64,000 nt of DNA, taken from a virus. The position numbers were made by a program, and so were the translations under genes. How positions within the stretch are numbered: the stretch's first letter is position 1; the number at the start of each line of letters is the position of its first letter. The DNA is taken from IMG/VR virus record IMGVR_UViG_3300042945_003044; one strand, 5' to 3'. Positions 1-64,000 of the stretch are shown here, piece by piece. The notes below the pieces were generated by a model. The model was not told the origin of the DNA and did not search any database. It was given only the letters and a program-made list of their open reading frames with translations.

Positions 1-151
1 GCTCGCTGAAAGCCTTGATTTCCCCAGCCTTCACGTTCGCGTGAACGTCGCCAGGGAGCGAATCGGTCAGGCACGAACGAATCGAAGAAACAACCTCGTC
101 ACGATCCAGTTCATCGGCAACAATATCGACCACAAAACTAAACTTCTTCAT
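1..151 (-). CDS. hypothetical protein, 5' part only (MKKFSFVVDIVADELD...), runs off window
   Basis: ATG at 151 with upstream GAAAGGG SD; TTGACA-N17-TAAGAT promoter at ~194-222; frame open to window edge. Confidence 0.6.
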   Translation of the reverse strand, partial: MKKFSFVVDIVADELDRDEVVSSIRSCLTDSLPGDVHANVKAGEIKAFSE

Positions 152-352
152 TTGTAAACCCTTTCCAAAAGTGTTATCGAACCAAGTAAACCAATCTTAC
201 CTAATGAATCATCACTTGTCAAGAGTCTGCCAGATGGTTTCTATTGTTGGCATCTGCTGTCGTCTTGTCGTGTGATGCTATCAGTATACTATAGTTATCG
301 GCACTGTCAACCCCGTTCGTGAATCATTTTTGAGATTTTCAAAGATTTGTTC

Positions 353-430
353 TAAGTCCTTGGAGCATAAGAAGTTACGTCAAGCCGGGCCGGCCCTGTT
401 TGCCGTAAGTGCTTACAGCATAAGGGTTTA
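353..430. repeat. 78-bp double-palindrome element copy 1
   Basis: TAAGTCCTT-ggagcat-AAGAAGTTA, 28-bp linker, TAAGTGCTT-acagcat-AAGGGTTTA. Confidence 0.95.
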
Positions 431-432
431 GG

Positions 433-804
433 TTATGAGAGAAATCCCTGACAACCCAAAGCCACAAGATCACGCAGCAACTTTTCAGCCGCTGCCGGTG
501 TGGGCAGGGTCACGCTGTTACGACCCTTGCCGTTGATATAACGACAAGCGTTGTAATCATACGCACCCATCAGTTCATCGCTCCAATCCTTCGACTCCTT
601 CAAGCCCCATCCGGTAGCAAGCCGAATAGCCTTGATGGAAGCGATCCGGTTGTCGGTAGTCATTCCGCCGGTAATGGTCACCGTTCGGTGCTGGTTCACA
701 CCCAAAGCAATCTCAAAAGCGTTCACGATCCGCTCGTAAATATCCAGATTGCAGTTAGTCGCAAGATTCATAGCCTCACGAACCGTCAGTTCCAACTTAA
801 TCAT
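433..804 (-). CDS. ribosomal protein L7/L12 C-terminal-like domain protein
   Basis: RIASIKAIRLATGWGLKESKD matches the L7/L12 CTD motif KIxxIKxxRxxTGxGLKEAK. Confidence 0.75.
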   Translation of the reverse strand: MIKLELTVREAMNLATNCNLDIYERIVNAFEIALGVNQHRTVTITGGMTTDNRIASIKAIRLATGWGLKESKDWSDELMGAYDYNACRYINGKGRNSVTLPTPAAAEKLLRDLVALGCQGFLS

Positions 805-805
805 C

Positions 806-1219
806 TCAAATCCTTTCTTCCAAAACGTAAACTTGCTTGCCTTGTGTAATTAAAGTAGCGTATTCGCTATCGTCCCAAATAAACTCGTTGCTATCACTTT
901 CTCGTCGCCAGTGTGGGTCACGAATCGGATTATAGTATACCTTTTCAAGATTGTCAACAGGCAAATCCTTGCGAAGCATCACTTCCTCACACTTTACCCA
1001 TCCACTAACATCATGCACACCAGCCTCAAATACCTGTTTAGCCTTATTCGGTCTGTTCCACAATATACAACCCCTCATTTCCAACTGATATTCTTTGGGG
1101 TCGTAATAGTATACATCAACAGTTTTTCCACCTTGTTTAACCTTAACTTGCCAATGCATATAATGATCCCCTTGGCTAAGATGGAATCTAACTTCGGCGT
1201 GTAGTGGTTTCGGTTTCAT
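806..1219 (-). CDS. hypothetical phage protein (start revised to MKPKP, probably leaderless)
   Basis: TTGACA-N17-TATAGT promoter lies inside the longer ORF call; ATG is 6 nt after the -10 box. Confidence 0.7.
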   Translation of the reverse strand: MKPKPLHAEVRFHLSQGDHYMHWQVKVKQGGKTVDVYYYDPKEYQLEMRGCILWNRPNKAKQVFEAGVHDVSGWVKCEEVMLRKDLPVDNLEKVYYNPIRDPHWRRESDSNEFIWDDSEYATLITQGKQVYVLEERI

Positions 1220-1259
1220 ACTTATACTATACCTTATCGGCCAAATCTTGTCAAGTCCT

Positions 1260-1655
1260 TTAGAATTTATTTGTAAAATCTTTCGAGATGCCCATCTGCT
1301 CTTGCACATCGCTATCTGTTAGCACGTCCTCGTCCATCATAAAATCCATATCATCAAAAAAGATTTCAATATCAACTTCCCCATTGGGATTAAAAAGCCA
1401 AGCAAAATTCATGATCATAAAATATGCCGTAGCCTGAACCCAAGATTCCACCTCTCCGGAATGCAGTTCGATAGTATTGCGGTTTTGGTAGACATACTCT
1501 ATGGCAGCCCGCTTAGTATCGCTGTTCATATTATTCCAAACAGGAATATCAAACTTATTTAGTTCGCTAAACAGACTCCCGTCAACAGACCACTCATTCT
1601 TATATGTATTATAAGTTTCTTCGATCATCCCAACAGCAATAGCACGACACTGCAT
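1260..1655 (-). CDS. hypothetical protein, acidic C-terminus
   Basis: 131-aa ORF with AGGAG SD. Confidence 0.7.
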   Translation of the reverse strand: MQCRAIAVGMIEETYNTYKNEWSVDGSLFSELNKFDIPVWNNMNSDTKRAAIEYVYQNRNTIELHSGEVESWVQATAYFMIMNFAWLFNPNGEVDIEIFFDDMDFMMDEDVLTDSDVQEQMGISKDFTNKF

Positions 1656-1674
1656 AATATACTCCTATTGTTCA

Positions 1675-1718
1675 CTGACTACAGCCACACCAGCCAAATC
1701 CGAAGGATTAGGTCAGAC
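1675..1718 (-). repeat. ~44-bp hairpin-containing repeat, copy A (copy B at 4807-4850)
   Basis: ctgactacagccacaccagccaaatccgaaggattagg vs ctgactacacccacaccgcccaaatccgaaggattagg. Confidence 0.85.
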
Positions 1719-1867
1719 AGATAGATTGGGTTATGCCATACTCGGCCTTGCATTTAACCGCGGCTTCTTTGATATCATTCTGCCAACGGCCCTCATCTAT
1801 CGCCTGTATCTAAGTGTACATCTATTATCGGGTCTTGTCAAGAGAATTCTTTAGAAGAAAATTTCAA

Positions 1868-1940
1868 TAGGAGCGGTGGGACTCGAACCCACACTGGAAG
1901 GATTTTAAGTCCTTTGACTCTGCCATTGGTCTACGCTCCC
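1868..1940 (-). tRNA. trnL: tRNA-Leu(UAA), short variable loop, CCA not encoded
   Basis: Cloverleaf: GGGAGCG/CGCTCCT acceptor stem, AAGGA-CTTAAAA-TCCTT anticodon arm, GTGGG-TTCGAGT-CCCAC T arm; own TTGACA-N17-TATGAT promoter at ~1951-1979. Confidence 0.92.
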
Positions 1941-1998
1941 GAGTCGGTCTATCATACTATGATATTCGTCATTTGTCAACCGATTCTTTAATTTTTCC

Positions 1999-2076
1999 TA
2001 AGTCCTTTCGGGATAACGACTTACGATGAACGCGGCCCGCCCGATTTGCTCTAAGTGCTTTGGTAATCAGGAGTTA
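1999..2076. repeat. 78-bp double-palindrome element copy 2
   Basis: TAAGTCCTT-tcgggat-AACGACTTA ... TAAGTGCTT-tggtaat-CAGGAGTTA. Confidence 0.95.
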
Positions 2077-2192
2077 CCGATATACCACCAATGGCATCGT
2101 TGGCAAAACAACCAAATAATACCATTATGGTCGTATTTCCACACCAGATTATCACACGCGCCACACGGGCAAATATCACTAAGAGTTTTCAT
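2067..2192 (-). CDS. 41-aa Cys-rich micro-protein, putative zinc ribbon (not in ORF track)
   Basis: MKTLSDICPCGACDNLVWKYDHNGIIWLFCQRCHWWYIGNS*; overlaps the upstream gene end; stop lies inside element copy 2. Confidence 0.55.
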   Translation of the reverse strand: MKTLSDICPCGACDNLVWKYDHNGIIWLFCQRCHWWYIGNS

Positions 2193-2352
2193 AAACTAAC
2201 TTCACATACTTGTCCACAAGTTCGGATACTGCGATCTCATGAGTAGAAATAAGTTCTTTAACTTGGCTCACATTATGCTTATTTACAGCGGCCATTCTAT
2301 TTCTGAAAAAACTCAGAATATAAACCATAGCCTTATCTCTATCCTCAGTCAT
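2179..2352 (-). CDS. hypothetical protein (start revised to MTEDRD)
   Basis: ATG overlaps the end of the upstream gene; GAGGGG SD. Confidence 0.6.
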   Translation of the reverse strand: MTEDRDKAMVYILSFFRNRMAAVNKHNVSQVKELISTHEIAVSELVDKYVKLVYENS

Positions 2353-2662
2353 ACAACCCTCTAGTATATTCTTCTGGAATAATTGGACACCAACTCTTAG
2401 CCCGTTCCTCATCGTATGGAAGCCAGAACGGAGCATCACAAGCGTCACAAGTCCACGGTTTGGCTTGGTTGGTAAAAACGTGCTGGCAAATCTCTATCTC
2501 TTTATCTACAACCTTTTCATTATTTTCATTATAATAGTATGTTTCAATCTTGCGATCTGGATGATAAGAATAGTGACCAATCCCTATACCAATATTGGGA
2601 CCAAAGTAATAAACCCTCTGCCCAACAGCAGGCGGATTCTTATGAGAGTTATTCCACTCCAT
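2345..2662 (-). CDS. hypothetical protein
   Basis: 105-aa ORF, GGAGTAGG SD, operonic spacing. Confidence 0.7.
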   Translation of the reverse strand: MEWNNSHKNPPAVGQRVYYFGPNIGIGIGHYSYHPDRKIETYYYNENNEKVVDKEIEICQHVFTNQAKPWTCDACDAPFWLPYDEERAKSWCPIIPEEYTRGLYD

Positions 2663-2665
2663 TAT

Positions 2666-2890
2666 TTACCTACTCCTTCCAACAATCACACATTTCATAC
2701 TAATATCACTATCAGTATACTTAACACACTCATGAGGTCCATAATACCACTTATCTTCATCGTTCACATTCAATACAATATCCTCAGTTCTCAGGCTAAG
2801 GTCATTAAACCCACCCTCATAACCGAGAGTAAGAACCCGCATATCGGACGGATAGTTCTTCAACTGCTCAATAAGTTCGTTAACGGTCAT
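2666..2890 (-). CDS. hypothetical phage protein (MTVNELIEQL...)
   Basis: Common phage MTVxELIxxL N-terminus; TAATG coupling to upstream micro-ORF. Confidence 0.7.
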   Translation of the reverse strand: MTVNELIEQLKNYPSDMRVLTLGYEGGFNDLSLRTEDIVLNVNDEDKWYYGPHECVKYTDSDISMKCVIVGRSR

Positions 2891-3006
2891 TATTTCCACC
2901 TAAAAGTAAATTTAGTAGCCTCATTATCACAAACGAAAGTGAAGTATGCTAGAAAGAACATGGTCAAAGACGGGAAAAATAGAATTATCTTACGAAAGAT
3001 TCTCAT
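2890..3006 (-). CDS. 38-aa hydrophobic micro-protein
   Basis: MRIFRKIILFFPSLTMFFLAYFTFVCDNEATKFTFRWK*; tightly packed between neighbours. Confidence 0.5.
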   Translation of the reverse strand: MRIFRKIILFFPSLTMFFLAYFTFVCDNEATKFTFRWK

Positions 3007-3008
3007 GC

Positions 3009-3146
3009 TTAGTCCTCAGTAGCATCATCAATATACCACTCGTATCCTAGTTCGTCAATAGTATCTTCTAATACTTCAATAATATCATCAGCATCTTCAG
3101 AATCTAGATCAATTCCCGGTATATCAAAAACAACATAAACCTTCAT
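3009..3146 (-). CDS. 45-aa highly acidic micro-protein
   Basis: MKVYVVFDIPGIDLDSEDADDIIEVLEDTIDELGYEWYIDDATED*; AAGGA SD. Confidence 0.65.
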   Translation of the reverse strand: MKVYVVFDIPGIDLDSEDADDIIEVLEDTIDELGYEWYIDDATED

Positions 3147-3164
3147 TTCATTTTCCTTGTATTA

Positions 3165-3556
3165 AAACCAGCGGAACCATTTACGATCCGGTTCCTATAG
3201 CCCACACCTATAACTTTCAAGGTTTGGAAACCGCCCACGCTGCTTCACTGCTTTCGGGTACCTAATATCAGGCAGTTTATCAGAGGCAACGGTTACTGGT
3301 TGTATTGGTCGTGGTGAGGATGCTATCCCCCATAGATTGGCATTACTATACAACGTATAAGCCCGTTGTCAACCCCGGCGATTGCTTCGCTGAACGGGAG
3401 GTTTATCGTAATGGCTTATCCCAACCTAGTCCCTGAGCATGGACCCACGAAAGTTTGTATTGTTAGGACCGATTGTAGAAGACGTTTCCTAGGACATCAA
3501 TTACCGCTTTTACCGGCTACTCGGCCCGACATAACCAACAAGCGTTTGCTTGTTCT
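3165..3556 (-). ncRNA. candidate large structured non-coding RNA
   Basis: ~400 nt with no credible sense ORF, downstream of a TTGACA-N16-TAGAAT promoter; several stems (ACAAGC/GCTTGT, CCCGTT/AACGGG enclosing GCGA/TCGC, GGGGAT/ATCCTC, GGAACC/GGTTCC). Confidence 0.45.
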
Positions 3557-3586
3557 TTCATCATTCTACTATCTATTATCGGCTTG

Positions 3587-3886
3587 TCAAGAGGGTTTCT
3601 TTAAAAATTTTTTGATGACGAAAAACGCAACTAACCCAAAGCCCAACAGTACAAGAGATGAAGGCTCTGGCACAGGATTGATAGGGGTATGATCCTTAAG
3701 AACCGCATTATAAAACAAATACAAGGCTTGACCACCATCATTATAAACATACAAAGAGTCGTACTCGGTTTGTATGAGTCTATCTGTAGTAAAATCAGAA
3801 TATAGACTATATGGGTCTGAATACCAAGTACCGGTGTTTATCCACACCCCATTCTCATACCCGTATCCATACAGAGGATAATCCAT
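3587..3886 (-). CDS. PEP-CTERM sorting-signal protein (start revised, probably leaderless)
   Basis: C-terminal VPEPSSLVLLGFGLVAFFVIKKFLKK is PEP + TM + basic tail; the TTG 'start' at 3922 is the -35 box of TTGACA-N17-TATAAT. Confidence 0.8.
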   Translation of the reverse strand: MDYPLYGYGYENGVWINTGTWYSDPYSLYSDFTTDRLIQTEYDSLYVYNDGGQALYLFYNAVLKDHTPINPVPEPSSLVLLGFGLVAFFVIKKFLKKPS

Positions 3887-3950
3887 GCTTGCCATTATAT
3901 AATGTATCGTCGGTTTTGTCAATCACTCTTTAAAAAATATTTTTGTGATG

Positions 3951-4028
3951 TAAGTCGTTGTGATATAAGCACTTGCGACGAGCGGGGCAGCGCAAACTCG
4001 CCCTAAGTCCCCTTGGGCAAAGAACTTA
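3951..4028. repeat. 78-bp double-palindrome element copy 3
   Basis: TAAGTCGTT-gtgatat-AAGCACTTG ... TAAGTCCCC-ttgggca-AAGAACTTA. Confidence 0.95.
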
Positions 4029-4041
4029 GAGCGAGCCGCGT

Positions 4042-4524
4042 TCAGATACCGGCTTCTTCTGGATCGTCTTTGAAGAATTCAGCCATATCAAACTCATTCC
4101 ACAACGCAACAGGAATCATATCCTTACTAGGATAGTCCACATAATTATCAGCACCATTATCCCAAATACCGCAAAAGGCAATACCCGGTTCCCAATAACT
4201 AGCCTTCACATTATATCCCAACTCTACCAGTTTGTCATACAAGCCAACAGGAGGACTCCACGCACTATCAAAAGAACAATTTACTTCATTACCAACCCTA
4301 GTGGCCTTCAGCCCATGTCTCTCCTCTTTATCTGTACCAATATCCGCCCCAATATCCCACTTAGTTCCCCAATTATCTATTTGCCAACTATACCAATCTT
4401 CTCCTTCTGGCAGAGGCAAAAACTCCGCACAGGCCTTACCTAAATTATAGGCTTTCTCAAAACGATCAACCATAGCAGAATCAGTATGCTCAACAGTCAA
4501 TTTGTTCAAACACCAATTTGGCAT
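4042..4524 (-). CDS. DUF1281/YubB-like ferredoxin-fold protein
   Basis: Motifs MPNWCxN, WYxWxxxNWGTKWD, FDSAWSPP, YWEPGxxFCG. Confidence 0.8.
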   Translation of the reverse strand: MPNWCLNKLTVEHTDSAMVDRFEKAYNLGKACAEFLPLPEGEDWYSWQIDNWGTKWDIGADIGTDKEERHGLKATRVGNEVNCSFDSAWSPPVGLYDKLVELGYNVKASYWEPGIAFCGIWDNGADNYVDYPSKDMIPVALWNEFDMAEFFKDDPEEAGI

Positions 4525-4535
4525 TGCCGGTATCC

Positions 4536-4742
4536 TTAGTTATTGGAAGGGGTCACAGAGTTCTCACACTTTTCAATAATTTTGCTCATAATAAACTTAT
4601 GAAACAGACTCTCTACTGCAAAAATAGAATCGGCTCTAACAGAAACAGGTACATCCCTCATTTCAGTAATACCAACAATAGTTTCGGTAAAAGCACTAAT
4701 ATCCTGAGCAATCAGATCATACTCTGTAGATACGGCTTGCAT
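4536..4742 (-). CDS. hypothetical protein
   Basis: AGGAGG SD; TTGACA-N17-TAAACT promoter upstream. Confidence 0.7.
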   Translation of the reverse strand: MQAVSTEYDLIAQDISAFTETIVGITEMRDVPVSVRADSIFAVESLFHKFIMSKIIEKCENSVTPSNN

Positions 4743-4806
4743 AGCAGCCTCCTTTTGATACAGTTTACACTAACTATTATCGACTGTCAAGACCACATAA
4801 CTTTTG

Positions 4807-4850
4807 CTGACTACACCCACACCGCCCAAATCCGAAGGATTAGGTGTGAC
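4807..4850 (-). repeat. ~44-bp hairpin-containing repeat, copy B
   Basis: Near-identical to 1675-1718; overlaps the stop codon of 4840-5007. Confidence 0.85.
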
Positions 4851-5007
4851 CAACTAACAGACTTCTCTCTATCCTTGTGTTAGACCCGAATTTTTCAAAC
4901 GCTTTTCGTAATGCGTCAATTTCACTTGGAGATATGACGTATCCTACAAACTTATTATCTTTGAACACTATCCAAGATTGTCCAATGCTATGGTCTTGTG
5001 TTTGCAT
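4840..5007 (-). CDS. 55-aa micro-protein, probably leaderless (not in ORF track)
   Basis: MQTQDHSIGQSWIVFKDNKFVGYVISPSEIDALRKAFEKFG...; ATG 6 nt after TAGAAT; resembles 9872-10063. Confidence 0.65.
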   Translation of the reverse strand: MQTQDHSIGQSWIVFKDNKFVGYVISPSEIDALRKAFEKFGSNTRIERSLLVGHT

Positions 5008-5062
5008 GTTTTGATTCTACAAGTTATTATCGGTTTGTCAATAGAGAAAACTTTATTTGTCG

Positions 5063-5140
5063 TAAAGCATTTGGAGACAAGTACTTATGTCGAATTTTGC
5101 GGCGCCCCTCGGCCCTAAGTGCTGCCGTAGCAACAACTTA
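5063..5140. repeat. 78-bp double-palindrome element copy 4
   Basis: TAAAGCATT-tggagac-AAGTACTTA ... TAAGTGCTG-ccgtagc-AACAACTTA. Confidence 0.95.
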
Positions 5141-5175
5141 GGGTGAGGGTTTCACCGATTGGCGAAGAAGACAGT

Positions 5176-5580
5176 TTAGATAAGGTGAGCCAGACCCGTA
5201 GCAAAGAGAGCCTGAGCCCCAACCGGCTTGCGGCACTTTTCAGTACGCTCCGCATAGAAGTTGCGAACCGTACCATTGGGCATTTCGCAAGTCACAAGGT
5301 GGCGAGTACGCTGAAACTCGGGATCATTCGCACGATAGCGACTGCGAGCATTCAGCCTACGAATAGAGTAGTCATCCAGAGTGTGGACTTCCACAACCTT
5401 TGCCAGATAACGCTCCGGCTCGCCCTGCAACGGCTGCTTATAGATGAAGTTGTAGATTTCACCCGGCTTAGCAGACGCGAGCGTACCACGAACACCACCA
5501 TAAACAGCATAGGCAAGAGCAGCAATCAGAACAGCAGTAACACCAGCCAGAATACCACCAAACAGAAGAACATCGTTCAT
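5176..5580 (-). CDS. membrane-anchored hypothetical protein
   Basis: N-terminal TM helix (VLLFGGILAGVTAVLIAALAYAVY); GAAAGGG SD before MNDV; alternative start at 5616. Confidence 0.7.
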   Translation of the reverse strand: MNDVLLFGGILAGVTAVLIAALAYAVYGGVRGTLASAKPGEIYNFIYKQPLQGEPERYLAKVVEVHTLDDYSIRRLNARSRYRANDPEFQRTRHLVTCEMPNGTVRNFYAERTEKCRKPVGAQALFATGLAHLI

Positions 5581-5647
5581 AAAAACCCTTTCAGTTAGAA
5601 AACCCTCAATCAACATACCACAAGTCTACACTATGTATCGACTCTTG

Positions 5648-5884
5648 TCAAGCCTCAACATTAGAAAAATTTTCGGTCCAAAACTCTTTGAGTTCGTCCA
5701 GATCAATTCCGCTATCGTTCCACGCCACATTATCTAAAGTTTCAATAGAGCCCATCTCTCGCATTTGTTCTACGAAATCCGAATAATCGTCACAACTTCT
5801 AGCAAGGTTATATAAACCCTCGTCGTTTGCAATCCAGAGTTGAACGTTCCATGTCTGATAGTTTTTGCAGCCGTTGTAAGTCAT
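5648..5884 (-). CDS. hypothetical phage protein (YNGxxNYxTWNVxLW type)
   Basis: Motif typical of small phage proteins; GAAAGGG SD before MTYNG. Confidence 0.75.
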   Translation of the reverse strand: MTYNGCKNYQTWNVQLWIANDEGLYNLARSCDDYSDFVEQMREMGSIETLDNVAWNDSGIDLDELKEFWTENFSNVEA

Positions 5885-5967
5885 CTTTTTCCCTTTCGTG
5901 TGTGCCGTAATCATACCATATAGATCGGCAAATGCAAGAGGAAATCTTTAGAAAAATTTTTTAGACG

Positions 5968-6045
5968 TAAAGCGTTGTAGCATAAGTAGTTACGTCGAGG
6001 CCGGCGGCGCCCGCTCGCCCTAAGTGCTTATGCACAAAGGGTTTG
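5968..6045. repeat. 78-bp double-palindrome element copy 5
   Basis: TAAAGCGTT-gtagcat-AAGTAGTTA ... TAAGTGCTT-atgcaca-AAGGGTTTG. Confidence 0.95.
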
Positions 6046-6055
6046 CGGAGAGCTT

Positions 6056-6292
6056 TTATTCGAAGTCTACGAAAATTACTTGATTGTAGCCGCGAGGCTT
6101 AATCTTGAAACTATCGCCATAATCTTCGGTTTCTGCCTTTACGCCCGTAAACCCGGCCAATTCCTTAGCCTTCTTCACAATGCTACGCTGCGAAGCGTCA
6201 CGCTTGGGAATAAACTCGTAACGGTTTACCCAGCCGTAGTTAGCCTCGCCACCAAAAAGATCCGTATGGGTCACAACGCACTTCATGCTCAA
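6056..6292 (-). CDS. hypothetical phage protein (TDxFGGEANYxWVxR motif)
   Basis: AAGGAG SD; plausible small phage protein. Confidence 0.7.
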   Translation of the reverse strand: MSMKCVVTHTDLFGGEANYGWVNRYEFIPKRDASQRSIVKKAKELAGFTGVKAETEDYGDSFKIKPRGYNQVIFVDFE

Positions 6293-6297
6293 TCTCC

Positions 6298-6501
6298 TTA
6301 CAGGCTCACGGTTTCAGAACGAAAAGAACACACACTTAGGCCACTAGCAGCCACAACAGTATCCAACATATCACCGATCAGTTCTGCTCTTTCCATAGCA
6401 GTTGACGTATCGCGATCAGCAACTTCCAACACAAACTCTTGGTCGATTGACTGTTCGCCATTCTCGTTTTCAACCACAATATCAAAGAAGCGGTACTTCA
6501 T
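6298..6501 (-). CDS. acidic hypothetical protein
   Basis: GAGG SD; promoter at ~6528-6556. Confidence 0.7.
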   Translation of the reverse strand: MKYRFFDIVVENENGEQSIDQEFVLEVADRDTSTAMERAELIGDMLDTVVAASGLSVCSFRSETVSL

Positions 6502-6585
6502 ATGATCCTCTCTTTCAGATATAGACTAGTTTATACTACTAAGATCGGCTTGTCAAGCGGTTATCTTGAAAAAATTTTTTTGATG

Positions 6586-6663
6586 CAAACCCTTATGAGA
6601 TAACGAGTTAGGACAAATTTTCGCCGCCCGCCTCGTCCTAAGTCCTTTGGTGGTAAGGATTTG
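6586..6663. repeat. 78-bp double-palindrome element copy 6
   Basis: CAAACCCTT-atgagat-AACGAGTTA ... TAAGTCCTT-tggtggt-AAGGATTTG. Confidence 0.95.
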
Positions 6664-6670
6664 TGTCGAA

Positions 6671-6925
6671 TTATTCTCCGCCGTAATAATCTTCGCCTAG
6701 CGGGGTGTCATCACCATAATATCCATAATCCTCATCGGTTCCCCATCCTGCGGAAGCGAGGCCACTCTCATGATCCCCATCCATACTATCATCATACGAA
6801 TCATCCCAACTGTTCTCCAATTCATCCGCGTCAACTTCCCCGTAGTGAAAATCGTTGTAATCGTCGTAGTTCATATCGTCCTCGCAAGAGTTATCGGGAT
6901 CATAGCACGGGTCAGGATGGCTCAT
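6671..6925 (-). CDS. extremely acidic D/Y-rich protein
   Basis: 84 aa, many D/E, no K/R; contains SMDGDHESGLASAGWGTDEDYG; GAGG SD and own promoter. Confidence 0.75.
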   Translation of the reverse strand: MSHPDPCYDPDNSCEDDMNYDDYNDFHYGEVDADELENSWDDSYDDSMDGDHESGLASAGWGTDEDYGYYGDDTPLGEDYYGGE

Positions 6926-6987
6926 TTCTTTTTCCTCTTTACTAGTGTTATCGGGATTCTATCCTAAAAACTTTAGGCTGTCAAGCC

Positions 6988-7185
6988 CTATTCCACAATC
7001 CACGTTTCGCCGTTTTCATCCATCATCTCGACAGGGGCAAAATCATCCACACAACCCACAACATCTGCCCAATCCCAAAAGTTGACTTCCACGCCGGGGT
7101 CGTCAATAGGCTCGACCATAGGCTCAATCGTACCGTCTTGGGCCATTTGATCCAGAATCAAGTTGATTTCTTCGAAAGAATACAT
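6988..7185 (-). CDS. acidic hypothetical protein (start revised to MYSFEE)
   Basis: The longer ORF call runs through a promoter and element copy 7; AAGGA SD before ATG 7185. Confidence 0.7.
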   Translation of the reverse strand: MYSFEEINLILDQMAQDGTIEPMVEPIDDPGVEVNFWDWADVVGCVDDFAPVEMMDENGETWIVE

Positions 7186-7290
7186 TTTTGACTTCCTTTG
7201 GGGTTTCACTTGTGATACTCGAATTATACATAGTATATCGGCCAAGTCAATAGCGTATCTATAAAAAATCCAAAAAAAATTTTGTTGATG

Positions 7291-7368
7291 TAAAGTGTTG
7301 CAGTATAAGGAGTTACGACGCGGCGGGCGGCGCGGCCTCGCCCTAAGTCGTTTAGCGACAAGGCTTTG
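7291..7368. repeat. 78-bp double-palindrome element copy 7
   Basis: TAAAGTGTT-gcagtat-AAGGAGTTA ... TAAGTCGTT-tagcgac-AAGGCTTTG. Confidence 0.95.
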
Positions 7369-7370
7369 CG

Positions 7371-7682
7371 TCAATTTCCTACGACCATGCCATCCATAAA
7401 AGGATAGGATTTGTCGTTGATTTTCACAAACCATTCAAAATTCTTTTGATACACATAACGTGGGCTATACTGGTTGATACGATCCTTAGTGGTCAGAGTT
7501 TGCCAGCCGCCACTATTCAGCGTATAGGTACCATCTTCGTGAATCTTGACCACATAGGTACTGTGCAGCATAATCCCAACCGAGCCATCATGCAGAATTT
7601 CCGCATAGGTATTATTACCAACCTTGCGACGAGTAGCATTACGCTTGCCGCGAACCATAGTAACCGCTTCGGCGTGTGTCAT
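7371..7682 (-). CDS. hypothetical phage protein (LNSGGWxTxTTKxRIN motif)
   Basis: Motif typical of phage early proteins; AAGGG SD. Confidence 0.75.
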   Translation of the reverse strand: MTHAEAVTMVRGKRNATRRKVGNNTYAEILHDGSVGIMLHSTYVVKIHEDGTYTLNSGGWQTLTTKDRINQYSPRYVYQKNFEWFVKINDKSYPFMDGMVVGN

Positions 7683-7741
7683 TTTGTTTTCCCTTAGTGT
7701 TTATTGATACGATTAGGATTTTACTAGATAAACTTTATTTG

Positions 7742-8029
7742 TCAAGCACTATTTCTACGCATATCATTATCCTGACCAAGAGCGGAGAAGTTGACCATAT
7801 CGGTACTTGAAGAAAGATTTTCGATCTGCTCCAGAACCTCAGCAACACCAGAAAAGTCTAGCCAGCCGATAACATTATTCGTGACAGGAGTGGTATAGTC
7901 GAGATCGCCATCTTTACCAATAACAGCAACCTCGAAAAGCCCATTCTTTCCACCATATGACCCAAGATGAGAAACCACACTAGCCCCATAACCATTATCA
8001 AACTTATAGATTTTTTGATAGTTAGACAT
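7742..8029 (-). CDS. hypothetical phage protein (FxNGYGASV...GLFEVAV motif)
   Basis: Motif typical of phage early proteins. Confidence 0.75.
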   Translation of the reverse strand: MSNYQKIYKFDNGYGASVVSHLGSYGGKNGLFEVAVIGKDGDLDYTTPVTNNVIGWLDFSGVAEVLEQIENLSSSTDMVNFSALGQDNDMRRNSA

Positions 8030-8162
8030 TTTTCTTTTCCTTCATTTCCTTATAAAGTTTTTCCAGAAACTTGACTTGAGCCAAAGCACGGCATGTTTCC
8101 TGCTTCATTCTGGCTTCTGTTTTCTGAAATCCGCTTACTGGCTTCTTCTTCGTTTTCATCAT
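8022..8162 (-). CDS. small basic protein (start revised to MMKTKKK)
   Basis: AGGAG SD; the TTG of the longer call is the -35 box. Confidence 0.6.
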   Translation of the reverse strand: MMKTKKKPVSGFQKTEARMKQETCRALAQVKFLEKLYKEMKEKKNV

Positions 8163-8239
8163 CTTTCTCCTACACTCGATTGTATAGTATAGATCGGCAA
8201 GAGTCAAGCATAATCTTTAGAGGATTTTTATTTTGTTCG

Positions 8240-8317
8240 TAAAGTATTGCCGCATAAGGAGTTACGTCGAGCGGGGCGGCGCCGGCTCGCTCTAAGTCTT
8301 TTAGCAGTAAGGGTTTA
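8240..8317. repeat. 78-bp double-palindrome element copy 8
   Basis: TAAAGTATT-gccgcat-AAGGAGTTA ... TAAGTCTTT-tagcagt-AAGGGTTTA. Confidence 0.95.
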
Positions 8318-8346
8318 GGTTCAGTTTTTTGTTCAGTGGTGAACGA

Positions 8347-8688
8347 TTATTCATCGCTCCCCTTGAACGCAAACGGTGAAACTTCCTCATCACAAGCCAG
8401 AATCGCACCATATTGGTGAGCAAGAGCCTCAACCCGTTCCTTTGAACCCGGCTTTCCAGCCTTTACGATCATGGTATCCTCACCACCCACAAATCGCGGA
8501 TCGGACTTCTCTTTCTTCACTTTGCCAAGGTTGCGAAGTGCCTTGCGGTTGAACTTCAAAACCTTTTCACTCTTGATCGGCCCATACTCACCATCCGCAA
8601 GAGAGGGTTGGTGGGGAATCGCAATCCCGAGAAAGCACATACGAGCCTGTTTCTTAGCGTTTTCGATAATCTCAAATTTCTGTTTCAT
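8347..8688 (-). CDS. hypothetical protein (start revised to MKQKF)
   Basis: GAAAGGG SD; promoter at ~8712-8741. Confidence 0.7.
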   Translation of the reverse strand: MKQKFEIIENAKKQARMCFLGIAIPHQPSLADGEYGPIKSEKVLKFNRKALRNLGKVKKEKSDPRFVGGEDTMIVKAGKPGSKERVEALAHQYGAILACDEEVSPFAFKGSDE

Positions 8689-8744
8689 GTTTTCCCTTTC
8701 GTGTTGGTCTGATTCTAGCAAAACTCTTTGGTGAGTGTCAAGCC

Positions 8745-8933
8745 CTACTTTGAATAATTGTAGGCATCCAAACCCAACTTGCGACGAATCACGCGAATCG
8801 TTTCCAGATCCTCAATGAGCATCTTGGTCAGATTCTCACTTACTCCGCTTTCCACCAGAGAAGCCATATTTTGCTCACTGGTTTTCAGCAGAGCAGCCAC
8901 AACGATTTCTTCACTCACAGTCAACTTTTCCAT
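8745..8933 (-). CDS. hypothetical protein
   Basis: Own TTGACG-N17-TAGAAT promoter. Confidence 0.65.
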   Translation of the reverse strand: MEKLTVSEEIVVAALLKTSEQNMASLVESGVSENLTKMLIEDLETIRVIRRKLGLDAYNYSK

Positions 8934-9009
8934 CTTTCACTCTCTCTTTCTGTACCAACTATTCTACCAAACTTTTCCCGCCTCGTCAACCCCTATTTCG
9001 GGGGAAGCC

Positions 9010-9219
9010 TTAGATTTTCCAGTGTGAAAACTTCAGCGTGAACACCTGATTAGGATACTTGCTAGCGATATACGCTTGTGCAGTTTCCTTCCGATTGTCG
9101 GAAGCCGAAACACCCTGAACAACCGTACCGTTGATAATCACACTCCACACACGACGCTTACGAATCTTCGGGAGGCTAGCAATCAAACCGTTCACACTCA
9201 TAACCTTTTCCATCATCAA
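9010..9219 (-). CDS. small basic hypothetical protein
   Basis: Own TTGACT-N17-TATAAT promoter. Confidence 0.65.
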   Translation of the reverse strand: MMMEKVMSVNGLIASLPKIRKRRVWSVIINGTVVQGVSASDNRKETAQAYIASKYPNQVFTLKFSHWKI

Positions 9220-9304
9220 CTCTCTCTTTCTTTCTTATGCTGAATTATACCTTAATTATCGTCAAAAGTCAAATGGAATCTTTAGAAAATTCTCGGATTT
9301 TCCC

Positions 9305-9466
9305 TAAGTCCTTATTTGGCCTAGAGTTGCGCCGACCCGCTTCGTTTAGGTAGCACAGTGGACAGATGGTATCGTGAGAAATCGCTCGTAAAGCGTTGCT
9401 ATCAAACAACTTACGGCAAATTTTGCGGCGCCGGCTCGCCCTAAGTCTTTATGTGTCAACCACTTA
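9305..9466. repeat. 78-bp element copy 9 (9389-9466) plus an extra degenerate single palindrome (9305-9329)
   Basis: TAAAGCGTT-gctatca-AACAACTTA ... TAAGTCTTT-atgtgtc-AACCACTTA; extra TAAGTCCTT-atttggc-CTAGAGTTG starts 84 bp earlier. Confidence 0.9.
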
Positions 9467-9668
9467 GGTTAAGAGTTAATCACCCAAGCAACCACACAAC
9501 CGAAAGCAAAGGATACAGAAAGCACTACCTTATCGTAAAGATTCATTATTTCTTCCTTACTGGAAAAACAAGATCACAAACAAACCAAGAACAACCAATA
9601 CCAACAACAAATCCCACACCCATCCACATCCAATCTATATTTAGATCGACCATCCCTGATTCCTTTCT

Positions 9669-9890
9669 TTAATCCTTTTTATATCCTACGAGCCACCTAG
9701 TACCATCCTCATCCGTACGAATAAATCCATCGGATTCAAACCCTGCGTCACTCAATTCCTTTTCGGCCATTCGCTTCACTATAGTATCACCTACAGCCAG
9801 GACAGCACAAACCACGCCCATGATAACTATACCAACCATAAACAGGAAAATCATCGTGATTAGTTCAGGACTCATTTGGTAAGATTCCAA
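9669..9890 (-). CDS. small membrane protein
   Basis: Single hydrophobic TM segment. Confidence 0.65.
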   Translation of the reverse strand: MESYQMSPELITMIFLFMVGIVIMGVVCAVLAVGDTIVKRMAEKELSDAGFESDGFIRTDEDGTRWLVGYKKD

Positions 9891-10063
9891 GTATAGACGT
9901 TATCGTTCACCTTTACGCATCTTACATCAGAGATCGGCAAATGTCCAGTACGAACATTAGAGCAATCTGGAAAGAACTCTCGCACAATCTTATATGCTTC
10001 AAGCGTATTCTTAGCACGAACGAAACCAACAGCCGAACCATTCTGATAAACTTCCAAAGTCAT
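9872..10063 (-). CDS. small hypothetical protein (MTLEVYQNG...)
   Basis: GAGG SD; promoter at ~10094-10122. Confidence 0.65.
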   Translation of the reverse strand: MTLEVYQNGSAVGFVRAKNTLEAYKIVREFFPDCSNVRTGHLPISDVRCVKVNDNVYTWNLTK

Positions 10064-10164
10064 CTTCTTTTCCTCTTTCTTTCTCATACCATTATTCTAC
10101 ACTACTAATATCGGCTTGTCAAGCCTAGCCACATGAATTTTTTCAGATTTTTTATTTTGCGTTG

Positions 10165-10242
10165 TAAGTCTATATGTAGCATATACTTACGTCGAATTTC
10201 GCGGCGCCGGCTCGCCCTAAGTGCTTACGCAGCAACTACTTA
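10165..10242. repeat. 78-bp double-palindrome element copy 10
   Basis: TAAGTCTAT-atgtagc-ATATACTTA ... TAAGTGCTT-acgcagc-AACTACTTA. Confidence 0.95.
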
Positions 10243-10678
10243 CGTTTACTATTCATATCCTTAAGAATAGCAACAATCATAGCCAATTCGTTACTCGTCT
10301 GATTCGGATTCATCATATTCCCTTTCATCTTCTTCGAGCCAATCAGCATAATCATACAGTGGGTCAGGGCAACTCATCTCTTTTCTCCTTTACTTCTTAT
10401 ATCGGTATTATACAGGAAAATCTTTAGGGGTCAATACTGAACATTTGTTTTTTCTAGAATAGAATCTAAATGAATTTCCCCATTCTCTACAACCCACCCA
10501 TATTCCTTAGTAGGTGTATACGTCCCAAGATAATATTTCCCATCACTATATCCCTCGTATCCAACCCCAAATCCCATGAACGTGATAGCCAAAATCATAT
10601 CGTACATTATAGCCTCTCTTTCTTATACATACAATATCGGCTAATCCCCATACATACTTTAGAGATATTTATTGGTCA

Positions 10679-10756
10679 TAAACCCTTACTGCATAAGTAC
10701 TTAGGACAAATTTTGCGGCGCCGGCTCGCCGTAAGTCCTTTATTCACAACACCTTA
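10679..10756. repeat. 78-bp double-palindrome element copy 11
   Basis: TAAACCCTT-actgcat-AAGTACTTA ... TAAGTCCTT-tattcac-AACACCTTA; the terminal TTA is the stop codon of 10754-10951. Confidence 0.95.
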
Positions 10757-10951
10757 CGATGCGTGAACAAACACTTCCTTAGAGGGTTGGCCTACTGAAC
10801 AAATGGTCACAAGCCAATTCTTCCCACTACCATCTTCAGGCCGAATACCATTCACAAGCCCCTTAACAGGCTTACAGTCGTGATTCACAAGAATAATCTC
10901 ACGACGAGTACGCATAGATTCCACAATCCAATTCAAAGAATAGACGCTCAT
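10754..10951 (-). CDS. small hypothetical protein
   Basis: 65 aa, AGGG SD. Confidence 0.65.
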   Translation of the reverse strand: MSVYSLNWIVESMRTRREIILVNHDCKPVKGLVNGIRPEDGSGKNWLVTICSVGQPSKEVFVHAS

Positions 10952-11001
10952 TTGTTTCCCTAAGTTATCTTATGCCTAATCGATCAATACTATACAAACG
11001 T

Positions 11002-11151
11002 TTAGAGGATCGTACCATCACCACGAATACGATACATGATACCACCGATACTATACAGGCTAATACCCTCGCCCATATGCTGAACAAACGTAGCCGAGTA
11101 ACCGTGTCGAGCAACCAACCTGCGAATCGTATTTTGCACTTGGATTGTCAT
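11002..11151 (-). CDS. 49-aa micro-protein (not in ORF track)
   Basis: MTIQVQNTIRRLVARHGYSATF...; AAGGA SD; TTGACA-N18-TATAAT promoter. Confidence 0.6.
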   Translation of the reverse strand: MTIQVQNTIRRLVARHGYSATFVQHMGEGISLYSIGGIMYRIRGDGTIL

Positions 11152-11210
11152 TTGTTTTCCTTTTCTCTTGTGTTCCTATTATACAGTATCGGTTATGTGT
11201 TTGTCAAGCG

Positions 11211-11357
11211 TTAGTTTTTCATACTCTCAAAAAACTTCTTTACGCTTTCATCATTCATTCTCATATCCTTATTCACAATCGGCATAGCATATGCCTTTTC
11301 ACGAATCTCAAGATTCTTGATTCTCTTACTTGCATTCTTCATAGTCTTATTCATCAT
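11211..11357 (-). CDS. 48-aa basic micro-protein (not in ORF track)
   Basis: MMNKTMKNASKRIKNLEIREKAY...; first gene after element copy 12 and its promoter. Confidence 0.55.
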   Translation of the reverse strand: MMNKTMKNASKRIKNLEIREKAYAMPIVNKDMRMNDESVKKFFESMKN

Positions 11358-11453
11358 CTTCTTTCTCTCTTTCTTTCTTACTTCTTATATCGACATTATA
11401 CCAAAGATTCTTTAAAAGTCAATACTATACAGATGTTTTTTAAAAAATAGACA

Positions 11454-11531
11454 TAAGTTGTTGTCAGATAAGCACTTAGGATCAGTTTTGCGTAGGTAAT
11501 TATGCGTAAGTTGTTGTTCTATATACACTTA
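11454..11531. repeat. 78-bp element copy 12 (array-leading copy, AT-richer linker)
   Basis: TAAGTTGTT-gtcagat-AAGCACTTA ... TAAGTTGTT-gttctat-ATACACTTA; 53-bp period retained. Confidence 0.9.
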
Positions 11532-11646
11532 GGGGGTTTTTTCGTTTTAATCAACCCATTTTCCCCACAGGCAAAAATCCTGGGGTGGTATATACTAAAT
11601 AAGGACCACATAGATCATAATGTAGTACCTAAACTATTAGGATAGC

Positions 11647-12891
11647 CTATAACACCCTTCTGATTCTCTTGTATCCTATAAGCTTAAGCTCTCCCGTTTC
11701 CTTATTTTCTGCTACGACTTTAACCTCATTCCATCCCCTAACAAACATCCTGCGATTTAATCCAACATCAAACCCATGGTATCTGTCGCCCCATTGAACC
11801 AAATTAGCTCTATATCTATTAGCGTCAGTAACCACTACCTCTCTACCATTGATCAGAATCTTGACCCTAACTCTATCATGGATATTTTGAGAATCCAGGC
11901 TCCATCCTCTTACCCTATTAATATTCATTATATCCACAGCGCCCGCTACTCTCTCATTCCAGCTTTTAACCACAATAGGCATTGACGGAGCCACTACTTT
12001 AAAAGAACTTTCCCCCAAGGCCCCCTTAACATTTAAAGATCCGCCCGTTAACACCTTATCTCTTAGACCTTCACTAAAACTCACACTAGAGAATATTTTT
12101 GACCTAATTTCCCCAATACTCATAGACCCATACTTCCTGCATAATGCCGATATGGTTCCGGTTACTTGAGGAGCAGCCATACTAGTTCCACTCAGACTAC
12201 CATATCTATTACCGGGTAGTGTTGAATATACGGCCGTTCCCCTAGCTGCCAAATCCACACTATTTTTTCCATAATTAGAAAACCCCGCTAGAGTCATATT
12301 ATCTGACCCACAAGCTGCCACAGCTATAACATTATCAATATTGTAAGAGCTAGGATATCTAGGTACAGAGTCATTATCCGACCCACTATTTCCTGCAGCA
12401 CTTACAAAAATTATATTTGCCTCATTAGCCCTAGATATGGCCCCCTCTAAAGCACTAGAATATCCAGTGGTCCCACCCCAACTATTATTAATAGCAACCA
12501 CATCCACCCCAAAATTCTTTTTCATCATCACAATATAATCTATAGACCTTATAGCATCGCCCGTAAAACCAAATCCACTATCATCCTGAAATTTTAAAAC
12601 CATTATGGAGACCGCCCCATAACTAGCCACTATTCCACCCACATGAGTACCATGACCGTACCCATCCTGCACCACATTATTATTTCCGCTAAAATTCCAC
12701 CCATAGATATCGTCAACATATCCATTACTATCATCATCAATATTATTGGCCACTATCTCCCCAGGATTTTTCCACAAACTATTTTTTAAAGCTTCATGAT
12801 TAATATCTATTCCACTATCTATAATAGCAACTATTGGAGCTAAAAGAGACCTATTTTCCAGACTTTCTATCCCTAGAGCGCTCTTTTTCAT
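11647..12891 (-). CDS. S8 (subtilisin-family) serine protease with Planctomycete-type LExRxLLA leader
   Basis: Catalytic motifs IIDSG, HGTHVGG, GTSMA; N-terminus LGIESLENRSLLA. Confidence 0.9.
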   Translation of the reverse strand: MKKSALGIESLENRSLLAPIVAIIDSGIDINHEALKNSLWKNPGEIVANNIDDDSNGYVDDIYGWNFSGNNNVVQDGYGHGTHVGGIVASYGAVSIMVLKFQDDSGFGFTGDAIRSIDYIVMMKKNFGVDVVAINNSWGGTTGYSSALEGAISRANEANIIFVSAAGNSGSDNDSVPRYPSSYNIDNVIAVAACGSDNMTLAGFSNYGKNSVDLAARGTAVYSTLPGNRYGSLSGTSMAAPQVTGTISALCRKYGSMSIGEIRSKIFSSVSFSEGLRDKVLTGGSLNVKGALGESSFKVVAPSMPIVVKSWNERVAGAVDIMNINRVRGWSLDSQNIHDRVRVKILINGREVVVTDANRYRANLVQWGDRYHGFDVGLNRRMFVRGWNEVKVVAENKETGELKLIGYKRIRRVL

Positions 12892-13041
12892 AATCGAGTC
12901 CTTTCGTTTTTTTGTGACAATTTTTTGCCAAAGCTCAGCCTACCACAAGAAAAATTGAAGTCAACCGGATTGCTACTACGGGGTGTATATTACTATATTA
13001 CTAATATTAATAACTTTTTTTAGTAGGACAATTTATTATTT

Positions 13042-13569
13042 ATGCCGTGCGAACAATTTTTCGTTAATAATCCCCCGTTAAACCCTGTTAGTGGACCATA
13101 CAACAGTCTAGAGGAGTGCGAGCAGGGGTGTAATAGTATTGAGTGTAGCGAAATAAAAAATTATAACGCTTCTATTGGAGGGCTTCAAATAAACACAACT
13201 TGGCCCTATCCTCCGTGCGTAGGACATACTAATTGTTATTCAACTCTTGGTGGATATAGAGCAGCTATTTTGAATATTTGTAATGGCTGGAATGTGCAAT
13301 TGGCTCATGGTAATACGCATTTTTGTAATGCAAATGGAATGTTTGGAGCCGTGGGAGTTTTAGTTTGGTCTGGTGCGTACAATAGTAGTAGTAGTATTAT
13401 TAGATACAGAAAGAATTGGGTCTGGCAAAACATAGCTCCGAAAACAGGATCAATATCCATAAATGAAGTAATCGAAAATACAATTATAGGTAGTCCTTTA
13501 GATGCTCAATGCGAATCTGCTATTGCTCCTTATATATCCGATAAACCGACAGTAGAAGTTATTACATAA
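13042..13569 (+). CDS. Cys-rich constant-head family member 1
   Basis: N-terminus MPCEQFFVNNPPLNPVSGPYNSLEECEQGC. Confidence 0.8.
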   Translation: MPCEQFFVNNPPLNPVSGPYNSLEECEQGCNSIECSEIKNYNASIGGLQINTTWPYPPCVGHTNCYSTLGGYRAAILNICNGWNVQLAHGNTHFCNANGMFGAVGVLVWSGAYNSSSSIIRYRKNWVWQNIAPKTGSISINEVIENTIIGSPLDAQCESAIAPYISDKPTVEVIT

Positions 13570-13611
13570 AAATAGAATTACTATCTTTTAAAATAGTAAA
13601 AAAATCTAAAT

Positions 13612-14058
13612 ATGCCGTGTCAACAATTTTCACTCAATAATCCTCCGTTAAACGCTATAAGCGGACCATACAACAGTCTAGAGGAGTGTAATCAGGGGTG
13701 CTCCGGATGTCCATCGGGTCAAGAATGCAAGGCGTTTGTTGACGGCCAAGTTGCTTGCGTTAAGATAAATGGAGAGTGGCAGAGATACCAAACCCTCTCA
13801 CCCCAGCCGCTACCTTGCGGTTGTCCCAACGGATTTGCCGAAGAGCTATTAGAGGAGACGGGGCCTCCGCCGTGGGATGACTCAGGAACAATACAAGCCT
13901 ACAAACTCATTCGATGCACCGGCGAGGCATCCGCCGATTATGCTACTTGCTGCGTCCCAGGTTCTAATCTAGGCGATTGTGCCGCATACCAACAGCTATT
14001 AGTAGCGGCTACAAATAGTCTCGACCACCCTGTGAACGGCGGAGCAATTTGTGTCTAG
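13612..14058 (+). CDS. Cys-rich constant-head family member 2
   Basis: N-terminus MPCQQFSLNNPPLNAISGPYNSLEECNQGC. Confidence 0.8.
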   Translation: MPCQQFSLNNPPLNAISGPYNSLEECNQGCSGCPSGQECKAFVDGQVACVKINGEWQRYQTLSPQPLPCGCPNGFAEELLEETGPPPWDDSGTIQAYKLIRCTGEASADYATCCVPGSNLGDCAAYQQLLVAATNSLDHPVNGGAICV

Positions 14059-14193
14059 CTCGAACCCAACACCACGATCTTTTGTTTGAGTATATAAAAA
14101 TTAAGACTTGAACGAATCTCGTTTCGTGTATTACAATATGTTATTGGCGTAGCCCCGACAACTCAATCATGTTTTTTAGGTAAATTAAATCTT

Positions 14194-14697
14194 ATGAGCA
14201 TTTTCAATATTTTTAATAATTCAAACAAACCATCTAATAAAGCTAATGTTAAATATCAAGAACAAATCATATCTAATGATAAATCGGCTAAAACCAATAA
14301 AAACACTAAAGCTACTCATAATTCATTAGATTTTTTGAATTTTATATCATTAAGTATAGGCAATACTGAAAATCAGATATATAATCCAATTTTTGCGAAT
14401 GGGTCTGTTCCTGATGCGGGAAACGCGTATAACTTATCATCTTTTATAAATAGGCACATCAATAATGCTGTTACTAATGCTACCAATACCATTTTTACAA
14501 ATTCTAATGTGTCTTTAGACCCAAATCAAATATCTAATTATATGACAGAATTTGACCAAAGAATCAACGCTATAATAGAAGATGAGATGGAACATATGAC
14601 AAATTCAAAGATGGTAATGTTATTATATGAAAATCTATATGATCCAGATAAAGAATTACTAAATATTATAGGTCCCGCTAATTATTATGGTGAGTAA
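14194..14697 (+). CDS. Asn-rich hypothetical protein
   Basis: 167-aa ORF. Confidence 0.7.
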   Translation: MSIFNIFNNSNKPSNKANVKYQEQIISNDKSAKTNKNTKATHNSLDFLNFISLSIGNTENQIYNPIFANGSVPDAGNAYNLSSFINRHINNAVTNATNTIFTNSNVSLDPNQISNYMTEFDQRINAIIEDEMEHMTNSKMVMLLYENLYDPDKELLNIIGPANYYGE

Positions 14698-14699
14698 TT

Positions 14700-16064
14700 A
14701 TGAGTGAACCGTGTACTGGAGCCAAAAGAGACTTAGGTATATTACTGTACCCTCCTACGATTCCTCCTCCTTGCGATTGCTACGTAGATGTTTTATTTCC
14801 CGTTGGATCAATATTTGGTATATTTAGGAATGCTGGTCGAAAGTTTTTTGCTAAACAACTATTATCTTATCAATTAACATTATTAAGAACACCACTGGCT
14901 AACGCTGTAGTTATTAGAACATATGCGAGTGGAATTTTATCGTCACTTAAAAGTAAAACATATGGGATTATAACAGAATTACAAGATATTGCAGATAAAA
15001 TCAGAACAGCTACTCAGCAAGCAAAGTATTTGTTTCAAGATATTAAACAAACGATGATAAACATACAAACAAATACCAAACTGGCTTCTCAGTATAGAAT
15101 TTTAATTGATCAATATTCAGGCGGGCTTGTTCAATGGAGTCCTAATGGCTCGCCAATTGTTCCTAATGTTATTACTCCACAAATTGCAACATTATTATCA
15201 AACTATAATAGCACTAGAGCTCAATTAATTCCGCTTAAGCAACACCTGGCCTCACTAGAACTAGGTCTTCAATTTAGCGAAGATGGATATAAATTTTTAT
15301 TAGCTAAACAAAAGGCCTTGAATACCAGTTTACAGTCTATGCATGGGCCTTCCATATCTATAGGAAATCATACTATCGGCGAAAATACGATTTTAAATCA
15401 AATAACAGAATTAGAAAATTTAACATCAGTTCTTAAAGCAGATGAAGATAGCATCAATAGTATTATCAAGAAAGGCAGGGAGACCATTGCAGGAGGTAAC
15501 CAAAATAATATGGTCGCTGTCGCGGATGAAATAGGAGGAAGATGGAGCGAGATAGGAGCCAGGGCCGCGGATTTATTACTAGATTTATTGGCCTCATTAA
15601 GCATTGTTGAAAAAGTAAACTGCATGGAAGAGTCCATGTTAAATGAAGAAACTTGTGAATGCACTGAATGTCCTTCTAATAAAGTGTTGTGTAGTAAACC
15701 AAGCGGATGGCTATCGTCCTATTTACCTCAGCTTCCTGGTATAAGATCCGGTACCGAATGGAATACTTGTGTTGATCCGTGTTGCCCCGGTATGGAACTA
15801 GTTCCTGGTGTTAGCGCAGGAGTATGCGAGTGTTTTTGCTCAGATCCGAATAAAATAGTTAAACCTTGTCAAACGGCGGATTGTGTAGGTAAGGTCGTAT
15901 GCACGGATCCAGAACCAGATTCTGGTGAGCTGGGTTGGTTTGGGTCTTCGAAATATAGATGGGACGAGAATGCTTGTGAATGGGTTTGTAAGAATTCTTG
16001 CCCTAATGGACAGGAGCAAGATCCTGACACTTGCGAATGTAAACAATACTATTGTGTAGCATAA
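14700..16064 (+). CDS. helical protein with Cys-rich (CxC/EGF-like) C-terminal repeats
   Basis: Helical middle region; xxxTCEC repeats in the C-terminal third. Confidence 0.75.
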   Translation: MSEPCTGAKRDLGILLYPPTIPPPCDCYVDVLFPVGSIFGIFRNAGRKFFAKQLLSYQLTLLRTPLANAVVIRTYASGILSSLKSKTYGIITELQDIADKIRTATQQAKYLFQDIKQTMINIQTNTKLASQYRILIDQYSGGLVQWSPNGSPIVPNVITPQIATLLSNYNSTRAQLIPLKQHLASLELGLQFSEDGYKFLLAKQKALNTSLQSMHGPSISIGNHTIGENTILNQITELENLTSVLKADEDSINSIIKKGRETIAGGNQNNMVAVADEIGGRWSEIGARAADLLLDLLASLSIVEKVNCMEESMLNEETCECTECPSNKVLCSKPSGWLSSYLPQLPGIRSGTEWNTCVDPCCPGMELVPGVSAGVCECFCSDPNKIVKPCQTADCVGKVVCTDPEPDSGELGWFGSSKYRWDENACEWVCKNSCPNGQEQDPDTCECKQYYCVA

Positions 16065-16075
16065 GGCGTTAAAAC

Positions 16076-16744
16076 ATGGCTTGTCAACAGTTTCCAGTAA
16101 ATAATCCCCCGTTAAACGCAATAAGCGGCCCATATAATACTCTATCAGATTGCGAGCAAGGGTGTGTGGTGAGCGGAGCCTGTTGCCAAACCTGTCCCGC
16201 AATTTGCATCGAGGTAACCGCTGAAGAATGCGCAGGTGCCGGTGGAGACTATCGCGGAGATGGCTCAAGATGTCAAGAGGAATGTCCGCCAGTATTCGGC
16301 GCCTGCTGTAATCTATCCCCTCCTAATGAGCCGTGTGAGCAACTTCAGGAGTGTGATTGTGATTTTAGAGGAGGTACATACCAGGGAGATCTTACAAACT
16401 GCGGCGATTGCCCCACAGTTTGTCCGGCTTATCCCGTTACGTGTTATCGTACTGGAGGCGCGGCTAACTCAGCTGGTTATAGTTCGGTAGAAGTTCAGTG
16501 TGTGGACTCAAATGGTATTCGTGTTTTTGATGGACGCAGCCATAACGGCGGAGCAACTACTGGTAGTTGGTCATTTGCTGGATGCGGCGCTTCTGCTGTG
16601 GGGACTATTGCTGGACCTGACGGAGCTTCTGTTTCAGTTTGTTGGGGAGGTCATTGTATTTCGGTTAGTCCGGGCAATTTAACATGTTGCGCCGCTTTTG
16701 GCGGTGGAGGTATTTGGTGTAACGAACAGATTGGTTCTTGCTGA
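16076..16744 (+). CDS. Cys-rich constant-head family member 3 (GACC repeats)
   Basis: Constant head plus GACC...C...GGxYxGD repeats. Confidence 0.8.
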   Translation: MACQQFPVNNPPLNAISGPYNTLSDCEQGCVVSGACCQTCPAICIEVTAEECAGAGGDYRGDGSRCQEECPPVFGACCNLSPPNEPCEQLQECDCDFRGGTYQGDLTNCGDCPTVCPAYPVTCYRTGGAANSAGYSSVEVQCVDSNGIRVFDGRSHNGGATTGSWSFAGCGASAVGTIAGPDGASVSVCWGGHCISVSPGNLTCCAAFGGGGIWCNEQIGSC

Positions 16745-16786
16745 TACGTCAATTTTAGTGTATTTAATTTATAAGAGACATTAATC

Positions 16787-17281
16787 ATGCCATGCGAACA
16801 ATTTTCAGTAAATAATCCACCACTCAACCCTAAAAGCGGTCCGTATAATACTTTGGAGGAGTGTCAAGCGGGATGTTCAAGCGGAGCCTGCTGTGATGCG
16901 TGGGGTGGCTGCCAAGATATGCCTAATGAGAATCACTGCACAAAGTTTGAAGCTTGGTGTGATGAATGGAAGTACATAGGCGCCGACGAGGAGTGCGATG
17001 CGTCAGAAGGCTGGGTGCCGACCTGGGATGGAGAACCCCTACCAGACGGGCCATACGCGGGGAAAAAACATTGTAATAGGACAAGGTTGTATCGCTGGCT
17101 TGACGCAGCACCAGACCCGAACAGTTGCGGCTGCCTGCCCACGCCACCGCCGGGAGAATTCCCGCTTGAAGGAGGCAATTGCCTGGTGAGGGAGCCCTAT
17201 CCGGGGAACGTCTGGAAGCCCGGTGTTGCGTGCGTAAGAAACGAAAACAATATTATTATTTGTCCTCCTGATGAGGTTTGA
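16787..17281 (+). CDS. Cys-rich constant-head family member 4
   Basis: Constant head; GC-rich variable tail. Confidence 0.8.
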   Translation: MPCEQFSVNNPPLNPKSGPYNTLEECQAGCSSGACCDAWGGCQDMPNENHCTKFEAWCDEWKYIGADEECDASEGWVPTWDGEPLPDGPYAGKKHCNRTRLYRWLDAAPDPNSCGCLPTPPPGEFPLEGGNCLVREPYPGNVWKPGVACVRNENNIIICPPDEV

Positions 17282-17324
17282 GATTTATTGCTATTTTCAG
17301 AGCAAATAGTATAAAGGTTATATT

Positions 17325-17753
17325 ATGCCATGCGAACAATTTTCAGTAAATAATCCCCCATTAAACTCTATAAGCGGCCCGTATAATACCTTGGCGGAAT
17401 GCCAGCAGGGATGTGATGATTCTCCTTGTGTGCCTACCCCTGCGATTCGTTGTTGTGTCTATGAGGGAGAAGACGGATGTATAACAGGCACTACCGATAC
17501 ATGTAGCCAATGCCCTCCATCCTCTAATGGCATAGCTCTTTCTGTATTTAGAGATATTTTAGCGACTGGTGGTCAGGGGTCGTGCAATGATTTTTGTTAT
17601 ATTAATTATGATGTTGAAACATGCTGTTATTACAGCGCTTTGGACGGGACCACAGGAGCATATGCTTATCCTGGTGTTGTTCCGTGTCTATATATTCCTA
17701 ATTTAACATTGATAAGTAGCGAAATAGGACCCGTTGGATCTTGTATCGTTTGA
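17325..17753 (+). CDS. Cys-rich constant-head family member 5
   Basis: Constant head. Confidence 0.8.
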   Translation: MPCEQFSVNNPPLNSISGPYNTLAECQQGCDDSPCVPTPAIRCCVYEGEDGCITGTTDTCSQCPPSSNGIALSVFRDILATGGQGSCNDFCYINYDVETCCYYSALDGTTGAYAYPGVVPCLYIPNLTLISSEIGPVGSCIV

Positions 17754-17773
17754 TTAGATTTGGAATTCGTTAA

Positions 17774-18085
17774 TCAATAGTTTAAATTAATACAACATCT
17801 TCTATAGCTATAAAGTCGTATAGAAGTATAATTAGGTATAACTTCCACGTATCTCACAATGGGATAATATACTACCGGAACAGGAACCGGTACTATAGTC
17901 TGTACAGGAACAAAAACCGTTTGTACCGTATTAACGTATTGTGTTTGAACGGTATTAACCGGGAACAATAAGGGCTGCGCTGGTTGTGGAAAACTATTAT
18001 AGCTTACCCAATCATTAGCATAAGATCTATCACAAACCACGCTCAACATAATCATCAACATAACCATAAAAATAGACTTAATCAT
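17774..18085 (-). CDS. putative secreted V/P/Y-rich protein
   Basis: Signal-peptide-like N-terminus; AAGGA SD. Confidence 0.6.
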   Translation of the reverse strand: MIKSIFMVMLMIMLSVVCDRSYANDWVSYNSFPQPAQPLLFPVNTVQTQYVNTVQTVFVPVQTIVPVPVPVVYYPIVRYVEVIPNYTSIRLYSYRRCCINLNY

Positions 18086-18116
18086 TTAATTATTTCCTTA
18101 TATTAGAGAGAGTATA

Positions 18117-18152
18117 AATAAAAAGGGCAAGCCATTCCCTGCTCGCCCTCTT
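18117..18152 (-). terminator. intrinsic terminator
   Basis: Minus strand GGGCGAGC-loop-GCTTGCCC followed by a T-run, downstream of 18183-18413. Confidence 0.65.
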
Positions 18153-18182
18153 TAATAGATTGATAGTTTCTATAGAAATCAT

Positions 18183-18413
18183 TCAGATATTGACTGATTC
18201 ACTAGTTTCGCCCAAATTGGTCTTATTCTTACTTGGACGACCTCTACTCTTTTTCAGAGCAAGCTTTCGTCTTTGACGACGCACCATAGCGGTACTAACA
18301 TTTTGGCCGGTCATTTGGCTTAACTTAGCGGCCAAAGCCTCATCACATAGCACATTATGGTTATCTTTGATAAAATCTGTTTCGGAATTTGTCCACTTTT
18401 TATAATTAGCCAT
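18183..18413 (-). CDS. small DNA-binding protein (Myb/HTH-like plus AT-hook RGRP)
   Basis: KKWTxxE...LAAKL...VRRQRRKL and KKSRGRPSK. Confidence 0.65.
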   Translation of the reverse strand: MANYKKWTNSETDFIKDNHNVLCDEALAAKLSQMTGQNVSTAMVRRQRRKLALKKSRGRPSKNKTNLGETSESVNI

Positions 18414-18495
18414 ATTTTTTATTCCTTCTATATTGACATATTTTCTCGACCCGTTACTATAGTATGGTATTGGTAAGTTTAGTCAAGGAGTTAAA

Positions 18496-18705
18496 ATGAG
18501 CTACGAACAACACAATCAAGATCTTCCAATAGTCCCTTCTGTGTTAAAGACCAGGGCTTCAGAAGAATGTGAAGCTAGCGCACAACAAGATTTGGAGTTA
18601 CAAGAAGAAGGCAAATCTATAGCAGAACTATTAAATGAAGAAAAAACAAATACAGAAGAACAACAAGAAGAAAACAAAAATAGTCAAGAAAAAGAGCAAG
18701 AATAA
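18496..18705 (+). CDS. acidic hypothetical protein
   Basis: AAGGAG SD; divergent promoter region. Confidence 0.55.
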   Translation: MSYEQHNQDLPIVPSVLKTRASEECEASAQQDLELQEEGKSIAELLNEEKTNTEEQQEENKNSQEKEQE

Positions 18706-19336
18706 AGACGGCTTACATGGTGTTTCACAAGAAGAATTTTTAAAAGTTTTAGAGAATATAGGCAAAAGACTTGGTCATAAATTTAAATTTGGATATCACA
18801 GCTTCGATGATATGAAACAACAAGCCGCTATCTTTGCACTAGAAGGACTAGAGAGATACGATCATTCTAGGCCACTAGAGAATTTTCTATGGACTCATGT
18901 TAGAAATAGACTATTTAACTATAAACGTAACCATTATCAAAGACCGGATAAGCCGTGTTTAAGTTGTCCATTTTTCGATAAAACATATAAATGCTCCAAT
19001 AATCAGTGTACAGAATTCACTAATAAAAAAGATTGTGAACTATACGCAGCATGGGCTAATAGGAATGAAGCTAAGAAAAATATTATGCAGCCGTCTGGTA
19101 TAGAAGTTGAGGTTCCCACTAGAAATTTATTGGATCCACACAATTTAGTAGCAAACAAAGAAATTGTAGACTTTTTAGACCAGAATATACAAGCAGAGTT
19201 TAGAGAATCATATCTCAAACTCAAACACGGAAACAAAGTATCTAGGCACGATATCTTAAAACTACAATCACACATAGCCGAACTTATGGAGAATAAAGAA
19301 TGGATAAATCAGGACCTAAAAAACGAGGACAATTAA
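18635..19336 (+). CDS. phage sigma70-family (region 2-like) transcription factor with Cys-rich insert
   Basis: DDMKQQAAIFALEGLERYDHSRPLENFLWTHVRNRLFNYKR resembles sigma region 2; five Cys follow. Confidence 0.65.
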   Translation: MKKKQIQKNNKKKTKIVKKKSKNKDGLHGVSQEEFLKVLENIGKRLGHKFKFGYHSFDDMKQQAAIFALEGLERYDHSRPLENFLWTHVRNRLFNYKRNHYQRPDKPCLSCPFFDKTYKCSNNQCTEFTNKKDCELYAAWANRNEAKKNIMQPSGIEVEVPTRNLLDPHNLVANKEIVDFLDQNIQAEFRESYLKLKHGNKVSRHDILKLQSHIAELMENKEWINQDLKNEDN

Positions 19337-20115
19337 GTCTTGATGAAGAAAAATTCATAAGAGAAAATTATGCCTCTTTAACAGTACAGCAGATTGCAGA
19401 CTCGTTAAATAGGAATATTGCTCCTATCCAGAGATATGTAAACGAGAATAAGCTTATAGCATCACAGGAAGAAGCCAAAGATTCAGAGATCCTCAAACAT
19501 AAACTCCATACAAAAACATTTTGGCCAGAAATTGTTCGACAGTTTGATAGCGAAAGTGGAGAACTAGAATATTTTGAGGATACGTGGGTGGGATTAATTA
19601 AGCAGTTTAGGGAAGACGTGTTACCCGCAGAAGAACTCCAGATTAAACAATTTATCACAATAGATATTTTGATTAATAGATCTATGAAAGAGCGCAAAAG
19701 ACATATTGCTGAAACAGATAAGCTACAAAAACTAGTAGATCAAGAATACAGCAAACCAGAACCAGAGAGAGACATCCCGAAGCTAGCTAATCTAGAAACT
19801 CAACTGAGCTTTGCTCGCAATAGCATTGCTAATTATACTAATGAATATACGAAACTATTAAACGAACAACAAAAGATTAGCAAAGACCTTAAAGCGACAA
19901 GAGAGCAGAGAATTAAGCGTATTGAGGACGGAAAAAGCAGCTGGACGGGGCTTATTAGAATGCTAGAGGACGAAGAGATCAGAGAGAAAGAGGGTAGAGA
20001 AATTGAGATTTTGGCCATGGCTACTGAAAAAGCAAAGGCTAAAATGCAAGAATATCATAACTATGCAGATAACGTGGTAGACAAACCTTTTTTAACGCCA
20101 GAGAGTGTGGACTAA
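19300..20115 (+). CDS. putative terminase small subunit / HTH plus coiled-coil protein
   Basis: N-terminal HTH (TVQQIADSLNR), coiled coil, position upstream of terL. Confidence 0.45.
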   Translation: MDKSGPKKRGQLSLDEEKFIRENYASLTVQQIADSLNRNIAPIQRYVNENKLIASQEEAKDSEILKHKLHTKTFWPEIVRQFDSESGELEYFEDTWVGLIKQFREDVLPAEELQIKQFITIDILINRSMKERKRHIAETDKLQKLVDQEYSKPEPERDIPKLANLETQLSFARNSIANYTNEYTKLLNEQQKISKDLKATREQRIKRIEDGKSSWTGLIRMLEDEEIREKEGREIEILAMATEKAKAKMQEYHNYADNVVDKPFLTPESVD

Positions 20116-20131
20116 ATAATAGGAGCAAATA

Positions 20132-21130
20132 ATGACAAATAAATTAGCGCTAGTATCCGGTATTACTGGTCAGGATGGTTCTTATTTGGCCGACCTATTA
20201 ATAGATAAGGGATATAGGGTTGTTGGCCTACATCGTAGAAATAGTACTAATAATTTAGATAGAGTATCTCATCTTATAAATCACGAACTATTTAAGCTAG
20301 AAGAATTTGATTTAACAGATCCCGCAAACTGTATGAAGATCATAGATTCTTACCAACCAGACGAATTCTACAACCTAGCTGCTCAAAGTCATGTTGGCAC
20401 CAGTTTCAAACAACCCACAGCGACTATTCAAATAGATACTATCGGAGTAGTAAATATACTAGAGGCTATTCGCCACTGCTCTTCTGCTACAAAATTTTAT
20501 CAGGCTAGCACTAGCGAAATGTTTGGTCGTAGTTATAATGTTGATTCAAATACTCAAGAAAAATATCAAGATGAAGACACCTCTCTATTGCCTCAAAGTC
20601 CTTATGGAGTAGCTAAGTTAGCAAGTCATCGTTTAGTACAGATTTATCGCGAGGCATACGGTATTTTTGGTTGCAGCGGTATACTGTTTAATCACGAGAG
20701 TCCTCGTAGGGGCGAAAATTTTGTTACGCGTAAAATAACAAAATATATTGGCCAAGTTATTAATCGCACAACTAATACCACCCTAAAGCTTGGTAATCTA
20801 AACGCAAAGAGAGATTGGGGCCACGCTAAAGATTATGTATACGCCATGTATCTTATGCTACAGACAGATGCTCCACAGGACTATGTAATATGTACGGGTA
20901 AAACGTGGAGTATCTTAGATTTTCTGCAAAAATCGTTTAGCTATGCCGGATTAAACTATAAAGAATATGTAGAGATAGATCCCGACTTATACAGACCAGC
21001 AGAGGTAGAATATCTATGCGGTAGAAATCAAAAGGCCAAAAAAGAATTGGGGTGGGAGCCATCCATAACTTTTGATGATTTGGTTCAAGATATGGTAGAT
21101 AGCGACATTAAGGCATATGCCAATGCCTAG
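20132..21130 (+). CDS. gmd: GDP-mannose 4,6-dehydratase
   Basis: GITGQDGSYLA, YNLAAQSHV, FYQASTSE, SPYGVAK, FNHESPRRG, RDWGHAKDYV. Confidence 0.97.
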   Translation: MTNKLALVSGITGQDGSYLADLLIDKGYRVVGLHRRNSTNNLDRVSHLINHELFKLEEFDLTDPANCMKIIDSYQPDEFYNLAAQSHVGTSFKQPTATIQIDTIGVVNILEAIRHCSSATKFYQASTSEMFGRSYNVDSNTQEKYQDEDTSLLPQSPYGVAKLASHRLVQIYREAYGIFGCSGILFNHESPRRGENFVTRKITKYIGQVINRTTNTTLKLGNLNAKRDWGHAKDYVYAMYLMLQTDAPQDYVICTGKTWSILDFLQKSFSYAGLNYKEYVEIDPDLYRPAEVEYLCGRNQKAKKELGWEPSITFDDLVQDMVDSDIKAYANA

Positions 21131-21392
21131 AGACTTTAAAGACCCAGCCTATGTACAGTGGAGAAAAAAGGTATATCAGAGAGATAATTTTACATGCCAG
21201 TGGCCAGGGTGTACGAAAAAGAATAAGCTTAACGCTCACCACATTCAGATTTGGGCCCATAATCCTGGGTTAAGATTCGATATTAATAACGGTATAACAT
21301 TATGCTACAATCATCACAAAATGATCAGGGGTATGGAAGAAATATACGCTTCTGTTTTCCTTAAAATATTAGCCAATAAACGATTACTATGA
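21117..21392 (+). CDS. HNH endonuclease
   Basis: RDNFTCQWPGC...AHHI...NGITLCYNHH; close to terminase. Confidence 0.9.
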   Translation: MPMPRDFKDPAYVQWRKKVYQRDNFTCQWPGCTKKNKLNAHHIQIWAHNPGLRFDINNGITLCYNHHKMIRGMEEIYASVFLKILANKRLL

Positions 21393-21883
21393 ATAAATAC
21401 GATTTTACAATAGTAGTAGACACCAGAGAACAACAACCATGGGAGTTTCCTAACTATACAATAGCTAATAGAAAATTAGATACTGGTGATTATAGTATAG
21501 AAGGATTAGAGAATATATTATGCATAGAGCGTAAAAAGAGCTCTAGTGAATTTGCTAATAATATTGTAGAAAGTAGATTTAAAGATGTTATCGAGAGAAT
21601 GAGTAATATAAAATACGCTTTTTTATTACTAGAGTTTGATCTAAAAGATTTATTGGTTTATCCTATTGGGTCCACCGTGCCAAGAAGAATGTGGGATAAA
21701 ATTAAGATTAGTCCAGCGTTTTTATTAAAGAACATTTTAGAGTTGCAATTGAACCATAATATTATAGTATATTTTTGTGGAGACGCTGATAACGCTGGAA
21801 AGATGGCTGAGCATATATTAAAAAAGATACATTATATAGAAGTAGTTAAAAACAAAGGAGTACCAAGCAATGATCCTAAATAA
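21389..21883 (+). CDS. ERCC4/XPF-family nuclease
   Basis: VDTREQ, LDTGDY, CIERK motifs. Confidence 0.85.
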   Translation: MNKYDFTIVVDTREQQPWEFPNYTIANRKLDTGDYSIEGLENILCIERKKSSSEFANNIVESRFKDVIERMSNIKYAFLLLEFDLKDLLVYPIGSTVPRRMWDKIKISPAFLLKNILELQLNHNIIVYFCGDADNAGKMAEHILKKIHYIEVVKNKGVPSNDPK

Positions 21884-22445
21884 CCCTATCGTACTGACAC
21901 AACCTCCCTATGCTGATCAGACAGGAAAAACTATAACACCGGGACCTATCGTATTGAATGAGTTAGATGTAACTTACCATATTAATCCTAAAGCAAAAAA
22001 TATATATGCTACTATTCTAAAGGTGCCATCGCCAATCTCATTGGCTACTCCGGCAGATTTTCACGAAGTAACCGATCTATCTATTGCTGCTTTGGAAGGG
22101 TCTCTCAGAGAAAAAATTGGAGAAAATGCTCAAGCGTATTTACAGTCTTTATTTCCTAGAACGCTAGAGTCTGATCCTAACGGCCCGGGCACTATCTTAT
22201 CAGGTATGATTAGCGCATTAGGTATCCACTCTACTCCAAATTGTAGTTGTAGGCGCCACGCTTTACAAATGAACGCCAGTGGCCCAGATTGGTGCGAGCA
22301 AAACATGGATACTATTCTTGGTTGGCTGAAAGAAGAAAGCTCGAAGAGAAAATTACCATTTGTCGAAACCGTGGCTAGATTAATGGTGCAACGAGCTATT
22401 AATAAATCTCGAAGATTACTAGCCAAAGTCCAAAAGCAGAGTTAA
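21870..22445 (+). CDS. hypothetical protein with C-terminal CxC...WC motif
   Basis: GPGTIL...CSCRRHALQMN...DWC. Confidence 0.7.
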   Translation: MILNNPIVLTQPPYADQTGKTITPGPIVLNELDVTYHINPKAKNIYATILKVPSPISLATPADFHEVTDLSIAALEGSLREKIGENAQAYLQSLFPRTLESDPNGPGTILSGMISALGIHSTPNCSCRRHALQMNASGPDWCEQNMDTILGWLKEESSKRKLPFVETVARLMVQRAINKSRRLLAKVQKQS

Positions 22446-22448
22446 TTT

Positions 22449-24476
22449 GTGTCTATAAAAAATTCTATATATGATGACGCATGGTTAGGACTGGGTGATC
22501 TATCTCTATTGTCTGTTGATCATAAAAATCTTATGATTAATAGAACCGAGGAAGATATAGAGAGACCAGATCTTCATTTGATGAAGATTTTAAGAGGTCC
22601 TAGGCATATTGGTTCGACCTGCAAATTATTATTTAATATAGAATTACACCCAATACAAATAGCTATTATACAAGAGTTTTGGATAAGAGCTTTTCCTATG
22701 TATATCGCCAGTCGAGGTTGGGGAAAGTCTTTTTTGTTATCTTTGTACTGCGTACTCAGAATGACATTTTATCCTGGAACTAAAATTGTTGTTGTTGGAG
22801 CAGCTTTTAGACAAAGTAAAATTATTTTTGAATATATGGAAACTATTTGGAGGAATAGTCCTATACTTCGTAGTATTTTTAATGGTAATGACGATGGTCC
22901 TAGAAGAGATGTTGATCGTTGCACTATGAGATTAGGAGATAGTTGGACTATAGCTATTCCTTTAGGCGATGGTAGTAAGATTAGAGGATTAAGAGCACAT
23001 ATTATTATTGCTGATGAATTTGCTTCTATATCTCCGGATATTTATGAAACAGTAGTATCTGGTTTCGCAGCGGTATCAGCCAGTCCTATTCAGAATGTTA
23101 AGGAACAAGCCAAACAAACAGCGTTGAAAGAAGCAGGATTATGGAATGAAGATTTAGATATATTAAATACTAAAATGGGTAATCAGGCTATTATATCTGG
23201 CACGGCAGATTATGGTTTCAAACACTTTGCCCAATACTGGAAAAGATATAAGAATATTATCGAAAGTAAGGGAGATAGGAAAAAACTAGAAGAAATATTT
23301 AAAGGAGAGGTTCCAGATAATTTTAATTGGAGAGACTACTCCATTATACGTATTCCTTATGAATTAATCCCAAAAGGCTTCATGGATGACAAGCAGGTTT
23401 CTAGAGCAAAAGCGACTATTCATACTGGTATATATAATATGGAGTACGCTGCTTGTTTTATTAATGATAGTGAAGGATTTTTTAGGAGAAGTCTTATAGA
23501 AAGTTGTGTGGCCAACGATTCTTCTCCTATAATTCTTGGAGACAAGAAAATTACCTTTGAGGCCACAACAACAGGTAACCCAACAGGCAAATACATATAC
23601 GGAATCGATCCAGCATCCGAGCAAGATAATTTTAGCATTGTAGTTTTAGAGATGCATCCGGATCACAATAGGGTCGTATATTGCTGGACTACTAATAGGA
23701 GTAACTTTAAAGAACGACTCAAAACAGGATTAGTTACAGAGCACGATTTTTATGGTTTTTGTGTGAGAAAAATACGAAATCTCATGAAAACGTTTCCGCC
23801 GGTAAGAATCGGTATGGATGCTCAGGGAGGAGGAGTGGCTATCGAAGAGGCTTTTCATGACCCTTCTAAGCTTGAAGAGGGAGAAATATTGATTTGGCCA
23901 GCCATAGATCCCGCTAAAAGCAAAGATACAGATAATCAAGCCGGTCTACACATATTAGAACTTGTTCAATTTGCTAAGGCCGATTGGACCAGTCAGGCTA
24001 ACCACGGTCTTAGGAAAGACCTAGAAGATAAGGTATTATTATTTCCAAGATTCGATAATTTAACGCTTGGCTTGGCTCTAGAAGCAGAAAATAAAGATAT
24101 CATGTCATCTGAGTTGAATCCTATTTATGATAGTTTAAGCGAATGTATACTAGAGATAGAAGAGCTTAAAAATGAACTCACAACTATAGTCATGACACAA
24201 ACGAGTACTGGTCCAAATGCTAGAGACAGATGGGATACTCCAGAGGTTAAGCTTAGCGGAGGTAAAAAGGGAAGATTAAGAAAAGATAGATATAGCTCAT
24301 TAGTAATAGCTAATATGTTAGCTAGACAATCCCAAAGGGCTTTAAAACCAATAGAATATGAAGTTATCGGAGATAATGCTCGAAATGTAGCTAATAATAC
24401 TGGTCAAATGTATAAAGGACCCGAATGGTTTATAGCTGGAGCTAATGACGATATTTATACGGGTATTTATAGATAA
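22449..24476 (+). CDS. terL: terminase large subunit
   Basis: Walker A ASRGWGKS, Walker B IIIADE, RNase H-like GIDPA and KDRYS. Confidence 0.9.
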   Translation: MSIKNSIYDDAWLGLGDLSLLSVDHKNLMINRTEEDIERPDLHLMKILRGPRHIGSTCKLLFNIELHPIQIAIIQEFWIRAFPMYIASRGWGKSFLLSLYCVLRMTFYPGTKIVVVGAAFRQSKIIFEYMETIWRNSPILRSIFNGNDDGPRRDVDRCTMRLGDSWTIAIPLGDGSKIRGLRAHIIIADEFASISPDIYETVVSGFAAVSASPIQNVKEQAKQTALKEAGLWNEDLDILNTKMGNQAIISGTADYGFKHFAQYWKRYKNIIESKGDRKKLEEIFKGEVPDNFNWRDYSIIRIPYELIPKGFMDDKQVSRAKATIHTGIYNMEYAACFINDSEGFFRRSLIESCVANDSSPIILGDKKITFEATTTGNPTGKYIYGIDPASEQDNFSIVVLEMHPDHNRVVYCWTTNRSNFKERLKTGLVTEHDFYGFCVRKIRNLMKTFPPVRIGMDAQGGGVAIEEAFHDPSKLEEGEILIWPAIDPAKSKDTDNQAGLHILELVQFAKADWTSQANHGLRKDLEDKVLLFPRFDNLTLGLALEAENKDIMSSELNPIYDSLSECILEIEELKNELTTIVMTQTSTGPNARDRWDTPEVKLSGGKKGRLRKDRYSSLVIANMLARQSQRALKPIEYEVIGDNARNVANNTGQMYKGPEWFIAGANDDIYTGIYR

Positions 24477-24534
24477 CAGTGTACTATTGTATTAGTATTG
24501 CGGTTGTATTGCGATCCTATTATTATTATAAAAT

Positions 24535-26724
24535 ATGAGCAAAAAATCAAATAATCAAAATAATTCTATTCCGAACGCCGAGCCCAAAAATCCCGAAGCG
24601 TATGTTGCCTGGGGTGAGGATTTAGCCAGTAAACAAGCGGCGATGCAGTCTTGTTCGGATTCTCTGGACGAATTTACAGGTATTCAAAAAGCGGAAGCGA
24701 GATGGCGACGAGATTTTTCTAATCTTGATGGCAATATTTCTAGTCGTCCCGGATTGACTCGTTTTGATTATGATCAATTTAGAGCAGACGAGGCCGTACC
24801 TACAAAAATCAAGCCGGTCATACGCAGAGCAGAAGACATATATCAAAGAGTTGGTCTTGTAAAAAACGTTATAGATCTCATGGGCGATTTTGCGGTTCAA
24901 GGTATAAGACTGGTACATAAGAACAAGAGAGTTGAAAGATTCTATCGCAAATGGTTTCAAAAAGTAAGAGGCAAAGACCGTTCAGAAAGATTTCTAAACA
25001 ATTTATATAAAACAGGTAATGTTGTATTAAATAGGCAAACAGGAAAACTTAATACTAAAGTAACGGAACAACTATATAGGGCTGTGGCTTCTCCAGATAT
25101 GCAGATATCTGATCTAGATATCAATAATCTAGAAAAAAGAGAAATACCCTGGAAATATACATTTATTGATCCTGTATTTGTCGAGGTGGCCGCTGGGGCC
25201 TTATCTTCATTCGTACAAGAAAAACAGTATCAGTTGATTTTACCATCCGATCTTAGAAAAACAATTAATTCTCCCAAAACTGATTCAGAAAGAGAAGTGA
25301 TTGCTAAGTTACCATCAGCTATTATAGAAGCAGCTAAAACCAGAAAGCCTTATCCATTAGACAAAGACAAAACACTTGTTTTTCACTATAAAAAAGATGA
25401 TTGGCAGACATGGGCCTATCCTATGATTTATGCTATCATGGATGATATAACCGTTATAGAGAAACTCAAACTAGCCGATATGGCCGCTCTTGATGGTGCT
25501 ATTTCTAATATTAGAATTTTTAAACTAGGCAGCCTAGAGCATAAAATAGCTCCTACTAAAGCGGCTACAGCTAAACTAGCACAGATCTTAGGCAATAATG
25601 TCGGTGGCGGAACTATGGATGTGGTTTGGGGTCCCGATATAGAATTATTAGAATCCAACACTAACGTACATAATTTTTTAGGAGAAGGCAAATACGTTCC
25701 GCATCTTAATGCCGTATATGCTGGTTTAGGTATTCCTCCTACTCTTACTGGTACTTTTGGAGCGTCTGGAACCACAAATAACTTTATAAGTCTCAAAACC
25801 TTAACTCAAAGACTTCAGTATGGCCGAGATATTTTAGTAGAGTTTTGGGATAAAGAAATCGCGCTAGTACAAAAAGCTATGGGTTTTAAATACCCAGCCA
25901 AAATAGAATTTGACAGAATGGATCTAAGCAATGAGGATGCTGAAAAAGCCCTATTAGTCCAGTTAGCTGATAGAAATCTTATATCGGACGAGCTATTGCA
26001 AAGCCGTTTTGGTTTCGATCCAGATATGGAAAAATCTAGACTAAATAGAGAAAACAGAGAGAGAAAGAGCGATAGAATGATACAAAAATCTGGACCTTGG
26101 CATGACCCACAATTTCAAAATTCTCTTAAAAAGATAGCACTACAAATAGGTACGGTTACGCCTAGTCAAGTTGGCCTGGATTTGCCCCCAAGAAAGAAAG
26201 GAGAGCAAACGGCCCTAGATATGAAGCAGCAGCAGAAACAACCAACGCAGTTGGGAAACGATTTGCCAAAATCGTTACCTGGACAGCCGGGCGAGGGAAG
26301 ACCCAAATTAAGCAAGGATACGGAAAAAAGAAAAACAAAAGTATTTTCCCCACAGACAGGAGCAAGTTTGGCCATATGGGCCTCACAAGCACAAGAAGAT
26401 ATAGCTCAAATATTAAACCCAATAATGTTAGAGTTTTATCAGAAAAAAAATCTAAGAAGTCTTTCTAGTAAGGAATATCAAGAATTAGAAGATATAAAAA
26501 CCAAAACACTTTTCTGCATCAAACCATTCTCTAAAATTGACTCTTCAATAGAGGGCATAATGAGTAGTATAAACTCTAAAGCGAGTTTAGATACTATTTC
26601 TTTATATAATAATTGGCTAAAAACATTAGAACTAGATCTAGGTAGTCAATTAAATTCTGATCAACAAAAGCAAGCCAAAGCATCTTTTTACGCTATGGTG
26701 TATGATTCTCTTGAAACCGACTAA
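24535..26724 (+). CDS. portal protein
   Basis: Position between terL and protease/MCP; size; helical core with acidic/basic tail. Confidence 0.75.
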   Translation: MSKKSNNQNNSIPNAEPKNPEAYVAWGEDLASKQAAMQSCSDSLDEFTGIQKAEARWRRDFSNLDGNISSRPGLTRFDYDQFRADEAVPTKIKPVIRRAEDIYQRVGLVKNVIDLMGDFAVQGIRLVHKNKRVERFYRKWFQKVRGKDRSERFLNNLYKTGNVVLNRQTGKLNTKVTEQLYRAVASPDMQISDLDINNLEKREIPWKYTFIDPVFVEVAAGALSSFVQEKQYQLILPSDLRKTINSPKTDSEREVIAKLPSAIIEAAKTRKPYPLDKDKTLVFHYKKDDWQTWAYPMIYAIMDDITVIEKLKLADMAALDGAISNIRIFKLGSLEHKIAPTKAATAKLAQILGNNVGGGTMDVVWGPDIELLESNTNVHNFLGEGKYVPHLNAVYAGLGIPPTLTGTFGASGTTNNFISLKTLTQRLQYGRDILVEFWDKEIALVQKAMGFKYPAKIEFDRMDLSNEDAEKALLVQLADRNLISDELLQSRFGFDPDMEKSRLNRENRERKSDRMIQKSGPWHDPQFQNSLKKIALQIGTVTPSQVGLDLPPRKKGEQTALDMKQQQKQPTQLGNDLPKSLPGQPGEGRPKLSKDTEKRKTKVFSPQTGASLAIWASQAQEDIAQILNPIMLEFYQKKNLRSLSSKEYQELEDIKTKTLFCIKPFSKIDSSIEGIMSSINSKASLDTISLYNNWLKTLELDLGSQLNSDQQKQAKASFYAMVYDSLETD

Positions 26725-26727
26725 CAT

Positions 26728-28242
26728 ATGGAGATTATTATGGAAGTTTTTCCAGCAGAAATAGAAGACGGCTTACAAGAAATTGTCTCCTCGAAGGCTT
26801 GTGTGACTTACGCTACTCAGGCTATTCCGTATAATGACACTATAGTGGCCGGTAAGCACTTTAAAAGCTTAGCGTCTATGTCTGATGAAGATCTGTATTA
26901 TGTACAGTCTATTTTAGTTAGTTCCTCATGGAATAAAAATGATGATATATTTGATAAGGCCGAGGTTTGGAGCGCCAAGCACACACCAGAAGATAAGCCT
27001 ACAAACTTAGAGCATGATGAAAATACTATTATAGGACATATAGTCTCTAATTATCCCATCACGGAAGATGGTATCCTTATAGATGAAAATACCCCAATAG
27101 AAAACCTGCCAAATAAATACCATATATTAACAGGATCAGTTATTTATAAGGGGTTTAGTAATCCAGAATTACGAGGCAGAGCAGATAAGCTAATATCAGA
27201 AATAGAGTCTGGTGAAAAATATGTAAGTATGGAGTGCTTTTTTAAGGGCTTTGATTATGGATTAGTTAATCAGTCCAATGGTAGTTATCAAATTTTACCA
27301 AGAAATAAAGAAACAGCTCACTTAACTAAACACCTTAGAGCATATGGTGGACAAGGAGAGCACGAGGGCTTTAAAATAGGTAGAGTTTTAAGAGGCATTA
27401 CGTTTTCTGGTAAGGGATTTGTTAATAAACCAGCTAATCCTGACAGTATTATTTTTACTGAAAATTCTATTCAAGTAGATATTCCAGAAAAAAAAGAGCA
27501 AAAAAATAACGATTTATCGATTGCGGGTGTATCAAATAATCAGTTAACCTTTAATTCGGAGAATAATACTATGAGTTTAGAAACAGAAACGACGGGCCTA
27601 ACAGAGAAAGTTGAATCAACGACCGACTGCTCGGAGGCCGTCAAGGAAGCACAGGCTACTGCTAACGAACTTAAAGAAAAAACAATCGCTCTTGAAACAG
27701 CCATCGAGACGAATGAGACCATCCTTACCGAGACTAAGGCTCAGCTCGAAGCAGCTCTTGCAGAAAAGGAAGAAGCCGCTAAAAAGTGGTATGAAGAGAT
27801 GAAGAAAAAGGAAGAAGAGAAAGACAAGATGAAGGCAGCTCTTGACGAAGCTCTTGAAGCTTTAGCTGGATACAAAGCCAAAGAAGAAGAGATGTTAAAG
27901 AAGGAAAAGAAGATGAAAAGAATCGCCTCTCTTCTCGAAGCAGGTATTGCTAATGAAGTAGCAGCCTCAACAGTTGATAAGTTTGAAGGTTTAGAAGACG
28001 ACGCTTTCGAAGCTATGACCGTTCTTTTAGCTTCTAAGTCACCGGTTTCTATACCAGCCGAACCAGTTATAGCCACAGAAGAGCCAGTAGTAGATACAGC
28101 TGATGCTTCTGTACTAGACACGGTTGAAACAGTCGAGGAAGTTAATCTTGGTGTCGGAGGCGACTCAGACAATTCAGTTGAATCAACTCGTGCAGCTCTT
28201 GTCGAGTATGTTTGCAGTAGATTAGGTAAAAAAGCACAATAA
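26728..28242 (+). CDS. prohead protease / scaffold fusion
   Basis: NKNDD, NLEH, IGHI, VSMEC, FSGxGFVxxPAN protease-like N-terminus; acidic coiled-coil C-terminus. Confidence 0.75.
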   Translation: MEIIMEVFPAEIEDGLQEIVSSKACVTYATQAIPYNDTIVAGKHFKSLASMSDEDLYYVQSILVSSSWNKNDDIFDKAEVWSAKHTPEDKPTNLEHDENTIIGHIVSNYPITEDGILIDENTPIENLPNKYHILTGSVIYKGFSNPELRGRADKLISEIESGEKYVSMECFFKGFDYGLVNQSNGSYQILPRNKETAHLTKHLRAYGGQGEHEGFKIGRVLRGITFSGKGFVNKPANPDSIIFTENSIQVDIPEKKEQKNNDLSIAGVSNNQLTFNSENNTMSLETETTGLTEKVESTTDCSEAVKEAQATANELKEKTIALETAIETNETILTETKAQLEAALAEKEEAAKKWYEEMKKKEEEKDKMKAALDEALEALAGYKAKEEEMLKKEKKMKRIASLLEAGIANEVAASTVDKFEGLEDDAFEAMTVLLASKSPVSIPAEPVIATEEPVVDTADASVLDTVETVEEVNLGVGGDSDNSVESTRAALVEYVCSRLGKKAQ

Positions 28243-28257
28243 ATAAGGGAGAAACAC

Positions 28258-28716
28258 ATGGCTCTTAAACCAGATCGTATCGAAAGTTACACAGATATTT
28301 CCTATTTCATGAATGTTGTTGGCGAAAGAGGTGGCGTTGTTGTTCACGGTACCTCTGGTGCCGGCGCATCGACAGATGACGCTGGGGCTACAGTTGCCTA
28401 TCCAACAGGCGTTGTTTCAGGCACTAAGCCAGCCGGAGTATTGCTAAACGATGTCGTTAATCTTGATCTAACCAGACAGCATCTTAATTATCATAGAGAC
28501 GAGATGCAGCTTGGCGGCAAGGTCACACTACTTCGTCAGGGCCAGGTTACAACAAACATGGTCGCTACGGGAGTAACACCCGCTGCTGGGTCCGATGCAT
28601 ACTATGACGGTAATGGATTATTTACAACCACCAGTACCGGTAGTACTAAAGTTGGTAGATTTTTGAGCAGCAAAGATTCTGATGGTTATGTCAAAGTAGA
28701 TGTCAATATTACCTAA
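28258..28716 (+). CDS. head decoration/cement protein
   Basis: 152 aa, beta-rich, between scaffold and MCP. Confidence 0.6.
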   Translation: MALKPDRIESYTDISYFMNVVGERGGVVVHGTSGAGASTDDAGATVAYPTGVVSGTKPAGVLLNDVVNLDLTRQHLNYHRDEMQLGGKVTLLRQGQVTTNMVATGVTPAAGSDAYYDGNGLFTTTSTGSTKVGRFLSSKDSDGYVKVDVNIT

Positions 28717-28729
28717 TAGGGAGAACAAA

Positions 28730-29737
28730 ATGTCAACGAAAACTCAGTTTCAACCTTCGCCAGAACTAACAGATCTTCTCGTTCGCTCTGGCTCACCAGA
28801 TAGACAAGTTGCCTTAGCAGCCAACAGAGAGTTTGCTAAAGCACTAGAATTACCTTTACGTCAAGGTCTACTCAGTGGAGATATCCTAGACGGCATCTTC
28901 GAGCCAATTCAGCTCCAGCCCGGTGCCACTCCAGAATTCCCACTAGATTTTCTTGCCCCTGGCACAGAAAAAGACTTTGTGGCTTACACTATCCCTAACC
29001 ACGGTTATATTCCAGAGCGTCATGTCGAAGGCGATTATGTCATGGTTCCAACCTATGACATCGGTGCCTCGATTGATTATCTCCTAAAGTATGCTCGTGA
29101 CGCTCGCTGGGACGTTGTGGGTCGCGCTATGGAAGTGCTAGAAGCTTCGTTCGTAAAGAAAATGAACGACGACGGCTGGCACACACTCTTGGCCGCTGGT
29201 GTTGATCGCAATATCGTTGTGTTCGACAGCGACGCTGCATCAAATCAGTTCACCAAGAGACTAGTCAGTCTCATGAAGACTGTTATGCGTAGAAACGGTG
29301 GCGGTAATAGCGCTAGTGTCAACAGAGGTATGCTAACAGACCTCTATGTTTCACCAGAAGCTATGGAAGATATCCGCAACTGGGGTCTTGATCAGGTTGA
29401 CGAAGTAACACGCAGAGAGATCTACACAGCCGCTGATGGTACTCTCAACCGTGTTTTCGGCGTTAATCTTCACGACAGAGACGAGCTTGGTGTTGGTCAA
29501 GAGTATCAGCTATTCTATAGCAACGTACTCAATGGCACACTACCAAGTGGAGATACAGAAGTTGTTGTTGGTCTTGATCTACGCAAGAGAGACAGCTTCA
29601 TTATGCCAGTTCGTGAACAGGTTCAAATCTTCGAAGACGAAACACTACATCGTCAGAAGAGAGCCGGTTTCTACGGCTGGAGCGAGCAGGGCTTTGCGGT
29701 TCTAGATAATCGCAGAGTTATTCTCGGCTCTCTCTAA
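28730..29737 (+). CDS. major capsid protein
   Basis: GGGAG SD; position; highly-expressed-type codon usage; followed by a strong terminator. Confidence 0.8.
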   Translation: MSTKTQFQPSPELTDLLVRSGSPDRQVALAANREFAKALELPLRQGLLSGDILDGIFEPIQLQPGATPEFPLDFLAPGTEKDFVAYTIPNHGYIPERHVEGDYVMVPTYDIGASIDYLLKYARDARWDVVGRAMEVLEASFVKKMNDDGWHTLLAAGVDRNIVVFDSDAASNQFTKRLVSLMKTVMRRNGGGNSASVNRGMLTDLYVSPEAMEDIRNWGLDQVDEVTRREIYTAADGTLNRVFGVNLHDRDELGVGQEYQLFYSNVLNGTLPSGDTEVVVGLDLRKRDSFIMPVREQVQIFEDETLHRQKRAGFYGWSEQGFAVLDNRRVILGSL

Positions 29738-29770
29738 TTTAGACTCTACAATCAGTTACTATCTAAAGAT

Positions 29771-29804
29771 AGGGCCGGGAGAATATCCTGGCCCTTCTTT
29801 TTTT
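29771..29804 (+). terminator. intrinsic terminator after MCP
   Basis: AGGGCCGGGA-gaata-TCCTGGCCCT followed by TCTTTTTTT. Confidence 0.9.
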
Positions 29805-29883
29805 ATATATGTATTAAAGGTGTATCTATAATCAGCAGGGCATTTTTCTGCCAAGTAAAAACTATATCAAAGGCATATAATAT

Positions 29884-30288
29884 ATGGCAGCTAGTAAATA
29901 TGATTTCGCTATAGAACAAGGGACATCTTTTAAATTATCGTTAATATATAAAGACGCTAATGGAACGCCCGTAAATCTAACAGACTGGTGCGCTAGAATA
30001 GTATGGAAAACCAATACTGGTATTATTCAAACCTTTTCTTCTGACAACATAGATCATAGTGTATATAAATTTACTATTGATGATACTAATGGTAAATTAA
30101 CATTATTACTGCCTGTATCTACAACCAATGGGTTTAATTTTAATACGGCTAAATATGATCTAGAGCTACAATCTCCAGAAGATATTTATGCTGGCGGAGG
30201 CAAATATACTACGAGGCTATTGTTTGGTACTATAAGTATAGTCAAGAGATTTAGTCAAGCAGGTTCTTCATTGGAGTGTTCTACATGA
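29884..30288 (+). CDS. virion structural protein (YDFxIEQG family), paralog of the N-terminus of 61482
   Basis: YDFAIEQG...YDLEL shared with 61482-62399. Confidence 0.7.
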   Translation: MAASKYDFAIEQGTSFKLSLIYKDANGTPVNLTDWCARIVWKTNTGIIQTFSSDNIDHSVYKFTIDDTNGKLTLLLPVSTTNGFNFNTAKYDLELQSPEDIYAGGGKYTTRLLFGTISIVKRFSQAGSSLECST

Positions 30289-30548
30289 GTAATTTTATTT
30301 TGGAAATACTTGACCCTCAGATACATCTTATAGAAGTAGAAACCAGTTTTGTTGATAATCTGAACAATATTGAGATAGAAAGATCAGAATCTTTTAATAT
30401 TGAATTAATTAATACAGAAAAAATTTTGGCAAGCGACTTACCAGATAACATACCCATGAGTAAAATAGTAGGTAATTTAGATGTTGCTAGAATTAGTGGG
30501 TTGTCTGAGTATTTAGATGAGTATGAATTTGATTGCGGTACACCATAA
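30285..30548 (+). CDS. small acidic virion protein ending in DCGTP
   Basis: ATGA overlap; C-terminal D(C/G)GTP also ends 30590-32767. Confidence 0.6.
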   Translation: MSNFILEILDPQIHLIEVETSFVDNLNNIEIERSESFNIELINTEKILASDLPDNIPMSKIVGNLDVARISGLSEYLDEYEFDCGTP

Positions 30549-30589
30549 CTATTTTTTATTCACATAAACATATATAAAGGTTAAATATC

Positions 30590-32767
30590 ATGGCAGTTCA
30601 AACAAGAATTCAGGTTCGCAGAGGAACTTTATCGCAATGGAACACAGCCGCAGCAGTGGCTGGTCAAGGTATTTTATACCAAGGAGAAATTGGATACGAA
30701 ACAGATACTGGTCGGTTTAAAATAGGAGATGGAACTACTGCTTGGGGTAGTTTGTCATATGCTAGTGTTCTACCTTCTAATTTTGTTGCTGGAAGCGGCA
30801 TCTCTTTAACCCCAGGCCTAAACGGCAGCACTATGACTATTAGTCTTAGTGATCCAACCATACAAGTAGGAGATATAACAGATTTCGCCGAGGGCGTAGA
30901 CGATAGAGTTGCGTCGCTACTACAAGCTGGAAATAATATCTCTTTAACTTATAATGATACTGCTGGTACTTTAACTATTAATAGTAGTCTTGGTTTAGAA
31001 GAAGTACAAGACGCTATCGGAGCCCATATTGTCGGAGGCTCTGGTATTAGCGTTAACTATAATGACACTAGCGGCAATACAACCATTAGCTTGAGTGATC
31101 CTACTATTCAAGCTGCTGATGTTACGGATTTTAGCGAGGCTGTAGATGATAGAGTATCTAATCTATTAACAGCTGGTTCTGGTATAGGTTTGACCTATGA
31201 CGATAATGCTAATTCTCTACAGGTTCGTGTCACTGGAATTCCTAGTAGTTTAATAACAAACTTTACATCTAGTGTTAATGATCTTATCGACGGAGCTGTT
31301 AGCACAAGTATTGTTGCTGGTAGCGGTGTTGATATTATTTATAATAGTGGCAACAATACGCTAAGTATTAGTAGCGCTTTAACTGCTGGTAGTGGTATTG
31401 CTCTTACTCATTCTAGTGGAGCTTATGTCGTATCTCTAAGCGATCCTTCTATTCAGCTTGTGGATATTACAGATATGACCACAGCAGTTAGAAACTTTTT
31501 AACAACACCATCTAGTGCTAATTTAGGATCTTTAGTTAGCGACGAAACGGGCACGGGCTCGCTAGTATTTGCTAATAATCCTACTATGAGCGGGGTGACA
31601 GTCAATGGAAATCTTACTGTTAGTGGTAGTGGTCTAGTTGCTAGTAATATAAATAACTTTGACTCTCAAGTAAGAACCAGTCGTTTGGACCAAATGGCTG
31701 TTCCAACAACCAGCGTGTCTCTGAATAGTCAAAGAATTACTAGTTTGGCCGATCCTGTTGCTGACCAAGATGCTGCAACAAAAGCTTATGTTGATGCTGC
31801 TCGCAGCGGATTGGACGTAAAACAAAGTGTTAGGGTGGCTACTACCGTAGCATTGACTCAAGAAGGAGAGCTTTCTTCTGTTTTTGCAAATTCTGGAGGA
31901 GCGGGCAATGGTAGTGGTTCCGGATCAGGATTTTTTATAATTGATGGAGTATCATTGAATGTTGGTGATAGGGTGTTAGTTAAAAATCAATCAGATGCTA
32001 CAAAAAATGGTATTTATAATGTTACTCCAAGCCCCACATATTCTGGACAGCAAATACTATCAAGGGCGCCAGATGCCAATAGTGATGCTGAAGTTACCGC
32101 TGGTATGTTCGTATTTGTTACAGAAGGTACTGTCAATGCCGATAGTGGTTGGGTACTTACAACAAATGATACTATTACGCTTGGAACAACAGCTCTAACT
32201 TTTGCTCAATTCTCTGGTGCTGGTCAGATTACTGCTGGTGCTGGTATGGTCAAGAGCGGCAATACTCTAGATGTTGGTACTGCCAGTACTAGTCGAATTG
32301 TTGTAAACGCAGACAATATTGATCTTGCTACAGTTACTCAGTCTGATGGTAGCGGATCAGCAGGCTCTACATTTGTTCAATCTGTTACTAGAGATAGTTA
32401 TGGTAGAGTCACAGGAGTCACAACAGCGGCCGTGCAAGACGCAACAACTTCGGTTAAAGGTATTGCTAGTTTTGATACCGGAGACTTTAGCGTTAGCGGC
32501 GGTGCTGTTAGTATTAAAACCGGAGGTGTCGATAATAGTCAGCTTGCTAATAGTTCTGTCACAGTTGGCTCAACCAGTATCAGCCTTGGTGGATCAGCTA
32601 CTACAATAGCTGGTTTAACTAGTGTGTCTAGCACGAGTTTTACCGGGGCTTTGACTGGCAATGCTAGTACGGCTACAACTCTTCAAACAGCAAGGACTAT
32701 TAACGGAACTAGTTTTAACGGTTCTGCTAATATTGAAATAGCGTTTGTAGACGGAGGAACTCCATGA
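30590..32767 (+). CDS. fibre protein with Mtd/hyaluronidase-like N-terminal anchor
   Basis: RIQVRRGT...GEIGYETDTGRFKIGDG; VDDRV..LL.AG repeats; DAATKAYVD. Confidence 0.8.
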   Translation: MAVQTRIQVRRGTLSQWNTAAAVAGQGILYQGEIGYETDTGRFKIGDGTTAWGSLSYASVLPSNFVAGSGISLTPGLNGSTMTISLSDPTIQVGDITDFAEGVDDRVASLLQAGNNISLTYNDTAGTLTINSSLGLEEVQDAIGAHIVGGSGISVNYNDTSGNTTISLSDPTIQAADVTDFSEAVDDRVSNLLTAGSGIGLTYDDNANSLQVRVTGIPSSLITNFTSSVNDLIDGAVSTSIVAGSGVDIIYNSGNNTLSISSALTAGSGIALTHSSGAYVVSLSDPSIQLVDITDMTTAVRNFLTTPSSANLGSLVSDETGTGSLVFANNPTMSGVTVNGNLTVSGSGLVASNINNFDSQVRTSRLDQMAVPTTSVSLNSQRITSLADPVADQDAATKAYVDAARSGLDVKQSVRVATTVALTQEGELSSVFANSGGAGNGSGSGSGFFIIDGVSLNVGDRVLVKNQSDATKNGIYNVTPSPTYSGQQILSRAPDANSDAEVTAGMFVFVTEGTVNADSGWVLTTNDTITLGTTALTFAQFSGAGQITAGAGMVKSGNTLDVGTASTSRIVVNADNIDLATVTQSDGSGSAGSTFVQSVTRDSYGRVTGVTTAAVQDATTSVKGIASFDTGDFSVSGGAVSIKTGGVDNSQLANSSVTVGSTSISLGGSATTIAGLTSVSSTSFTGALTGNASTATTLQTARTINGTSFNGSANIEIAFVDGGTP

Positions 32768-35700
32768 CCAGTTTTCGAATAAAATCTGATAAAATATTTT
32801 TTCGAAACGGTATCAAAACAGCTTTTCGTTCCATTCCGGATCCTCCAACAGAAGTTACAGGTTCTTCTGGCAACAATTCTATATCGTTGGTTTGGACAGC
32901 GCCGGAGTTTAGCGGCACTAGTCCTATAACCGACTATATAGTTCAGTATAGCTCTGATAATGGAGGTTCTTGGACTACGGTATCAAAACCAGTATCTACC
33001 TCAACTTCTTTATTAGTTTCGGGACTAGTAAATGCACAAGATTATCTTTTTCGTGTAGCGGCCGTCAATCAGGTTGGTACCAGTTCTTATTCGATAAACA
33101 GTAATAGTTTAGCTCCATTTAATTATGATCCTAATAAATTAGTTTTAGTATACGATACCAGCAAAGAGTCTGTTAATAATACTATCACGCTTCATGTTAA
33201 TGGTACTTCGCCAAATATTTTAGTAGATTGGGGAGACGGAACGTCTTCTACTTATACAGCCACAGGGACTCAAACTAAGACATATACATCTCCAGGTATA
33301 TATGTAGTACAGATTAGTGGTTCTATGACTAGGTTTGGAACATCTCTTGATGGTTCTTCGCCCACAGCGGTAGTCAATATTTCATCAAACAGAAATAGAC
33401 GAAAGCTTGTCAGATGTTTGTCTTTTGGAAATATAGGTATTACGAGTCTTTCTTCCTGTTTTCTAAACTCCATAAATCTAATACAAGTCCCATTGAGCAT
33501 CCCATCTGCTGTAAGCAATATGTCCAGTATGTTTAAGGGTTGTACGTCTTTTAATCAGCCTATTGGTATGTGGAATGTATCTAATATTACAAATATGACT
33601 GATTTGTTTGTTAACGCTTCGTCTTTTAACAGATCCTTGAATTCTTGGGACGTATCTAAGCTTACGAATGCATATTTTATATTTAATAATGCTCTCGCTT
33701 TTAATCAGCCATTAAATAAATGGGATTTGTCGTCAGTCGTAGACGCTATATATATGTTAGATAATGCAAGAAGTTTTAATCAGCCAATAGAAGACTGGAA
33801 TATTTCAAATTTGTATAATACTCAAGACTTACTAAGAGACAATATTTCGTTTAATCAATCCTTAGCCGCTTGGCCTATTTATGGGTTTGATGTTAATACA
33901 TATTTCAATTTTAGTAATATTCCTATCGATATAGAAAACTATAGTAGAACTTTGATTGGCTGGGCTAATTTTGTTAATGATAATGGAGGCGCTCCAACAG
34001 GAGTAAGCTTATTATCTAATAATAGAAAATATCATGATATAGAATATACTTTTGATATGCCTAAATATAGACCTTTTTGGAAAGAAAATAATCTCAGTAT
34101 TACCGGTGGAGTTGGAGCTGTAGCATATGGAAATGGTCGTTCCGTAGGAGTAGGAGCCAATACAGTAGTAGTATCTGATGATGGCATATCGTGGACTAAT
34201 AAAACTATTTCTCAACAAAACTGGGCCGATATAGCTTATGGCAATGGTGTGTTTGTGGCAGTATCTAGGGTTGACTATCCTTTCTTTGGGGGCGTGGTTT
34301 CTGAGCCTACAATTATAAGATCTGTAGACTTTGGAGAAACATGGATTGCGGCGACCCAATCTCCTAATATGCGTATGATTGGAGTATGCTATGACGGTAG
34401 TCGTTTTATTGGTGTCGGTACCACATTTGGTCCCACCTCTCTATATGGCATTAGTTATATATTAGAGATTTTTAGTTCATTAGATGGTAATAGTTGGACA
34501 AAAATAAGCGATATTACAGCTAGTGCCGGAGCTCGCTGTAATAGAATACGATATTTAAATGGGGCTTACTATGTTTTAGATAGTATACATGGTAGGCTTT
34601 TTAGATCAATAGATGCTATTTCATGGACACAGCTAACCACATCTAATTCTACAGATGCTAACTGGTACGATATTGCTTTTGGCAATAACGTATTGGTAAT
34701 GGTTGGAGGAGGAAATAGCTCCTACAACACAGCAGTATCCACTGACGGCATTAATTGGCAAACCTATAAAGGGGCCGACGATTCCCCAGATTTTTTTTGG
34801 TATAGCGTTATATATGCTAACGGTCTTTTTATTAAATGCGGATACACGGGATTAGCATATAGCAGAGATGGCAAGGATTGGATCAGATTTCCGTTTAAGA
34901 AAAACAATGAATGGTATACTCCAGGCTATCATGCTAATGCTAATAGATTTTTTGTTTTCGGATCTGATAATTTGTACGCATATTCTTCTAATACAGGCAA
35001 ATATATTTCAGCTAGCGCAGCAAGAAATTATTTAACTGCGCCAATAGCAAATGGAGGTGCCGGATGGTCTATTACCGGAGATGTATCAGCAAACGAATTA
35101 GTAGTCATCGCCAATAAAATATTAAGACAAACGGTACCAGCATCCACGACCAATGTCGTAGTCAAAGACTCTAATTATACGCGACAAACCAATGGAGAAT
35201 TTGAAACAGACTATGACGTAAGATTACTTAAAAATGGAGATACTCCAGTTAGTGGAATATTAGTAAGCAATAATACTAATGTTATTACTAACCCAGTTCC
35301 TGCTTCTGGTGGTCTAGCCTCATTTGTTTTTCCTGGCGTGACAAAAATAACCGGAACAGACTCCTCCGGCGCTACGGCTTCTGTACAAGTAGTCACAGAA
35401 AGAATACAGGGTTCTGTGGTTGATACTTTTTCGTCATTCGTTAATGGTACAACTGCGCACAATATATCGTCTACAGTAGATACGTTATTAGCAGGTAAAA
35501 CAGCTTCGAGTTCTATTAGAAGATTTTCCGCTCAAAATCATACCACAAATCCTCCAAGCTATCCTTCCAATGCTTCGTTTTGGGCTTCTGCTCTTAATTT
35601 TAGTTGTTGTTCTGTTTGGAATTCTACAGGACTAAATACGATGGGTGGGACACTTATTAGTCCAAGGCACATACTATTTGCTGCTCACTACCAAATCAAT

Positions 35701-36234
35701 ACAGGAGCAATCGTTAGATTTATAGATAGTTCTGGTAATGTCGTTAATAGAACTATGGTTAATAAATTAGTACATCCAGATTACAAACCCTATTATCCTG
35801 ATATAGCTATAGGAGTTCTAGATTCAGACGTGCCAGCAACAGTATCTTTTGCTAAGGTATTACCGACCAATTGGGCCTCTTATTTACCTAATATTTCTTA
35901 TGCTGCTAGAGTGCCAATAATCATTGTGGATCAAGAAGAGAAAGCATTAGTCGGAGATATTGTTTCAGTATCTAATTCTCTAACTATAGCAGAGCCCGTA
36001 AACTCTCAAAGATTAGCGTTTTGGGAATCTATTATTACTGGTGATTCTGGCAGCCCAGGGTTCGTTGTTATTAATAACGAATTGGTTTTGGTTACGGTCC
36101 TAACGTATGGAGGACTATTTACTTCTGGTACTTTTCTTGTTCCTCACATTAGTGCTATTAATACAATGATGAATACTTTAGGTGGAGGATATCAATTATC
36201 TACAGCTAATTTAACAGGATTTCCAAGTTTCTAA
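32764..36234 (+). CDS. multidomain virion protein: FN3, DUF285/BspA-like repeats, propeller repeats, C-terminal trypsin-like protease
   Basis: FN3 (W..P...YLFRVAAVN); FNQPxxxWxxS repeats; SxDGxxW repeats; AAH / DIA / GDSGS triad. Confidence 0.8.
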   Translation: MTSFRIKSDKIFFRNGIKTAFRSIPDPPTEVTGSSGNNSISLVWTAPEFSGTSPITDYIVQYSSDNGGSWTTVSKPVSTSTSLLVSGLVNAQDYLFRVAAVNQVGTSSYSINSNSLAPFNYDPNKLVLVYDTSKESVNNTITLHVNGTSPNILVDWGDGTSSTYTATGTQTKTYTSPGIYVVQISGSMTRFGTSLDGSSPTAVVNISSNRNRRKLVRCLSFGNIGITSLSSCFLNSINLIQVPLSIPSAVSNMSSMFKGCTSFNQPIGMWNVSNITNMTDLFVNASSFNRSLNSWDVSKLTNAYFIFNNALAFNQPLNKWDLSSVVDAIYMLDNARSFNQPIEDWNISNLYNTQDLLRDNISFNQSLAAWPIYGFDVNTYFNFSNIPIDIENYSRTLIGWANFVNDNGGAPTGVSLLSNNRKYHDIEYTFDMPKYRPFWKENNLSITGGVGAVAYGNGRSVGVGANTVVVSDDGISWTNKTISQQNWADIAYGNGVFVAVSRVDYPFFGGVVSEPTIIRSVDFGETWIAATQSPNMRMIGVCYDGSRFIGVGTTFGPTSLYGISYILEIFSSLDGNSWTKISDITASAGARCNRIRYLNGAYYVLDSIHGRLFRSIDAISWTQLTTSNSTDANWYDIAFGNNVLVMVGGGNSSYNTAVSTDGINWQTYKGADDSPDFFWYSVIYANGLFIKCGYTGLAYSRDGKDWIRFPFKKNNEWYTPGYHANANRFFVFGSDNLYAYSSNTGKYISASAARNYLTAPIANGGAGWSITGDVSANELVVIANKILRQTVPASTTNVVVKDSNYTRQTNGEFETDYDVRLLKNGDTPVSGILVSNNTNVITNPVPASGGLASFVFPGVTKITGTDSSGATASVQVVTERIQGSVVDTFSSFVNGTTAHNISSTVDTLLAGKTASSSIRRFSAQNHTTNPPSYPSNASFWASALNFSCCSVWNSTGLNTMGGTLISPRHILFAAHYQINTGAIVRFIDSSGNVVNRTMVNKLVHPDYKPYYPDIAIGVLDSDVPATVSFAKVLPTNWASYLPNISYAARVPIIIVDQEEKALVGDIVSVSNSLTIAEPVNSQRLAFWESIITGDSGSPGFVVINNELVLVTVLTYGGLFTSGTFLVPHISAINTMMNTLGGGYQLSTANLTGFPSF

Positions 36235-36248
36235 AATAGGAATTTATT

Positions 36249-36977
36249 TTGATGACTAATTTTTCAAGCACAATACGTAATGGCCTAAGAATAGTTGGCG
36301 GTGTGGCGAAGATTAGAACAGCAGAATCTAAAGTCCTATATTACTTTGGTACTAGTAGTGATTGGAATAATTTAAATAATTGGTGGCTTAATGAACAGAA
36401 TACTATTCCATCTAGTCATTTGCCACGTAGTATTGATAGCGTGATACTGAAAACATCATGTTTGACTAACAGCGGTAATGCTCCAACAGTTGTGGATCTA
36501 ACAATGAATAATAATACTCTGGGTATTGTTGCCACTGTGACCGGAACTGCCTCTTTTATAAATAACTCAAGACTTGGCGCTGCTGGTACTATCAATGGAA
36601 GCGCAGCTTTTAGTAACACTGCAAGAAATCAAGGGACTGTTAACGGCGATGCTATTTTTAATGGTAATTCGTATAACATGGACTATGTAAACGGTAGTGC
36701 TTCTTTCAATGATACTTCTATCAACTATTTTGGAGTTGTAACAGGAAATGCTGTTTTTAAAAATAGTTCAGTCAACCAATCAGGCGATGTCTACGGGAGC
36801 GCTACTTTTAATGGCAACTCACAGAATACGGGCGCAGTTTATGGTAATGTTGTCTTTAATGACAGTTCTTATAATACAATAGGCGGATATATTGGAGGAA
36901 ATGCTATATTTGCTAATACGTCTTATAATTGTGGTACTGTCAATGGTTCTATAAGCGGTAATCCTCTGACTTGTTAA
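36249..36977 (+). CDS. beta-helix repeat protein
   Basis: Repeated GxVxGxAxFxxxSxN units. Confidence 0.7.
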   Translation: MMTNFSSTIRNGLRIVGGVAKIRTAESKVLYYFGTSSDWNNLNNWWLNEQNTIPSSHLPRSIDSVILKTSCLTNSGNAPTVVDLTMNNNTLGIVATVTGTASFINNSRLGAAGTINGSAAFSNTARNQGTVNGDAIFNGNSYNMDYVNGSASFNDTSINYFGVVTGNAVFKNSSVNQSGDVYGSATFNGNSQNTGAVYGNVVFNDSSYNTIGGYIGGNAIFANTSYNCGTVNGSISGNPLTC

Positions 36978-37056
36978 TTAATAGATAAAAATAAAAGCAT
37001 GCCACTTGTTCTAAAGCTGATTGATTTTATATATAATAATACAATGAAAGTTTTTT

Positions 37057-38433
37057 ATGCCAGCTAATACAACCATAACTTTACGAAAAGGAACAGCTTC
37101 GTTATGGAGTTCTACCAATCCTGTATTGGCTAGTGGAGAGCCTGGATATGATGTTACTAATAATATCTTAAAAATTGGTAACGGTATTAATAACTGGAAT
37201 TCTTTGTCTAGTATTAATCCTAGAACAATTAAAGAAACTATCATATTAAATAGTCCTAGCGGCACTTTTAATGTTTCTGGCGGATATACGGTTGGTACTC
37301 TAGATATATTTTTAAATGGTATTAAACTATCTCAATATGGAGACTATACCGCCAATGACGGATCCACATTTTCTTTAACAGATATTGCTCCCAGCGGGTC
37401 TGTTATAGAGTATATGGCGGTTTCGCCTACTATTACCGATTTTTCTTTTCTAAGCTATAATGATTTTGCGGCCAATGTCAGCGGATTATTACCCGTTAAA
37501 AATATTTTAGCAGGGCCGAACGTATCTATTACTAATAGTAGTGGTAATTATTCTATTGGAGTTAGTGGGAGTTTAGGACTTACCACAGAAGAAGTAGATG
37601 ACAGAGTAGCTTCTCTTCTGGTGGCAGGAACAGGCATAAATATTAATTATGATGATGTTAATAATAGTTTAATAGTAAGCTCAGAAAATTATTATGGAGC
37701 CAATAGAGGTACTATTAATGTTACTTCTAACACTTCGTCTTTTAATGTTCCTGGTGGATATACCGCTGGCGCCTTCGATCTATTTCTTAACGGAGTTAAA
37801 CTAGTTAATGATATAGATTTTACAGCAACCAATGGGTACTCGTTCAGCACAATATCCCCGATACCTTCTGGTAGCGTATTGGAATATATTAGTTTGACCC
37901 TTGCTAATCCATTACATATTGCTACCGATCAATATAGCGCCGAAATTAGTAGAGATATTATTAGTGTCACGGGTTCATTGAGTACTATTAATATAGTCGG
38001 CGGATATGATGTAGGTGGTTTAGATATATATAAAGATGGATTAAAATTAATTAAAAACGCCCAGTATACGGCCAACGATGGGGCTACTGTTACGCTTAAT
38101 ACGCCAGCCGCCTCTGGATCGGTAATCGAGTATGTGTCTTTTATTTCGGGTAAAGCTAGAAGAAGCATAAATACTATATCGGCGTCAACTACCGCTGGCA
38201 CCACACCACAAACAGATTATATTTATGTAGCGACAGCACCGGGTGTCACCGTCACGATGCCATCGGCTGTTGATAATAATAATAGGTATACTATTAAAAA
38301 TTTAAGTAATGGAACAATCAACGTAATACCACAAAGTGGACAAACTATAGACAATCAGTCTATTATTGCTATAATAAATCAATACGTTTCTATTGATCTG
38401 GTCAGTAATAGTCAAAACTGGATCATTATTTAA
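37057..38433 (+). CDS. fibre protein with Mtd-like N-terminal anchor and three GGY..G.LD.F.NG.KL repeats
   Basis: ITLRKGT...GEPGYD...KIGNG; internal repeats. Confidence 0.75.
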   Translation: MPANTTITLRKGTASLWSSTNPVLASGEPGYDVTNNILKIGNGINNWNSLSSINPRTIKETIILNSPSGTFNVSGGYTVGTLDIFLNGIKLSQYGDYTANDGSTFSLTDIAPSGSVIEYMAVSPTITDFSFLSYNDFAANVSGLLPVKNILAGPNVSITNSSGNYSIGVSGSLGLTTEEVDDRVASLLVAGTGININYDDVNNSLIVSSENYYGANRGTINVTSNTSSFNVPGGYTAGAFDLFLNGVKLVNDIDFTATNGYSFSTISPIPSGSVLEYISLTLANPLHIATDQYSAEISRDIISVTGSLSTINIVGGYDVGGLDIYKDGLKLIKNAQYTANDGATVTLNTPAASGSVIEYVSFISGKARRSINTISASTTAGTTPQTDYIYVATAPGVTVTMPSAVDNNNRYTIKNLSNGTINVIPQSGQTIDNQSIIAIINQYVSIDLVSNSQNWIII

Positions 38434-38482
38434 TTGGTGTATTTTATCTTTGTGGTCTTTCAACTCTTTAAATAGGCTAATT

Positions 38483-38824
38483 ATGGCATATATCATAGGA
38501 AATAATCAAAACGGCCAAAACAATAATGCCAACAGCGCACCTGTTACTATTTCTAGCGACCAGATAAGTAATAATCAATTAGCTAGCGAAGAGGCATTAA
38601 TTTTACTTAGAAGAATGGTTAAGTTACTCGAAAGCAATGCTGTTGTAGATAGCGCTAATAGACAAAGAATGGTAGTAGATACTTTACCAACTTTGGCTAC
38701 AGTTAATACCGTGTCTACAGTAAGTAATATGGCTGCTATTGCTGGCCATGGACTTCAACAATTTGTAGATATAGCAAGAAACGCATATGCTAATGGAATC
38801 AGAAGCAAGCTAGATTTTTCATAA
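38483..38824 (+). CDS. hypothetical virion protein (start revised to MAYII)
   Basis: AGG SD; GGTGTA motif upstream. Confidence 0.6.
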   Translation: MAYIIGNNQNGQNNNANSAPVTISSDQISNNQLASEEALILLRRMVKLLESNAVVDSANRQRMVVDTLPTLATVNTVSTVSNMAAIAGHGLQQFVDIARNAYANGIRSKLDFS

Positions 38825-38861
38825 CTAATTAATTCAAAATTTAAAATAATAGGAATTTAAA

Positions 38862-41462
38862 ATGACCTTAGTCAATACTCTTAGAACACAAGTAGACCTT
38901 CCAGTATGGGAATGGCTGAGATTTGCTCCTGCTGCTTCTTCTGCCGTTAGTGCCTCGTGTTCAGCGGACAATAGCCTATATCACCCTAATCATGGCAGAT
39001 ACATATACTATCTTATAGGAACGAACAGCTTTTGGAGATATGACACTATTACAGATGCCTATCTACAGCTAGCAAATCCTCCCTATACGCCCACTACTGC
39101 CTCAAGTATGAGATTTGCTGGGGCTGTAGGGTACTATGGTCGTGTTATATCAGCTGGCGCTAATAATATGGTGTCATCGGCACATTATGGAGAAATTTTA
39201 AAAGGTTTTGATGTTCGCATCGTATCGGGCACAGGAGCAGGACAACAAAGAGTAATAACAGCTGTTTCCGATCCAGTAACTATAGACTCAGGTATTGCTA
39301 CAGGTGTTTCATCCACAACTTCTTTGTTACAGATTACAGACTCTACCAAAAACTGGACAGCTAATCAATGGGTGGGATATCAGCTACGAATCACTTTTGG
39401 TTCTGGTATCAGTCAAGTGAGAAAAATATTATATAACAGTAATAATACATTAACGTTTGGTGACGTTAATTTATTTGCTACTAATCCATGGGACGCTATG
39501 GCTCCATTAGGAACGGCTGTTTCTTCAACTGCTGGTTCTCAGACCGTATACTCTATTGAAAGTTCCACTATTACTGTTGATACCAACTGGGCTACACAGC
39601 CAGACGCTACATCTAGATTTATGGTACAGTCTGGTGGCGTGTTTTTATATACATATGCTACAGGCATTTCGGCTTATTATGATATTGCAGCAGATACGTG
39701 GTATTATAGAAGTACTACGAACTTATCTAGCGGTACACCTACCGATCTCACCATAGAAAGACAAACCGAAAACTCTACAATATGGGAAAAGGGTGTCGCG
39801 ACTTCAGGCACCACTACTACTTTAGTAGATAATACAAAACAATGGAAGGTTAATCAATTCGCCGGTTATTATGTTAGGATTTACACCGGTACTGGTGAGA
39901 ATCAATTGCGTCAGATAGTATCCAATACCGTGGATACTCTTACCTGGTCGGGATCTGGTACTTCCCCGGACTCGACCTCTAGATATCTTATAGAAGGACT
40001 AGACGCAGGAACCACGACTAGCGCTACTGCTACAGCGCTTGTTGATTCTACCAAATCGTGGGCGGTAGACAGATGGAAAAACATGTCTGTATATATTACA
40101 TCTGGATCAGGCGCGGGACAACAACGTAGTATTATATCCAATACCAGTACTACACTTACTGTGAGCCCCCCATGGAATACCAATCCAGATTCTACATCTA
40201 CGTATAAAATACAAGGAGATTCTGATAAATTGTTCGTTATGTATGGTGGACAAGCTGCTGTGGTAGTTCATAATCTAGAACGAGATTCTATGTCTTATGG
40301 TAGAGAATATGATAATGGTCTTTGTAGGAGCGGCTCCGCTAGATATGGTAGCGACTATGCCATTCCTATAACGTCAACGACCAGATCGGGAACTACCGCA
40401 ACGGTCACAACGGCAGTGCCTCACAACTTTAGAACTGGACAATCCATATCCCATCTTGGTGCCACAGGAGCAGATGCTGCGCTATATAATATTACAGCTA
40501 GCATAACCGTTACCTCTACAACAACATATACTTATACAATGAGCGGTACTCCATCAGCTAATGCTGTGTTTAATACGATTTCAACGTCTGTTCTCGTAGA
40601 TGCTGCTAAAAATTGGACAACTAATCAGTGGGCTGGTTATATTGTATATATGAACACCAATCAGACAAGTCCTGGAACAAGCACCAATACTGTACAAGCC
40701 TTTAGAATAGCGTCTAATACAAGCAATACTTTAACTTTTCAAGCGGCTGGTACAGCCCCTGTTAATGGAGTATCTAGATATGTTATATCGACAGCTCCTG
40801 CTATCGGCGCGATAGATAGTGGTTTAGCCACAGGAACACAGAGTACTACTACTATACAGGACACCTCTAAGAATTGGGTAGTCAATATTTTCGCCGGTAG
40901 AAGAGTTAGATTTACCAGTGGTACGGGTATGAATCAAGAAGCCACTATATCATCTAATACAAGTAATACCTTGACCTTTTCAGCGGCTGTAACAACAGCA
41001 GCAGTAACTGCGAATACTACTTATTCGATATTGGGCATACCAGCAAGAGGTGCGGGTATAGAGCTTAGCTGGAATCAGGGGTCTTCGGATCTTGCCAAAA
41101 GAGGCAGATTTATGTTTGTGGCTAGAGGTGGTGCCGCTTCTGGTTTTGATAGGCTTAACTTAAATACCGATACTTGGGATACTATAGTAGTTAGTCCACA
41201 ATCAGAAACATTAACTACTGGTAGTATGTATATCTATGATGGACAAGATAGAATTTATTTTACTAAGGAAGCCACTTTAAGATGTTATTATTTAGATATA
41301 AATACTAATATAGTGCATGGGGCTGGTATCTACCCCTTCGTCGCTGGAACGGCTATCATAGGAAATAGAATGGAAATTTTTGAAACACCCGACCACTTGA
41401 AATATTTGTGGCTCAATAGACATTCTAATACTGAATGCTATAGATGTTTGTTATTTTATTAA
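38862..41462 (+). CDS. large T/S-rich repeat virion protein
   Basis: Repeated D.xKxWxxNxW/F.G..V.I.xGxGxxQ.R.I.xN units; propeller-like termini. Confidence 0.75.
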   Translation: MTLVNTLRTQVDLPVWEWLRFAPAASSAVSASCSADNSLYHPNHGRYIYYLIGTNSFWRYDTITDAYLQLANPPYTPTTASSMRFAGAVGYYGRVISAGANNMVSSAHYGEILKGFDVRIVSGTGAGQQRVITAVSDPVTIDSGIATGVSSTTSLLQITDSTKNWTANQWVGYQLRITFGSGISQVRKILYNSNNTLTFGDVNLFATNPWDAMAPLGTAVSSTAGSQTVYSIESSTITVDTNWATQPDATSRFMVQSGGVFLYTYATGISAYYDIAADTWYYRSTTNLSSGTPTDLTIERQTENSTIWEKGVATSGTTTTLVDNTKQWKVNQFAGYYVRIYTGTGENQLRQIVSNTVDTLTWSGSGTSPDSTSRYLIEGLDAGTTTSATATALVDSTKSWAVDRWKNMSVYITSGSGAGQQRSIISNTSTTLTVSPPWNTNPDSTSTYKIQGDSDKLFVMYGGQAAVVVHNLERDSMSYGREYDNGLCRSGSARYGSDYAIPITSTTRSGTTATVTTAVPHNFRTGQSISHLGATGADAALYNITASITVTSTTTYTYTMSGTPSANAVFNTISTSVLVDAAKNWTTNQWAGYIVYMNTNQTSPGTSTNTVQAFRIASNTSNTLTFQAAGTAPVNGVSRYVISTAPAIGAIDSGLATGTQSTTTIQDTSKNWVVNIFAGRRVRFTSGTGMNQEATISSNTSNTLTFSAAVTTAAVTANTTYSILGIPARGAGIELSWNQGSSDLAKRGRFMFVARGGAASGFDRLNLNTDTWDTIVVSPQSETLTTGSMYIYDGQDRIYFTKEATLRCYYLDINTNIVHGAGIYPFVAGTAIIGNRMEIFETPDHLKYLWLNRHSNTECYRCLLFY

Positions 41463-41479
41463 ACATATAGGGAACTACT

Positions 41480-41791
41480 ATGAGTATAGCTTATAAAAAT
41501 GCGCTACTGGGTAGATCCATAAATGTTTCTGGCTCTAGAGACACTATTTTAGTAGACAGTAATCATGATGTGTCAGTAGTAAGCGGTGTTATTAGTGGAC
41601 CAGACGCAGCCTTTAATAATATATCTGTTAATAATTTAACTATTAACAGTAGTGGTGTCGCATTATCCGGTCATCAACATACTATACAAGATATACAAAA
41701 TTTACAAAATACCATAACATCACTATCAGGAATAGCACCAACCAATTCACAAAGCACAAACAATTTATTTTTATGGTCAAATTATAGATAA
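41480..41791 (+). CDS. small fibre-associated protein
   Basis: N-terminus and HxH motif shared with 53198 (KNAxLGxSIN...GHxH.I.DI.NLQ). Confidence 0.65.
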   Translation: MSIAYKNALLGRSINVSGSRDTILVDSNHDVSVVSGVISGPDAAFNNISVNNLTINSSGVALSGHQHTIQDIQNLQNTITSLSGIAPTNSQSTNNLFLWSNYR

Positions 41792-41803
41792 GGATCAATA
41801 ACA

Positions 41804-42184
41804 ATGGCAGCAACACCACAGTTTGCATCATCACCAAGACTAGGAATAGCAACAATATCTACTGCAAACACCAATCTTAATGGATCAGGAACTCTAGTTA
41901 ATGTTGTTGTAGCTGGTGCTTCTGGCACCAAAATTAATGAGATTACTATACAGGCGGCCGGTACTGTTACTTCTGGTATGGTTAGATTATTCATTTTTGA
42001 CGGAACTACCAATTATCTATTTGATGAGTTTCCTATATCCTCCACTATTCCTTCGTCTAGTGCCACAGCTTATAGAACATATAAAAGTTATGATAATTTT
42101 GTATTACCTTCTGGCAATACTCTTAGAGCATCTACAGCAAATGCAGAAACCTTCAACGTTATGGCTTGGGGTGGGGATCTATGA
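41804..42184 (+). CDS. small virion protein
   Basis: 126 aa, AAGGA SD. Confidence 0.7.
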   Translation: MAATPQFASSPRLGIATISTANTNLNGSGTLVNVVVAGASGTKINEITIQAAGTVTSGMVRLFIFDGTTNYLFDEFPISSTIPSSSATAYRTYKSYDNFVLPSGNTLRASTANAETFNVMAWGGDL

Positions 42185-43476
42185 ACAATGGCATATTTAG
42201 CGCATATAATACAAGATATGATTCTTCAGTATATCCTGTTATTAATTTAACTGTAGATACCGACAACCTTTCTCTGCCCAAAAATTATGATATAATCAGA
42301 CTTACTAGTTCGTCTGTAATAACCATAACAGGATTAGTAGGTATCAAGGACAAGATTTTTACCATGTTTAACGTTGGATCTTATGATATTAGAATAGCTA
42401 ATCTATCTTCTTTTAGTATTTCTACGAATAAAATCTTAGTTTCTAATAATAATGATGTTATTCTATCTCCTAACGAATCTATTACTTTGTTTTATGATGA
42501 TTCTAATAAGCTTTGGAGAACAGCAGGGGTTATTAAAGCCTATAATCCAACAGATTTTACTTTTGCTAATGTTTATGATTTTACTGTTACAAGCGCTCCA
42601 AGTACCGCAACAGGATCATCTGGATCGTGGACATGGACCCTACCATCTTCCGCTAAGTTTATAGAGATTATAACTATTGGAGCGGGTGGAGGAGGCGGTA
42701 GTGGAAGAAGAGGTGCTGCTGGATCTACTAGGGGTGGTGGAGGCGGAGGAGGATCTGGTGGTATTAGTATACATAGAGTATCCACATCATTATTCTCTTC
42801 CTTAACTACAACAATAACAGTTGCTGCTGGCGGCGCTGGAGGGGCTGCTGTAACAGCAAATGATACGAATGGAAATAGTGGAGCTAATCCTACTACATTT
42901 ACTACTGTGTTTTTTCCTAGTAACTATAATTTTAGTACTGGTCCTGGAGATGGTGGTGGTGGAGGGTCTACTTCTGGAGGTGTCGGTGGTATCGCTGCTA
43001 ATTCCGGAAACGGAAGACCTTCGACATATCAAGGTTCTACTGGAGGTACTGGGGGAACAGGAAATGCTGGAGGTAATGGCCAATCTGTAGCCGGTTCTGC
43101 TAATAATTCTAGCGGATGGTGCAAAAGTGGTGGCGGTGGCGGTGGTATAAGTTCGTCAAATATTCATTATGCTGGTGGTACTGGGACTTTTCCTGGTGGC
43201 GATCTGTTCGGATATACGTCAACTGGAAGTTATAATCCCGCTGGAGGAGTTGCTGGAGGAGGCAATGGAGAAAGTGCTCCTGCTGTAGTATATCTGAACA
43301 GAATAGGTAGTGGAGGCGGCGGTGGAGGAGCTAATAATGCTGGCGCAGGTGGTGTTGGTGGTACTGCTAGTGTAGGAGGTGGTGGTGGCGGAGGAGGTGC
43401 TTCTGTTAATGGATTTAATAGTGGAGCTGGAGGGAATGGCGGAGATGGTTTTGTAAGAATTACAGTATGGAGCTAA
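42181..43476 (+). CDS. glycine-rich fibre/adhesin protein
   Basis: IGAGGGGGSG...GGNGGDGFVRI glycine-rich domain. Confidence 0.8.
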   Translation: MNNGIFSAYNTRYDSSVYPVINLTVDTDNLSLPKNYDIIRLTSSSVITITGLVGIKDKIFTMFNVGSYDIRIANLSSFSISTNKILVSNNNDVILSPNESITLFYDDSNKLWRTAGVIKAYNPTDFTFANVYDFTVTSAPSTATGSSGSWTWTLPSSAKFIEIITIGAGGGGGSGRRGAAGSTRGGGGGGGSGGISIHRVSTSLFSSLTTTITVAAGGAGGAAVTANDTNGNSGANPTTFTTVFFPSNYNFSTGPGDGGGGGSTSGGVGGIAANSGNGRPSTYQGSTGGTGGTGNAGGNGQSVAGSANNSSGWCKSGGGGGGISSSNIHYAGGTGTFPGGDLFGYTSTGSYNPAGGVAGGGNGESAPAVVYLNRIGSGGGGGGANNAGAGGVGGTASVGGGGGGGGASVNGFNSGAGGNGGDGFVRITVWS

Positions 43477-43480
43477 TATA

Positions 43481-44173
43481 ATGAATGAATTTGATAACAA
43501 TCCAGAAATCGATAACACTAATACTCCACCTGAGCCTACTGTTGAGACAGTTGTTGAAATTGTTCCAGATCCTACAAATAGTCCAGAGGTAGTATTAGAT
43601 CCAGAAATCACAACACCACCCGTTCCGGACGTATCACCAGAGGTGACTCCAGAATTAACCCCAGAGACTACACCGGAAGCAACACCAGAACCCGTAGTAG
43701 AAAGCCCCGTAGAAACTCCCGCTATTCCGACTACAACACCAGCTATAGTGCCACAGATAACTGAATTAACACAGTCTTGGGCTTTGGTAAGAGATTCGGA
43801 TGGATTAGTTGAAACATTTCTGAGACTTGATTTACCACTTGGCTGGAAAGCTCCAGAAGGCTTTAGTTTAATTCCTGATGATCAATTGCCAGCGGGATGG
43901 AGCAAAATACTTCAAGAAATACCAGTTCCACAAACCATTACAGCAACACAAATCCGACTATGGTTGGTCAACAATGGCTTCTCAATGAATCAAATATATG
44001 ATATTATTTCTCAGATTCCAGACCCATTATTAAAAGCACAAATAGAAGTTCAGTGGGAATATGCTCCTTATGTAGAGCGTGATCATCCTATGATAAATAC
44101 CTTGGGTGCCTCGTTAGGACTGAGTAGTGAACAAATAGACCAAGCATTTAGAGAAGCTTCAGTATTGCTCTAA
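43481..44173 (+). CDS. P/E/T-rich protein, probably fibre-associated or chaperone
   Basis: TPE repeats; C-terminal ITATQIRLWL...WEYA...IDQAF. Confidence 0.65.
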   Translation: MNEFDNNPEIDNTNTPPEPTVETVVEIVPDPTNSPEVVLDPEITTPPVPDVSPEVTPELTPETTPEATPEPVVESPVETPAIPTTTPAIVPQITELTQSWALVRDSDGLVETFLRLDLPLGWKAPEGFSLIPDDQLPAGWSKILQEIPVPQTITATQIRLWLVNNGFSMNQIYDIISQIPDPLLKAQIEVQWEYAPYVERDHPMINTLGASLGLSSEQIDQAFREASVLL

Positions 44174-44190
44174 ATCTATAAGGATAACTT

Positions 44191-47100
44191 ATGGGAAATT
44201 TAATTCCATCAAATAATAATGATGATAATTTAGACTTTAATCCAACCAAACTTCCTGGATGCAAGGTTTGGATAGATGCTACTGATGAATCTACACTATT
44301 TACCACCGATTATCAAGGATCTGTAACTGTTCCTGATAATTTTACACCCACCAGTGTTGGCGGTTGCTCTACTTGGTATGATAGCTCTGATGCCTCTACA
44401 TTATATAATACTAGTGCTGGGCCAGTTACTGCGGTTTCTAGTCCAACAGAAGTTAGTGGGTGTGCTTTGTGGCTGGATGCTGCTGATAATACATCAATAT
44501 ATAAAACTAATGTAGGACCACTATCTCCTGTATCTGCGCCTACAGACATTGGCGGTTGTCAATTCTGGCTTGATGCTTCAGATCCGGCTTCTATGTTTGA
44601 AGATACAGCGGGACTCACTCCTTCTTCGGTGGGCAATACGGTTGGACTATGGAGAGATAAGAGCGGTAATGCCAGACATGTTCAGCAGGCAACCGGGTCT
44701 AAAAAACCAATTCGGTCAACATCTGTCTTCTCTTCTGGAGCGGTGCATTTTGATGGCATAGATGATATCCTTTCTAATCAGACCGCTTCAGAATGGGGAT
44801 GGGCTACAGGAGGTAGTATGACATGGATCTTCGTTGGTCAACGAGGCGACACCCCGTCCGTATCATCAGATTATCGTTACTGGTTTGGAAACGGAGAGCC
44901 ATTATATCAATCAAACATCAATAGCTTCGGGATATTTGTAGAAGATCAAAATCCTCATAATGGTCGTTTACAATTTGTCATAAGCCAAGGTGGCGCCCAC
45001 AATAAACAGAACGTAACTTTTGATACAAATAGCTCCCCTGACGCAACAATATGGCTGCATACTCTGGCCTATGAAGCTTCTACTCCATCTGTATTCATGA
45101 GAGGACAGGGCTCTGATCGCACAATTACAACGGTCAATACTAATGTCGCTACTAGCGGAGTGTCCCCGAATTTTGGTCTTTCGGTAGGAGCAGATTCTCA
45201 CAACTCATACGCTGGCTCTAGGTTCGGAGATATTAGGCTGGCCGAGGTCTGTGCTTTTAATCGCAGGTTGACGAATGATGAAATATATAGAGTTGAAAAA
45301 TATCTAGCCGATAAGTGGAATATTTCTGATGTTAATGGTACCGTTACGAATAGCGGAGATACAATTGGAGCCTGGAGAGATAAAAGTGGCAACGGCTTCC
45401 ATGCGACTCAACTTAATAATAATCAAAGGCCTTCTAGAAATATTAATCCACAAAATAATTTACAGGGATTACAATTTTCTAATGCTAATTCAACATTATT
45501 AACTACTCAAATATCGGGCTCTCTTACTAGTAGTACGCAAGACTATACTGTGTTTTTAGTATGTCAAAGAACAGCAGTTCATGATGGAGAAGTAATTTTA
45601 GGTAGGCGAACCCCGGGCTGTTACGCAAGCGCTTTGTACTACAATAATCCTGGAGCAAATTCAACAAATATTCAGTTTTATAACTCTGGACCAGAAATAG
45701 CTTTTCCAACAGAAGTCGGCATACCCACCTCCGTACAAATGATATGTTTATCTAGATCTGGATCTACTAATTATAGTGGATGGCAAGCAGGACTATCTTC
45801 TTTTATCGATTCTTCTATGGGATCTGGCCCTGCATCGTCTCTGCTTTCTAATATTGGGGCATCGTGCAATGGGTCATCCGGAATGACCGGGTATATTTAT
45901 GAAATTTTAGCATATAATCGTAATTTAACCAGAGAAGAAAGAGCTTCTGTCGAAAAGTACTTAGCTAATAAGTGGAATACAACAGACAACCACGTTGCAA
46001 CAACCGCTAATAGCAAGGTAGGATATTGGGCAGATAAAACAGGAAATAATCGCCATGCTAGACAAGATGTTTCTAGCTATAGGCCATCATATTCAGGATC
46101 TATCAACGACCTTCCTGCTATAACATTTGATGGGGCGGATGATCATTTTTTAATAGGGAATTTATCTGCTGTGTTTCCTACTTTTGGCGAAGTCTTTATT
46201 GTTTTTGAACCTGATAATACAGTATCGTATTCTCTTTATCAGACTAAAGTTAACTATGCGTATTTTACATATGACGGATCTAGTAATTTTGGATATTTTA
46301 CTAATAATAAATCAGCAACCTTCACTTGGGATAGGCCCAGGACTGGAACTAATATTACTTCTGTTCGGTCAGCATCTGGAACTTTATTTGTTAGATTGAA
46401 TGGTAATCACATATATTCGCAATCAGGTCTTGGTCACGACGGAGGAAACAATCACGCTATTGGTTTTACTTACTCGGGCGGAGGTGGAGTTTCGGGAGTC
46501 GTCATGAAAGGTAAAATAGTAGAAGTTATTACCTTTAATACTGATATAGGAACTGAAAATAGAGCACGGGTAGAACAATACTTGTCTAAAAAATGGGGTA
46601 TGCAGACTACATTGCATGACAAAAGCAGTCAGCCCGGAGAAAAAATAGGTTATTGGAAGAATAAAACAGATTTAAATTTTGCTCTTTCTCAGTATAGAAT
46701 AGAAAAACAAGGAGAAATTGGTTTTATTAATGGTAAAAGAGCCGTGTCTTTTGAAAATAATTCTGGCTTTTTACTTGCTTATCTAGCTAATACTGTACCG
46801 GGAGAGGAACTAAGTTTTTTTTGGGTTTGTAATATTACAAAGCCTGGTGTTAATAATCAAGTAGTTTTTAGATTTGGTAATTATAGTGGATATACTCAAA
46901 TAGCAAAATTTGATGATCGTATAGAATATGGCGGAACTAATGGAATAACCATTAATAATCCTCCACAAACGAAGAACTTACCAATTATAGAATCTGTTAT
47001 TAAAAGTAATGGAACAATATGGAATTCTACTAACGTTTATCGTAATGGTATTTTATTACCAAAGAACAACCTCGGAGTAGATGGTAACCTATCTACTGGA

Positions 47101-50100
47101 TCTAATGATGTATTGATTATAGCCGGTTATAGTTCGGATGCTAATTTTCTTGGTACCGGCGGTATGATCATAGGAGAGTTTATTTGTTACAATAGGGCTG
47201 TGAGCGATCAAGAGCGCAAATTAGTTGAAAAATATCTGCACGATAAATGGAATATCAACAAATTAACTACATCTATATCTAAACCAACAGACATATCAAG
47301 ATGCTCTATGTGGCTTGATGCGAATGACCCTAAAACACTATTTGTTGATACGGCGGCAAGTACTAATGTTTCAGCGGACGGACAAACTATTGCATACTGG
47401 GCTGATAAAGTTTCTGGACAAGACGTTATTCAGGCTACGGTTTCTGCTCGCCCGACATATCGCACGAATATGCAAAATGGCAGACCTATGCTTTATTTTG
47501 ATGGCGGAGACGATCTTTTATCTCAGGTAAATAGACCATATGCGGCTCCTTGCACACTATTTGTGGTGTGCAGAATAGATTCTCACTCCGGAGATGTTTC
47601 TGGTATTGTGACACACGGAGATAGTACTGGAGGACTTAATGGTCCAGGATTTTGTTATATAGGATCAACGGCGGCAGGAGCTTGCTTGGTGTTTTTGGAT
47701 GGTGCTGGCGCTGGTACAACCTCTTCTAGTAACACAAACTCTAGTATGCTGGGTTTGCCCAGGGTTATTACGGGAGTTTATAATCAAAGCAATACCTCCA
47801 ATTCTCTAATATATGTGAATGGAAATCTAGAAGAAAACTTTACGGGTACCGGAGTTACATTAAACGCCGCAGCAAACAGAGTTCAAATAGGTGCAAGAAC
47901 AGGAGGAGGGCAAACAGCCAGAAGAATGATCGGGTATGTTGCCGAATGTATCAGATATGATCGTGTATTAACAGATAATGAAAGAGCCATGGTTGAGAAC
48001 TATCTCTCTGAAAAATGGGGATTAGGATCATACTCTTCACCAAATAGTATTGGATCGTCTATTGTTCGACACAACATTAAAGTCTCCAATAAAGATGCTC
48101 AAAATTGGGTAGATAGAGTTTTTCAAAACGGAGGAAGCGTTAGTGAACGAACAGCGGATCGGGTCAACTCTTTATGCAATAGAATAGACGCTGCTGGAAT
48201 TAGAAAGAAATTTTATAGAGTTAACTTATTTTGTGGTAATGACCTAGCTGCTTGCTTAACGCCGTTATATTTGGGTCCTGATAATAATACATTTTATGGA
48301 AGTAGAACGGATACAAATAACGGTTTTGTAGGACCTAATTATGATGAAAAAAATGGGCTGATTTCAACAGCACAGGGAAACCATTTATTGACAGGAGTAT
48401 CTTTTGATGCTATAGGAGCGTCAGATTTTGGTCATATGGCTTTTTATCAGACTCAATACAATATCGATACTAATGAATATGCTGGTGGTAACAGAGTAGT
48501 TATGGGCGGTGGATCAATTAGTATTGCTTTTTTTGATACCACAGACGGACACTATTTAGGTTCTAACTATGGGCCGTTTGTGCCGACAAGAAGCTCTTAT
48601 TTCGGGGGTTTATTTGTATCAAATAGAAGCAGTGCTACCAATTTTAAATCGTATGAACAAGGTAGCACCGTTTCCCAAAACTCTCTTAATATGTTGTATC
48701 AAACACCCCAAACATCACAGATCGGCATATTTACTAATGGATCAGTAGGAGCTTCTGGTTTCACATATATTTCCGGATATCTTAAAGGGTATAGTTTTGG
48801 CCATAGCATGTCTGATGCGGAAGTATCAACATATAGTAGTATTATGGAAGATTTCCAAACGTCTCTTGGAAGAGGACTCCCAATTCGACCATCGGCACAA
48901 TTCGCCTCCGTTACAAATAGCGAAGCTAAATCTTGGATAGATGCTGTTTATACTAATAATGGCACTGTAAGTATCAGTACGGCTTTGGCTGTTAATAATT
49001 TTTGTAATAGTATAGATGCTGCTGGATTACGAAATAAGTTTTATAGACTTAATTTATTCTGTGGAAATACTATTAATAGTTGCTTAGTGCCTTTATATAG
49101 AGCACCAGCTCGCCTAGGTCCTAGATATGGCAATCAAAATGACATTAATATACCTATATCATACGGATACTATGTTAATTCTGACGATTTTAACTATATA
49201 GAAAATCAAGGATTGTTAGGAAATACTCAAGAAATTGCTGGAAATAGCAATATTTCTAGAAGATATTTAGACACTGGTCTTATTACAGGATCTATTAGTC
49301 AGTTAAATAACGACATGCACTATGCTATTTATAGCAAAGATCTAACTAGTGGTGGATATGCTATGGGAGCATATGATGGTGCTAGTACAGGATTTTCATT
49401 ACAAATAGGTTTGGCCGGGTATAATGTTGGAGCTTTTGCTAATGCTCGGTTAAATCAAACTAATACCTCAACCACAGCTATATATCCAACAAGAAAAGGA
49501 CTTTATGTTGGTAATTATTCTAATTACATACTTAATCTTTATGAGGGTAGAGCTAATGTGGTGGGACAGCGAGATCTAACGTTTGCAAATGCTTTGAATC
49601 CCACCACAGTTAGTACTGTTTCAATTTTTGCTGAAAATAGAGTAGGAAACGGCATTGCTCTATTTAATTATTTGGATAGATTACAAGGCTATTCTATAGG
49701 AACATCATTAACATCTGCTGATGTACAGAATTACTACGATATAATGCAAACTTTCCAAGCGGCATTATCACGAGCACAACAAACAACACTAAGTTCAACT
49801 TTTGATAGTATCACTAATGCTGATGCTAGAGATTGGCTTACTAGAGTATATGAAAACGGTGGAACTGTCAGCCTGTCAACCGCAACTGCTGTACAAAATT
49901 TTTGTAACACTATAGATTCTGCCGGATTAAGAAGCAGGTTCTTTAGACTCAATTTATTCTGTGGAGACAACTTAAATGCTGCTACTGTACCTCTTTATAG
50001 AGGACAGGGTGTTAGCAGTACACAGCATGGATTTCTAATTGATATAAATACTAACTTTACTAGTTCCGACTATAATCAGAGCGGTAGTTTTGCTGGTATT

Positions 50101-53100
50101 AAGGGCAATGGTTCAAATAAAAGGTTAGACACCGGACTTGGCACAGATTATACTAATAATTCTAGTATATCTTTTGGAGCATTTATTTCTGAGCCTACAT
50201 CCAAAGCATTTAGTACCTATCTAGGAGTCGCCCAAAACACTAATGCAGATACGACCGTTTTGTATTATAGAGATGGATTTACTAGAGGGTTGGATGGTGC
50301 CACATACTATCCAGCTGAACCAACCAACTCTACTCTTTTTGGTTATCATGTTTATTCTAGGACAGCCGGTAATAATTTCTTCCATTCTTGGAACGGAATA
50401 TCTGGCTCATCATCCAATTCCGTGTCTGCAGCCAGAGGATCAGACGGATTTGTTATTCACGCTCTAAATAATAACGGAACACTAGCGAATTACGGAGATG
50501 GTAGAATTTCAATGTATCATATAGGCTTAGGATTAACTTCGGCCGAAACCGTTACTCTTTACAACGCCATCGATGCGTTCAATACGTCTATGGGTCGAAC
50601 AAGACCAAGCGCTTCTTTTGCATCAGTTACGAATGAAGATGCGAAGATTTGGGTAGATAATGTATACTATAATGGCGGCACGGTATCTAGTACTACAGCA
50701 AATCTTCTTAATACGTTTTGCAATAGTATAGATTCTGCTGGTCTTAGGGGTAAAATCTATCGATTAAATTTGATGTGCGGAAATAATGTGAATGCAGCGA
50801 GTGTTCCGCTGTACAAAGGAATTGATCGCACTATTCAGTATGGTAGTTTAATTGACGCTAACAATAACTTTACTAGTTCGGATTATGTTGAAACAGGAGT
50901 AGGGGCAGGGTTACGTGGTGATGGATCCACCAAATTTTTGAATACTGGTTTGGCCCCCAATAAACTTCCCGACAATCTCCGAACAGGACATATTGGCATA
51001 TATATGACCAAAAGCAGTCAATCTAATAACAGAAGATTGATAGGCACAACTAACGACTTAAATAATGACAGATTTCAAATAAATCATGCTGTCTTATCTA
51101 ATACTATGTCTGCGGTTTTTAGCGGATCGGGGGGTGGTGGTACAATAATATCTTATAAAAACAATGCTCAAGAACTTTATGTAGTTAATCGCAATGCCAA
51201 TAATAGCGCTAGATTTTATACTGGAGGAGTAGGAGGCGTAGTTACAACCACTAATATTAGCGGTCAGTTATCAGACACAAACCCTAATTCTTTTGTTATT
51301 TTAGCTACAAATAGTAGTGCTGGTGTATCCTCGCACTCTGACGCTACTGTTGCTGGTTATACCATAGGCTTGCCGCTCACAGACTCCGAACACAACGTAT
51401 TATATCAAATTATAGAAACATTTAATTTGGGTTTAAATAGAGGTAGATCTAGTACTGGATTTGCGGGAATAGATAATGAAGACGCTAAAATTTGGATAGA
51501 TACGGTATACTCTAAGGGCGGTTCGGCATCGTCTAGCACCGCTAATTTGGTTAATACTTTTTGTAATAGTATAGACGCTGCCGGATTAAGAAATAAATTC
51601 TATCGAGTTAATTTATTTTGCGGAAACGGCTTGGAGTCTTGTTTAACGCCGATATATTGTAGCCAAACAACTTCTGGAATCAGATACGGAGGCGTAGAAG
51701 ACACAAATAATAACTTTGTATCAGCTGACTATAGTGAAAATAGTGGATTAATAGGCAACGCCTCAAATAAGTGGCTAGACACTATGCTGCCACAAAATTT
51801 TGCTACATATAGACATTTGGGCGTGGTTATGAATAAGTTACCTTCTGCGCCATACAGAATGATTATGGGCGCAAAAACCAATGCCGCTACGCTCGACTGG
51901 ACTTCTGATACCAGACTACAAACAGATGTTGGTACAAATGTAGCAAGTTTTTGGACAGGTAATGCGTCTGGACAACTATCCACAGGTATTAGTATGTTAA
52001 TGACGGAAAAAACATTTGTGATTGGTCTTACCGATAGTGATGGGTTGAATAAGCTATATTCGGATACTTTAACCACCAATTCTGTTAACACTATCAGTGC
52101 CCCAGATACTACTTCTATAGGAATATTTGCTCAAAAAATAGGAGCAACAAGTGTTGGTAGTACTCATACAGACGCTAGATTGTCTTTATATACTATTGGT
52201 ATAAATTTAACAAGTTCAGAAATAGCCACACTAACATCTATTATAGACGCATTTAATGATGGTCTTGCTAGAGGCAAACCAAGCAACACCTTCGCTTCCG
52301 TAACAAACAATGATGCTAAACTATGGATTAATAGAGTTTATACAAATGGAGGTTCTATATCTTCTAATACTGCTAGCTCTGTAAATAGTTTTTGCAATAG
52401 TATTAATGCAAATGGTTTGAGAGATAAATTTTATAGATTAAATCTATTTTGTGGAAACAATCTAGTTTCTGCTTTGACTCCGTTATATTTAGGCCCTTCA
52501 GCTACTGTTCTTTATGGATCTCATATTGATATTAATAATAATTTTATAGCTTCCGATTACTCAGAAACTTCTGGATTACAAGGGTCTTTTTCTGGTAATA
52601 AGTATTTGTTGACCAATTTGGCTCAATCGGTTTTAACCACGAATAATCGCCACTTATCTGCTTATGAAACGGTAAAAAATACGCGAGGTTATGGAGCTTT
52701 AATAGGATCCGATAATGGAGCTAGTAATGTTAGCTCATGGAGTATCAGCGCAAACGGAGAGGCCTCTTCTATGGGATATTATTCAGGGGCTGGGAATGAT
52801 TATGTTTGGGGTACTTCTTATACTCCTCCTACTTTTTGGTTAGGTACAGGCTCTTCTACTCAAGGAAGGATTTATAAAAACGGGATATTTGACGTTGACG
52901 GTTCGACCGTTGTAACCCCCGGAACTCCAGGATCGTCCACAATTGGGATTTTTAACAAAAATTCATCAACACATGGCCCAGGCGTACTAACAAATGCTGC
53001 TATAGGAATGTATTCGGTGGGATTATCTTTTACGGATGCTGAAATTATTAGCTTAAATCAGATATTAAACGCTTTTAATAGTAATATTTTACGGGCTTAA
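44191..53100 (+). CDS. giant (2969 aa) LamG/concanavalin-like repeat adhesin
   Basis: Five W(L/Y/I)DxxD...WxDK...VExYLxxKW modules, then six DA..W...V..NGG...FCNSID.AGLR.KFYR.NLFCG modules. Confidence 0.85.
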   Translation: MGNLIPSNNNDDNLDFNPTKLPGCKVWIDATDESTLFTTDYQGSVTVPDNFTPTSVGGCSTWYDSSDASTLYNTSAGPVTAVSSPTEVSGCALWLDAADNTSIYKTNVGPLSPVSAPTDIGGCQFWLDASDPASMFEDTAGLTPSSVGNTVGLWRDKSGNARHVQQATGSKKPIRSTSVFSSGAVHFDGIDDILSNQTASEWGWATGGSMTWIFVGQRGDTPSVSSDYRYWFGNGEPLYQSNINSFGIFVEDQNPHNGRLQFVISQGGAHNKQNVTFDTNSSPDATIWLHTLAYEASTPSVFMRGQGSDRTITTVNTNVATSGVSPNFGLSVGADSHNSYAGSRFGDIRLAEVCAFNRRLTNDEIYRVEKYLADKWNISDVNGTVTNSGDTIGAWRDKSGNGFHATQLNNNQRPSRNINPQNNLQGLQFSNANSTLLTTQISGSLTSSTQDYTVFLVCQRTAVHDGEVILGRRTPGCYASALYYNNPGANSTNIQFYNSGPEIAFPTEVGIPTSVQMICLSRSGSTNYSGWQAGLSSFIDSSMGSGPASSLLSNIGASCNGSSGMTGYIYEILAYNRNLTREERASVEKYLANKWNTTDNHVATTANSKVGYWADKTGNNRHARQDVSSYRPSYSGSINDLPAITFDGADDHFLIGNLSAVFPTFGEVFIVFEPDNTVSYSLYQTKVNYAYFTYDGSSNFGYFTNNKSATFTWDRPRTGTNITSVRSASGTLFVRLNGNHIYSQSGLGHDGGNNHAIGFTYSGGGGVSGVVMKGKIVEVITFNTDIGTENRARVEQYLSKKWGMQTTLHDKSSQPGEKIGYWKNKTDLNFALSQYRIEKQGEIGFINGKRAVSFENNSGFLLAYLANTVPGEELSFFWVCNITKPGVNNQVVFRFGNYSGYTQIAKFDDRIEYGGTNGITINNPPQTKNLPIIESVIKSNGTIWNSTNVYRNGILLPKNNLGVDGNLSTGSNDVLIIAGYSSDANFLGTGGMIIGEFICYNRAVSDQERKLVEKYLHDKWNINKLTTSISKPTDISRCSMWLDANDPKTLFVDTAASTNVSADGQTIAYWADKVSGQDVIQATVSARPTYRTNMQNGRPMLYFDGGDDLLSQVNRPYAAPCTLFVVCRIDSHSGDVSGIVTHGDSTGGLNGPGFCYIGSTAAGACLVFLDGAGAGTTSSSNTNSSMLGLPRVITGVYNQSNTSNSLIYVNGNLEENFTGTGVTLNAAANRVQIGARTGGGQTARRMIGYVAECIRYDRVLTDNERAMVENYLSEKWGLGSYSSPNSIGSSIVRHNIKVSNKDAQNWVDRVFQNGGSVSERTADRVNSLCNRIDAAGIRKKFYRVNLFCGNDLAACLTPLYLGPDNNTFYGSRTDTNNGFVGPNYDEKNGLISTAQGNHLLTGVSFDAIGASDFGHMAFYQTQYNIDTNEYAGGNRVVMGGGSISIAFFDTTDGHYLGSNYGPFVPTRSSYFGGLFVSNRSSATNFKSYEQGSTVSQNSLNMLYQTPQTSQIGIFTNGSVGASGFTYISGYLKGYSFGHSMSDAEVSTYSSIMEDFQTSLGRGLPIRPSAQFASVTNSEAKSWIDAVYTNNGTVSISTALAVNNFCNSIDAAGLRNKFYRLNLFCGNTINSCLVPLYRAPARLGPRYGNQNDINIPISYGYYVNSDDFNYIENQGLLGNTQEIAGNSNISRRYLDTGLITGSISQLNNDMHYAIYSKDLTSGGYAMGAYDGASTGFSLQIGLAGYNVGAFANARLNQTNTSTTAIYPTRKGLYVGNYSNYILNLYEGRANVVGQRDLTFANALNPTTVSTVSIFAENRVGNGIALFNYLDRLQGYSIGTSLTSADVQNYYDIMQTFQAALSRAQQTTLSSTFDSITNADARDWLTRVYENGGTVSLSTATAVQNFCNTIDSAGLRSRFFRLNLFCGDNLNAATVPLYRGQGVSSTQHGFLIDINTNFTSSDYNQSGSFAGIKGNGSNKRLDTGLGTDYTNNSSISFGAFISEPTSKAFSTYLGVAQNTNADTTVLYYRDGFTRGLDGATYYPAEPTNSTLFGYHVYSRTAGNNFFHSWNGISGSSSNSVSAARGSDGFVIHALNNNGTLANYGDGRISMYHIGLGLTSAETVTLYNAIDAFNTSMGRTRPSASFASVTNEDAKIWVDNVYYNGGTVSSTTANLLNTFCNSIDSAGLRGKIYRLNLMCGNNVNAASVPLYKGIDRTIQYGSLIDANNNFTSSDYVETGVGAGLRGDGSTKFLNTGLAPNKLPDNLRTGHIGIYMTKSSQSNNRRLIGTTNDLNNDRFQINHAVLSNTMSAVFSGSGGGGTIISYKNNAQELYVVNRNANNSARFYTGGVGGVVTTTNISGQLSDTNPNSFVILATNSSAGVSSHSDATVAGYTIGLPLTDSEHNVLYQIIETFNLGLNRGRSSTGFAGIDNEDAKIWIDTVYSKGGSASSSTANLVNTFCNSIDAAGLRNKFYRVNLFCGNGLESCLTPIYCSQTTSGIRYGGVEDTNNNFVSADYSENSGLIGNASNKWLDTMLPQNFATYRHLGVVMNKLPSAPYRMIMGAKTNAATLDWTSDTRLQTDVGTNVASFWTGNASGQLSTGISMLMTEKTFVIGLTDSDGLNKLYSDTLTTNSVNTISAPDTTSIGIFAQKIGATSVGSTHTDARLSLYTIGINLTSSEIATLTSIIDAFNDGLARGKPSNTFASVTNNDAKLWINRVYTNGGSISSNTASSVNSFCNSINANGLRDKFYRLNLFCGNNLVSALTPLYLGPSATVLYGSHIDINNNFIASDYSETSGLQGSFSGNKYLLTNLAQSVLTTNNRHLSAYETVKNTRGYGALIGSDNGASNVSSWSISANGEASSMGYYSGAGNDYVWGTSYTPPTFWLGTGSSTQGRIYKNGIFDVDGSTVVTPGTPGSSTIGIFNKNSSTHGPGVLTNAAIGMYSVGLSFTDAEIISLNQILNAFNSNILRA

Positions 53101-53197
53101 TGGGTCAATGAGGTTTGTTTTTTATGGTATCTATCCTTTCATGACCAGGAATTATGATAAAGGTGTAAATAAATAAATATTACAAGAGATTATCAAT

Positions 53198-54901
53198 ATG
53201 ACCATATCTAGAAAAAACGCTAATTTAGGACAGTCTATTAATGCTTCTGGCATTAGTGATACTATTTATATAGCTAATAATAATGTTGGTATAAATGTTA
53301 GCAATCCATTATATCAATTAGATGTGGCTGGTACTGGTAATTTTAGTCAGGGTATTTTTGTTAATGGCACGGGCGTTAGTATTGGTGGTCATTCACATAA
53401 TATTTCCGATATTAATAATTTACAGTCTACACTAAATAATATATCCACTATTCAAGGTACTCAGGGCGTTCAGGGAATTATTGGTACACAAGGAATACAG
53501 GGTTTATTTGGTATTCAGGGGTTTATTGGTAGTCAAGGTACCACGGGTAGCACGGGAGGTCAAGGTGTTCAAGGCATTACGGGTAGTCAAGGCGTTCAAG
53601 GAATAACTGGTAGTCAAGGAACTACGGGCAACACTGGCAGTCAGGGAATAACTGGCTTACAAGGAACCACAGGTAGTCAGGGAGTAACCGGTAGTCAAGG
53701 CACTACTGGTAGTCAGGGCTTAACAGGAAGTCAAGGAATTGATGGCGTTCAAGGTTTGACCGGTAGTCAGGGCTTAACGGGCAGTCAAGGCACCATGGGT
53801 AGCCAAGGAATCACAGGCAGTCAAGGCTTAACGGGCAATCAAGGTATTCAAGGCCTAACAGGCAGTCAAGGTTTGACTGGTAGTCAAGGCTTAACGGGTT
53901 CGCAAGGCGTTCAAGGTTTGACGGGTAGTCAAGGCACCACGGGTAGCGCTGGCAGTCAAGGAGTTCAAGGTATTACGGGTAGTCAAGGCACCACGGGTAG
54001 CGCTGGCAGTCAAGGAGTTCAAGGTATCACGGGCAGCCAAGGTATTCAAGGTATTACGGGTAGTCAAGGTACTACTGGTAGTCAGGGCTTAACGGGCAGC
54101 CAGGGTATTGCTGGAAGTCAAGGTATCACGGGCAGTCAAGGCTTAACCGGTAGTCAAGGTACCACCGGAAGTCAAGGAGCCTCCGGTAGCGCGGGAGGTC
54201 AAGGTGTTCAAGGTATCACGGGCAGTCAAGGCGTTACGGGTAGTCAGGGGATAACAGGCCCGCAGGGTACCATTGGAGCAACCGGTCCTGTAGGTCAAGG
54301 TTTTTCAGATGGTAATAAAGGAGATATTACGATAAGCAATGGCGGAGCTACTTTGAGTATTAATACCGACTCTGTTACAACAGTAGATATTGCTAACGGG
54401 GCTATTACCACATCAAAACTAGATACTAATATTACCATCGATTGTGGCGTGATCCTACCTCCCAATACTCCCACAATAACCAGTACTCCTACTCAGACGC
54501 CCACATTGACTCCCACTCCAACAGCCAGTTCGGTATTATCAGCCTCTTTACAAAAAGCTTCAACTGGAGTATTTGATTCGGCTACAGGTTCTGGTACATC
54601 TTCTAGCCCATTAACATGGAATGGGTTGGTTGAAAATAATGGCACATATTTAATGTTCACATGTCTTGCTACAGGAACATTAAACCTAACAACGACAGTA
54701 CGCAGTGGTTGTGGCGATTTTGGGTGCGATGTAATACAGGTCACGAAAAACAATCTATTGGCTTGGGAGATACCCTTAACAAACGGAGCCACGCTGTCTA
54801 GATCTACGACATTTTCTGTAGCTACTAATGATATAATCAGATTATATATCTTAAATGAATGGGGAGCGAGAGTACAATCTTTTTCGGCTAATATACAATG
54901 A
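53198..54901 (+). CDS. collagen-like fibre protein
   Basis: Long (G-X-Q/T) run at ~53455-54300; PT linker; C-terminal head. Confidence 0.9.
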   Translation: MTISRKNANLGQSINASGISDTIYIANNNVGINVSNPLYQLDVAGTGNFSQGIFVNGTGVSIGGHSHNISDINNLQSTLNNISTIQGTQGVQGIIGTQGIQGLFGIQGFIGSQGTTGSTGGQGVQGITGSQGVQGITGSQGTTGNTGSQGITGLQGTTGSQGVTGSQGTTGSQGLTGSQGIDGVQGLTGSQGLTGSQGTMGSQGITGSQGLTGNQGIQGLTGSQGLTGSQGLTGSQGVQGLTGSQGTTGSAGSQGVQGITGSQGTTGSAGSQGVQGITGSQGIQGITGSQGTTGSQGLTGSQGIAGSQGITGSQGLTGSQGTTGSQGASGSAGGQGVQGITGSQGVTGSQGITGPQGTIGATGPVGQGFSDGNKGDITISNGGATLSINTDSVTTVDIANGAITTSKLDTNITIDCGVILPPNTPTITSTPTQTPTLTPTPTASSVLSASLQKASTGVFDSATGSGTSSSPLTWNGLVENNGTYLMFTCLATGTLNLTTTVRSGCGDFGCDVIQVTKNNLLAWEIPLTNGATLSRSTTFSVATNDIIRLYILNEWGARVQSFSANIQ

Positions 54902-55344
54902 ATTTTAAATTAAATAACATCAATATTACAGAACTATTAAGTAATAAACATATAAATTATGTTAATACGCCAGGTTTTAATTTTGATAAATTATTTGATA
55001 GGCCATCAGACTTGTTGGATTATGAAAACAAAACCGGCTATTTTCAAAAAATATTTTTAGAAGAGCACATGGAAATTTTAGGGTACAGATGCAAAAATCT
55101 CATATTTTATCCACCACGCGGCGGTATGGGGTGGCATACTAACGGTCCAAAATCTGGCAAAAGAATATATATATCATGGTCAGAAAGTGGTGATAGTGGT
55201 ATGAATTGGTACGATATTGAAAAAGATAATATTCTAATAGATAGAGATGAGATTGGTTTTAATATTAGAATATTTAATATCCCCCAGTGGCACTGTGTTT
55301 GGTCAAAATGTAATAGATTTTCTATCGGATTTGATATAGGCTAA
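54898..55344 (+). CDS. putative cupin / 2OG-Fe(II) oxygenase-like protein
   Basis: YPPRGGMGWHTN ... WHCV ... RFSIGF. Confidence 0.55.
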   Translation: MNFKLNNINITELLSNKHINYVNTPGFNFDKLFDRPSDLLDYENKTGYFQKIFLEEHMEILGYRCKNLIFYPPRGGMGWHTNGPKSGKRIYISWSESGDSGMNWYDIEKDNILIDRDEIGFNIRIFNIPQWHCVWSKCNRFSIGFDIG

Positions 55345-55383
55345 GAATATACTGATAAAAAAGTTTTTATAGAGGTTGTTATA

Positions 55384-56016
55384 ATGCCAACAATTCAAAA
55401 CAAACGAGGAACAGCCGCTACTTTGGCTTCTGTTAATCCTATACTTGCGGCCGGCGAAATTGTTTTTGAAATAGATACACAGAGGTTTAAAGTAGGAGAC
55501 GGTGTTACTGCTTGGAACACGTTAGTCTATGTAAATACCGCAGGTCCGTCCGGTAGTCAGGGCGTTCAAGGTATCACGGGCAGTCAAGGTACCGCCGGTA
55601 GCACGGGTAGTCAGGGTGTTCAAGGAATAACTGGTAGTCAAGGCACCTCCGGTAGTACGGGAAGTCAAGGCGTTCAAGGCATCACGGGCAGCCAAGGTAT
55701 TCAAGGTATTACGGGTAGTCAAGGTTTAACCGGCAGTCAAGGAATAGACGGCAGTCAGGGCTTAACGGGCAGTCAAGGAATTCAAGGCCTAACCGGCAGT
55801 CAAGGAATTCAAGGCCTAACCGGCAGTCAAGGTTTAACCGGCAGTCAAGGTATCACGGGCAGTCAAGGAGTCCAAGGCTTAACCGGCAGTCAAGGAATAG
55901 ACGGCGTTCAAGGTTTGACCGGCAGTCAAGGTTTGACCGGCAGTCAAGGCATTCAAGGCATTCAAGGAACCAATGCCACTAAAAACTCTTACTATATAGG
56001 TACAATTTTTAACTAG
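55384..56016 (+). CDS. collagen-like protein with Mtd-like N-terminal anchor
   Basis: IQNKRGT...[15 protein letters not shown] followed by GSQ/GxT repeats. Confidence 0.9.
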
Positions 56017-56027
56017 GAAACTAATAA

Positions 56028-56612
56028 ATGATTGATAATAATTTAATTTTAAAATACTATGGACAGCCTCCTTATTACAGAAATAAATTAACCGGGCTAA
56101 TTGAGACGCTTCCTAATAGAATTAGATTACCTGACGGGTCAACAAGAACGGATCCATCACAATGGTCAAATGATCCCGAAATATTAGAGCTGTCCGGCTT
56201 TATGATCACGGAGATTACTCAAGAAGATATTAATTTAAAAATGCCCAGCCTTGAAGAAGCCAAACAACAAAAATTAGAAGCTCTTGACGAGGTTTGGAAA
56301 GAAAAAATCAAATCGGGATGGGCTACTCCTTATGGTTGGAGCCTCGGTTTAGATATTTCTGATGTTACATTGCTTATGGGAGCATTCTTATTGCTCAAAG
56401 AAGCTTCGGCTCTGGGATTGCAGAACTCAACCACGATCATAGATATTGAAGGAGTTAGCCACGAATTGAATATTCAGGACTTGACTTCTTTGATGCTAGC
56501 CTATGGACAAGCAAGATCTCAACTAAGCCAAGAAGATTCATTGTTAAGACTTCAAATAAAATCATCAACCACTATAGAGGAACTGGAGGGAATAAATTAT
56601 GGTAACGCCTAA
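56028..56612 (+). CDS. DUF4376-like fibre assembly protein
   Basis: LEEAKQQKL ... A/S.T.EEL pattern. Confidence 0.55.
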   Translation: MIDNNLILKYYGQPPYYRNKLTGLIETLPNRIRLPDGSTRTDPSQWSNDPEILELSGFMITEITQEDINLKMPSLEEAKQQKLEALDEVWKEKIKSGWATPYGWSLGLDISDVTLLMGAFLLLKEASALGLQNSTTIIDIEGVSHELNIQDLTSLMLAYGQARSQLSQEDSLLRLQIKSSTTIEELEGINYGNA

Positions 56613-56970
56613 TCTCATGTCGCCAACGACCGTTAATGGAAAAACAACATATTTAACGCTCGCAAACACAACAGAAACCAATCTTTTAGTTAATGCAGCT
56701 AACTCCGATGCTGCTATAAAAATAGTATCTATTTATGCAGCGAATATTGACGGAGTGGTTTCGGTCGATTGTACTTTGAGGATATACAATTCCGCCACGG
56801 CTGGAACGGGTTTTCCAATCGTCAATACCGTTACTGTTCCAGCGGATGCTACCGTTGTTTTAGTAGGCAGAGACGCTCCAATTTGGCTTGAAGAAGACAG
56901 AAGGCTCACAGTTCAGGCTAGTGCGGGTGGAGATCTGACAATTGTGTGCTCTTATGAAGAGGTGCGTTGA
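56599..56970 (+). CDS. small virion protein
   Basis: ANIDG...VPADAT...SYEE motif. Confidence 0.7.
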   Translation: MVTPNLMSPTTVNGKTTYLTLANTTETNLLVNAANSDAAIKIVSIYAANIDGVVSVDCTLRIYNSATAGTGFPIVNTVTVPADATVVLVGRDAPIWLEEDRRLTVQASAGGDLTIVCSYEEVR

Positions 56971-57785
56971 TGGGTGTTGTTTTTCGAGAAGGAAACATGA
57001 TAGGAGCAACAAGAACATCTTCATTATCTGCTGGTAATGGAATTTGGAATATTTATGAGATTGAAAATAGGAATAGACGGAATCAGTGGCCAGTTCAGAT
57101 AGTCGGAGATGGATTGCAAATGAATATGGATGCGGGCATTCCCGAGTCATATGCCGGGTCGGGTAGCACATGGAATGATTTAAGCGGAAACAATCGTCAC
57201 GTAACATTGGTTAACTCTCCCTCATACAGTTCAAATAACGGGGGATTTTTAAGTTTCAACGGAACCAACCAGAGTGCAAACCGAACATACGAAAACATCG
57301 GAACAAACAACTTTTCATTAGACGTGTGGGCGAGACCAACCGCGACCATAACCGTTAACGCCCAGGCCACTTCTGGAACAACAGGATTGACAGGACAAAG
57401 ATATCTTCTTTTCCCAGCTCAGTCCGCAACAAACGGTGGAGCAGGAATATCTCTTGGGACGAACGGCCTCAGTGTTTATGAGCATGGAAACGCTTATCTC
57501 GCCCCTTTATTATCTCATGCTGTAGCCATATCCAATACTATTTTTACTAATATTGTCATTGTTTATACCAACAAACTGCCAAGTCTGTATATCAATAATG
57601 TTTTTATAAAAAATGGGTTTACGAGTCTGAGAGCAAGCGTTTTTTATAATTCGGGAGAGTTTATCGCCGGTCAATACGGTCTTTTCTCGGGTGCTGTGAG
57701 TAGCGTTAAAATATATAACAAATCGCTTTCGGCAAGCGAGATATCTCAAAACTTCAATGCTCTCCGAAACAGGTATGGTGTTTAA
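56967..57785 (+). CDS. LamG-like lectin-fold protein
   Basis: DAG..SY.GSG.TW.DLSGN...YNKSLS..EI.QNFNA.R.RYG. Confidence 0.8.
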   Translation: MMGVVFREGNMIGATRTSSLSAGNGIWNIYEIENRNRRNQWPVQIVGDGLQMNMDAGIPESYAGSGSTWNDLSGNNRHVTLVNSPSYSSNNGGFLSFNGTNQSANRTYENIGTNNFSLDVWARPTATITVNAQATSGTTGLTGQRYLLFPAQSATNGGAGISLGTNGLSVYEHGNAYLAPLLSHAVAISNTIFTNIVIVYTNKLPSLYINNVFIKNGFTSLRASVFYNSGEFIAGQYGLFSGAVSSVKIYNKSLSASEISQNFNALRNRYGV

Positions 57786-58579
57786 TGGGAAAAAGATTTG
57801 CAAATACAATAGGAAACGCAAACACTCCCACAGATTTACTAGCTAGTGGAGTTTGGTCTTTAGATCAAGTAAGTTCATCTATTAGGAATAATCAATGGCC
57901 AAGTATCGTTGATGGACTAATACTATTTTTTGATGCAGCAAACCCAAACAGCTATCCTGGATCTGGCACTGTTGTAAACGATGTTAGTATAAATAGGAAT
58001 TCAGGCACATTATTAAACGGCGTTGGATATTCTTCGCTAAATAGTGGCTATTTTACATTTGATGGGGTAAATGATTCAATAGTCATGAATAACACAATGT
58101 CATCGCTTACAGATTTTAGCATAGAAACTTGGTTTTTTTTGACGACAACGGATGCAAACTATAGAGAGTTGTTTACTTCTGGTCTTCTGGGAATTAGATT
58201 TGGTAATACTGGATTTGGAGACAGGCTTCAAGTAGGGGTTGATTTGAGCACGGTCAATGGTTGTTTTAATACAAGCTTAAATAAAGCGGGCGCGGTCAAT
58301 ACCTGGAGACATTTATGTTGGACTAGACAGTCAGGAGTTAATAGAGTTTTTCTTGGTGGGGTTCAGCAAAATTTGGCGCAAGGCACTGGATTTACATATA
58401 ATTTGACTTCTTTTACAAATGGCACCGGTGTCACTCTGGTTAGTACTTCTGCTGCTTGGGGTTCTGGCGGCGGTCGGTTTTTAGGACGACTGCCTGTTTT
58501 GAGAATTTATAACAGAGCTTTATCGCAATCAGAAATTTCTTCCAATTTCAATCAATTGAGAGGAAGATATGGTGTCTAA
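57785..58579 (+). CDS. LamG-like lectin-fold protein, tandem paralog
   Basis: Same frame motifs as 56967. Confidence 0.8.
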   Translation: MGKRFANTIGNANTPTDLLASGVWSLDQVSSSIRNNQWPSIVDGLILFFDAANPNSYPGSGTVVNDVSINRNSGTLLNGVGYSSLNSGYFTFDGVNDSIVMNNTMSSLTDFSIETWFFLTTTDANYRELFTSGLLGIRFGNTGFGDRLQVGVDLSTVNGCFNTSLNKAGAVNTWRHLCWTRQSGVNRVFLGGVQQNLAQGTGFTYNLTSFTNGTGVTLVSTSAAWGSGGGRFLGRLPVLRIYNRALSQSEISSNFNQLRGRYGV

Positions 58580-58643
58580 TAAATTAATAGATTTGACATT
58601 ATTTAAGAACTCATTAGTATAATTTATACTCTAGAGAATTCTT

Positions 58644-59633
58644 ATGAAAAGCGAACTTTCAAATTTTGTCAAATATTGTGTAGACCAAGGAGGTGGCTTA
58701 TATCCATTATTAGTATCTAGTAATGACATAATTGGACCATCATTAACTAATCCTTCTATTATTAATCTAAATGGACAATTATTAGTTAATTTACGTAATG
58801 TTAATTATGTCCTATACCATGCTGAACACGGCATTAATGAACACGTATGGGGACCATTATGCTACTTACACACCGAACAACATCAAGTATTAGCAACCCA
58901 TAATATACTTTGCGAATTAGATAGTAATCTAAATATAGTTTCTAATTCTATAGCGGACACTAAGAATCTAGACGCTAAGCCACTATGGGAGTTTATTGGA
59001 CTAGAAGACTGCAGGCTGGTTCATTGGGATCAGAAATTATTTTTGAGCGGCGTGAGACGGGATACAACACCAAATGGTCAAGGAAGAATAGAACTATCGG
59101 AAATAGTTTCTGAACAAAATAGCTGGAAAGAAATTTCGAGACAAAGACTACCGGCTCCATATCCAGATAATTCATATTGTGAAAAAAATTGGATGCCCAT
59201 TATGGATAGGCCGTATCAGTATGTGAAATGGACAAACCCCACAGAAGTCGTGGAATATAATCCAGAAACTAAAGAGACTAAAACGGTTATTTTAACAGAA
59301 TATCAAAATTTGAACACTAGAGATTTAAGGGGCGGTTCTCAGGTTATCCCCTATAAAGATTATTACTTAGCTATTGTTCATGAAGTAGACTTATTTAAGA
59401 GTGAAGCGGGTCGCAAAAATGCCACATATAGACATAGGTTTATTTTATGGGACAAGGACTTTAATCTACTTAGAGTATCTCCGTTGTTTGACTTTATGGG
59501 CGGAGAAATAGAATTCGCTTGCGGTATGACACGTTATAACAATCAAATATTAATAACTTTTGGGTTTCAAGACAATGCCTCTTATTTACTAGCTGTTAAT
59601 ACTACTACTATAGACGAGATTATGGGATTATGA
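58644..59633 (+). CDS. beta-propeller glycosidase-like protein (GH130/GH43-clan-like)
   Basis: NPSI, GLEDCRL, EKNWMP, RGGSQ, IEF motifs. Confidence 0.6.
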   Translation: MKSELSNFVKYCVDQGGGLYPLLVSSNDIIGPSLTNPSIINLNGQLLVNLRNVNYVLYHAEHGINEHVWGPLCYLHTEQHQVLATHNILCELDSNLNIVSNSIADTKNLDAKPLWEFIGLEDCRLVHWDQKLFLSGVRRDTTPNGQGRIELSEIVSEQNSWKEISRQRLPAPYPDNSYCEKNWMPIMDRPYQYVKWTNPTEVVEYNPETKETKTVILTEYQNLNTRDLRGGSQVIPYKDYYLAIVHEVDLFKSEAGRKNATYRHRFILWDKDFNLLRVSPLFDFMGGEIEFACGMTRYNNQILITFGFQDNASYLLAVNTTTIDEIMGL

Positions 59634-60874
59634 GAGAGTTATCAGATTATATAAAAGACCCCGACAATGATCTCAATAATTTTTATTTAGGTCTATTTTA
59701 TGAGAATCAGAACCACCACGCTCCCGCATCAGGTTTTTATTTGAGGTGTGCAGAAAAAACTTCTAGTATTGACTTACGATATGAGTCTTTATTAAGGATG
59801 TATCTATGCTATAGAAATCTAGGAGGCAGAGACTATACATGTGAAACACTATTAAAACAAGCTATATCTTTGTGTCCACGCAAACCAGAAGCTTATTTTT
59901 TTCTCACTCAATATTACGAAGCTAAATCAGATTGGTCTAGCATATATACCTATGCTAGTATATCTTTAGATATCTGCGAAGAGAAGTCGGTATTTTTTTC
60001 TACAATAGAATTTCCTGATTTATATGCTTTGTTATTCCAGAAAGCGGCCTCGGCGTGGTGGATAGGAAAACCCCTAGAGGCAAGGAAATTATTTAAGGAG
60101 CTGTTTAATAATTATATTGATAAGATGACAGATAAGTATAAAACTTTATTAGAAAATAATTTATCTAGACTAGGTAGTGGCCCAGAGTCTCAGGCCATAA
60201 GACCATACAATAAAAATCTTAAAGATAACTTAAACTTTACTTTTAAAGGTATAGATTTAGTAGATCATAATTTTTCTCAAGTATATCAGGATATGTTTAT
60301 ACTGACTGCCCTAAATGGCAAGCGTAATGGGTCATACTTAGAAATAGGCTCGTCCGACGCTTTAAAAAACAGCAATACCGCACTACTAGAGACCAAGTTT
60401 GATTGGACAGGAATTGGTATAGAATTTAATCAGGACTTTGTTAACACCCATAAAAATCAAAGAAAAAACCCTGTATTATGTACGGATGCTCTGATCGTGA
60501 ACTATGAGAAATTGTTAACTAAATATTTTCCAGGTCAAAACAATATAGATTATTTACAACTAGATATAGAGCCGCCCAAAAACACATATGAGGCCTTATT
60601 AAGTATTCCTTTTGATAAATATAAATTTGCCGTAATAACATATGAGCACGATGACTATATAGATATATCTCGTTCATATAAACAAAAATCTAGAGAGTAT
60701 TTACAGTCTCTGGGTTATATTTTAGTGGTCAATGACGTATCTCCCGATCAAAATAGTTCTTTTGAGGATTGGTGGGCTCACCCAGATTTAGTAGACATTG
60801 ATATAATAAAAGGGCTAAAATCTCAAATATCAGAAGATCTAAACCAAGTAGAACGAGTCTTTTTGCATAAATAG
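59630..60874 (+). CDS. TPR plus FkbM-like SAM methyltransferase fusion
   Basis: N-terminal TPRs; SQVYQD, YLEIGS, SNT..LE...W.GI.IE, IDYLQLDIE, TYEHD, FEDWW. Confidence 0.75.
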   Translation: MRELSDYIKDPDNDLNNFYLGLFYENQNHHAPASGFYLRCAEKTSSIDLRYESLLRMYLCYRNLGGRDYTCETLLKQAISLCPRKPEAYFFLTQYYEAKSDWSSIYTYASISLDICEEKSVFFSTIEFPDLYALLFQKAASAWWIGKPLEARKLFKELFNNYIDKMTDKYKTLLENNLSRLGSGPESQAIRPYNKNLKDNLNFTFKGIDLVDHNFSQVYQDMFILTALNGKRNGSYLEIGSSDALKNSNTALLETKFDWTGIGIEFNQDFVNTHKNQRKNPVLCTDALIVNYEKLLTKYFPGQNNIDYLQLDIEPPKNTYEALLSIPFDKYKFAVITYEHDDYIDISRSYKQKSREYLQSLGYILVVNDVSPDQNSSFEDWWAHPDLVDIDIIKGLKSQISEDLNQVERVFLHK

Positions 60875-60950
60875 ACGCCGTTGATTATATGGTGTATTTT
60901 TTATTAGATGCTATCAAAACTTTGAACCCGTATATTTAAAAGGCTAATTT

Positions 60951-61472
60951 ATGAGCTGGCAAATAGAAATACCTATAATTGTTCGTACTCTGATTAATGA
61001 TTTGGGAGATACGCCGGTTTATAGCGATGAAAGAATACAGCAGACTATAGCGGTCGCTGCTAAATACGTTCAATTCGACGTGGTATTAGACCATAAATAT
61101 AATATTGACGTGGCTAATCCAAATATTAGCCCAGACCCAACTAGCGACCGAGATGAAATCTTTATTAGTTTGGTCAGTTTGAAGGCTGCTTGTATCATAG
61201 ATCAAAGTGCTCTAAGAACCAAAGCCGCTTTGGAAGGCATAAGAGCCGCTCTTGGCCCTGCTAGCCTAAGTGTTGCGGGACAAAGCGCCGCGTGGAAAAC
61301 AATAATAGAGCATGGCCCATGCGCTTTATACGAAGAGCTTACTTCTCATTGGGATGTTAAAGAGGCCACAGCTATACGAGCTGTGCTTAGTCCGTTTGTG
61401 GGTAATAATTTTGATCCAAGAAATATTAATTTCCATAATAACAGCGTTCGCAACAGAAACTTTTTTTCATAA
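60951..61472 (+). CDS. putative head-tail adaptor
   Basis: VRxLIxD....YSDE.I pattern typical of adaptors. Confidence 0.55.
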   Translation: MSWQIEIPIIVRTLINDLGDTPVYSDERIQQTIAVAAKYVQFDVVLDHKYNIDVANPNISPDPTSDRDEIFISLVSLKAACIIDQSALRTKAALEGIRAALGPASLSVAGQSAAWKTIIEHGPCALYEELTSHWDVKEATAIRAVLSPFVGNNFDPRNINFHNNSVRNRNFFS

Positions 61473-61481
61473 GAATAAACT

Positions 61482-62399
61482 ATGGCAGCTATTACTTACG
61501 ACTTCAATATAGAGCAAGGGTCTTATTACGAAATTACATTTGTCTATCAGGACCCTAATGGTAATCCTGTAGATATATCCGACTGGTGCGCCGTACTCCA
61601 GTGGACAGACTCGAATAATAATAGGACAGTATTTAGTAATAGAAATAAAAATTTAAATTATGACTTATCTACTTATTCGGATGGCAGGATAACATTTAGT
61701 CTACCGGCTACTACAACGAATACATACTCTTTTGATTTTGCTTTATACGATCTGGATCTTCAAGAACCCAATGAGCAATATCAGGGTAGCGGCTATAGAA
61801 CTTTTAGATTGTCTACAGGAAGGGCGTTTATTATAAGAAGATCTAACCCCCAAGAACTAATCACCAACTGTATAGATTTACCATCAACAGAATCTGTATG
61901 TCCAACAGAATGCTTATCAACAGATATTTATGCTGTTAAATATTCTGGTGGAGGCATTAATATTCCAGATAATGGATCAGCCTCTTCGACTATACAAATA
62001 ACAGACACCAGAACCATCGAGAATATAGAACTAGCAATCAACGGGTTGGTGCATAAAAATCCACAAGATCTAGTCTTTGTTTTAGTTCCACCAACAGGGT
62101 CGTCTATTCTACTGTCGGCAAATCAAAAAATTAAAAATTATAGACCAGGATTCAATTATATTATTTCTGATTCCGCTCCTGCGGATGCCTACTTACATAA
62201 TATAACTAATAATAGTAAATGTAGAATTTATGATAAGACACAGATTATCAATTCTGATTCCCCGTTGGTCCCCTCCTTTGTCCATCTGCAAAACCAGCTG
62301 GCTAATGGAACCTGGGAATTGTTAATTGAAGATACCGATCCAAGCGAGTCCGGCAGTATCGTTTCTTGGACCCTGATAGTCACATATCATTCAGAATAA
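61482..62399 (+). CDS. YDFxIEQG-family structural protein fused to a proprotein-convertase P-domain
   Basis: IPDN...I.H...DL...L..P.G...NGTWEL.I.D...GSI.SW.L. Confidence 0.7.
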   Translation: MAAITYDFNIEQGSYYEITFVYQDPNGNPVDISDWCAVLQWTDSNNNRTVFSNRNKNLNYDLSTYSDGRITFSLPATTTNTYSFDFALYDLDLQEPNEQYQGSGYRTFRLSTGRAFIIRRSNPQELITNCIDLPSTESVCPTECLSTDIYAVKYSGGGINIPDNGSASSTIQITDTRTIENIELAINGLVHKNPQDLVFVLVPPTGSSILLSANQKIKNYRPGFNYIISDSAPADAYLHNITNNSKCRIYDKTQIINSDSPLVPSFVHLQNQLANGTWELLIEDTDPSESGSIVSWTLIVTYHSE

Positions 62400-62402
62400 T
62401 CA

Positions 62403-62594
62403 ATGAATTATAACATAGCGCTATTTAAAAAATACGGATTAGTTGTTGTGAGTCAAAACTTGATACCGGTTCTGATTGACACCATAGCAAATAAGATAAC
62501 TATACAACGCAATATAATATTAGAACCTAAATACGCAACAGAGGAGCGGATCTCTGTGATTAAGTCGGACAATACCATTCCTTTGAAGCAATAA
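62403..62594 (+). CDS. small hypothetical protein
   Basis: Operonic spacing. Confidence 0.45.
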   Translation: MNYNIALFKKYGLVVVSQNLIPVLIDTIANKITIQRNIILEPKYATEERISVIKSDNTIPLKQ

Positions 62595-62613
62595 TAAATA
62601 GAAAAGATTTATT

Positions 62614-63990
62614 ATGGTACAATTCATAAATACACCCGACACCATTAGCTGTAACAGTATCTCTCTGTTTAGAAATTCTACTCCTAATACCTATACCTTT
62701 AACATGGATCTAGGATCGGGAGTTGGTCCTATAACCATTAATTATCATGCTAATCCTCCATGTGCGAGCGGAGAACTAAATTGCGGAACCTCGTTCGGAG
62801 ATCCAGAGCTGGCAGTACCCGACAAATTTACTGTGATATGGAATGGACAGAGCGTTACTAGTGGGTATAGGGGAGGTAGCGCATTCAACACCTCTCTTAC
62901 AAACAAGTTATTAGAGTTAGGCAGGCCGGTAGAAAATATATCCGGAAATGGTATTGGTTCGATCATACTAAACAAATCTTCTGCCGCACCCAATACCGCT
63001 ACGTTAGTTGTAGATAGCCCTATTATATCTGTCAGATGGTCTGTGGAAGTTCTGTGTGCTGGTCCTACGCCTACACCAACCATTACTAGCTCTAACACTC
63101 CTACCCCAACACCGACCGTTACTCGTACCAGTACCGCTACCCCTACCCCTTCAATCACCAGTACGGCAACCAGTACCGCCACCCCCACCCCGTCCATAAC
63201 CAGTACTGTTACTAGTACCGCTACTCCTACACCTTCTATAACCGGTACGGTTACCAGTACGCCAACACCAACCGTTACCCATACCGGTACCGCTACTCCT
63301 ACTCCTTCGATAACTAGTACTGTTACAGCTACGCCGACAGCGACCCCTACTGTAACACCATCTCCTACCGTTACAGTTAGTCCTTCTAATAATGTAATTA
63401 TACCGCCACATAGAAAATTACAAACACCAAAATTAAGCAGCGATTTATCATGCGGGACCGGGATCTTTTCCGGTTTACTAGGAGATGAGTTTCAAAGTCT
63501 TTTTAATAACGCTATAGACTCCTTATTAAATATTAATGCGTTATCTGTTCCTTGTATACTAAGATACGCCAACGCGTCTCAACAAAATAATTTATGTAAT
63601 AATTGTATTTATAGCACAACAACCCGCTCGTCATCTGGCAAATATTTGATAGGCGGTCCCGTACCATTTGCTGATGGGTCAGTATGTCCTATATGTGCTG
63701 GGAACGGTATTATTTCTAATTCCACTAGCGAAGAAATCGTTAATATGATGGTTATTTTCGATAGCAAATATTTTATGAATTGGTCTAATAAAAATACTAA
63801 TATAGTCGAAGGCATGGCTCAGTCCATATCATGTATTAGTCTATTGCCTAAACTAAGAAATGCTAGCGAAGTTATTTTTGATAAAGATATTAGCGCATTA
63901 GGTCATTATCGTTACGAAAGATATTCTGATCCCCAACCGGCTGGATTAGGACACAATAAATACGTTTTTACGATGTGGAAAAGAAAATGA
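62614..63990 (+). CDS. putative head-completion protein with N-terminal beta domain, Thr/Pro linker and CxxC...CPxC domain
   Basis: TPTP repeats at ~63064-63385; CNNC and CPIC. Confidence 0.55.
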   Translation: MVQFINTPDTISCNSISLFRNSTPNTYTFNMDLGSGVGPITINYHANPPCASGELNCGTSFGDPELAVPDKFTVIWNGQSVTSGYRGGSAFNTSLTNKLLELGRPVENISGNGIGSIILNKSSAAPNTATLVVDSPIISVRWSVEVLCAGPTPTPTITSSNTPTPTPTVTRTSTATPTPSITSTATSTATPTPSITSTVTSTATPTPSITGTVTSTPTPTVTHTGTATPTPSITSTVTATPTATPTVTPSPTVTVSPSNNVIIPPHRKLQTPKLSSDLSCGTGIFSGLLGDEFQSLFNNAIDSLLNINALSVPCILRYANASQQNNLCNNCIYSTTTRSSSGKYLIGGPVPFADGSVCPICAGNGIISNSTSEEIVNMMVIFDSKYFMNWSNKNTNIVEGMAQSISCISLLPKLRNASEVIFDKDISALGHYRYERYSDPQPAGLGHNKYVFTMWKRK

Positions 63991-64000
63991 AAATTTCTCT

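Follow-up and report, generated by a model that had tools for sequence, protein, structure and literature searches.

A 78-bp double-dyad element repeated in the small-gene block of uncultivated aquatic phages: a predicted protein-binding site in helical phase with sigma-70 promoters

The window, which is the whole 64-kb stretch analysed from the IMG/VR virus record IMGVR_UViG_3300042945_003044, contains 12 copies of a 78-bp element among small minus-strand genes. Each copy consists of two palindromes (dyads), built from a 9-bp arm, a 7-bp core and a 9-bp inverted arm, and a 28-bp linker between them. These copies had been described in an earlier note on this DNA (the original prediction); ungapped alignment and a position weight matrix (PWM) verified all 12 starts and the 9-7-9/28/9-7-9 geometry with zero indels, and the repeat observation is confirmed. 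The order given for the coding strand (element, promoter, tiny ORFs) also holds, with a gene end before the element. In every case the element separates the end of one coding unit, at its stop codon, from the next unit's promoter.

Element 1 (353..430, minus strand like all 12) has its distal dyad at 406-430, its linker at 378-405 and its promoter-proximal dyad at 353-377. The sigma-70 promoter (283..310, TTGACA-16-TATACT) lies 42 bp from the element edge, and the upstream ORF 433-804(-) stops 2 nt short of the element. Element 2 (1999..2076) is separated by 19 bp from a promoter at 1951..1979 (TTGACA-17-TATGAT), which drives the tRNA-Leu(TAA) at 1868-1940 on the minus strand. Element 3 (3951..4028) and element 4 (5063..5140) are followed by promoters at 3894..3922 (TTGACA-17-TATAAT; gap 28 bp) and 5014..5041 (TTGACA-16-TAGAAT; gap 21 bp). 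The promoters of element 6 (6586..6663), element 7 (7291..7368) and element 8 (8240..8317) are located at 6528..6556 (TTGACA-17-TAAACT; gap 29 bp), 7223..7250 (TTGACT-16-TATAAT; gap 40 bp) and 8179..8207 (TTGACT-17-TACAAT; gap 32 bp), respectively; ORF 7371-7682(-) also stops 2 nt short of element 7. Element 9 (9389..9466) is connected to its promoter at 9244..9272 (TTGACT-17-TATAAT) by way of a lone third palindrome at 9305..9329, which lies 84 bp (8 helical turns) from the element and 32 bp from the -35 hexamer. Element 10 (10165..10242) has a promoter at 10094..10122 (TTGACA-17-TAGAAT; gap 42 bp), and element 12 (11454..11531), which is transcription-wise the first in the array, has one at 11395..11422 (TTGACT-16-TATAAT with TG; gap 31 bp). 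In these 10 elements the promoter matches TTGACA-N16-18-TATAAT at 10 or more of the 12 positions, and nine of the promoters are adjacent, 19-42 bp downstream. Element 5 (5968..6045) and element 11 (10679..10756) each have this promoter module as well, but with a weak -35. The putative promoters are at 5910..5937 (TTGCAT-16-TATGAT; gap 30 bp), assigned from the repeat family D4, and at 10622..10649 (GGGGAT-16-TATAAG, degenerate -35; gap 29 bp). The module of element 11 retains the CTAAAG and CCGATA motifs, and the first triplet of the distal dyad of this element is the TAA stop of ORF 10754-10951(-).

The invariant or near-invariant positions of the 12-copy alignment include TAA (1-3), TT (8-9), AA (17-18), A21, TTA (23-25) and G27 in the first dyad and the start of the linker, and TAAGT (54-58), TT (61-62), AA (70-71) and TT (76-77) in the second dyad. 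Sequence is nearly random in the 7-bp cores and at the "nn" positions of the arms. The dyad consensus is cgTAAGTCCTT-N7-AAGGACTTAcg, with the outer half-sites 20 bp apart; the spacer between the dyads is GC-rich and places them five helical turns apart. The linker is polar and shares one orientation in copies 1-11, as had been predicted, and that of copy 12 is degenerate and AT-rich. The PWM of the 78-mer matched the 12 window copies at 49-100 bits, the next best score in the 64 kb was below -23, and no further 78-mer was found elsewhere in the window. A pattern of 21 fixed bases gave 10 window matches, representing eight elements (two matched on both strands), versus an expectation of 0.00 from 100 shuffles.

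Beyond the window, about 700 non-redundant copies are present in well over 100 IMG/VR contigs of uncultivated aquatic phages, and the element defines a large family. The dyad spacing is 53 bp in >97% of the family copies. For example, successive palindromes at 136 pattern-ascertained loci were spaced by 53 bp in 500 cases versus 52 bp in seven. A second set of loci was found through a protein and not through the dyad pattern, and this independent ascertainment gave 206 spacings at 53 bp, three at 52 bp and five at 54 bp. The copy number is 12-19 per genome. In the complete relatives G001, G004 and G005 (153-238 kb), the copies are restricted to one small-gene block of 12-19 kb, and a reversed control pattern had 0 matches in these genomes. 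Relatives have another double dyad at this location, also with a GC-rich linker (CTGCCATTTTGGCAG, 14 nt, CTGCCATTTTGGCAG); the recognition sequence varies, but the architecture does not. The mention of Planctomycetota in the original prediction was unsupported: the matches in MAG bins of many phyla are all on single phage-like contigs, and five MAG bins that were searched contained no chromosomal copy of the dyad.

The palindromic sequence and the PeSL/REP-like position just past genes could also point to an RNA-level element, folded in the mRNA as an intrinsic terminator, as a site of RNase III processing or as a stabilising hairpin, comparable to the PeSL stem-loop or REP. However, the arm complementarity within a copy (on average about 6 of 9) was no higher than that between copies, and the pairing and covariation scores of the window alignment equalled the shuffled values. 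No compensatory arm change was found among 464 unique copies: the Watson-Crick frequency at variable positions did not exceed the independent-column expectation, the arm mutual information was 0.02-0.07 bits, and the conservation was position-specific. The RNAalifold consensus energy was about zero (-0.12 kcal/mol), most folding z-scores were unremarkable, tRNA was the sole Rfam match, and no T-run follows the element. Moreover, ORFs enter the distal dyad, with the upstream stop at position 1 in 19 of 140 cases and at position 24 in 28 of 140. Since the arms do not covary, the conservation is position-specific and ORF stops fall in the distal dyad, the element is most likely read as duplex DNA by a protein and not as a hairpin. 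The RNA-level explanation is largely refuted already, and its probability is very small indeed. The rho-independent terminator in particular was rejected, as the terminator scan and the folding analysis revealed no systematic occurrence of a GC-rich hairpin with a U-run at the elements.

The relation to the promoters was analysed in 470 elements oriented by linker polarity. An outward-reading sigma-70 promoter matching at 10 or more of 12 positions was found on one side in 64% of the elements and on the other side in 14%; whereas inward-reading controls gave 4%. The gap between the element and the -35 hexamer peaks at 19-21, 29-32, 40-42 and 51-53 bp (classes centred near 20, 30.5, 41 and 52 bp), with empty valleys between. 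This quantised gap is helical phasing. The window gaps, counted with that of the lone palindrome, are 19, 21, 28, 29, 29, 30, 31, 32, 32, 40, 42 and 42 bp, and identical peaks and valleys were seen in 206 new, independently ascertained elements. The spacer sequences are dissimilar within one gap class despite the phasing. In part, the phasing might stem from A-tract modules about 10.5 bp long and not from contact with a protein. An A/T-rich UP-like tract lies between the element and the sigma-70 early promoter. Two points speak against a binding site that serves the promoters: only 10 of the 28 strong minus-strand promoters of the window array have an element or palindrome upstream, and an activator seems unnecessary because the promoters are already near consensus. 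A sigma-54 enhancer (UAS for a bEBP) would be expected with a downstream sigma-54 promoter and an AAA+ activator; the window contains 0 TGGCAY-N5-TTGC motifs, and neither PF00158 nor PF04552 was found in four complete relatives. Sigma-54-type motifs occur between the element and the promoter in some relatives.

The hairpin-plus-T-run scan of the array found 9 candidates versus 9.0 expected from shuffles, and on the coding strand the positions of these terminator-like hairpins did not systematically coincide with elements. Because such hairpins are no commoner than in shuffles, other means of termination are needed. The element might be a protein-roadblock terminator or insulator, in which a dyad-bound protein halts the upstream RNA polymerase and spares the tandem strong promoters from occlusion. 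This would be akin to mycobacteriophage stoperators or promoter-proximal terminators, with regulation of the adjacent promoter secondary. The constant location between a stop codon and the next promoter and the polarity relative to transcription are consistent with such a role. However, a roadblock does not need a helical register with the next promoter, and many gene-to-promoter junctions of the array have no element. We consider the roadblock as the primary function to be unlikely.

The original prediction also proposed an integron-like cassette system, in which a tyrosine recombinase would use each 9-7-9 palindrome as its core site and exchange strands within the 7-bp core. The geometry fits, as all copies have inverted arms around a 6-8 bp overlap like the lox, FRT, dif and att cores, and the cassettes form arrays and are small. 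The relatives match the window mosaically, one cassette at a time. In the relative L109, the order of two cassettes is reversed and the elements at their junctions are hybrids; the two halves of element 10 are found in separate hybrid elements. G001 differs from the window by an indel with a promoter and tRNA-Leu, whose junction is in the proximal dyad of element 2; the last element of G001 contains another junction. Among 247 inter-contig element pairs sharing one flank, the other flank differs in 170. Thus the predicted breakpoints inside elements do occur; however, similarity is lost across 30% of elements versus 20% of random 78-bp intervals in these regions (about 1.5x), and within the window BLAST segments show no preference for ending in an element. 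The predicted crossover at the cores was not seen, as the change points are evenly spread over the arms, cores and linker of the 78 bp, and the cores hold 22 of 170 change-point units (no enrichment). The recombining partners of a tyrosine recombinase share an overlap sequence within which the crossover occurs; here the core columns carry 0.03-0.7 bits, and exchange would be blocked because the cores differ between copies. The 64-kb window contains no tyrosine recombinase, in agreement with the earlier statement. The co-occurring enzyme that had been suggested did not appear either: PF00589 (Phage_integrase) and PF00239 (Resolvase) are absent from the complete G001, G004 and G005 and from the 44%-complete G003; whereas the control genomes all gave matches to PF00589.

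The integron attC sites are conserved as folded single-strand structures, by R''/R' and L''/L' complementarity, while their sequence and length vary; they need IntI and separate promoterless cassettes that depend on a common Pc promoter. The element array resembles integron arrays in its small cassettes split by imperfect palindromes, with four boxes in two pairs. However, the element is conserved in sequence and not in structure, has a fixed 78-bp length, lacks an integrase and is accompanied by a promoter in each cassette; neither an IntI-type recombinase, nor folded-structure conservation, nor promoterless cassettes were found. A dedicated integron-like system is therefore highly improbable, and the capture idea is supported only in the weak sense that cassettes are reshuffled with junctions in elements. 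The evidence favours the other suggestion of the original prediction, an in-phase double operator or loading site for one dimeric protein, which agrees with the missing covariation in 464 copies, the 53-bp spacing and the promoter register.

The swaps and indels fit homology-driven shuffling like that of the PeSL (promoter-early stem-loop) cassettes of T4-type phages, a promoter unit of the hyperplastic region that is tied to indels, replacements and reshuffling (PMC2839356, PMC4122927). Both are composite conserved units before small early genes, are reshuffled between relatives, and include a near-consensus sigma-70 early promoter among the small ORFs of a plastic region; indel and replacement junctions also fall in the element, with a modest enrichment over background. 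However, structure defines the upstream part of PeSL, a short terminator stem-loop; whereas it is sequence that defines the 78-bp double dyad, which has neither a pairing constraint nor a T-run, keeps its internal geometry fixed and is helically phased with the promoter.

A precedent is the phi29 protein p4, a small phage dimer that bends DNA and acts on RNA polymerase; bound to paired imperfect inverted repeats (CTTTTT-15 bp-AAAATG), it switches the early promoters off and the late promoter on (PMC3100819). The p4 sites 1-4, located between promoters A2c, A2b and A3, are like the element in their paired imperfect repeats with half-sites 15 bp apart (TAAGT-15-ACTTA, twice per copy), and both lie upstream of phage promoters for host RNA polymerase. 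The element differs in its recognition sequence, which has neither the CTTTTT/AAAATG half-sites nor the three A-tracts of the p4 readout motif, in the GC-rich 28-bp spacer and fixed 53 bp, and in having 12-19 units per genome versus one control region. The element is also comparable to upstream activator sites of bacteria. The Fis sites I-III plus the UP element at rrnB P1 and the class I CRP sites are on one helix face at whole-turn spacings. The element likewise has dyads upstream of an A/T-rich UP-like tract at whole-helical-turn spacing; however, its sequence is different, its two dyads are locked 53 bp apart, and it is phage-borne, repeated and placed at near-consensus promoters. The L5-type stoperators of mycobacteriophages are protein-binding sites of 13 bp, each single and asymmetric, that are scattered throughout a temperate phage genome. 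They share with the element many copies in short intergenic gaps near stops, oriented to transcription; whereas the element has paired dyads and is limited to the early block.

A conserved neighbouring trio encodes a 72-aa protein with HTH and AT-hook, a sigma-70-like factor, and a 271-aa protein with HTH and coiled coil. The trio is equally conserved in TAAGT-dyad and TGCCA-dyad phages, and therefore none of the three seems to be the partner that confers specificity. The lineage also conserves an HNH protein (window 21102-21374). Alternatively, some other DNA enzyme might act on the element: a nickase or HNH endonuclease of the phage, an enzyme that modifies DNA, or a topoisomerase or gyrase relieving supercoiling between the strong tandem promoters. 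In favour of this, the sites are sequence-specific duplex DNA whose centre is rich in GC, the lineage has the conserved HNH protein, and torsional stress is expected from tandem strong promoters. However, no enzyme is linked to the sites, and the -35 phasing points to RNA polymerase as the partner, which makes this explanation quite improbable.

These comparisons suggest that the 78-bp element is probably a composite duplex-DNA site for protein binding, phased with the sigma-70 early promoter and acting on RNA polymerase. A sequence-specific protein, as two dimers or as one tetramer, would probably occupy the two dyads, just upstream of the UP-like tract of the host sigma-70 early promoter and in fixed helical register, with the centre of the proximal dyad near -68, -79, -89 or -100. 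The bound protein might act from there on RNA polymerase at the adjacent promoter. By analogy with phi29 p4, its likeliest effect would be to shut off or modulate early transcription, and the element may also insulate the promoter against read-through from the upstream unit. The element-plus-promoter module of about 180 bp is repeated ahead of many cassettes, and for this reason probably also serves as a homology patch for the exchange of early-gene cassettes between related phages.

More speculatively, and with a rather low probability, the TAAGT double dyads, the TGCCA double dyads and the sigma-54-type TGGCAC-N5-TTGCT boxes could be interchangeable geometry-locked upstream modules, all helically in register with sigma-70 early promoters, through which the phages would build a wrapped nucleoprotein complex around the host RNA polymerase bound there. 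If so, host factors, such as the sigma-54 holoenzyme in a closed complex, might serve as insulators or architectural parts, and the element family would represent a previously undescribed way of controlling and modularising early genes in an abundant lineage of large aquatic phages.

All 12 copies of the 78-bp double-dyad element were confirmed in the window, with starts at 353, 1999, 3951, 5063, 5968, 6586, 7291, 8240, 9389, 10165, 10679 and 11454. The fixed geometry claimed in the original prediction also held: the copies align gap-free as 9-7-9, a 28-bp linker and 9-7-9. Column conservation across them is sharply bimodal. The invariant or near-invariant positions are TAA (1-3), TT (8-9), AA (17-18), A21 and TTA (23-25) in the first dyad, and G27, TAAGT (54-58), TT (61-62), AA (70-71) and TT (76-77) in the linker and second dyad; sequence is near-random in the cores and at two or three inner positions of the arms. 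The proposed PWM scan of the 64 kb returned exactly these 12 copies and no others, and a 21-base pattern gave 10 matches in the window (0.00 expected). One lone extra palindrome lies at 9305-9329, near element 9389. The window belongs to a tailed phage, with a terminase (22449-24476), a portal (24535-26724), a tape measure of 2969 aa and collagen-like fibres.

The region 1-12900 reads on the minus strand and contains about 30 near-consensus TTGACA-N16-18-TATAAT promoters (promoter-like sites, 60 vs 33 expected); hairpin-plus-T terminators showed no excess there (9 vs 9.0 expected). The predicted layout of gene end, element and promoter was borne out, with 0-35 bp from the stop codon to the element. 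From the nearest palindrome to the -35 hexamer there are 19-42 bp at all elements, the lone palindrome 9305-9329 being counted for 9389. Ten of the element-linked promoters are strong, and two (5968 and 10679) retain the module with a weak -35.

Several features of the array were observed in passing. The tRNA-Leu(TAA) gene (1868-1940, minus strand) forms its own cassette immediately after element 1999 and its promoter (1979-1951); the complete related genome G001 (93% identical) is without this 135-bp promoter-plus-tRNA-Leu segment. An 84-aa early protein (6674-6925, minus strand; pI 4.1, zero Lys/Arg) is a candidate DNA mimic, and was present in 19 of 25 loci with TAAGT-type dyads and in 0 of 3 with the alternative TGCCA-type dyads, the latter being three loci only. 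A subtilisin-like S8 peptidase (11647-12891, minus strand), with 32% identity to Bacillus phage proteases, flanks the array. The commonest array protein (8350-8721, minus strand; 124 aa) gave weak Atlas leads (<0.9) to S8 prodomain/inhibitor families; Pfam and PHROGs searches of the array ORFs were uninformative.

The element family is real and widespread. The 21-base pattern was found in at least 119 IMG/VR stretches (several copies apiece, contigs of 4-244 kb) and in 17 stretches of MAG/SAG contigs from lakes and seas. The suggested scan for copies in host chromosomes yielded none: the matches were confined to phage-like contigs, in bins spanning many phyla, and in five bins the dyad was restricted to one phage-like contig per bin, with no single dyads in the remainder. 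A Melioribacteraceae chromosome (OY782765.1, locus L120) was rejected as a host site, its 8 matches being an unrelated near-identical repeat. This repeat, TAAGTTGTTGTATTTTAAATACTTA, occurs in eight dispersed near-identical copies and matches the dyad pattern by chance. ORF clustering revealed many small early-gene families common to the element-bearing loci, which therefore represent one broad uncultivated lineage. No isolated phage was close to the array by megablast against INPHARED; the window terminase shares only ~24% identity with Bacillus phage terminases, and the phage sigma factor had no match in the search for isolated relatives. A literature search with the dyad sequence retrieved unrelated primers only, with no mention of the motif, and the family is apparently undescribed so far.

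Three complete related genomes were compared: G001 (153.6 kb, CheckV 100%; ~93% identity to the window across most of the array), G004 (223 kb) and G005 (238 kb, with terminal repeats). Every element in them falls inside one 12-19 kb block, and a reversed control pattern gave 0 matches. After the block, the same strand of G001 carries tRNAs and genes of nucleotide metabolism, among them ThyX and UvdE. Its promoters and gene content suggest that the element block is the early region.

The spacing of the two dyads is nearly constant across the family. With a symmetric single-palindrome PWM, the distance between successive palindromes at pattern-ascertained loci was 53 bp in 500 cases and 52 bp in 7, other short distances being rare. 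An independent set of 80 loci was fetched via a neighbouring protein and hence was unselected for spacing; its new non-redundant pairs comprised 206 at 53 bp, 3 at 52, 5 at 54 and 2 at 84.

Palindromes might also act as RNA or DNA hairpins, and this possibility was rejected by several analyses. Within the window, arms from one copy are complementary at ~6/9 positions, no higher than arms of different copies in every pairing topology, and the pair counts of named structures (three topologies) equal those of shuffles. The RNAalifold consensus reached -0.12 kcal/mol, and single folds were mostly unremarkable. Among 464 unique copies, the Watson-Crick frequency at variable arm positions did not exceed the independent-column expectation, and strong mutual information was limited to neighbouring bases, with TAAAG or TAAAC as alternatives to TAAGT. 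Rfam recognized the tRNA-Leu only and no element, and by the defining tests the element is not an intrinsic terminator. The stops of upstream ORFs often lie inside the distal dyad (that on the side of the upstream stop), and therefore ribosomes cross it. RNA structure is thus a most improbable explanation of the element. With no pairing signal, the palindromic character is a property of the consensus, as expected from a symmetric protein that recognises duplex DNA.

The element is also coupled to promoters with a defined polarity. Among 470 linker-oriented elements, 64% had a strong promoter that reads away from the arm-1 side; the figures were 14% for the other side and 4% for inward-reading controls. 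Once oriented by the promoter, the dyads differ in their flanks (distal, cC...GGG; proximal, CG...CGwC). The gap from the element to the -35 hexamer is quantised, with peaks at 19-21, 29-32, 40-42 and 51-53 bp and empty valleys, and the spacer sequences within one gap class are diverse. These peaks and valleys recur in the protein-ascertained set; the window itself has the first three classes only. The centre of the proximal dyad is accordingly placed near -68, -79, -89 or -100, with the distal dyad a further five turns upstream. For the lone palindrome 9305, the distance to element 9 is eight turns and the gap to its own promoter falls in the 30-bp class. The promoter module is conserved over ~70 bp and contains an A5-T5-CTAAAG sequence in its upstream tract, and its -35/-10 spacer carries a family-wide (G)CCGATAAT motif (e.g. 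promoters 10094-10122 and 5014-5041). Conservation of this kind is unusual within a sigma-70 spacer and may reflect a second operator.

Of the two readings offered originally, the fixed spacing, the lack of a pairing signal and the register with promoters favour paired operators over cassette capture. On these sequence features, the element is probably a double operator that is helically phased with early promoters. The main rival, a protein-roadblock insulator, is compatible with a double operator and seems rather unlikely as the explanation. Functionally, the closest analogue is the phi29 p4 system, in which a small dimer binds paired imperfect inverted repeats (half-sites 15 bp apart), bends the DNA and represses early promoters via the host RNA polymerase (PMC3100819).

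Some relatives carry other modules upstream of their promoters. In L159, L174 and L182 the element is replaced by CTGCCATTTTGGCAG, a 14-nt GC-rich linker and CTGCCATTTTGGCAG, with the dyads 29 bp apart. The recognition sequence changes and the architecture does not, which argues that the functional unit is the architecture itself: dyad, GC spacer, dyad, UP tract and promoter. At L180/L181 (11991-19903), a single TAAGT palindrome and a GC-rich linker are followed by a TGCCAAA-N9-TTTGGCA inverted repeat instead of the second dyad. Moreover, perfect sigma-54-type boxes (TGGCAY-N5-TTGC, often TGGCACGATATTTGCT) occur at 7-12 per 20 kb (0.025 expected) in L177, L182, L151, L191, L095, L122, L159, L174 and L180, for example at L177:10908-10923 and around 14597 in L159. 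There are 283 distinct copies in relatives and 0 in the window. They mostly occupy the stretch that separates the double dyad from the sigma-70 promoter, facing away from that promoter, and their distances are quantised (about 22, 32, 44, 55 and 64 bp). Genes for sigma-54 or a bEBP (PF00158, PF04552) are absent from four complete genomes, and the defining tests do not place the element among sigma-54 enhancers.

The cassette-capture reading, an integron-like system, found weak support. Mosaicism between relatives at the cassette level is extreme, and shuffling with junctions inside elements was found. In the related locus L109, window cassettes 10243-10678 and 10757-11453 stand in reversed order, and hybrid elements combine a dyad and flank from two different window elements, joined within the linker. 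The last element of G001 departs from window element 10679 inside the linker, and the promoter-plus-tRNA-Leu indel ends inside the proximal dyad of element 1999. Among inter-contig element pairs with at least one common flank, 77 shared both flanks and 170 one only. The site-specific part of the claim failed. Similarity was lost across 30% of elements vs 20% of random 78-bp intervals, a ratio of only ~1.5 (k-mer-anchored control). Inferred change points are even along the element (34% of their mass falls in the linker, equal to its length share), with no enrichment in the 7-bp cores, and the elements hold no excess of the BLAST segment ends found in the window. The anticipated co-occurring recombinase was not found, PF00589 (Phage_integrase) and PF00239 (Resolvase) being absent from the complete genomes. 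A tyrosine recombinase would not tolerate cores that differ between sites, and by the defining tests the element is neither an integron attC nor a recombinase core site. Integron-like recombination is a very unlikely explanation of the element. Given the even change points, missing recombinase domains and divergent cores, exchange at the elements is better explained by homologous recombination between the repeats, as suggested for PeSLs (PMC2839356, PMC4122927), than by a dedicated site-specific system. In terms of genome evolution, PeSLs are the nearest analogue.

If the element is a double operator, candidate binders might be sought in a gene trio (18198-20115) which adjoins the arrays and is present in all relatives examined. 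It encodes a small HTH protein of 72 aa (18198-18413, minus strand), whose three-helix HTH is followed by an AT-hook tail, KPRGRP; a phage sigma factor that resembles sigma-70 region 2 (18635-19336, plus strand); and a 271-aa protein with an HTH and a long coiled coil (19300-20115, plus strand), encoded by a gene that overlaps the one for the sigma factor. At least 320 IMG/VR stretches encode the small HTH protein, and in 5/5 genomes tested its gene is found within 1.5-5 kb of the array. It is predicted to fold into three bundled helices and a disordered RGRP tail; the structures most like it are HTH domains of the small-terminase, Myb and GcrA kinds, with non-significant E-values. The coiled-coil protein had no informative fold match. 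The trio copies in L159, L174 and L182, which have the other dyad, are equally similar to the TAAGT-type copies, and therefore none is an evident specificity partner. Neither HTH protein co-varies with dyad type; the comparison of ORF-cluster presence and absence between dyad types covered three TGCCA-type loci only and so had no power. The array protein 8350-8721, also considered as a binder, has just the weak Atlas leads given above.

For annotation, these results mean that fixed-geometry palindromes beside cassettes need not be integron-like. The element is a searchable marker of the early-gene region in a widespread uncultivated lineage of aquatic phages with genomes of 150-240 kb, and its about 700 natural variants with strict geometry are a ready-made mutational data set for the putative protein-DNA interaction. 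If a binder is found, it would define an early-to-middle switch of the phage that works on consensus promoters, in helical phase, from positions -70 to -130, and it would account for regulatory modules serving at the same time as recombination patches through which host-takeover genes are shuffled.

Follow-up and report, generated by a model that had tools for sequence, protein, structure and literature searches.

An 85-bp, four-site DNA element adjoins densely packed early promoters and stop codons in uncultured phages

The window analysed here is a stretch of 64,000 nucleotides of viral DNA (IMG/VR record IMGVR_UViG_3300042945_003044), in which twelve copies of an 85-bp element, the last of them degenerate, punctuate a dense array of small genes (Table 1). 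The modules consist, in this order, of the element, an UP-like A/T tract, a TTGACA-N16-18-TATAAT promoter, a leader and a small gene. About 30 sigma70-type promoters (score of at least 10 out of 12) are present on the coding strand within 12 kb; in this region a promoter follows nearly every element, and about half of the promoters have no element. A preliminary description of the locus had listed the distances from the upstream stop codons to the element, and its values match ours exactly when the T of the element's first TAA (model position 4) is counted as the starting point. Three of these stops had been ascribed to micro-ORFs called by eye, two of which look truly coding: in the 25-aa ORF, all seven substitutions among five homologues (7/7) are synonymous third-position changes, and in the 41-aa CxxC ORF the changes are mostly synonymous and every cysteine is kept. 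The remaining one, beginning MMNPNQ, is a candidate.

Table 1. Copies of the 85-bp element in the window, with the upstream stop codons and the promoters that follow them (gaps are counted from the stop to the first TAA of the element).
Feature	Position	Strand	Gap (nt)	Upstream ORF and stop	Next promoter and remarks
Element copy 1	349-433	-	2	Gene 433-804, TAA at 433-435; final gene base is element position 1	
Element copy 2	1995-2079	-	inside	41-aa CxxC ORF 2067-2192, TGA (2067-2069) within site 1	
Promoter after copy 2	1979-1951	-			Drives tRNA-Leu at 1868-1940
Element copy 3	3947-4031	-	13	Gene 4042-4524	3922-3894
Element copy 4	5059-5143	-	35	Gene 5176-5616	5041-5014
Element copy 5	5964-6048	-	10	Gene 6056-6286	5937-5910 (TTGCAT/TATGAT)
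Element copy 6	6582-6666	-	7	Gene 6671-6925	6556-6528
Element copy 7	7287-7371	-	2	Gene 7371-7682, TGA fused to element edge	7250-7223
Element copy 8	8236-8320	-	29	Gene 8347-8688	8207-8179
Element copy 9	9385-9469	-	2	25-aa micro-ORF 9469-9546, TAA fused to element edge	Next strong promoter distant (9272-9244), half-element remnant in between
Element copy 10	10161-10245	-	inside	Candidate ORF 10236-10316 (MMNPNQ), TAG within site 1	10122-10094
Element copy 11	10675-10759	-	TAA shared	Gene 10754-10951; stop is the element's TAA (position 4, 10754-10756)	
Element copy 12	~11450-11534	-	~113	Protease gene 11647-12891	11422-11395; degenerate element without GC core
Promoter-only junction (example)	6956-6990	-		65-aa gene with stop TAG, followed by GGC and TTGACA	

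The element is of constant length and nearly two-fold symmetric, with a GC-rich core enclosed by four TAAGnnCTTA-like sites of 10 bp. The sites are arranged as two pairs, with 15 bp between the sites of one pair, and the pairs lie 53 bp (five helical turns) apart on either side of the core. An alignment of 77 distinct copies contains no gap across the 85 nt, and the TAA, TT, AA and TTA motifs occupy invariant positions. Since the copies are pairwise only about 65-70% identical, yet retain these motifs and the exact length, the element appears to be under purifying selection. Of 191 copies, 184 are oriented with transcription, and each of five whole related contigs carries 12-18 copies, every one inside a single region of 15-19 kb that makes up about 10% of the genome. 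A search of Rfam with the element returned no match. The element is an 85-bp, four-site DNA module that is so far undescribed.

The accumulation of stop codons on or beside the element edge, pointed out in the preliminary description, is not due to chance and recurs in about 30 related contigs. We compiled 69 independent junction families whose upstream ORF has 50 codons or more; their stops peak at model positions -2/-1 (13 families), +4 (8) and +27 (5), where about two would be expected if they were spread evenly over -60 to +60. The element itself closes two of the frames with its TAA (position 4) and its TAG (position 27): the TAA ends frame 1 in 83% of copies, and in 99% frame 0 has met a stop by position 59. 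In 54% of copies frame 2 runs open through the element, and ORFs in this third frame have their stop fused to the element edge. We used 76 promoter-only junction families as a control; in 24 of them the upstream ORF stops at the TGA within the -35 box TTGACA, and in another 7 it stops no more than 6 nt from this box. Given that 24 of 76 ORFs end in the -35 TGA where there is no element, the abutment belongs to the whole region and not to the element alone. The stop placement is real but not peculiar to the element: where promoters of this region have no element, the gaps between stop and signal are equally short, and ordinary gap lengths had been named in the preliminary description as speaking against its reading. 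We explain the stop-codon pattern by extreme packing of the genome around a promoter element of protein-binding type, and not by gene capture of the integron kind. Upstream ORFs stop on or beside the element because the region has no nucleotides to spare, with the TAA and TAG of the element closing two frames and the edge stop the third, and ORFs ahead of element-less promoters likewise run into the -35 box. Such a pattern is ordinary in itself; it illustrates the degree that compaction can reach, with regulatory DNA, including the -35 TGA, supplying the stops.

Of more interest than the stops is the element, which is phase-locked to strong early promoters and is a recombination hotspot. The distance from its last TTA to the -35 box falls into three classes of 20-22, 28-34 and 41-44 nt, corresponding to 2, 3 or 4 helical turns, and the spacers are UP-like A/T tracts. 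When one value per downstream-gene family was counted (46 families), the vector strength at a period of 10.5 bp was 0.715 (p ~6e-11). Hence, the geometry of the element is locked to the downstream promoter and not to the end of the upstream gene, and its sites share a helical register with the core promoter and precede an A/T-rich UP tract, as at an upstream activator site. The quantised spacing could partly come from modular A/T-tract units of about 10 bp, or from common descent of whole modules, and not from contact between a protein and RNA polymerase. Several observations count against a promoter module: about 40% of elements have no strong sigma70-type promoter just downstream, some elements in relatives are followed by sigma54-like motifs instead, and element halves are inherited together with the upstream gene (left halves 86% identical, against a background of 64%) more than with the downstream gene (68-69%). 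Moreover, about half of the promoters in the region are element-less, so that promoters can exist without it.

Comparison of relatives revealed that the element also marks sites of rearrangement. Blocks bounded by elements occur in permuted order in contigs L005, L012 and L016 relative to the window, and in L019 and L011 copy 8 is split into two chimeric elements by an inserted one-gene cassette. About 10 chimeric elements were found, with crossover intervals all within positions 19-47 and mostly in the core; in L005, for instance, the right half of copy 12 is joined to a normal left half. Contig L013 has no copy 6, nor its promoter and the 67-aa gene 6298-6501, and L002 carries a full module of element, UP tract and promoter between the two genes of the promoter-only junction listed in Table 1. 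Overall, 61 of 233 homology ends fall in elements, which account for 9.2% of the sequence (a 2.8-fold excess); 74% of breakpoints lie outside elements, and repeated leader sequence flanks the indel that comprises gene 9010-9216. The earlier suggestion that genes are captured up to the element boundary thus holds in so far as element-bounded blocks are permuted and inserted, crossovers lie in the core and one deletion is flush with the element edge; an integron-type mechanism does not hold.

We consider it fairly probable that the repeat is the protein-bound upstream part of composite early promoters, that stops abut it through packing, and that the repeats double as homology for recombination. 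The element most likely acts in double-stranded form, as the binding site of a dimeric or oligomeric protein; we infer the binding, the identity of the protein and the effect on transcription. The binder would be a host factor if the element boosts immediate-early transcription, and a phage protein if it later shuts early promoters; no HU/IHF gene was found in the five genomes. Since the element and the promoter/leader are repeated sequence, they would provide portable homology, at which recombination would shuffle cassettes in the style of the PeSL (promoter-early stem-loop) of T4-type phages. A similar layout is found at rRNA P1 promoters, where Fis sites precede an UP element and the core promoter, and at the p4/p6 sites of phage phi29. 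Here as there, several dyad sites (for a DNA-bending protein there, a putative one here) come before an A/T-rich UP element and a core promoter close to consensus, and their placement depends on the helix face. Unlike in these systems, the phage element stands at 2, 3 or 4 turns and not at one position, and the site sequences are unrelated.

Alternatively, the element might act as a protein-bound roadblock or insulator, stopping RNA polymerase that arrives from upstream and shielding early promoters from read-through, although we regard this as rather doubtful. It would suit a 12-kb region in which about 30 strong promoters are found but no intrinsic terminators, the nearly uniform orientation of the copies, and their position always between the end of a transcription unit and the next promoter, also directly after tRNA genes. 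The insulator proposed in the preliminary description agrees with conservation confined to motifs, as protein binding would produce, whereas phase-locking to the downstream -35 box would be superfluous for a roadblock and many gene-promoter junctions have no element. A precedent is offered by the stoperators of cluster A mycobacteriophages, i.e., 13-bp asymmetric sites for the L5 repressor, which binds as a monomer and halts elongation, distributed genome-wide in temperate phages (PMC9283540). They too are numerous protein-binding-type sites that point with transcription and sit in very short gaps between genes, within a region lacking classical terminators. By contrast, the phage element is 85 bp long, near-symmetric and confined to one region, with no evident repressor or integrase; the early ORFs, mostly of unknown function, gave no match to DNA-binding families, and a cognate repressor was not found among them. 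The preliminary description had also considered termination by the element as RNA. Its palindromic consensus, just 3' of stop codons, can be drawn as one long or three short hairpins, and a 3' UTR function in termination, RNase III-type processing or stabilisation could be imagined. However, fold energies of the elements compared with shuffles gave z mostly between 0 and -1.9 (two copies near -3), the predicted folds differ between copies, and the alifold consensus energy is -0.12 kcal/mol. Pairing in candidate stems equals the expectation for independent columns (74.2% vs 74.9% shuffled; 65.0% vs 66.1%), no excess of compensatory base-pair changes was observed in the 77 copies, and all the highest mutual-information pairs are adjacent columns. 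With no covariation to support it, a hairpin of the attC, terminator or processing type is rejected. An intrinsic (Rho-independent) terminator was rejected, as no GC-rich hairpin is directly followed by a U tract and no U tract was found after any element stem; the T run 8-12 nt past the element, behind an A run, is part of the UP-like tract. Terminator-like sites between 1 and 13 kb number 9, against 8.5 in shuffles, in agreement with the earlier remark that no hairpin-plus-U terminator accompanies the stops. Together with a strictly constant length, untypical for RNA loops, these data bring an RNA-level explanation close to refutation. Hardly more credible is a miniature repeat of the selfish kind (MITE/REP-like), invading intergenic gaps and serving no function for the phage. 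Its many copies, terminal inverted motifs, purely intergenic location and variable presence between relatives would fit, but the selection on motifs and length argues otherwise, as do the single orientation and region, the exchange of whole intergenic modules and not the element alone between genomes, the absence of target-site duplications at three inspected junctions, and the failure to find a transposase-type recombinase (PF00589/PF00239) in five genomes.

It is also improbable that the element is a site-specific recombination site, with a GC-rich crossover core between inverted binding sites and an unrecognised recombinase that excises and inserts cassettes of promoter, gene and half-elements. 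Integrons encode the tyrosine recombinase IntI beside the cassette array; their cassettes are promoterless and expressed from a common Pc promoter, and the attC site is recognised as a folded single strand of 57-141 bp, with conserved pairing, a poorly conserved sequence and, at the ends, RYYYAAC (R'') and GTTRRRY (R') as core sites. Similarly, the phage region consists of small genes arrayed in one orientation, with an imperfect palindrome close behind each gene whose first arm can supply the stop, and with repeat-bounded blocks that change order between relatives. The permuted blocks, the single-gene cassette between two chimeric elements, the restricted crossover intervals and the enrichment of homology ends would all be consistent with site-specific exchange. 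The end motifs (CCTAAR ... YTTASR) loosely resemble the attC core sites; identity with them was rejected, since the left end reads CSTAAR, with A or G as its last base in roughly 90% of the copies and not C, and the right end YTTASR starts with C or T and not G. Moreover, tyrosine (PF00589) and serine (PF00239) recombinases were found in none of five related whole contigs, four of them rated complete (for PF00589, 14 of 14 control genomes were positive). Crossovers do not occur at one point (29-41 vs 43-46) and coincide with the longest identical block, as predicted for homologous recombination. They lie in the centre of the element, whereas attC recombines at a terminal GTT core. Repeated leader or promoter sequence borders other indels, and most breakpoints lie outside elements. 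The phage element conserves sequence and length, whereas attC conserves its fold and varies in length, and each phage cassette has one or more promoters of its own. Hence, the integron/attC analogy drawn earlier was not borne out. If site-specific recombination were nevertheless at work, these phages would carry an integron-like system for shuffling early genes without a known integrase.

For T4-type phages, PeSL cassettes have been described (Arbiol et al., 2010, PMC2839356; Comeau et al., 2014, PMC4122927); in them, a promoter is partnered by a stable GC stem-loop that terminates transcription, and recombination between neighbouring copies forms mini-circles. As in PeSL, dense repeats occupy a hyperplastic early region rich in small ORFans, and the composite motif extends from the upstream stop codon through an A/T-rich tract and a strong sigma70-type early promoter to a Shine-Dalgarno sequence. 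In both, recombination between copies accounts for indels, replacements and permutations, and in our phages copies lie where insertions, deletions and replacements that distinguish close relatives begin or end. The stem-loop is the point of difference: the phage element, which shows no stable or consistent fold, no covariation and no terminator-like excess, is an 85-bp dyad motif of constant geometry, which precedes the UP tract with quantised spacing. The PeSL idea is thereby extended past T4-type phages, with a partner element that is not a hairpin, and the element provides an example, open to experiment, of the assembly and reshuffling of host-takeover regions in large lytic phages. The window phage is not an evident T4 relative; the carriers of the element are widespread uncultured phages of about 150 kb, mostly from freshwater.

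The element, a repeated 85-bp motif, is probably an undescribed, protein-bound promoter module of fixed geometry, and it is also a recombination hotspot. Its 12 copies of ~85 nt are confined to the minus-strand block at 1-12.9 kb, whose small genes mostly have unknown functions and which also holds about 30 near-consensus sigma70-type promoters; the element is absent from the remainder of the 64 kb, where structural genes (terminase, portal, fibres) occupy the plus strand from ~13 kb on. Along transcription, each unit runs from gene stop through element, A/T tract, TTGACA-N16-18-TATAAT and a purine-rich leader to the next gene. Among eleven different early ORFs compared with Pfam/PHROGs, the only matches were to unknown-function families (DUF7249, Kyano_Gp96), and megablast found no relative of the window among GenBank phages. 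Copies turned up by an exact-pattern scan in 21 IMG/VR stretches, which come from ~16 viral contigs (10-223 kb in length), and by a looser pattern in contigs from ~20 MAG bins of mixed taxonomy. Since these bins span mixed phyla and their element-bearing contigs are probably phage DNA binned in error, host inference from them was rejected. A profile search yielded 191 copies (150 distinct), 184 of which keep the majority orientation of their own locus. With a sequence-only model, five whole contigs (four rated complete) were found to carry 12-18 copies per genome, in each case all inside one 15-19 kb region. Seventy-seven distinct copies align without gaps over 85 columns, and the conserved positions form four TAAGnnCTTA-like sites (centres 8.5, 23.5, 61.5 and 76.5) with a GC-rich core between sites, often GAGCCGGCGCCGC, and invariant outer TAA/TTA triplets.

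Features of the window and of related loci (L numbers, loci from related contigs); window coordinates unless stated
Feature	Position	Strand	Remark
Element copies 1-12	349-11534	-	
123-aa gene	433-804		Missing in L001, where the preceding ORF terminates at the element's TAA
tRNA-Leu gene	1868-1940		
ORF-free stretch	3150-3560	-	95% conserved in L013/L019/L021, exceeding adjacent genes
Two consensus promoters before the ORF-free stretch	3590-3563; 3372-3345		
Tyr-rich ORF, ~100 aa	3587-3895	-	
Promoters with GCCGAT(A), examples	3590-3563; 6556-6528; 10122-10094		Motif in the -35/-10 spacer
Stops at TGA in TTGACA, examples	7745; 5651; 3590; 10434		Promoter-only junctions
Direct leader/RBS repeats, 27-42 nt	8910-8951; 9191-9232		Flank the 68-aa gene
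68-aa gene	9010-9216		Missing in L006 and L013
Half-element remnant	9300-9375	-	CCTAAAC ... ATAAGGACTTAGGG with GC-rich insert; separates copy 9 from its distant promoter; conserved in L005, L006, L019
Tandem hydrophobic micro-ORFs	9469-9652	-	34 aa (MVDLN...) and 25 aa (MNLYDK...), overlapping at TAATG
25-aa ORF of this pair	9469-9546		
L001 tRNA; element	~6090-6125; 6125-6209		Locus coordinates; tRNA 3' end abuts element
L018 tRNA; element	~5585-5620; 1583-1667 (as reported)	element -	Locus coordinates
Sigma54-type motifs, examples	L025:2528; L019:7152		Element-oriented coordinates, for several loci differing from stored locus coordinates

The preliminary description held that upstream stop codons abut the element as in integron cassettes. 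If the element is counted from the T of its first TAA (position 4 of the alignment), all the reported gaps are reproduced (2 nt, inside, 13, 35, 10, 7, 2, 29, 2, inside and a shared TAA), copy 12 being an outlier at ~113 nt. When junctions were clustered by upstream sequence into 69 independent families (upstream ORF of at least 50 codons), stops peaked at positions -2/-1 (13 families), +4 (8) and +27 (5), while 16 further families stop 3-20 nt and 13 stop 21-59 nt upstream. The internal peaks arise because the element's own stop triplets close reading frames: in 83% of copies one frame ends at the position-4 TAA, in 99% a second has ended by position 59 (at the TAG of position 27 or a TAA of position 18 or 57), and the third stays open across the element in 54%. 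All edge-fused stops belong to this open frame, and the T[GA]A at the edge, considered as part of the element and rejected as such, is not conserved where the stop lies elsewhere; hence, it is the gene's own stop that is pressed against the element. At element-less promoters of the same regions (76 independent families), 24 upstream ORFs end at the TGA within TTGACA, 7 more stop at most 6 nt before this hexamer and 14 slightly inside the promoter. As regards stop distances, this is the outcome that the preliminary description had named as counting against its reading. ORFs extend up to or into the next DNA signal, whichever it is, and abutment is a trait of the compact region, not of the element. 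The abutment is real and statistically non-random but equally present where the element is lacking, and compaction together with the element's own stop triplets explains it. Elements also lie directly after tRNA genes in related loci, which indicates that they mark transcription-unit ends generally and not protein stops alone. Of the three micro-ORFs counted in the preliminary description, the MMNPNQ ORF is a candidate and two are supported as coding: in the 25-aa ORF 7/7 changes among five homologues are synonymous third-position changes, and in the 41-aa CxxC ORF changes are mainly synonymous and every cysteine is retained. Given its exclusively synonymous changes, the 25-aa product is probably a real membrane micropeptide.

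The stop-to-element distance is unconstrained (0 to ~38 nt in most cases), whereas the -35 hexamer follows the last TTA at quantised distances of 20-22, 28-34 (peak 31) or 41-44 nt and, rarely, of about 10, 56-63 or 72 nt; hence, the element geometrically belongs to the downstream promoter. Taken as one value per downstream-gene family (46 families), these distances follow a 10.5-bp period with a vector strength of 0.715 (p ~6e-11), and inside one family the distance switches between 21 and 31. The window itself shows 20, 22, 29, 30, 31, 32, 33, 41, 43 and 43 nt. The spacer is an A-run/T-run/AAAGA tract, which we take to resemble a full UP element; spacers of the 42-nt class have equal length and unrelated sequences. 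The spacing classes could derive partly from 10-bp A/T-tract units or from whole-module descent. A strong sigma70 promoter just downstream is missing in ~40% of element copies, and about half of the promoters in the region lack an element. The best mechanistic analogy would be a row of protein-binding sites that lies upstream of a UP-element promoter and keeps helical register with it.

That the element acts as a folded RNA or single-stranded DNA was weighed in two forms and rejected. Three local stems pair in 74.2% of cells (74.9% in shuffled alignments) and one long stem in 65.0% (66.1%), compensatory changes in the stems are not enriched, and the top mutual information always links adjacent columns. 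RNA folds of single copies disagree with one another and mostly do not exceed shuffles, the alignment fold energy is ~0, and Rfam gave the element no family match at the gathering threshold or at E up to 1. Its palindromic look is due only to the fixed motifs. A terminator hairpin likewise found no support, as folds mostly resemble those of shuffles and intrinsic terminators are not in excess in the minus-strand block (9 sites vs 8.5 in shuffles). Fixed length, fixed motif spacing and lack of covariation do not fit a hairpin; together they characterise double-stranded DNA sites that bind protein. An HU/IHF-type binder of the phage (PF00216) was not found in five genomes.

In gene-order maps, indels interrupt a conserved backbone, and blocks bounded by elements are truly permuted: the window has g22 [E] g23 g30 g11 [E] g12 g15 [E] g0 ([E], element), and L005/L012/L016 have g22 [E] g12 g38 g15 [E] g23 g44 g11 [E] g0. 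In L019/L011, a one-gene cassette is flanked by two chimeric elements that jointly reconstitute window copy 8. Homology ends fall in elements 2.8 times as often as the 9.2% sequence share of elements would give, with 74% elsewhere; HSP end-points were rejected as exact breakpoints because they over-extend into the conserved repeat, and identity by element thirds and three-way chimera mapping were used instead. In about ten chimeric elements the crossovers map to positions 19-47, for the most part to the shared core, and not to a single point (29-41 in one case, 43-46 in others). Left halves of the element are co-inherited with the upstream gene (86% identity vs 64% background), right halves less so (71% vs 58%), and the downstream gene is weakly linked (68-69%), as expected since ~110 nt of recombination-prone regulatory DNA intervenes. 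Some events use repeated leader or promoter sequence and not the element: L002 carries a full element-UP-promoter module in place of the window's short promoter, and in L013 a 67-aa gene is missing together with element 6 and the promoter of that element. The repeats around the 68-aa gene are consistent with its gain or loss through leader-leader recombination.

A dedicated integron-like machine might shuffle such cassettes, but tyrosine and serine recombinases (PF00589, PF00239) were not found in five related genomes or contigs, and the integron reading is unsupported on every count considered, as there is no integrase, attC structure, attC core site or promoterless cassette. Homologous exchange at conserved regulatory repeats fits better; it has been proposed for the promoter-early stem-loops (PeSLs) of T4-type phages, the anatomy of which begins at the upstream gene's stop codon in an A/T-rich tract (PMC2839356, PMC4122927). 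PeSLs are the closest match to the element system, although they contain a stem-loop terminator, in whose stead the element places a non-folding dyad upstream of the UP tract. The stoperators of cluster A mycobacteriophages share an oriented, intergenic, protein-site logic with the element but differ in size, symmetry and genomic spread (PMC9283540).

Early promoters of the window carry a conserved GCCGAT(A) in the -35/-10 spacer and a (C/T)AAAGA box ~12 nt before -35; the two look like a sigma28-type promoter (TAAA-N15/17-GCCGATAA) set in among the sigma70 boxes, an arrangement that recurs in most relatives. Sigma54-type -24/-12 motifs (TGGCAC-N5-TTGCW, at least 10/11 matches) number 42 in 269 kb vs ~5 expected, in L025, L030, L034, L003, L008, L014, L019, L024, L052 and others, and none occurs in window 1-13500. 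Most are antisense, 9-19 nt after an element, some are sense at ~45 nt, and face-to-face pairs occur; the motifs may represent genuine sigma54 promoters or else a palindromic operator. The ORF-free stretch is a candidate for one or more structured ncRNAs, with no Rfam family hit either at the gathering threshold or with E relaxed to 1. The neighbouring Tyr-rich ORF has a PEP-CTERM-like tail (VPEP, hydrophobic stretch, basic residues), and its final codons overlap the next promoter, running through the UP-like tract and the -35 box.
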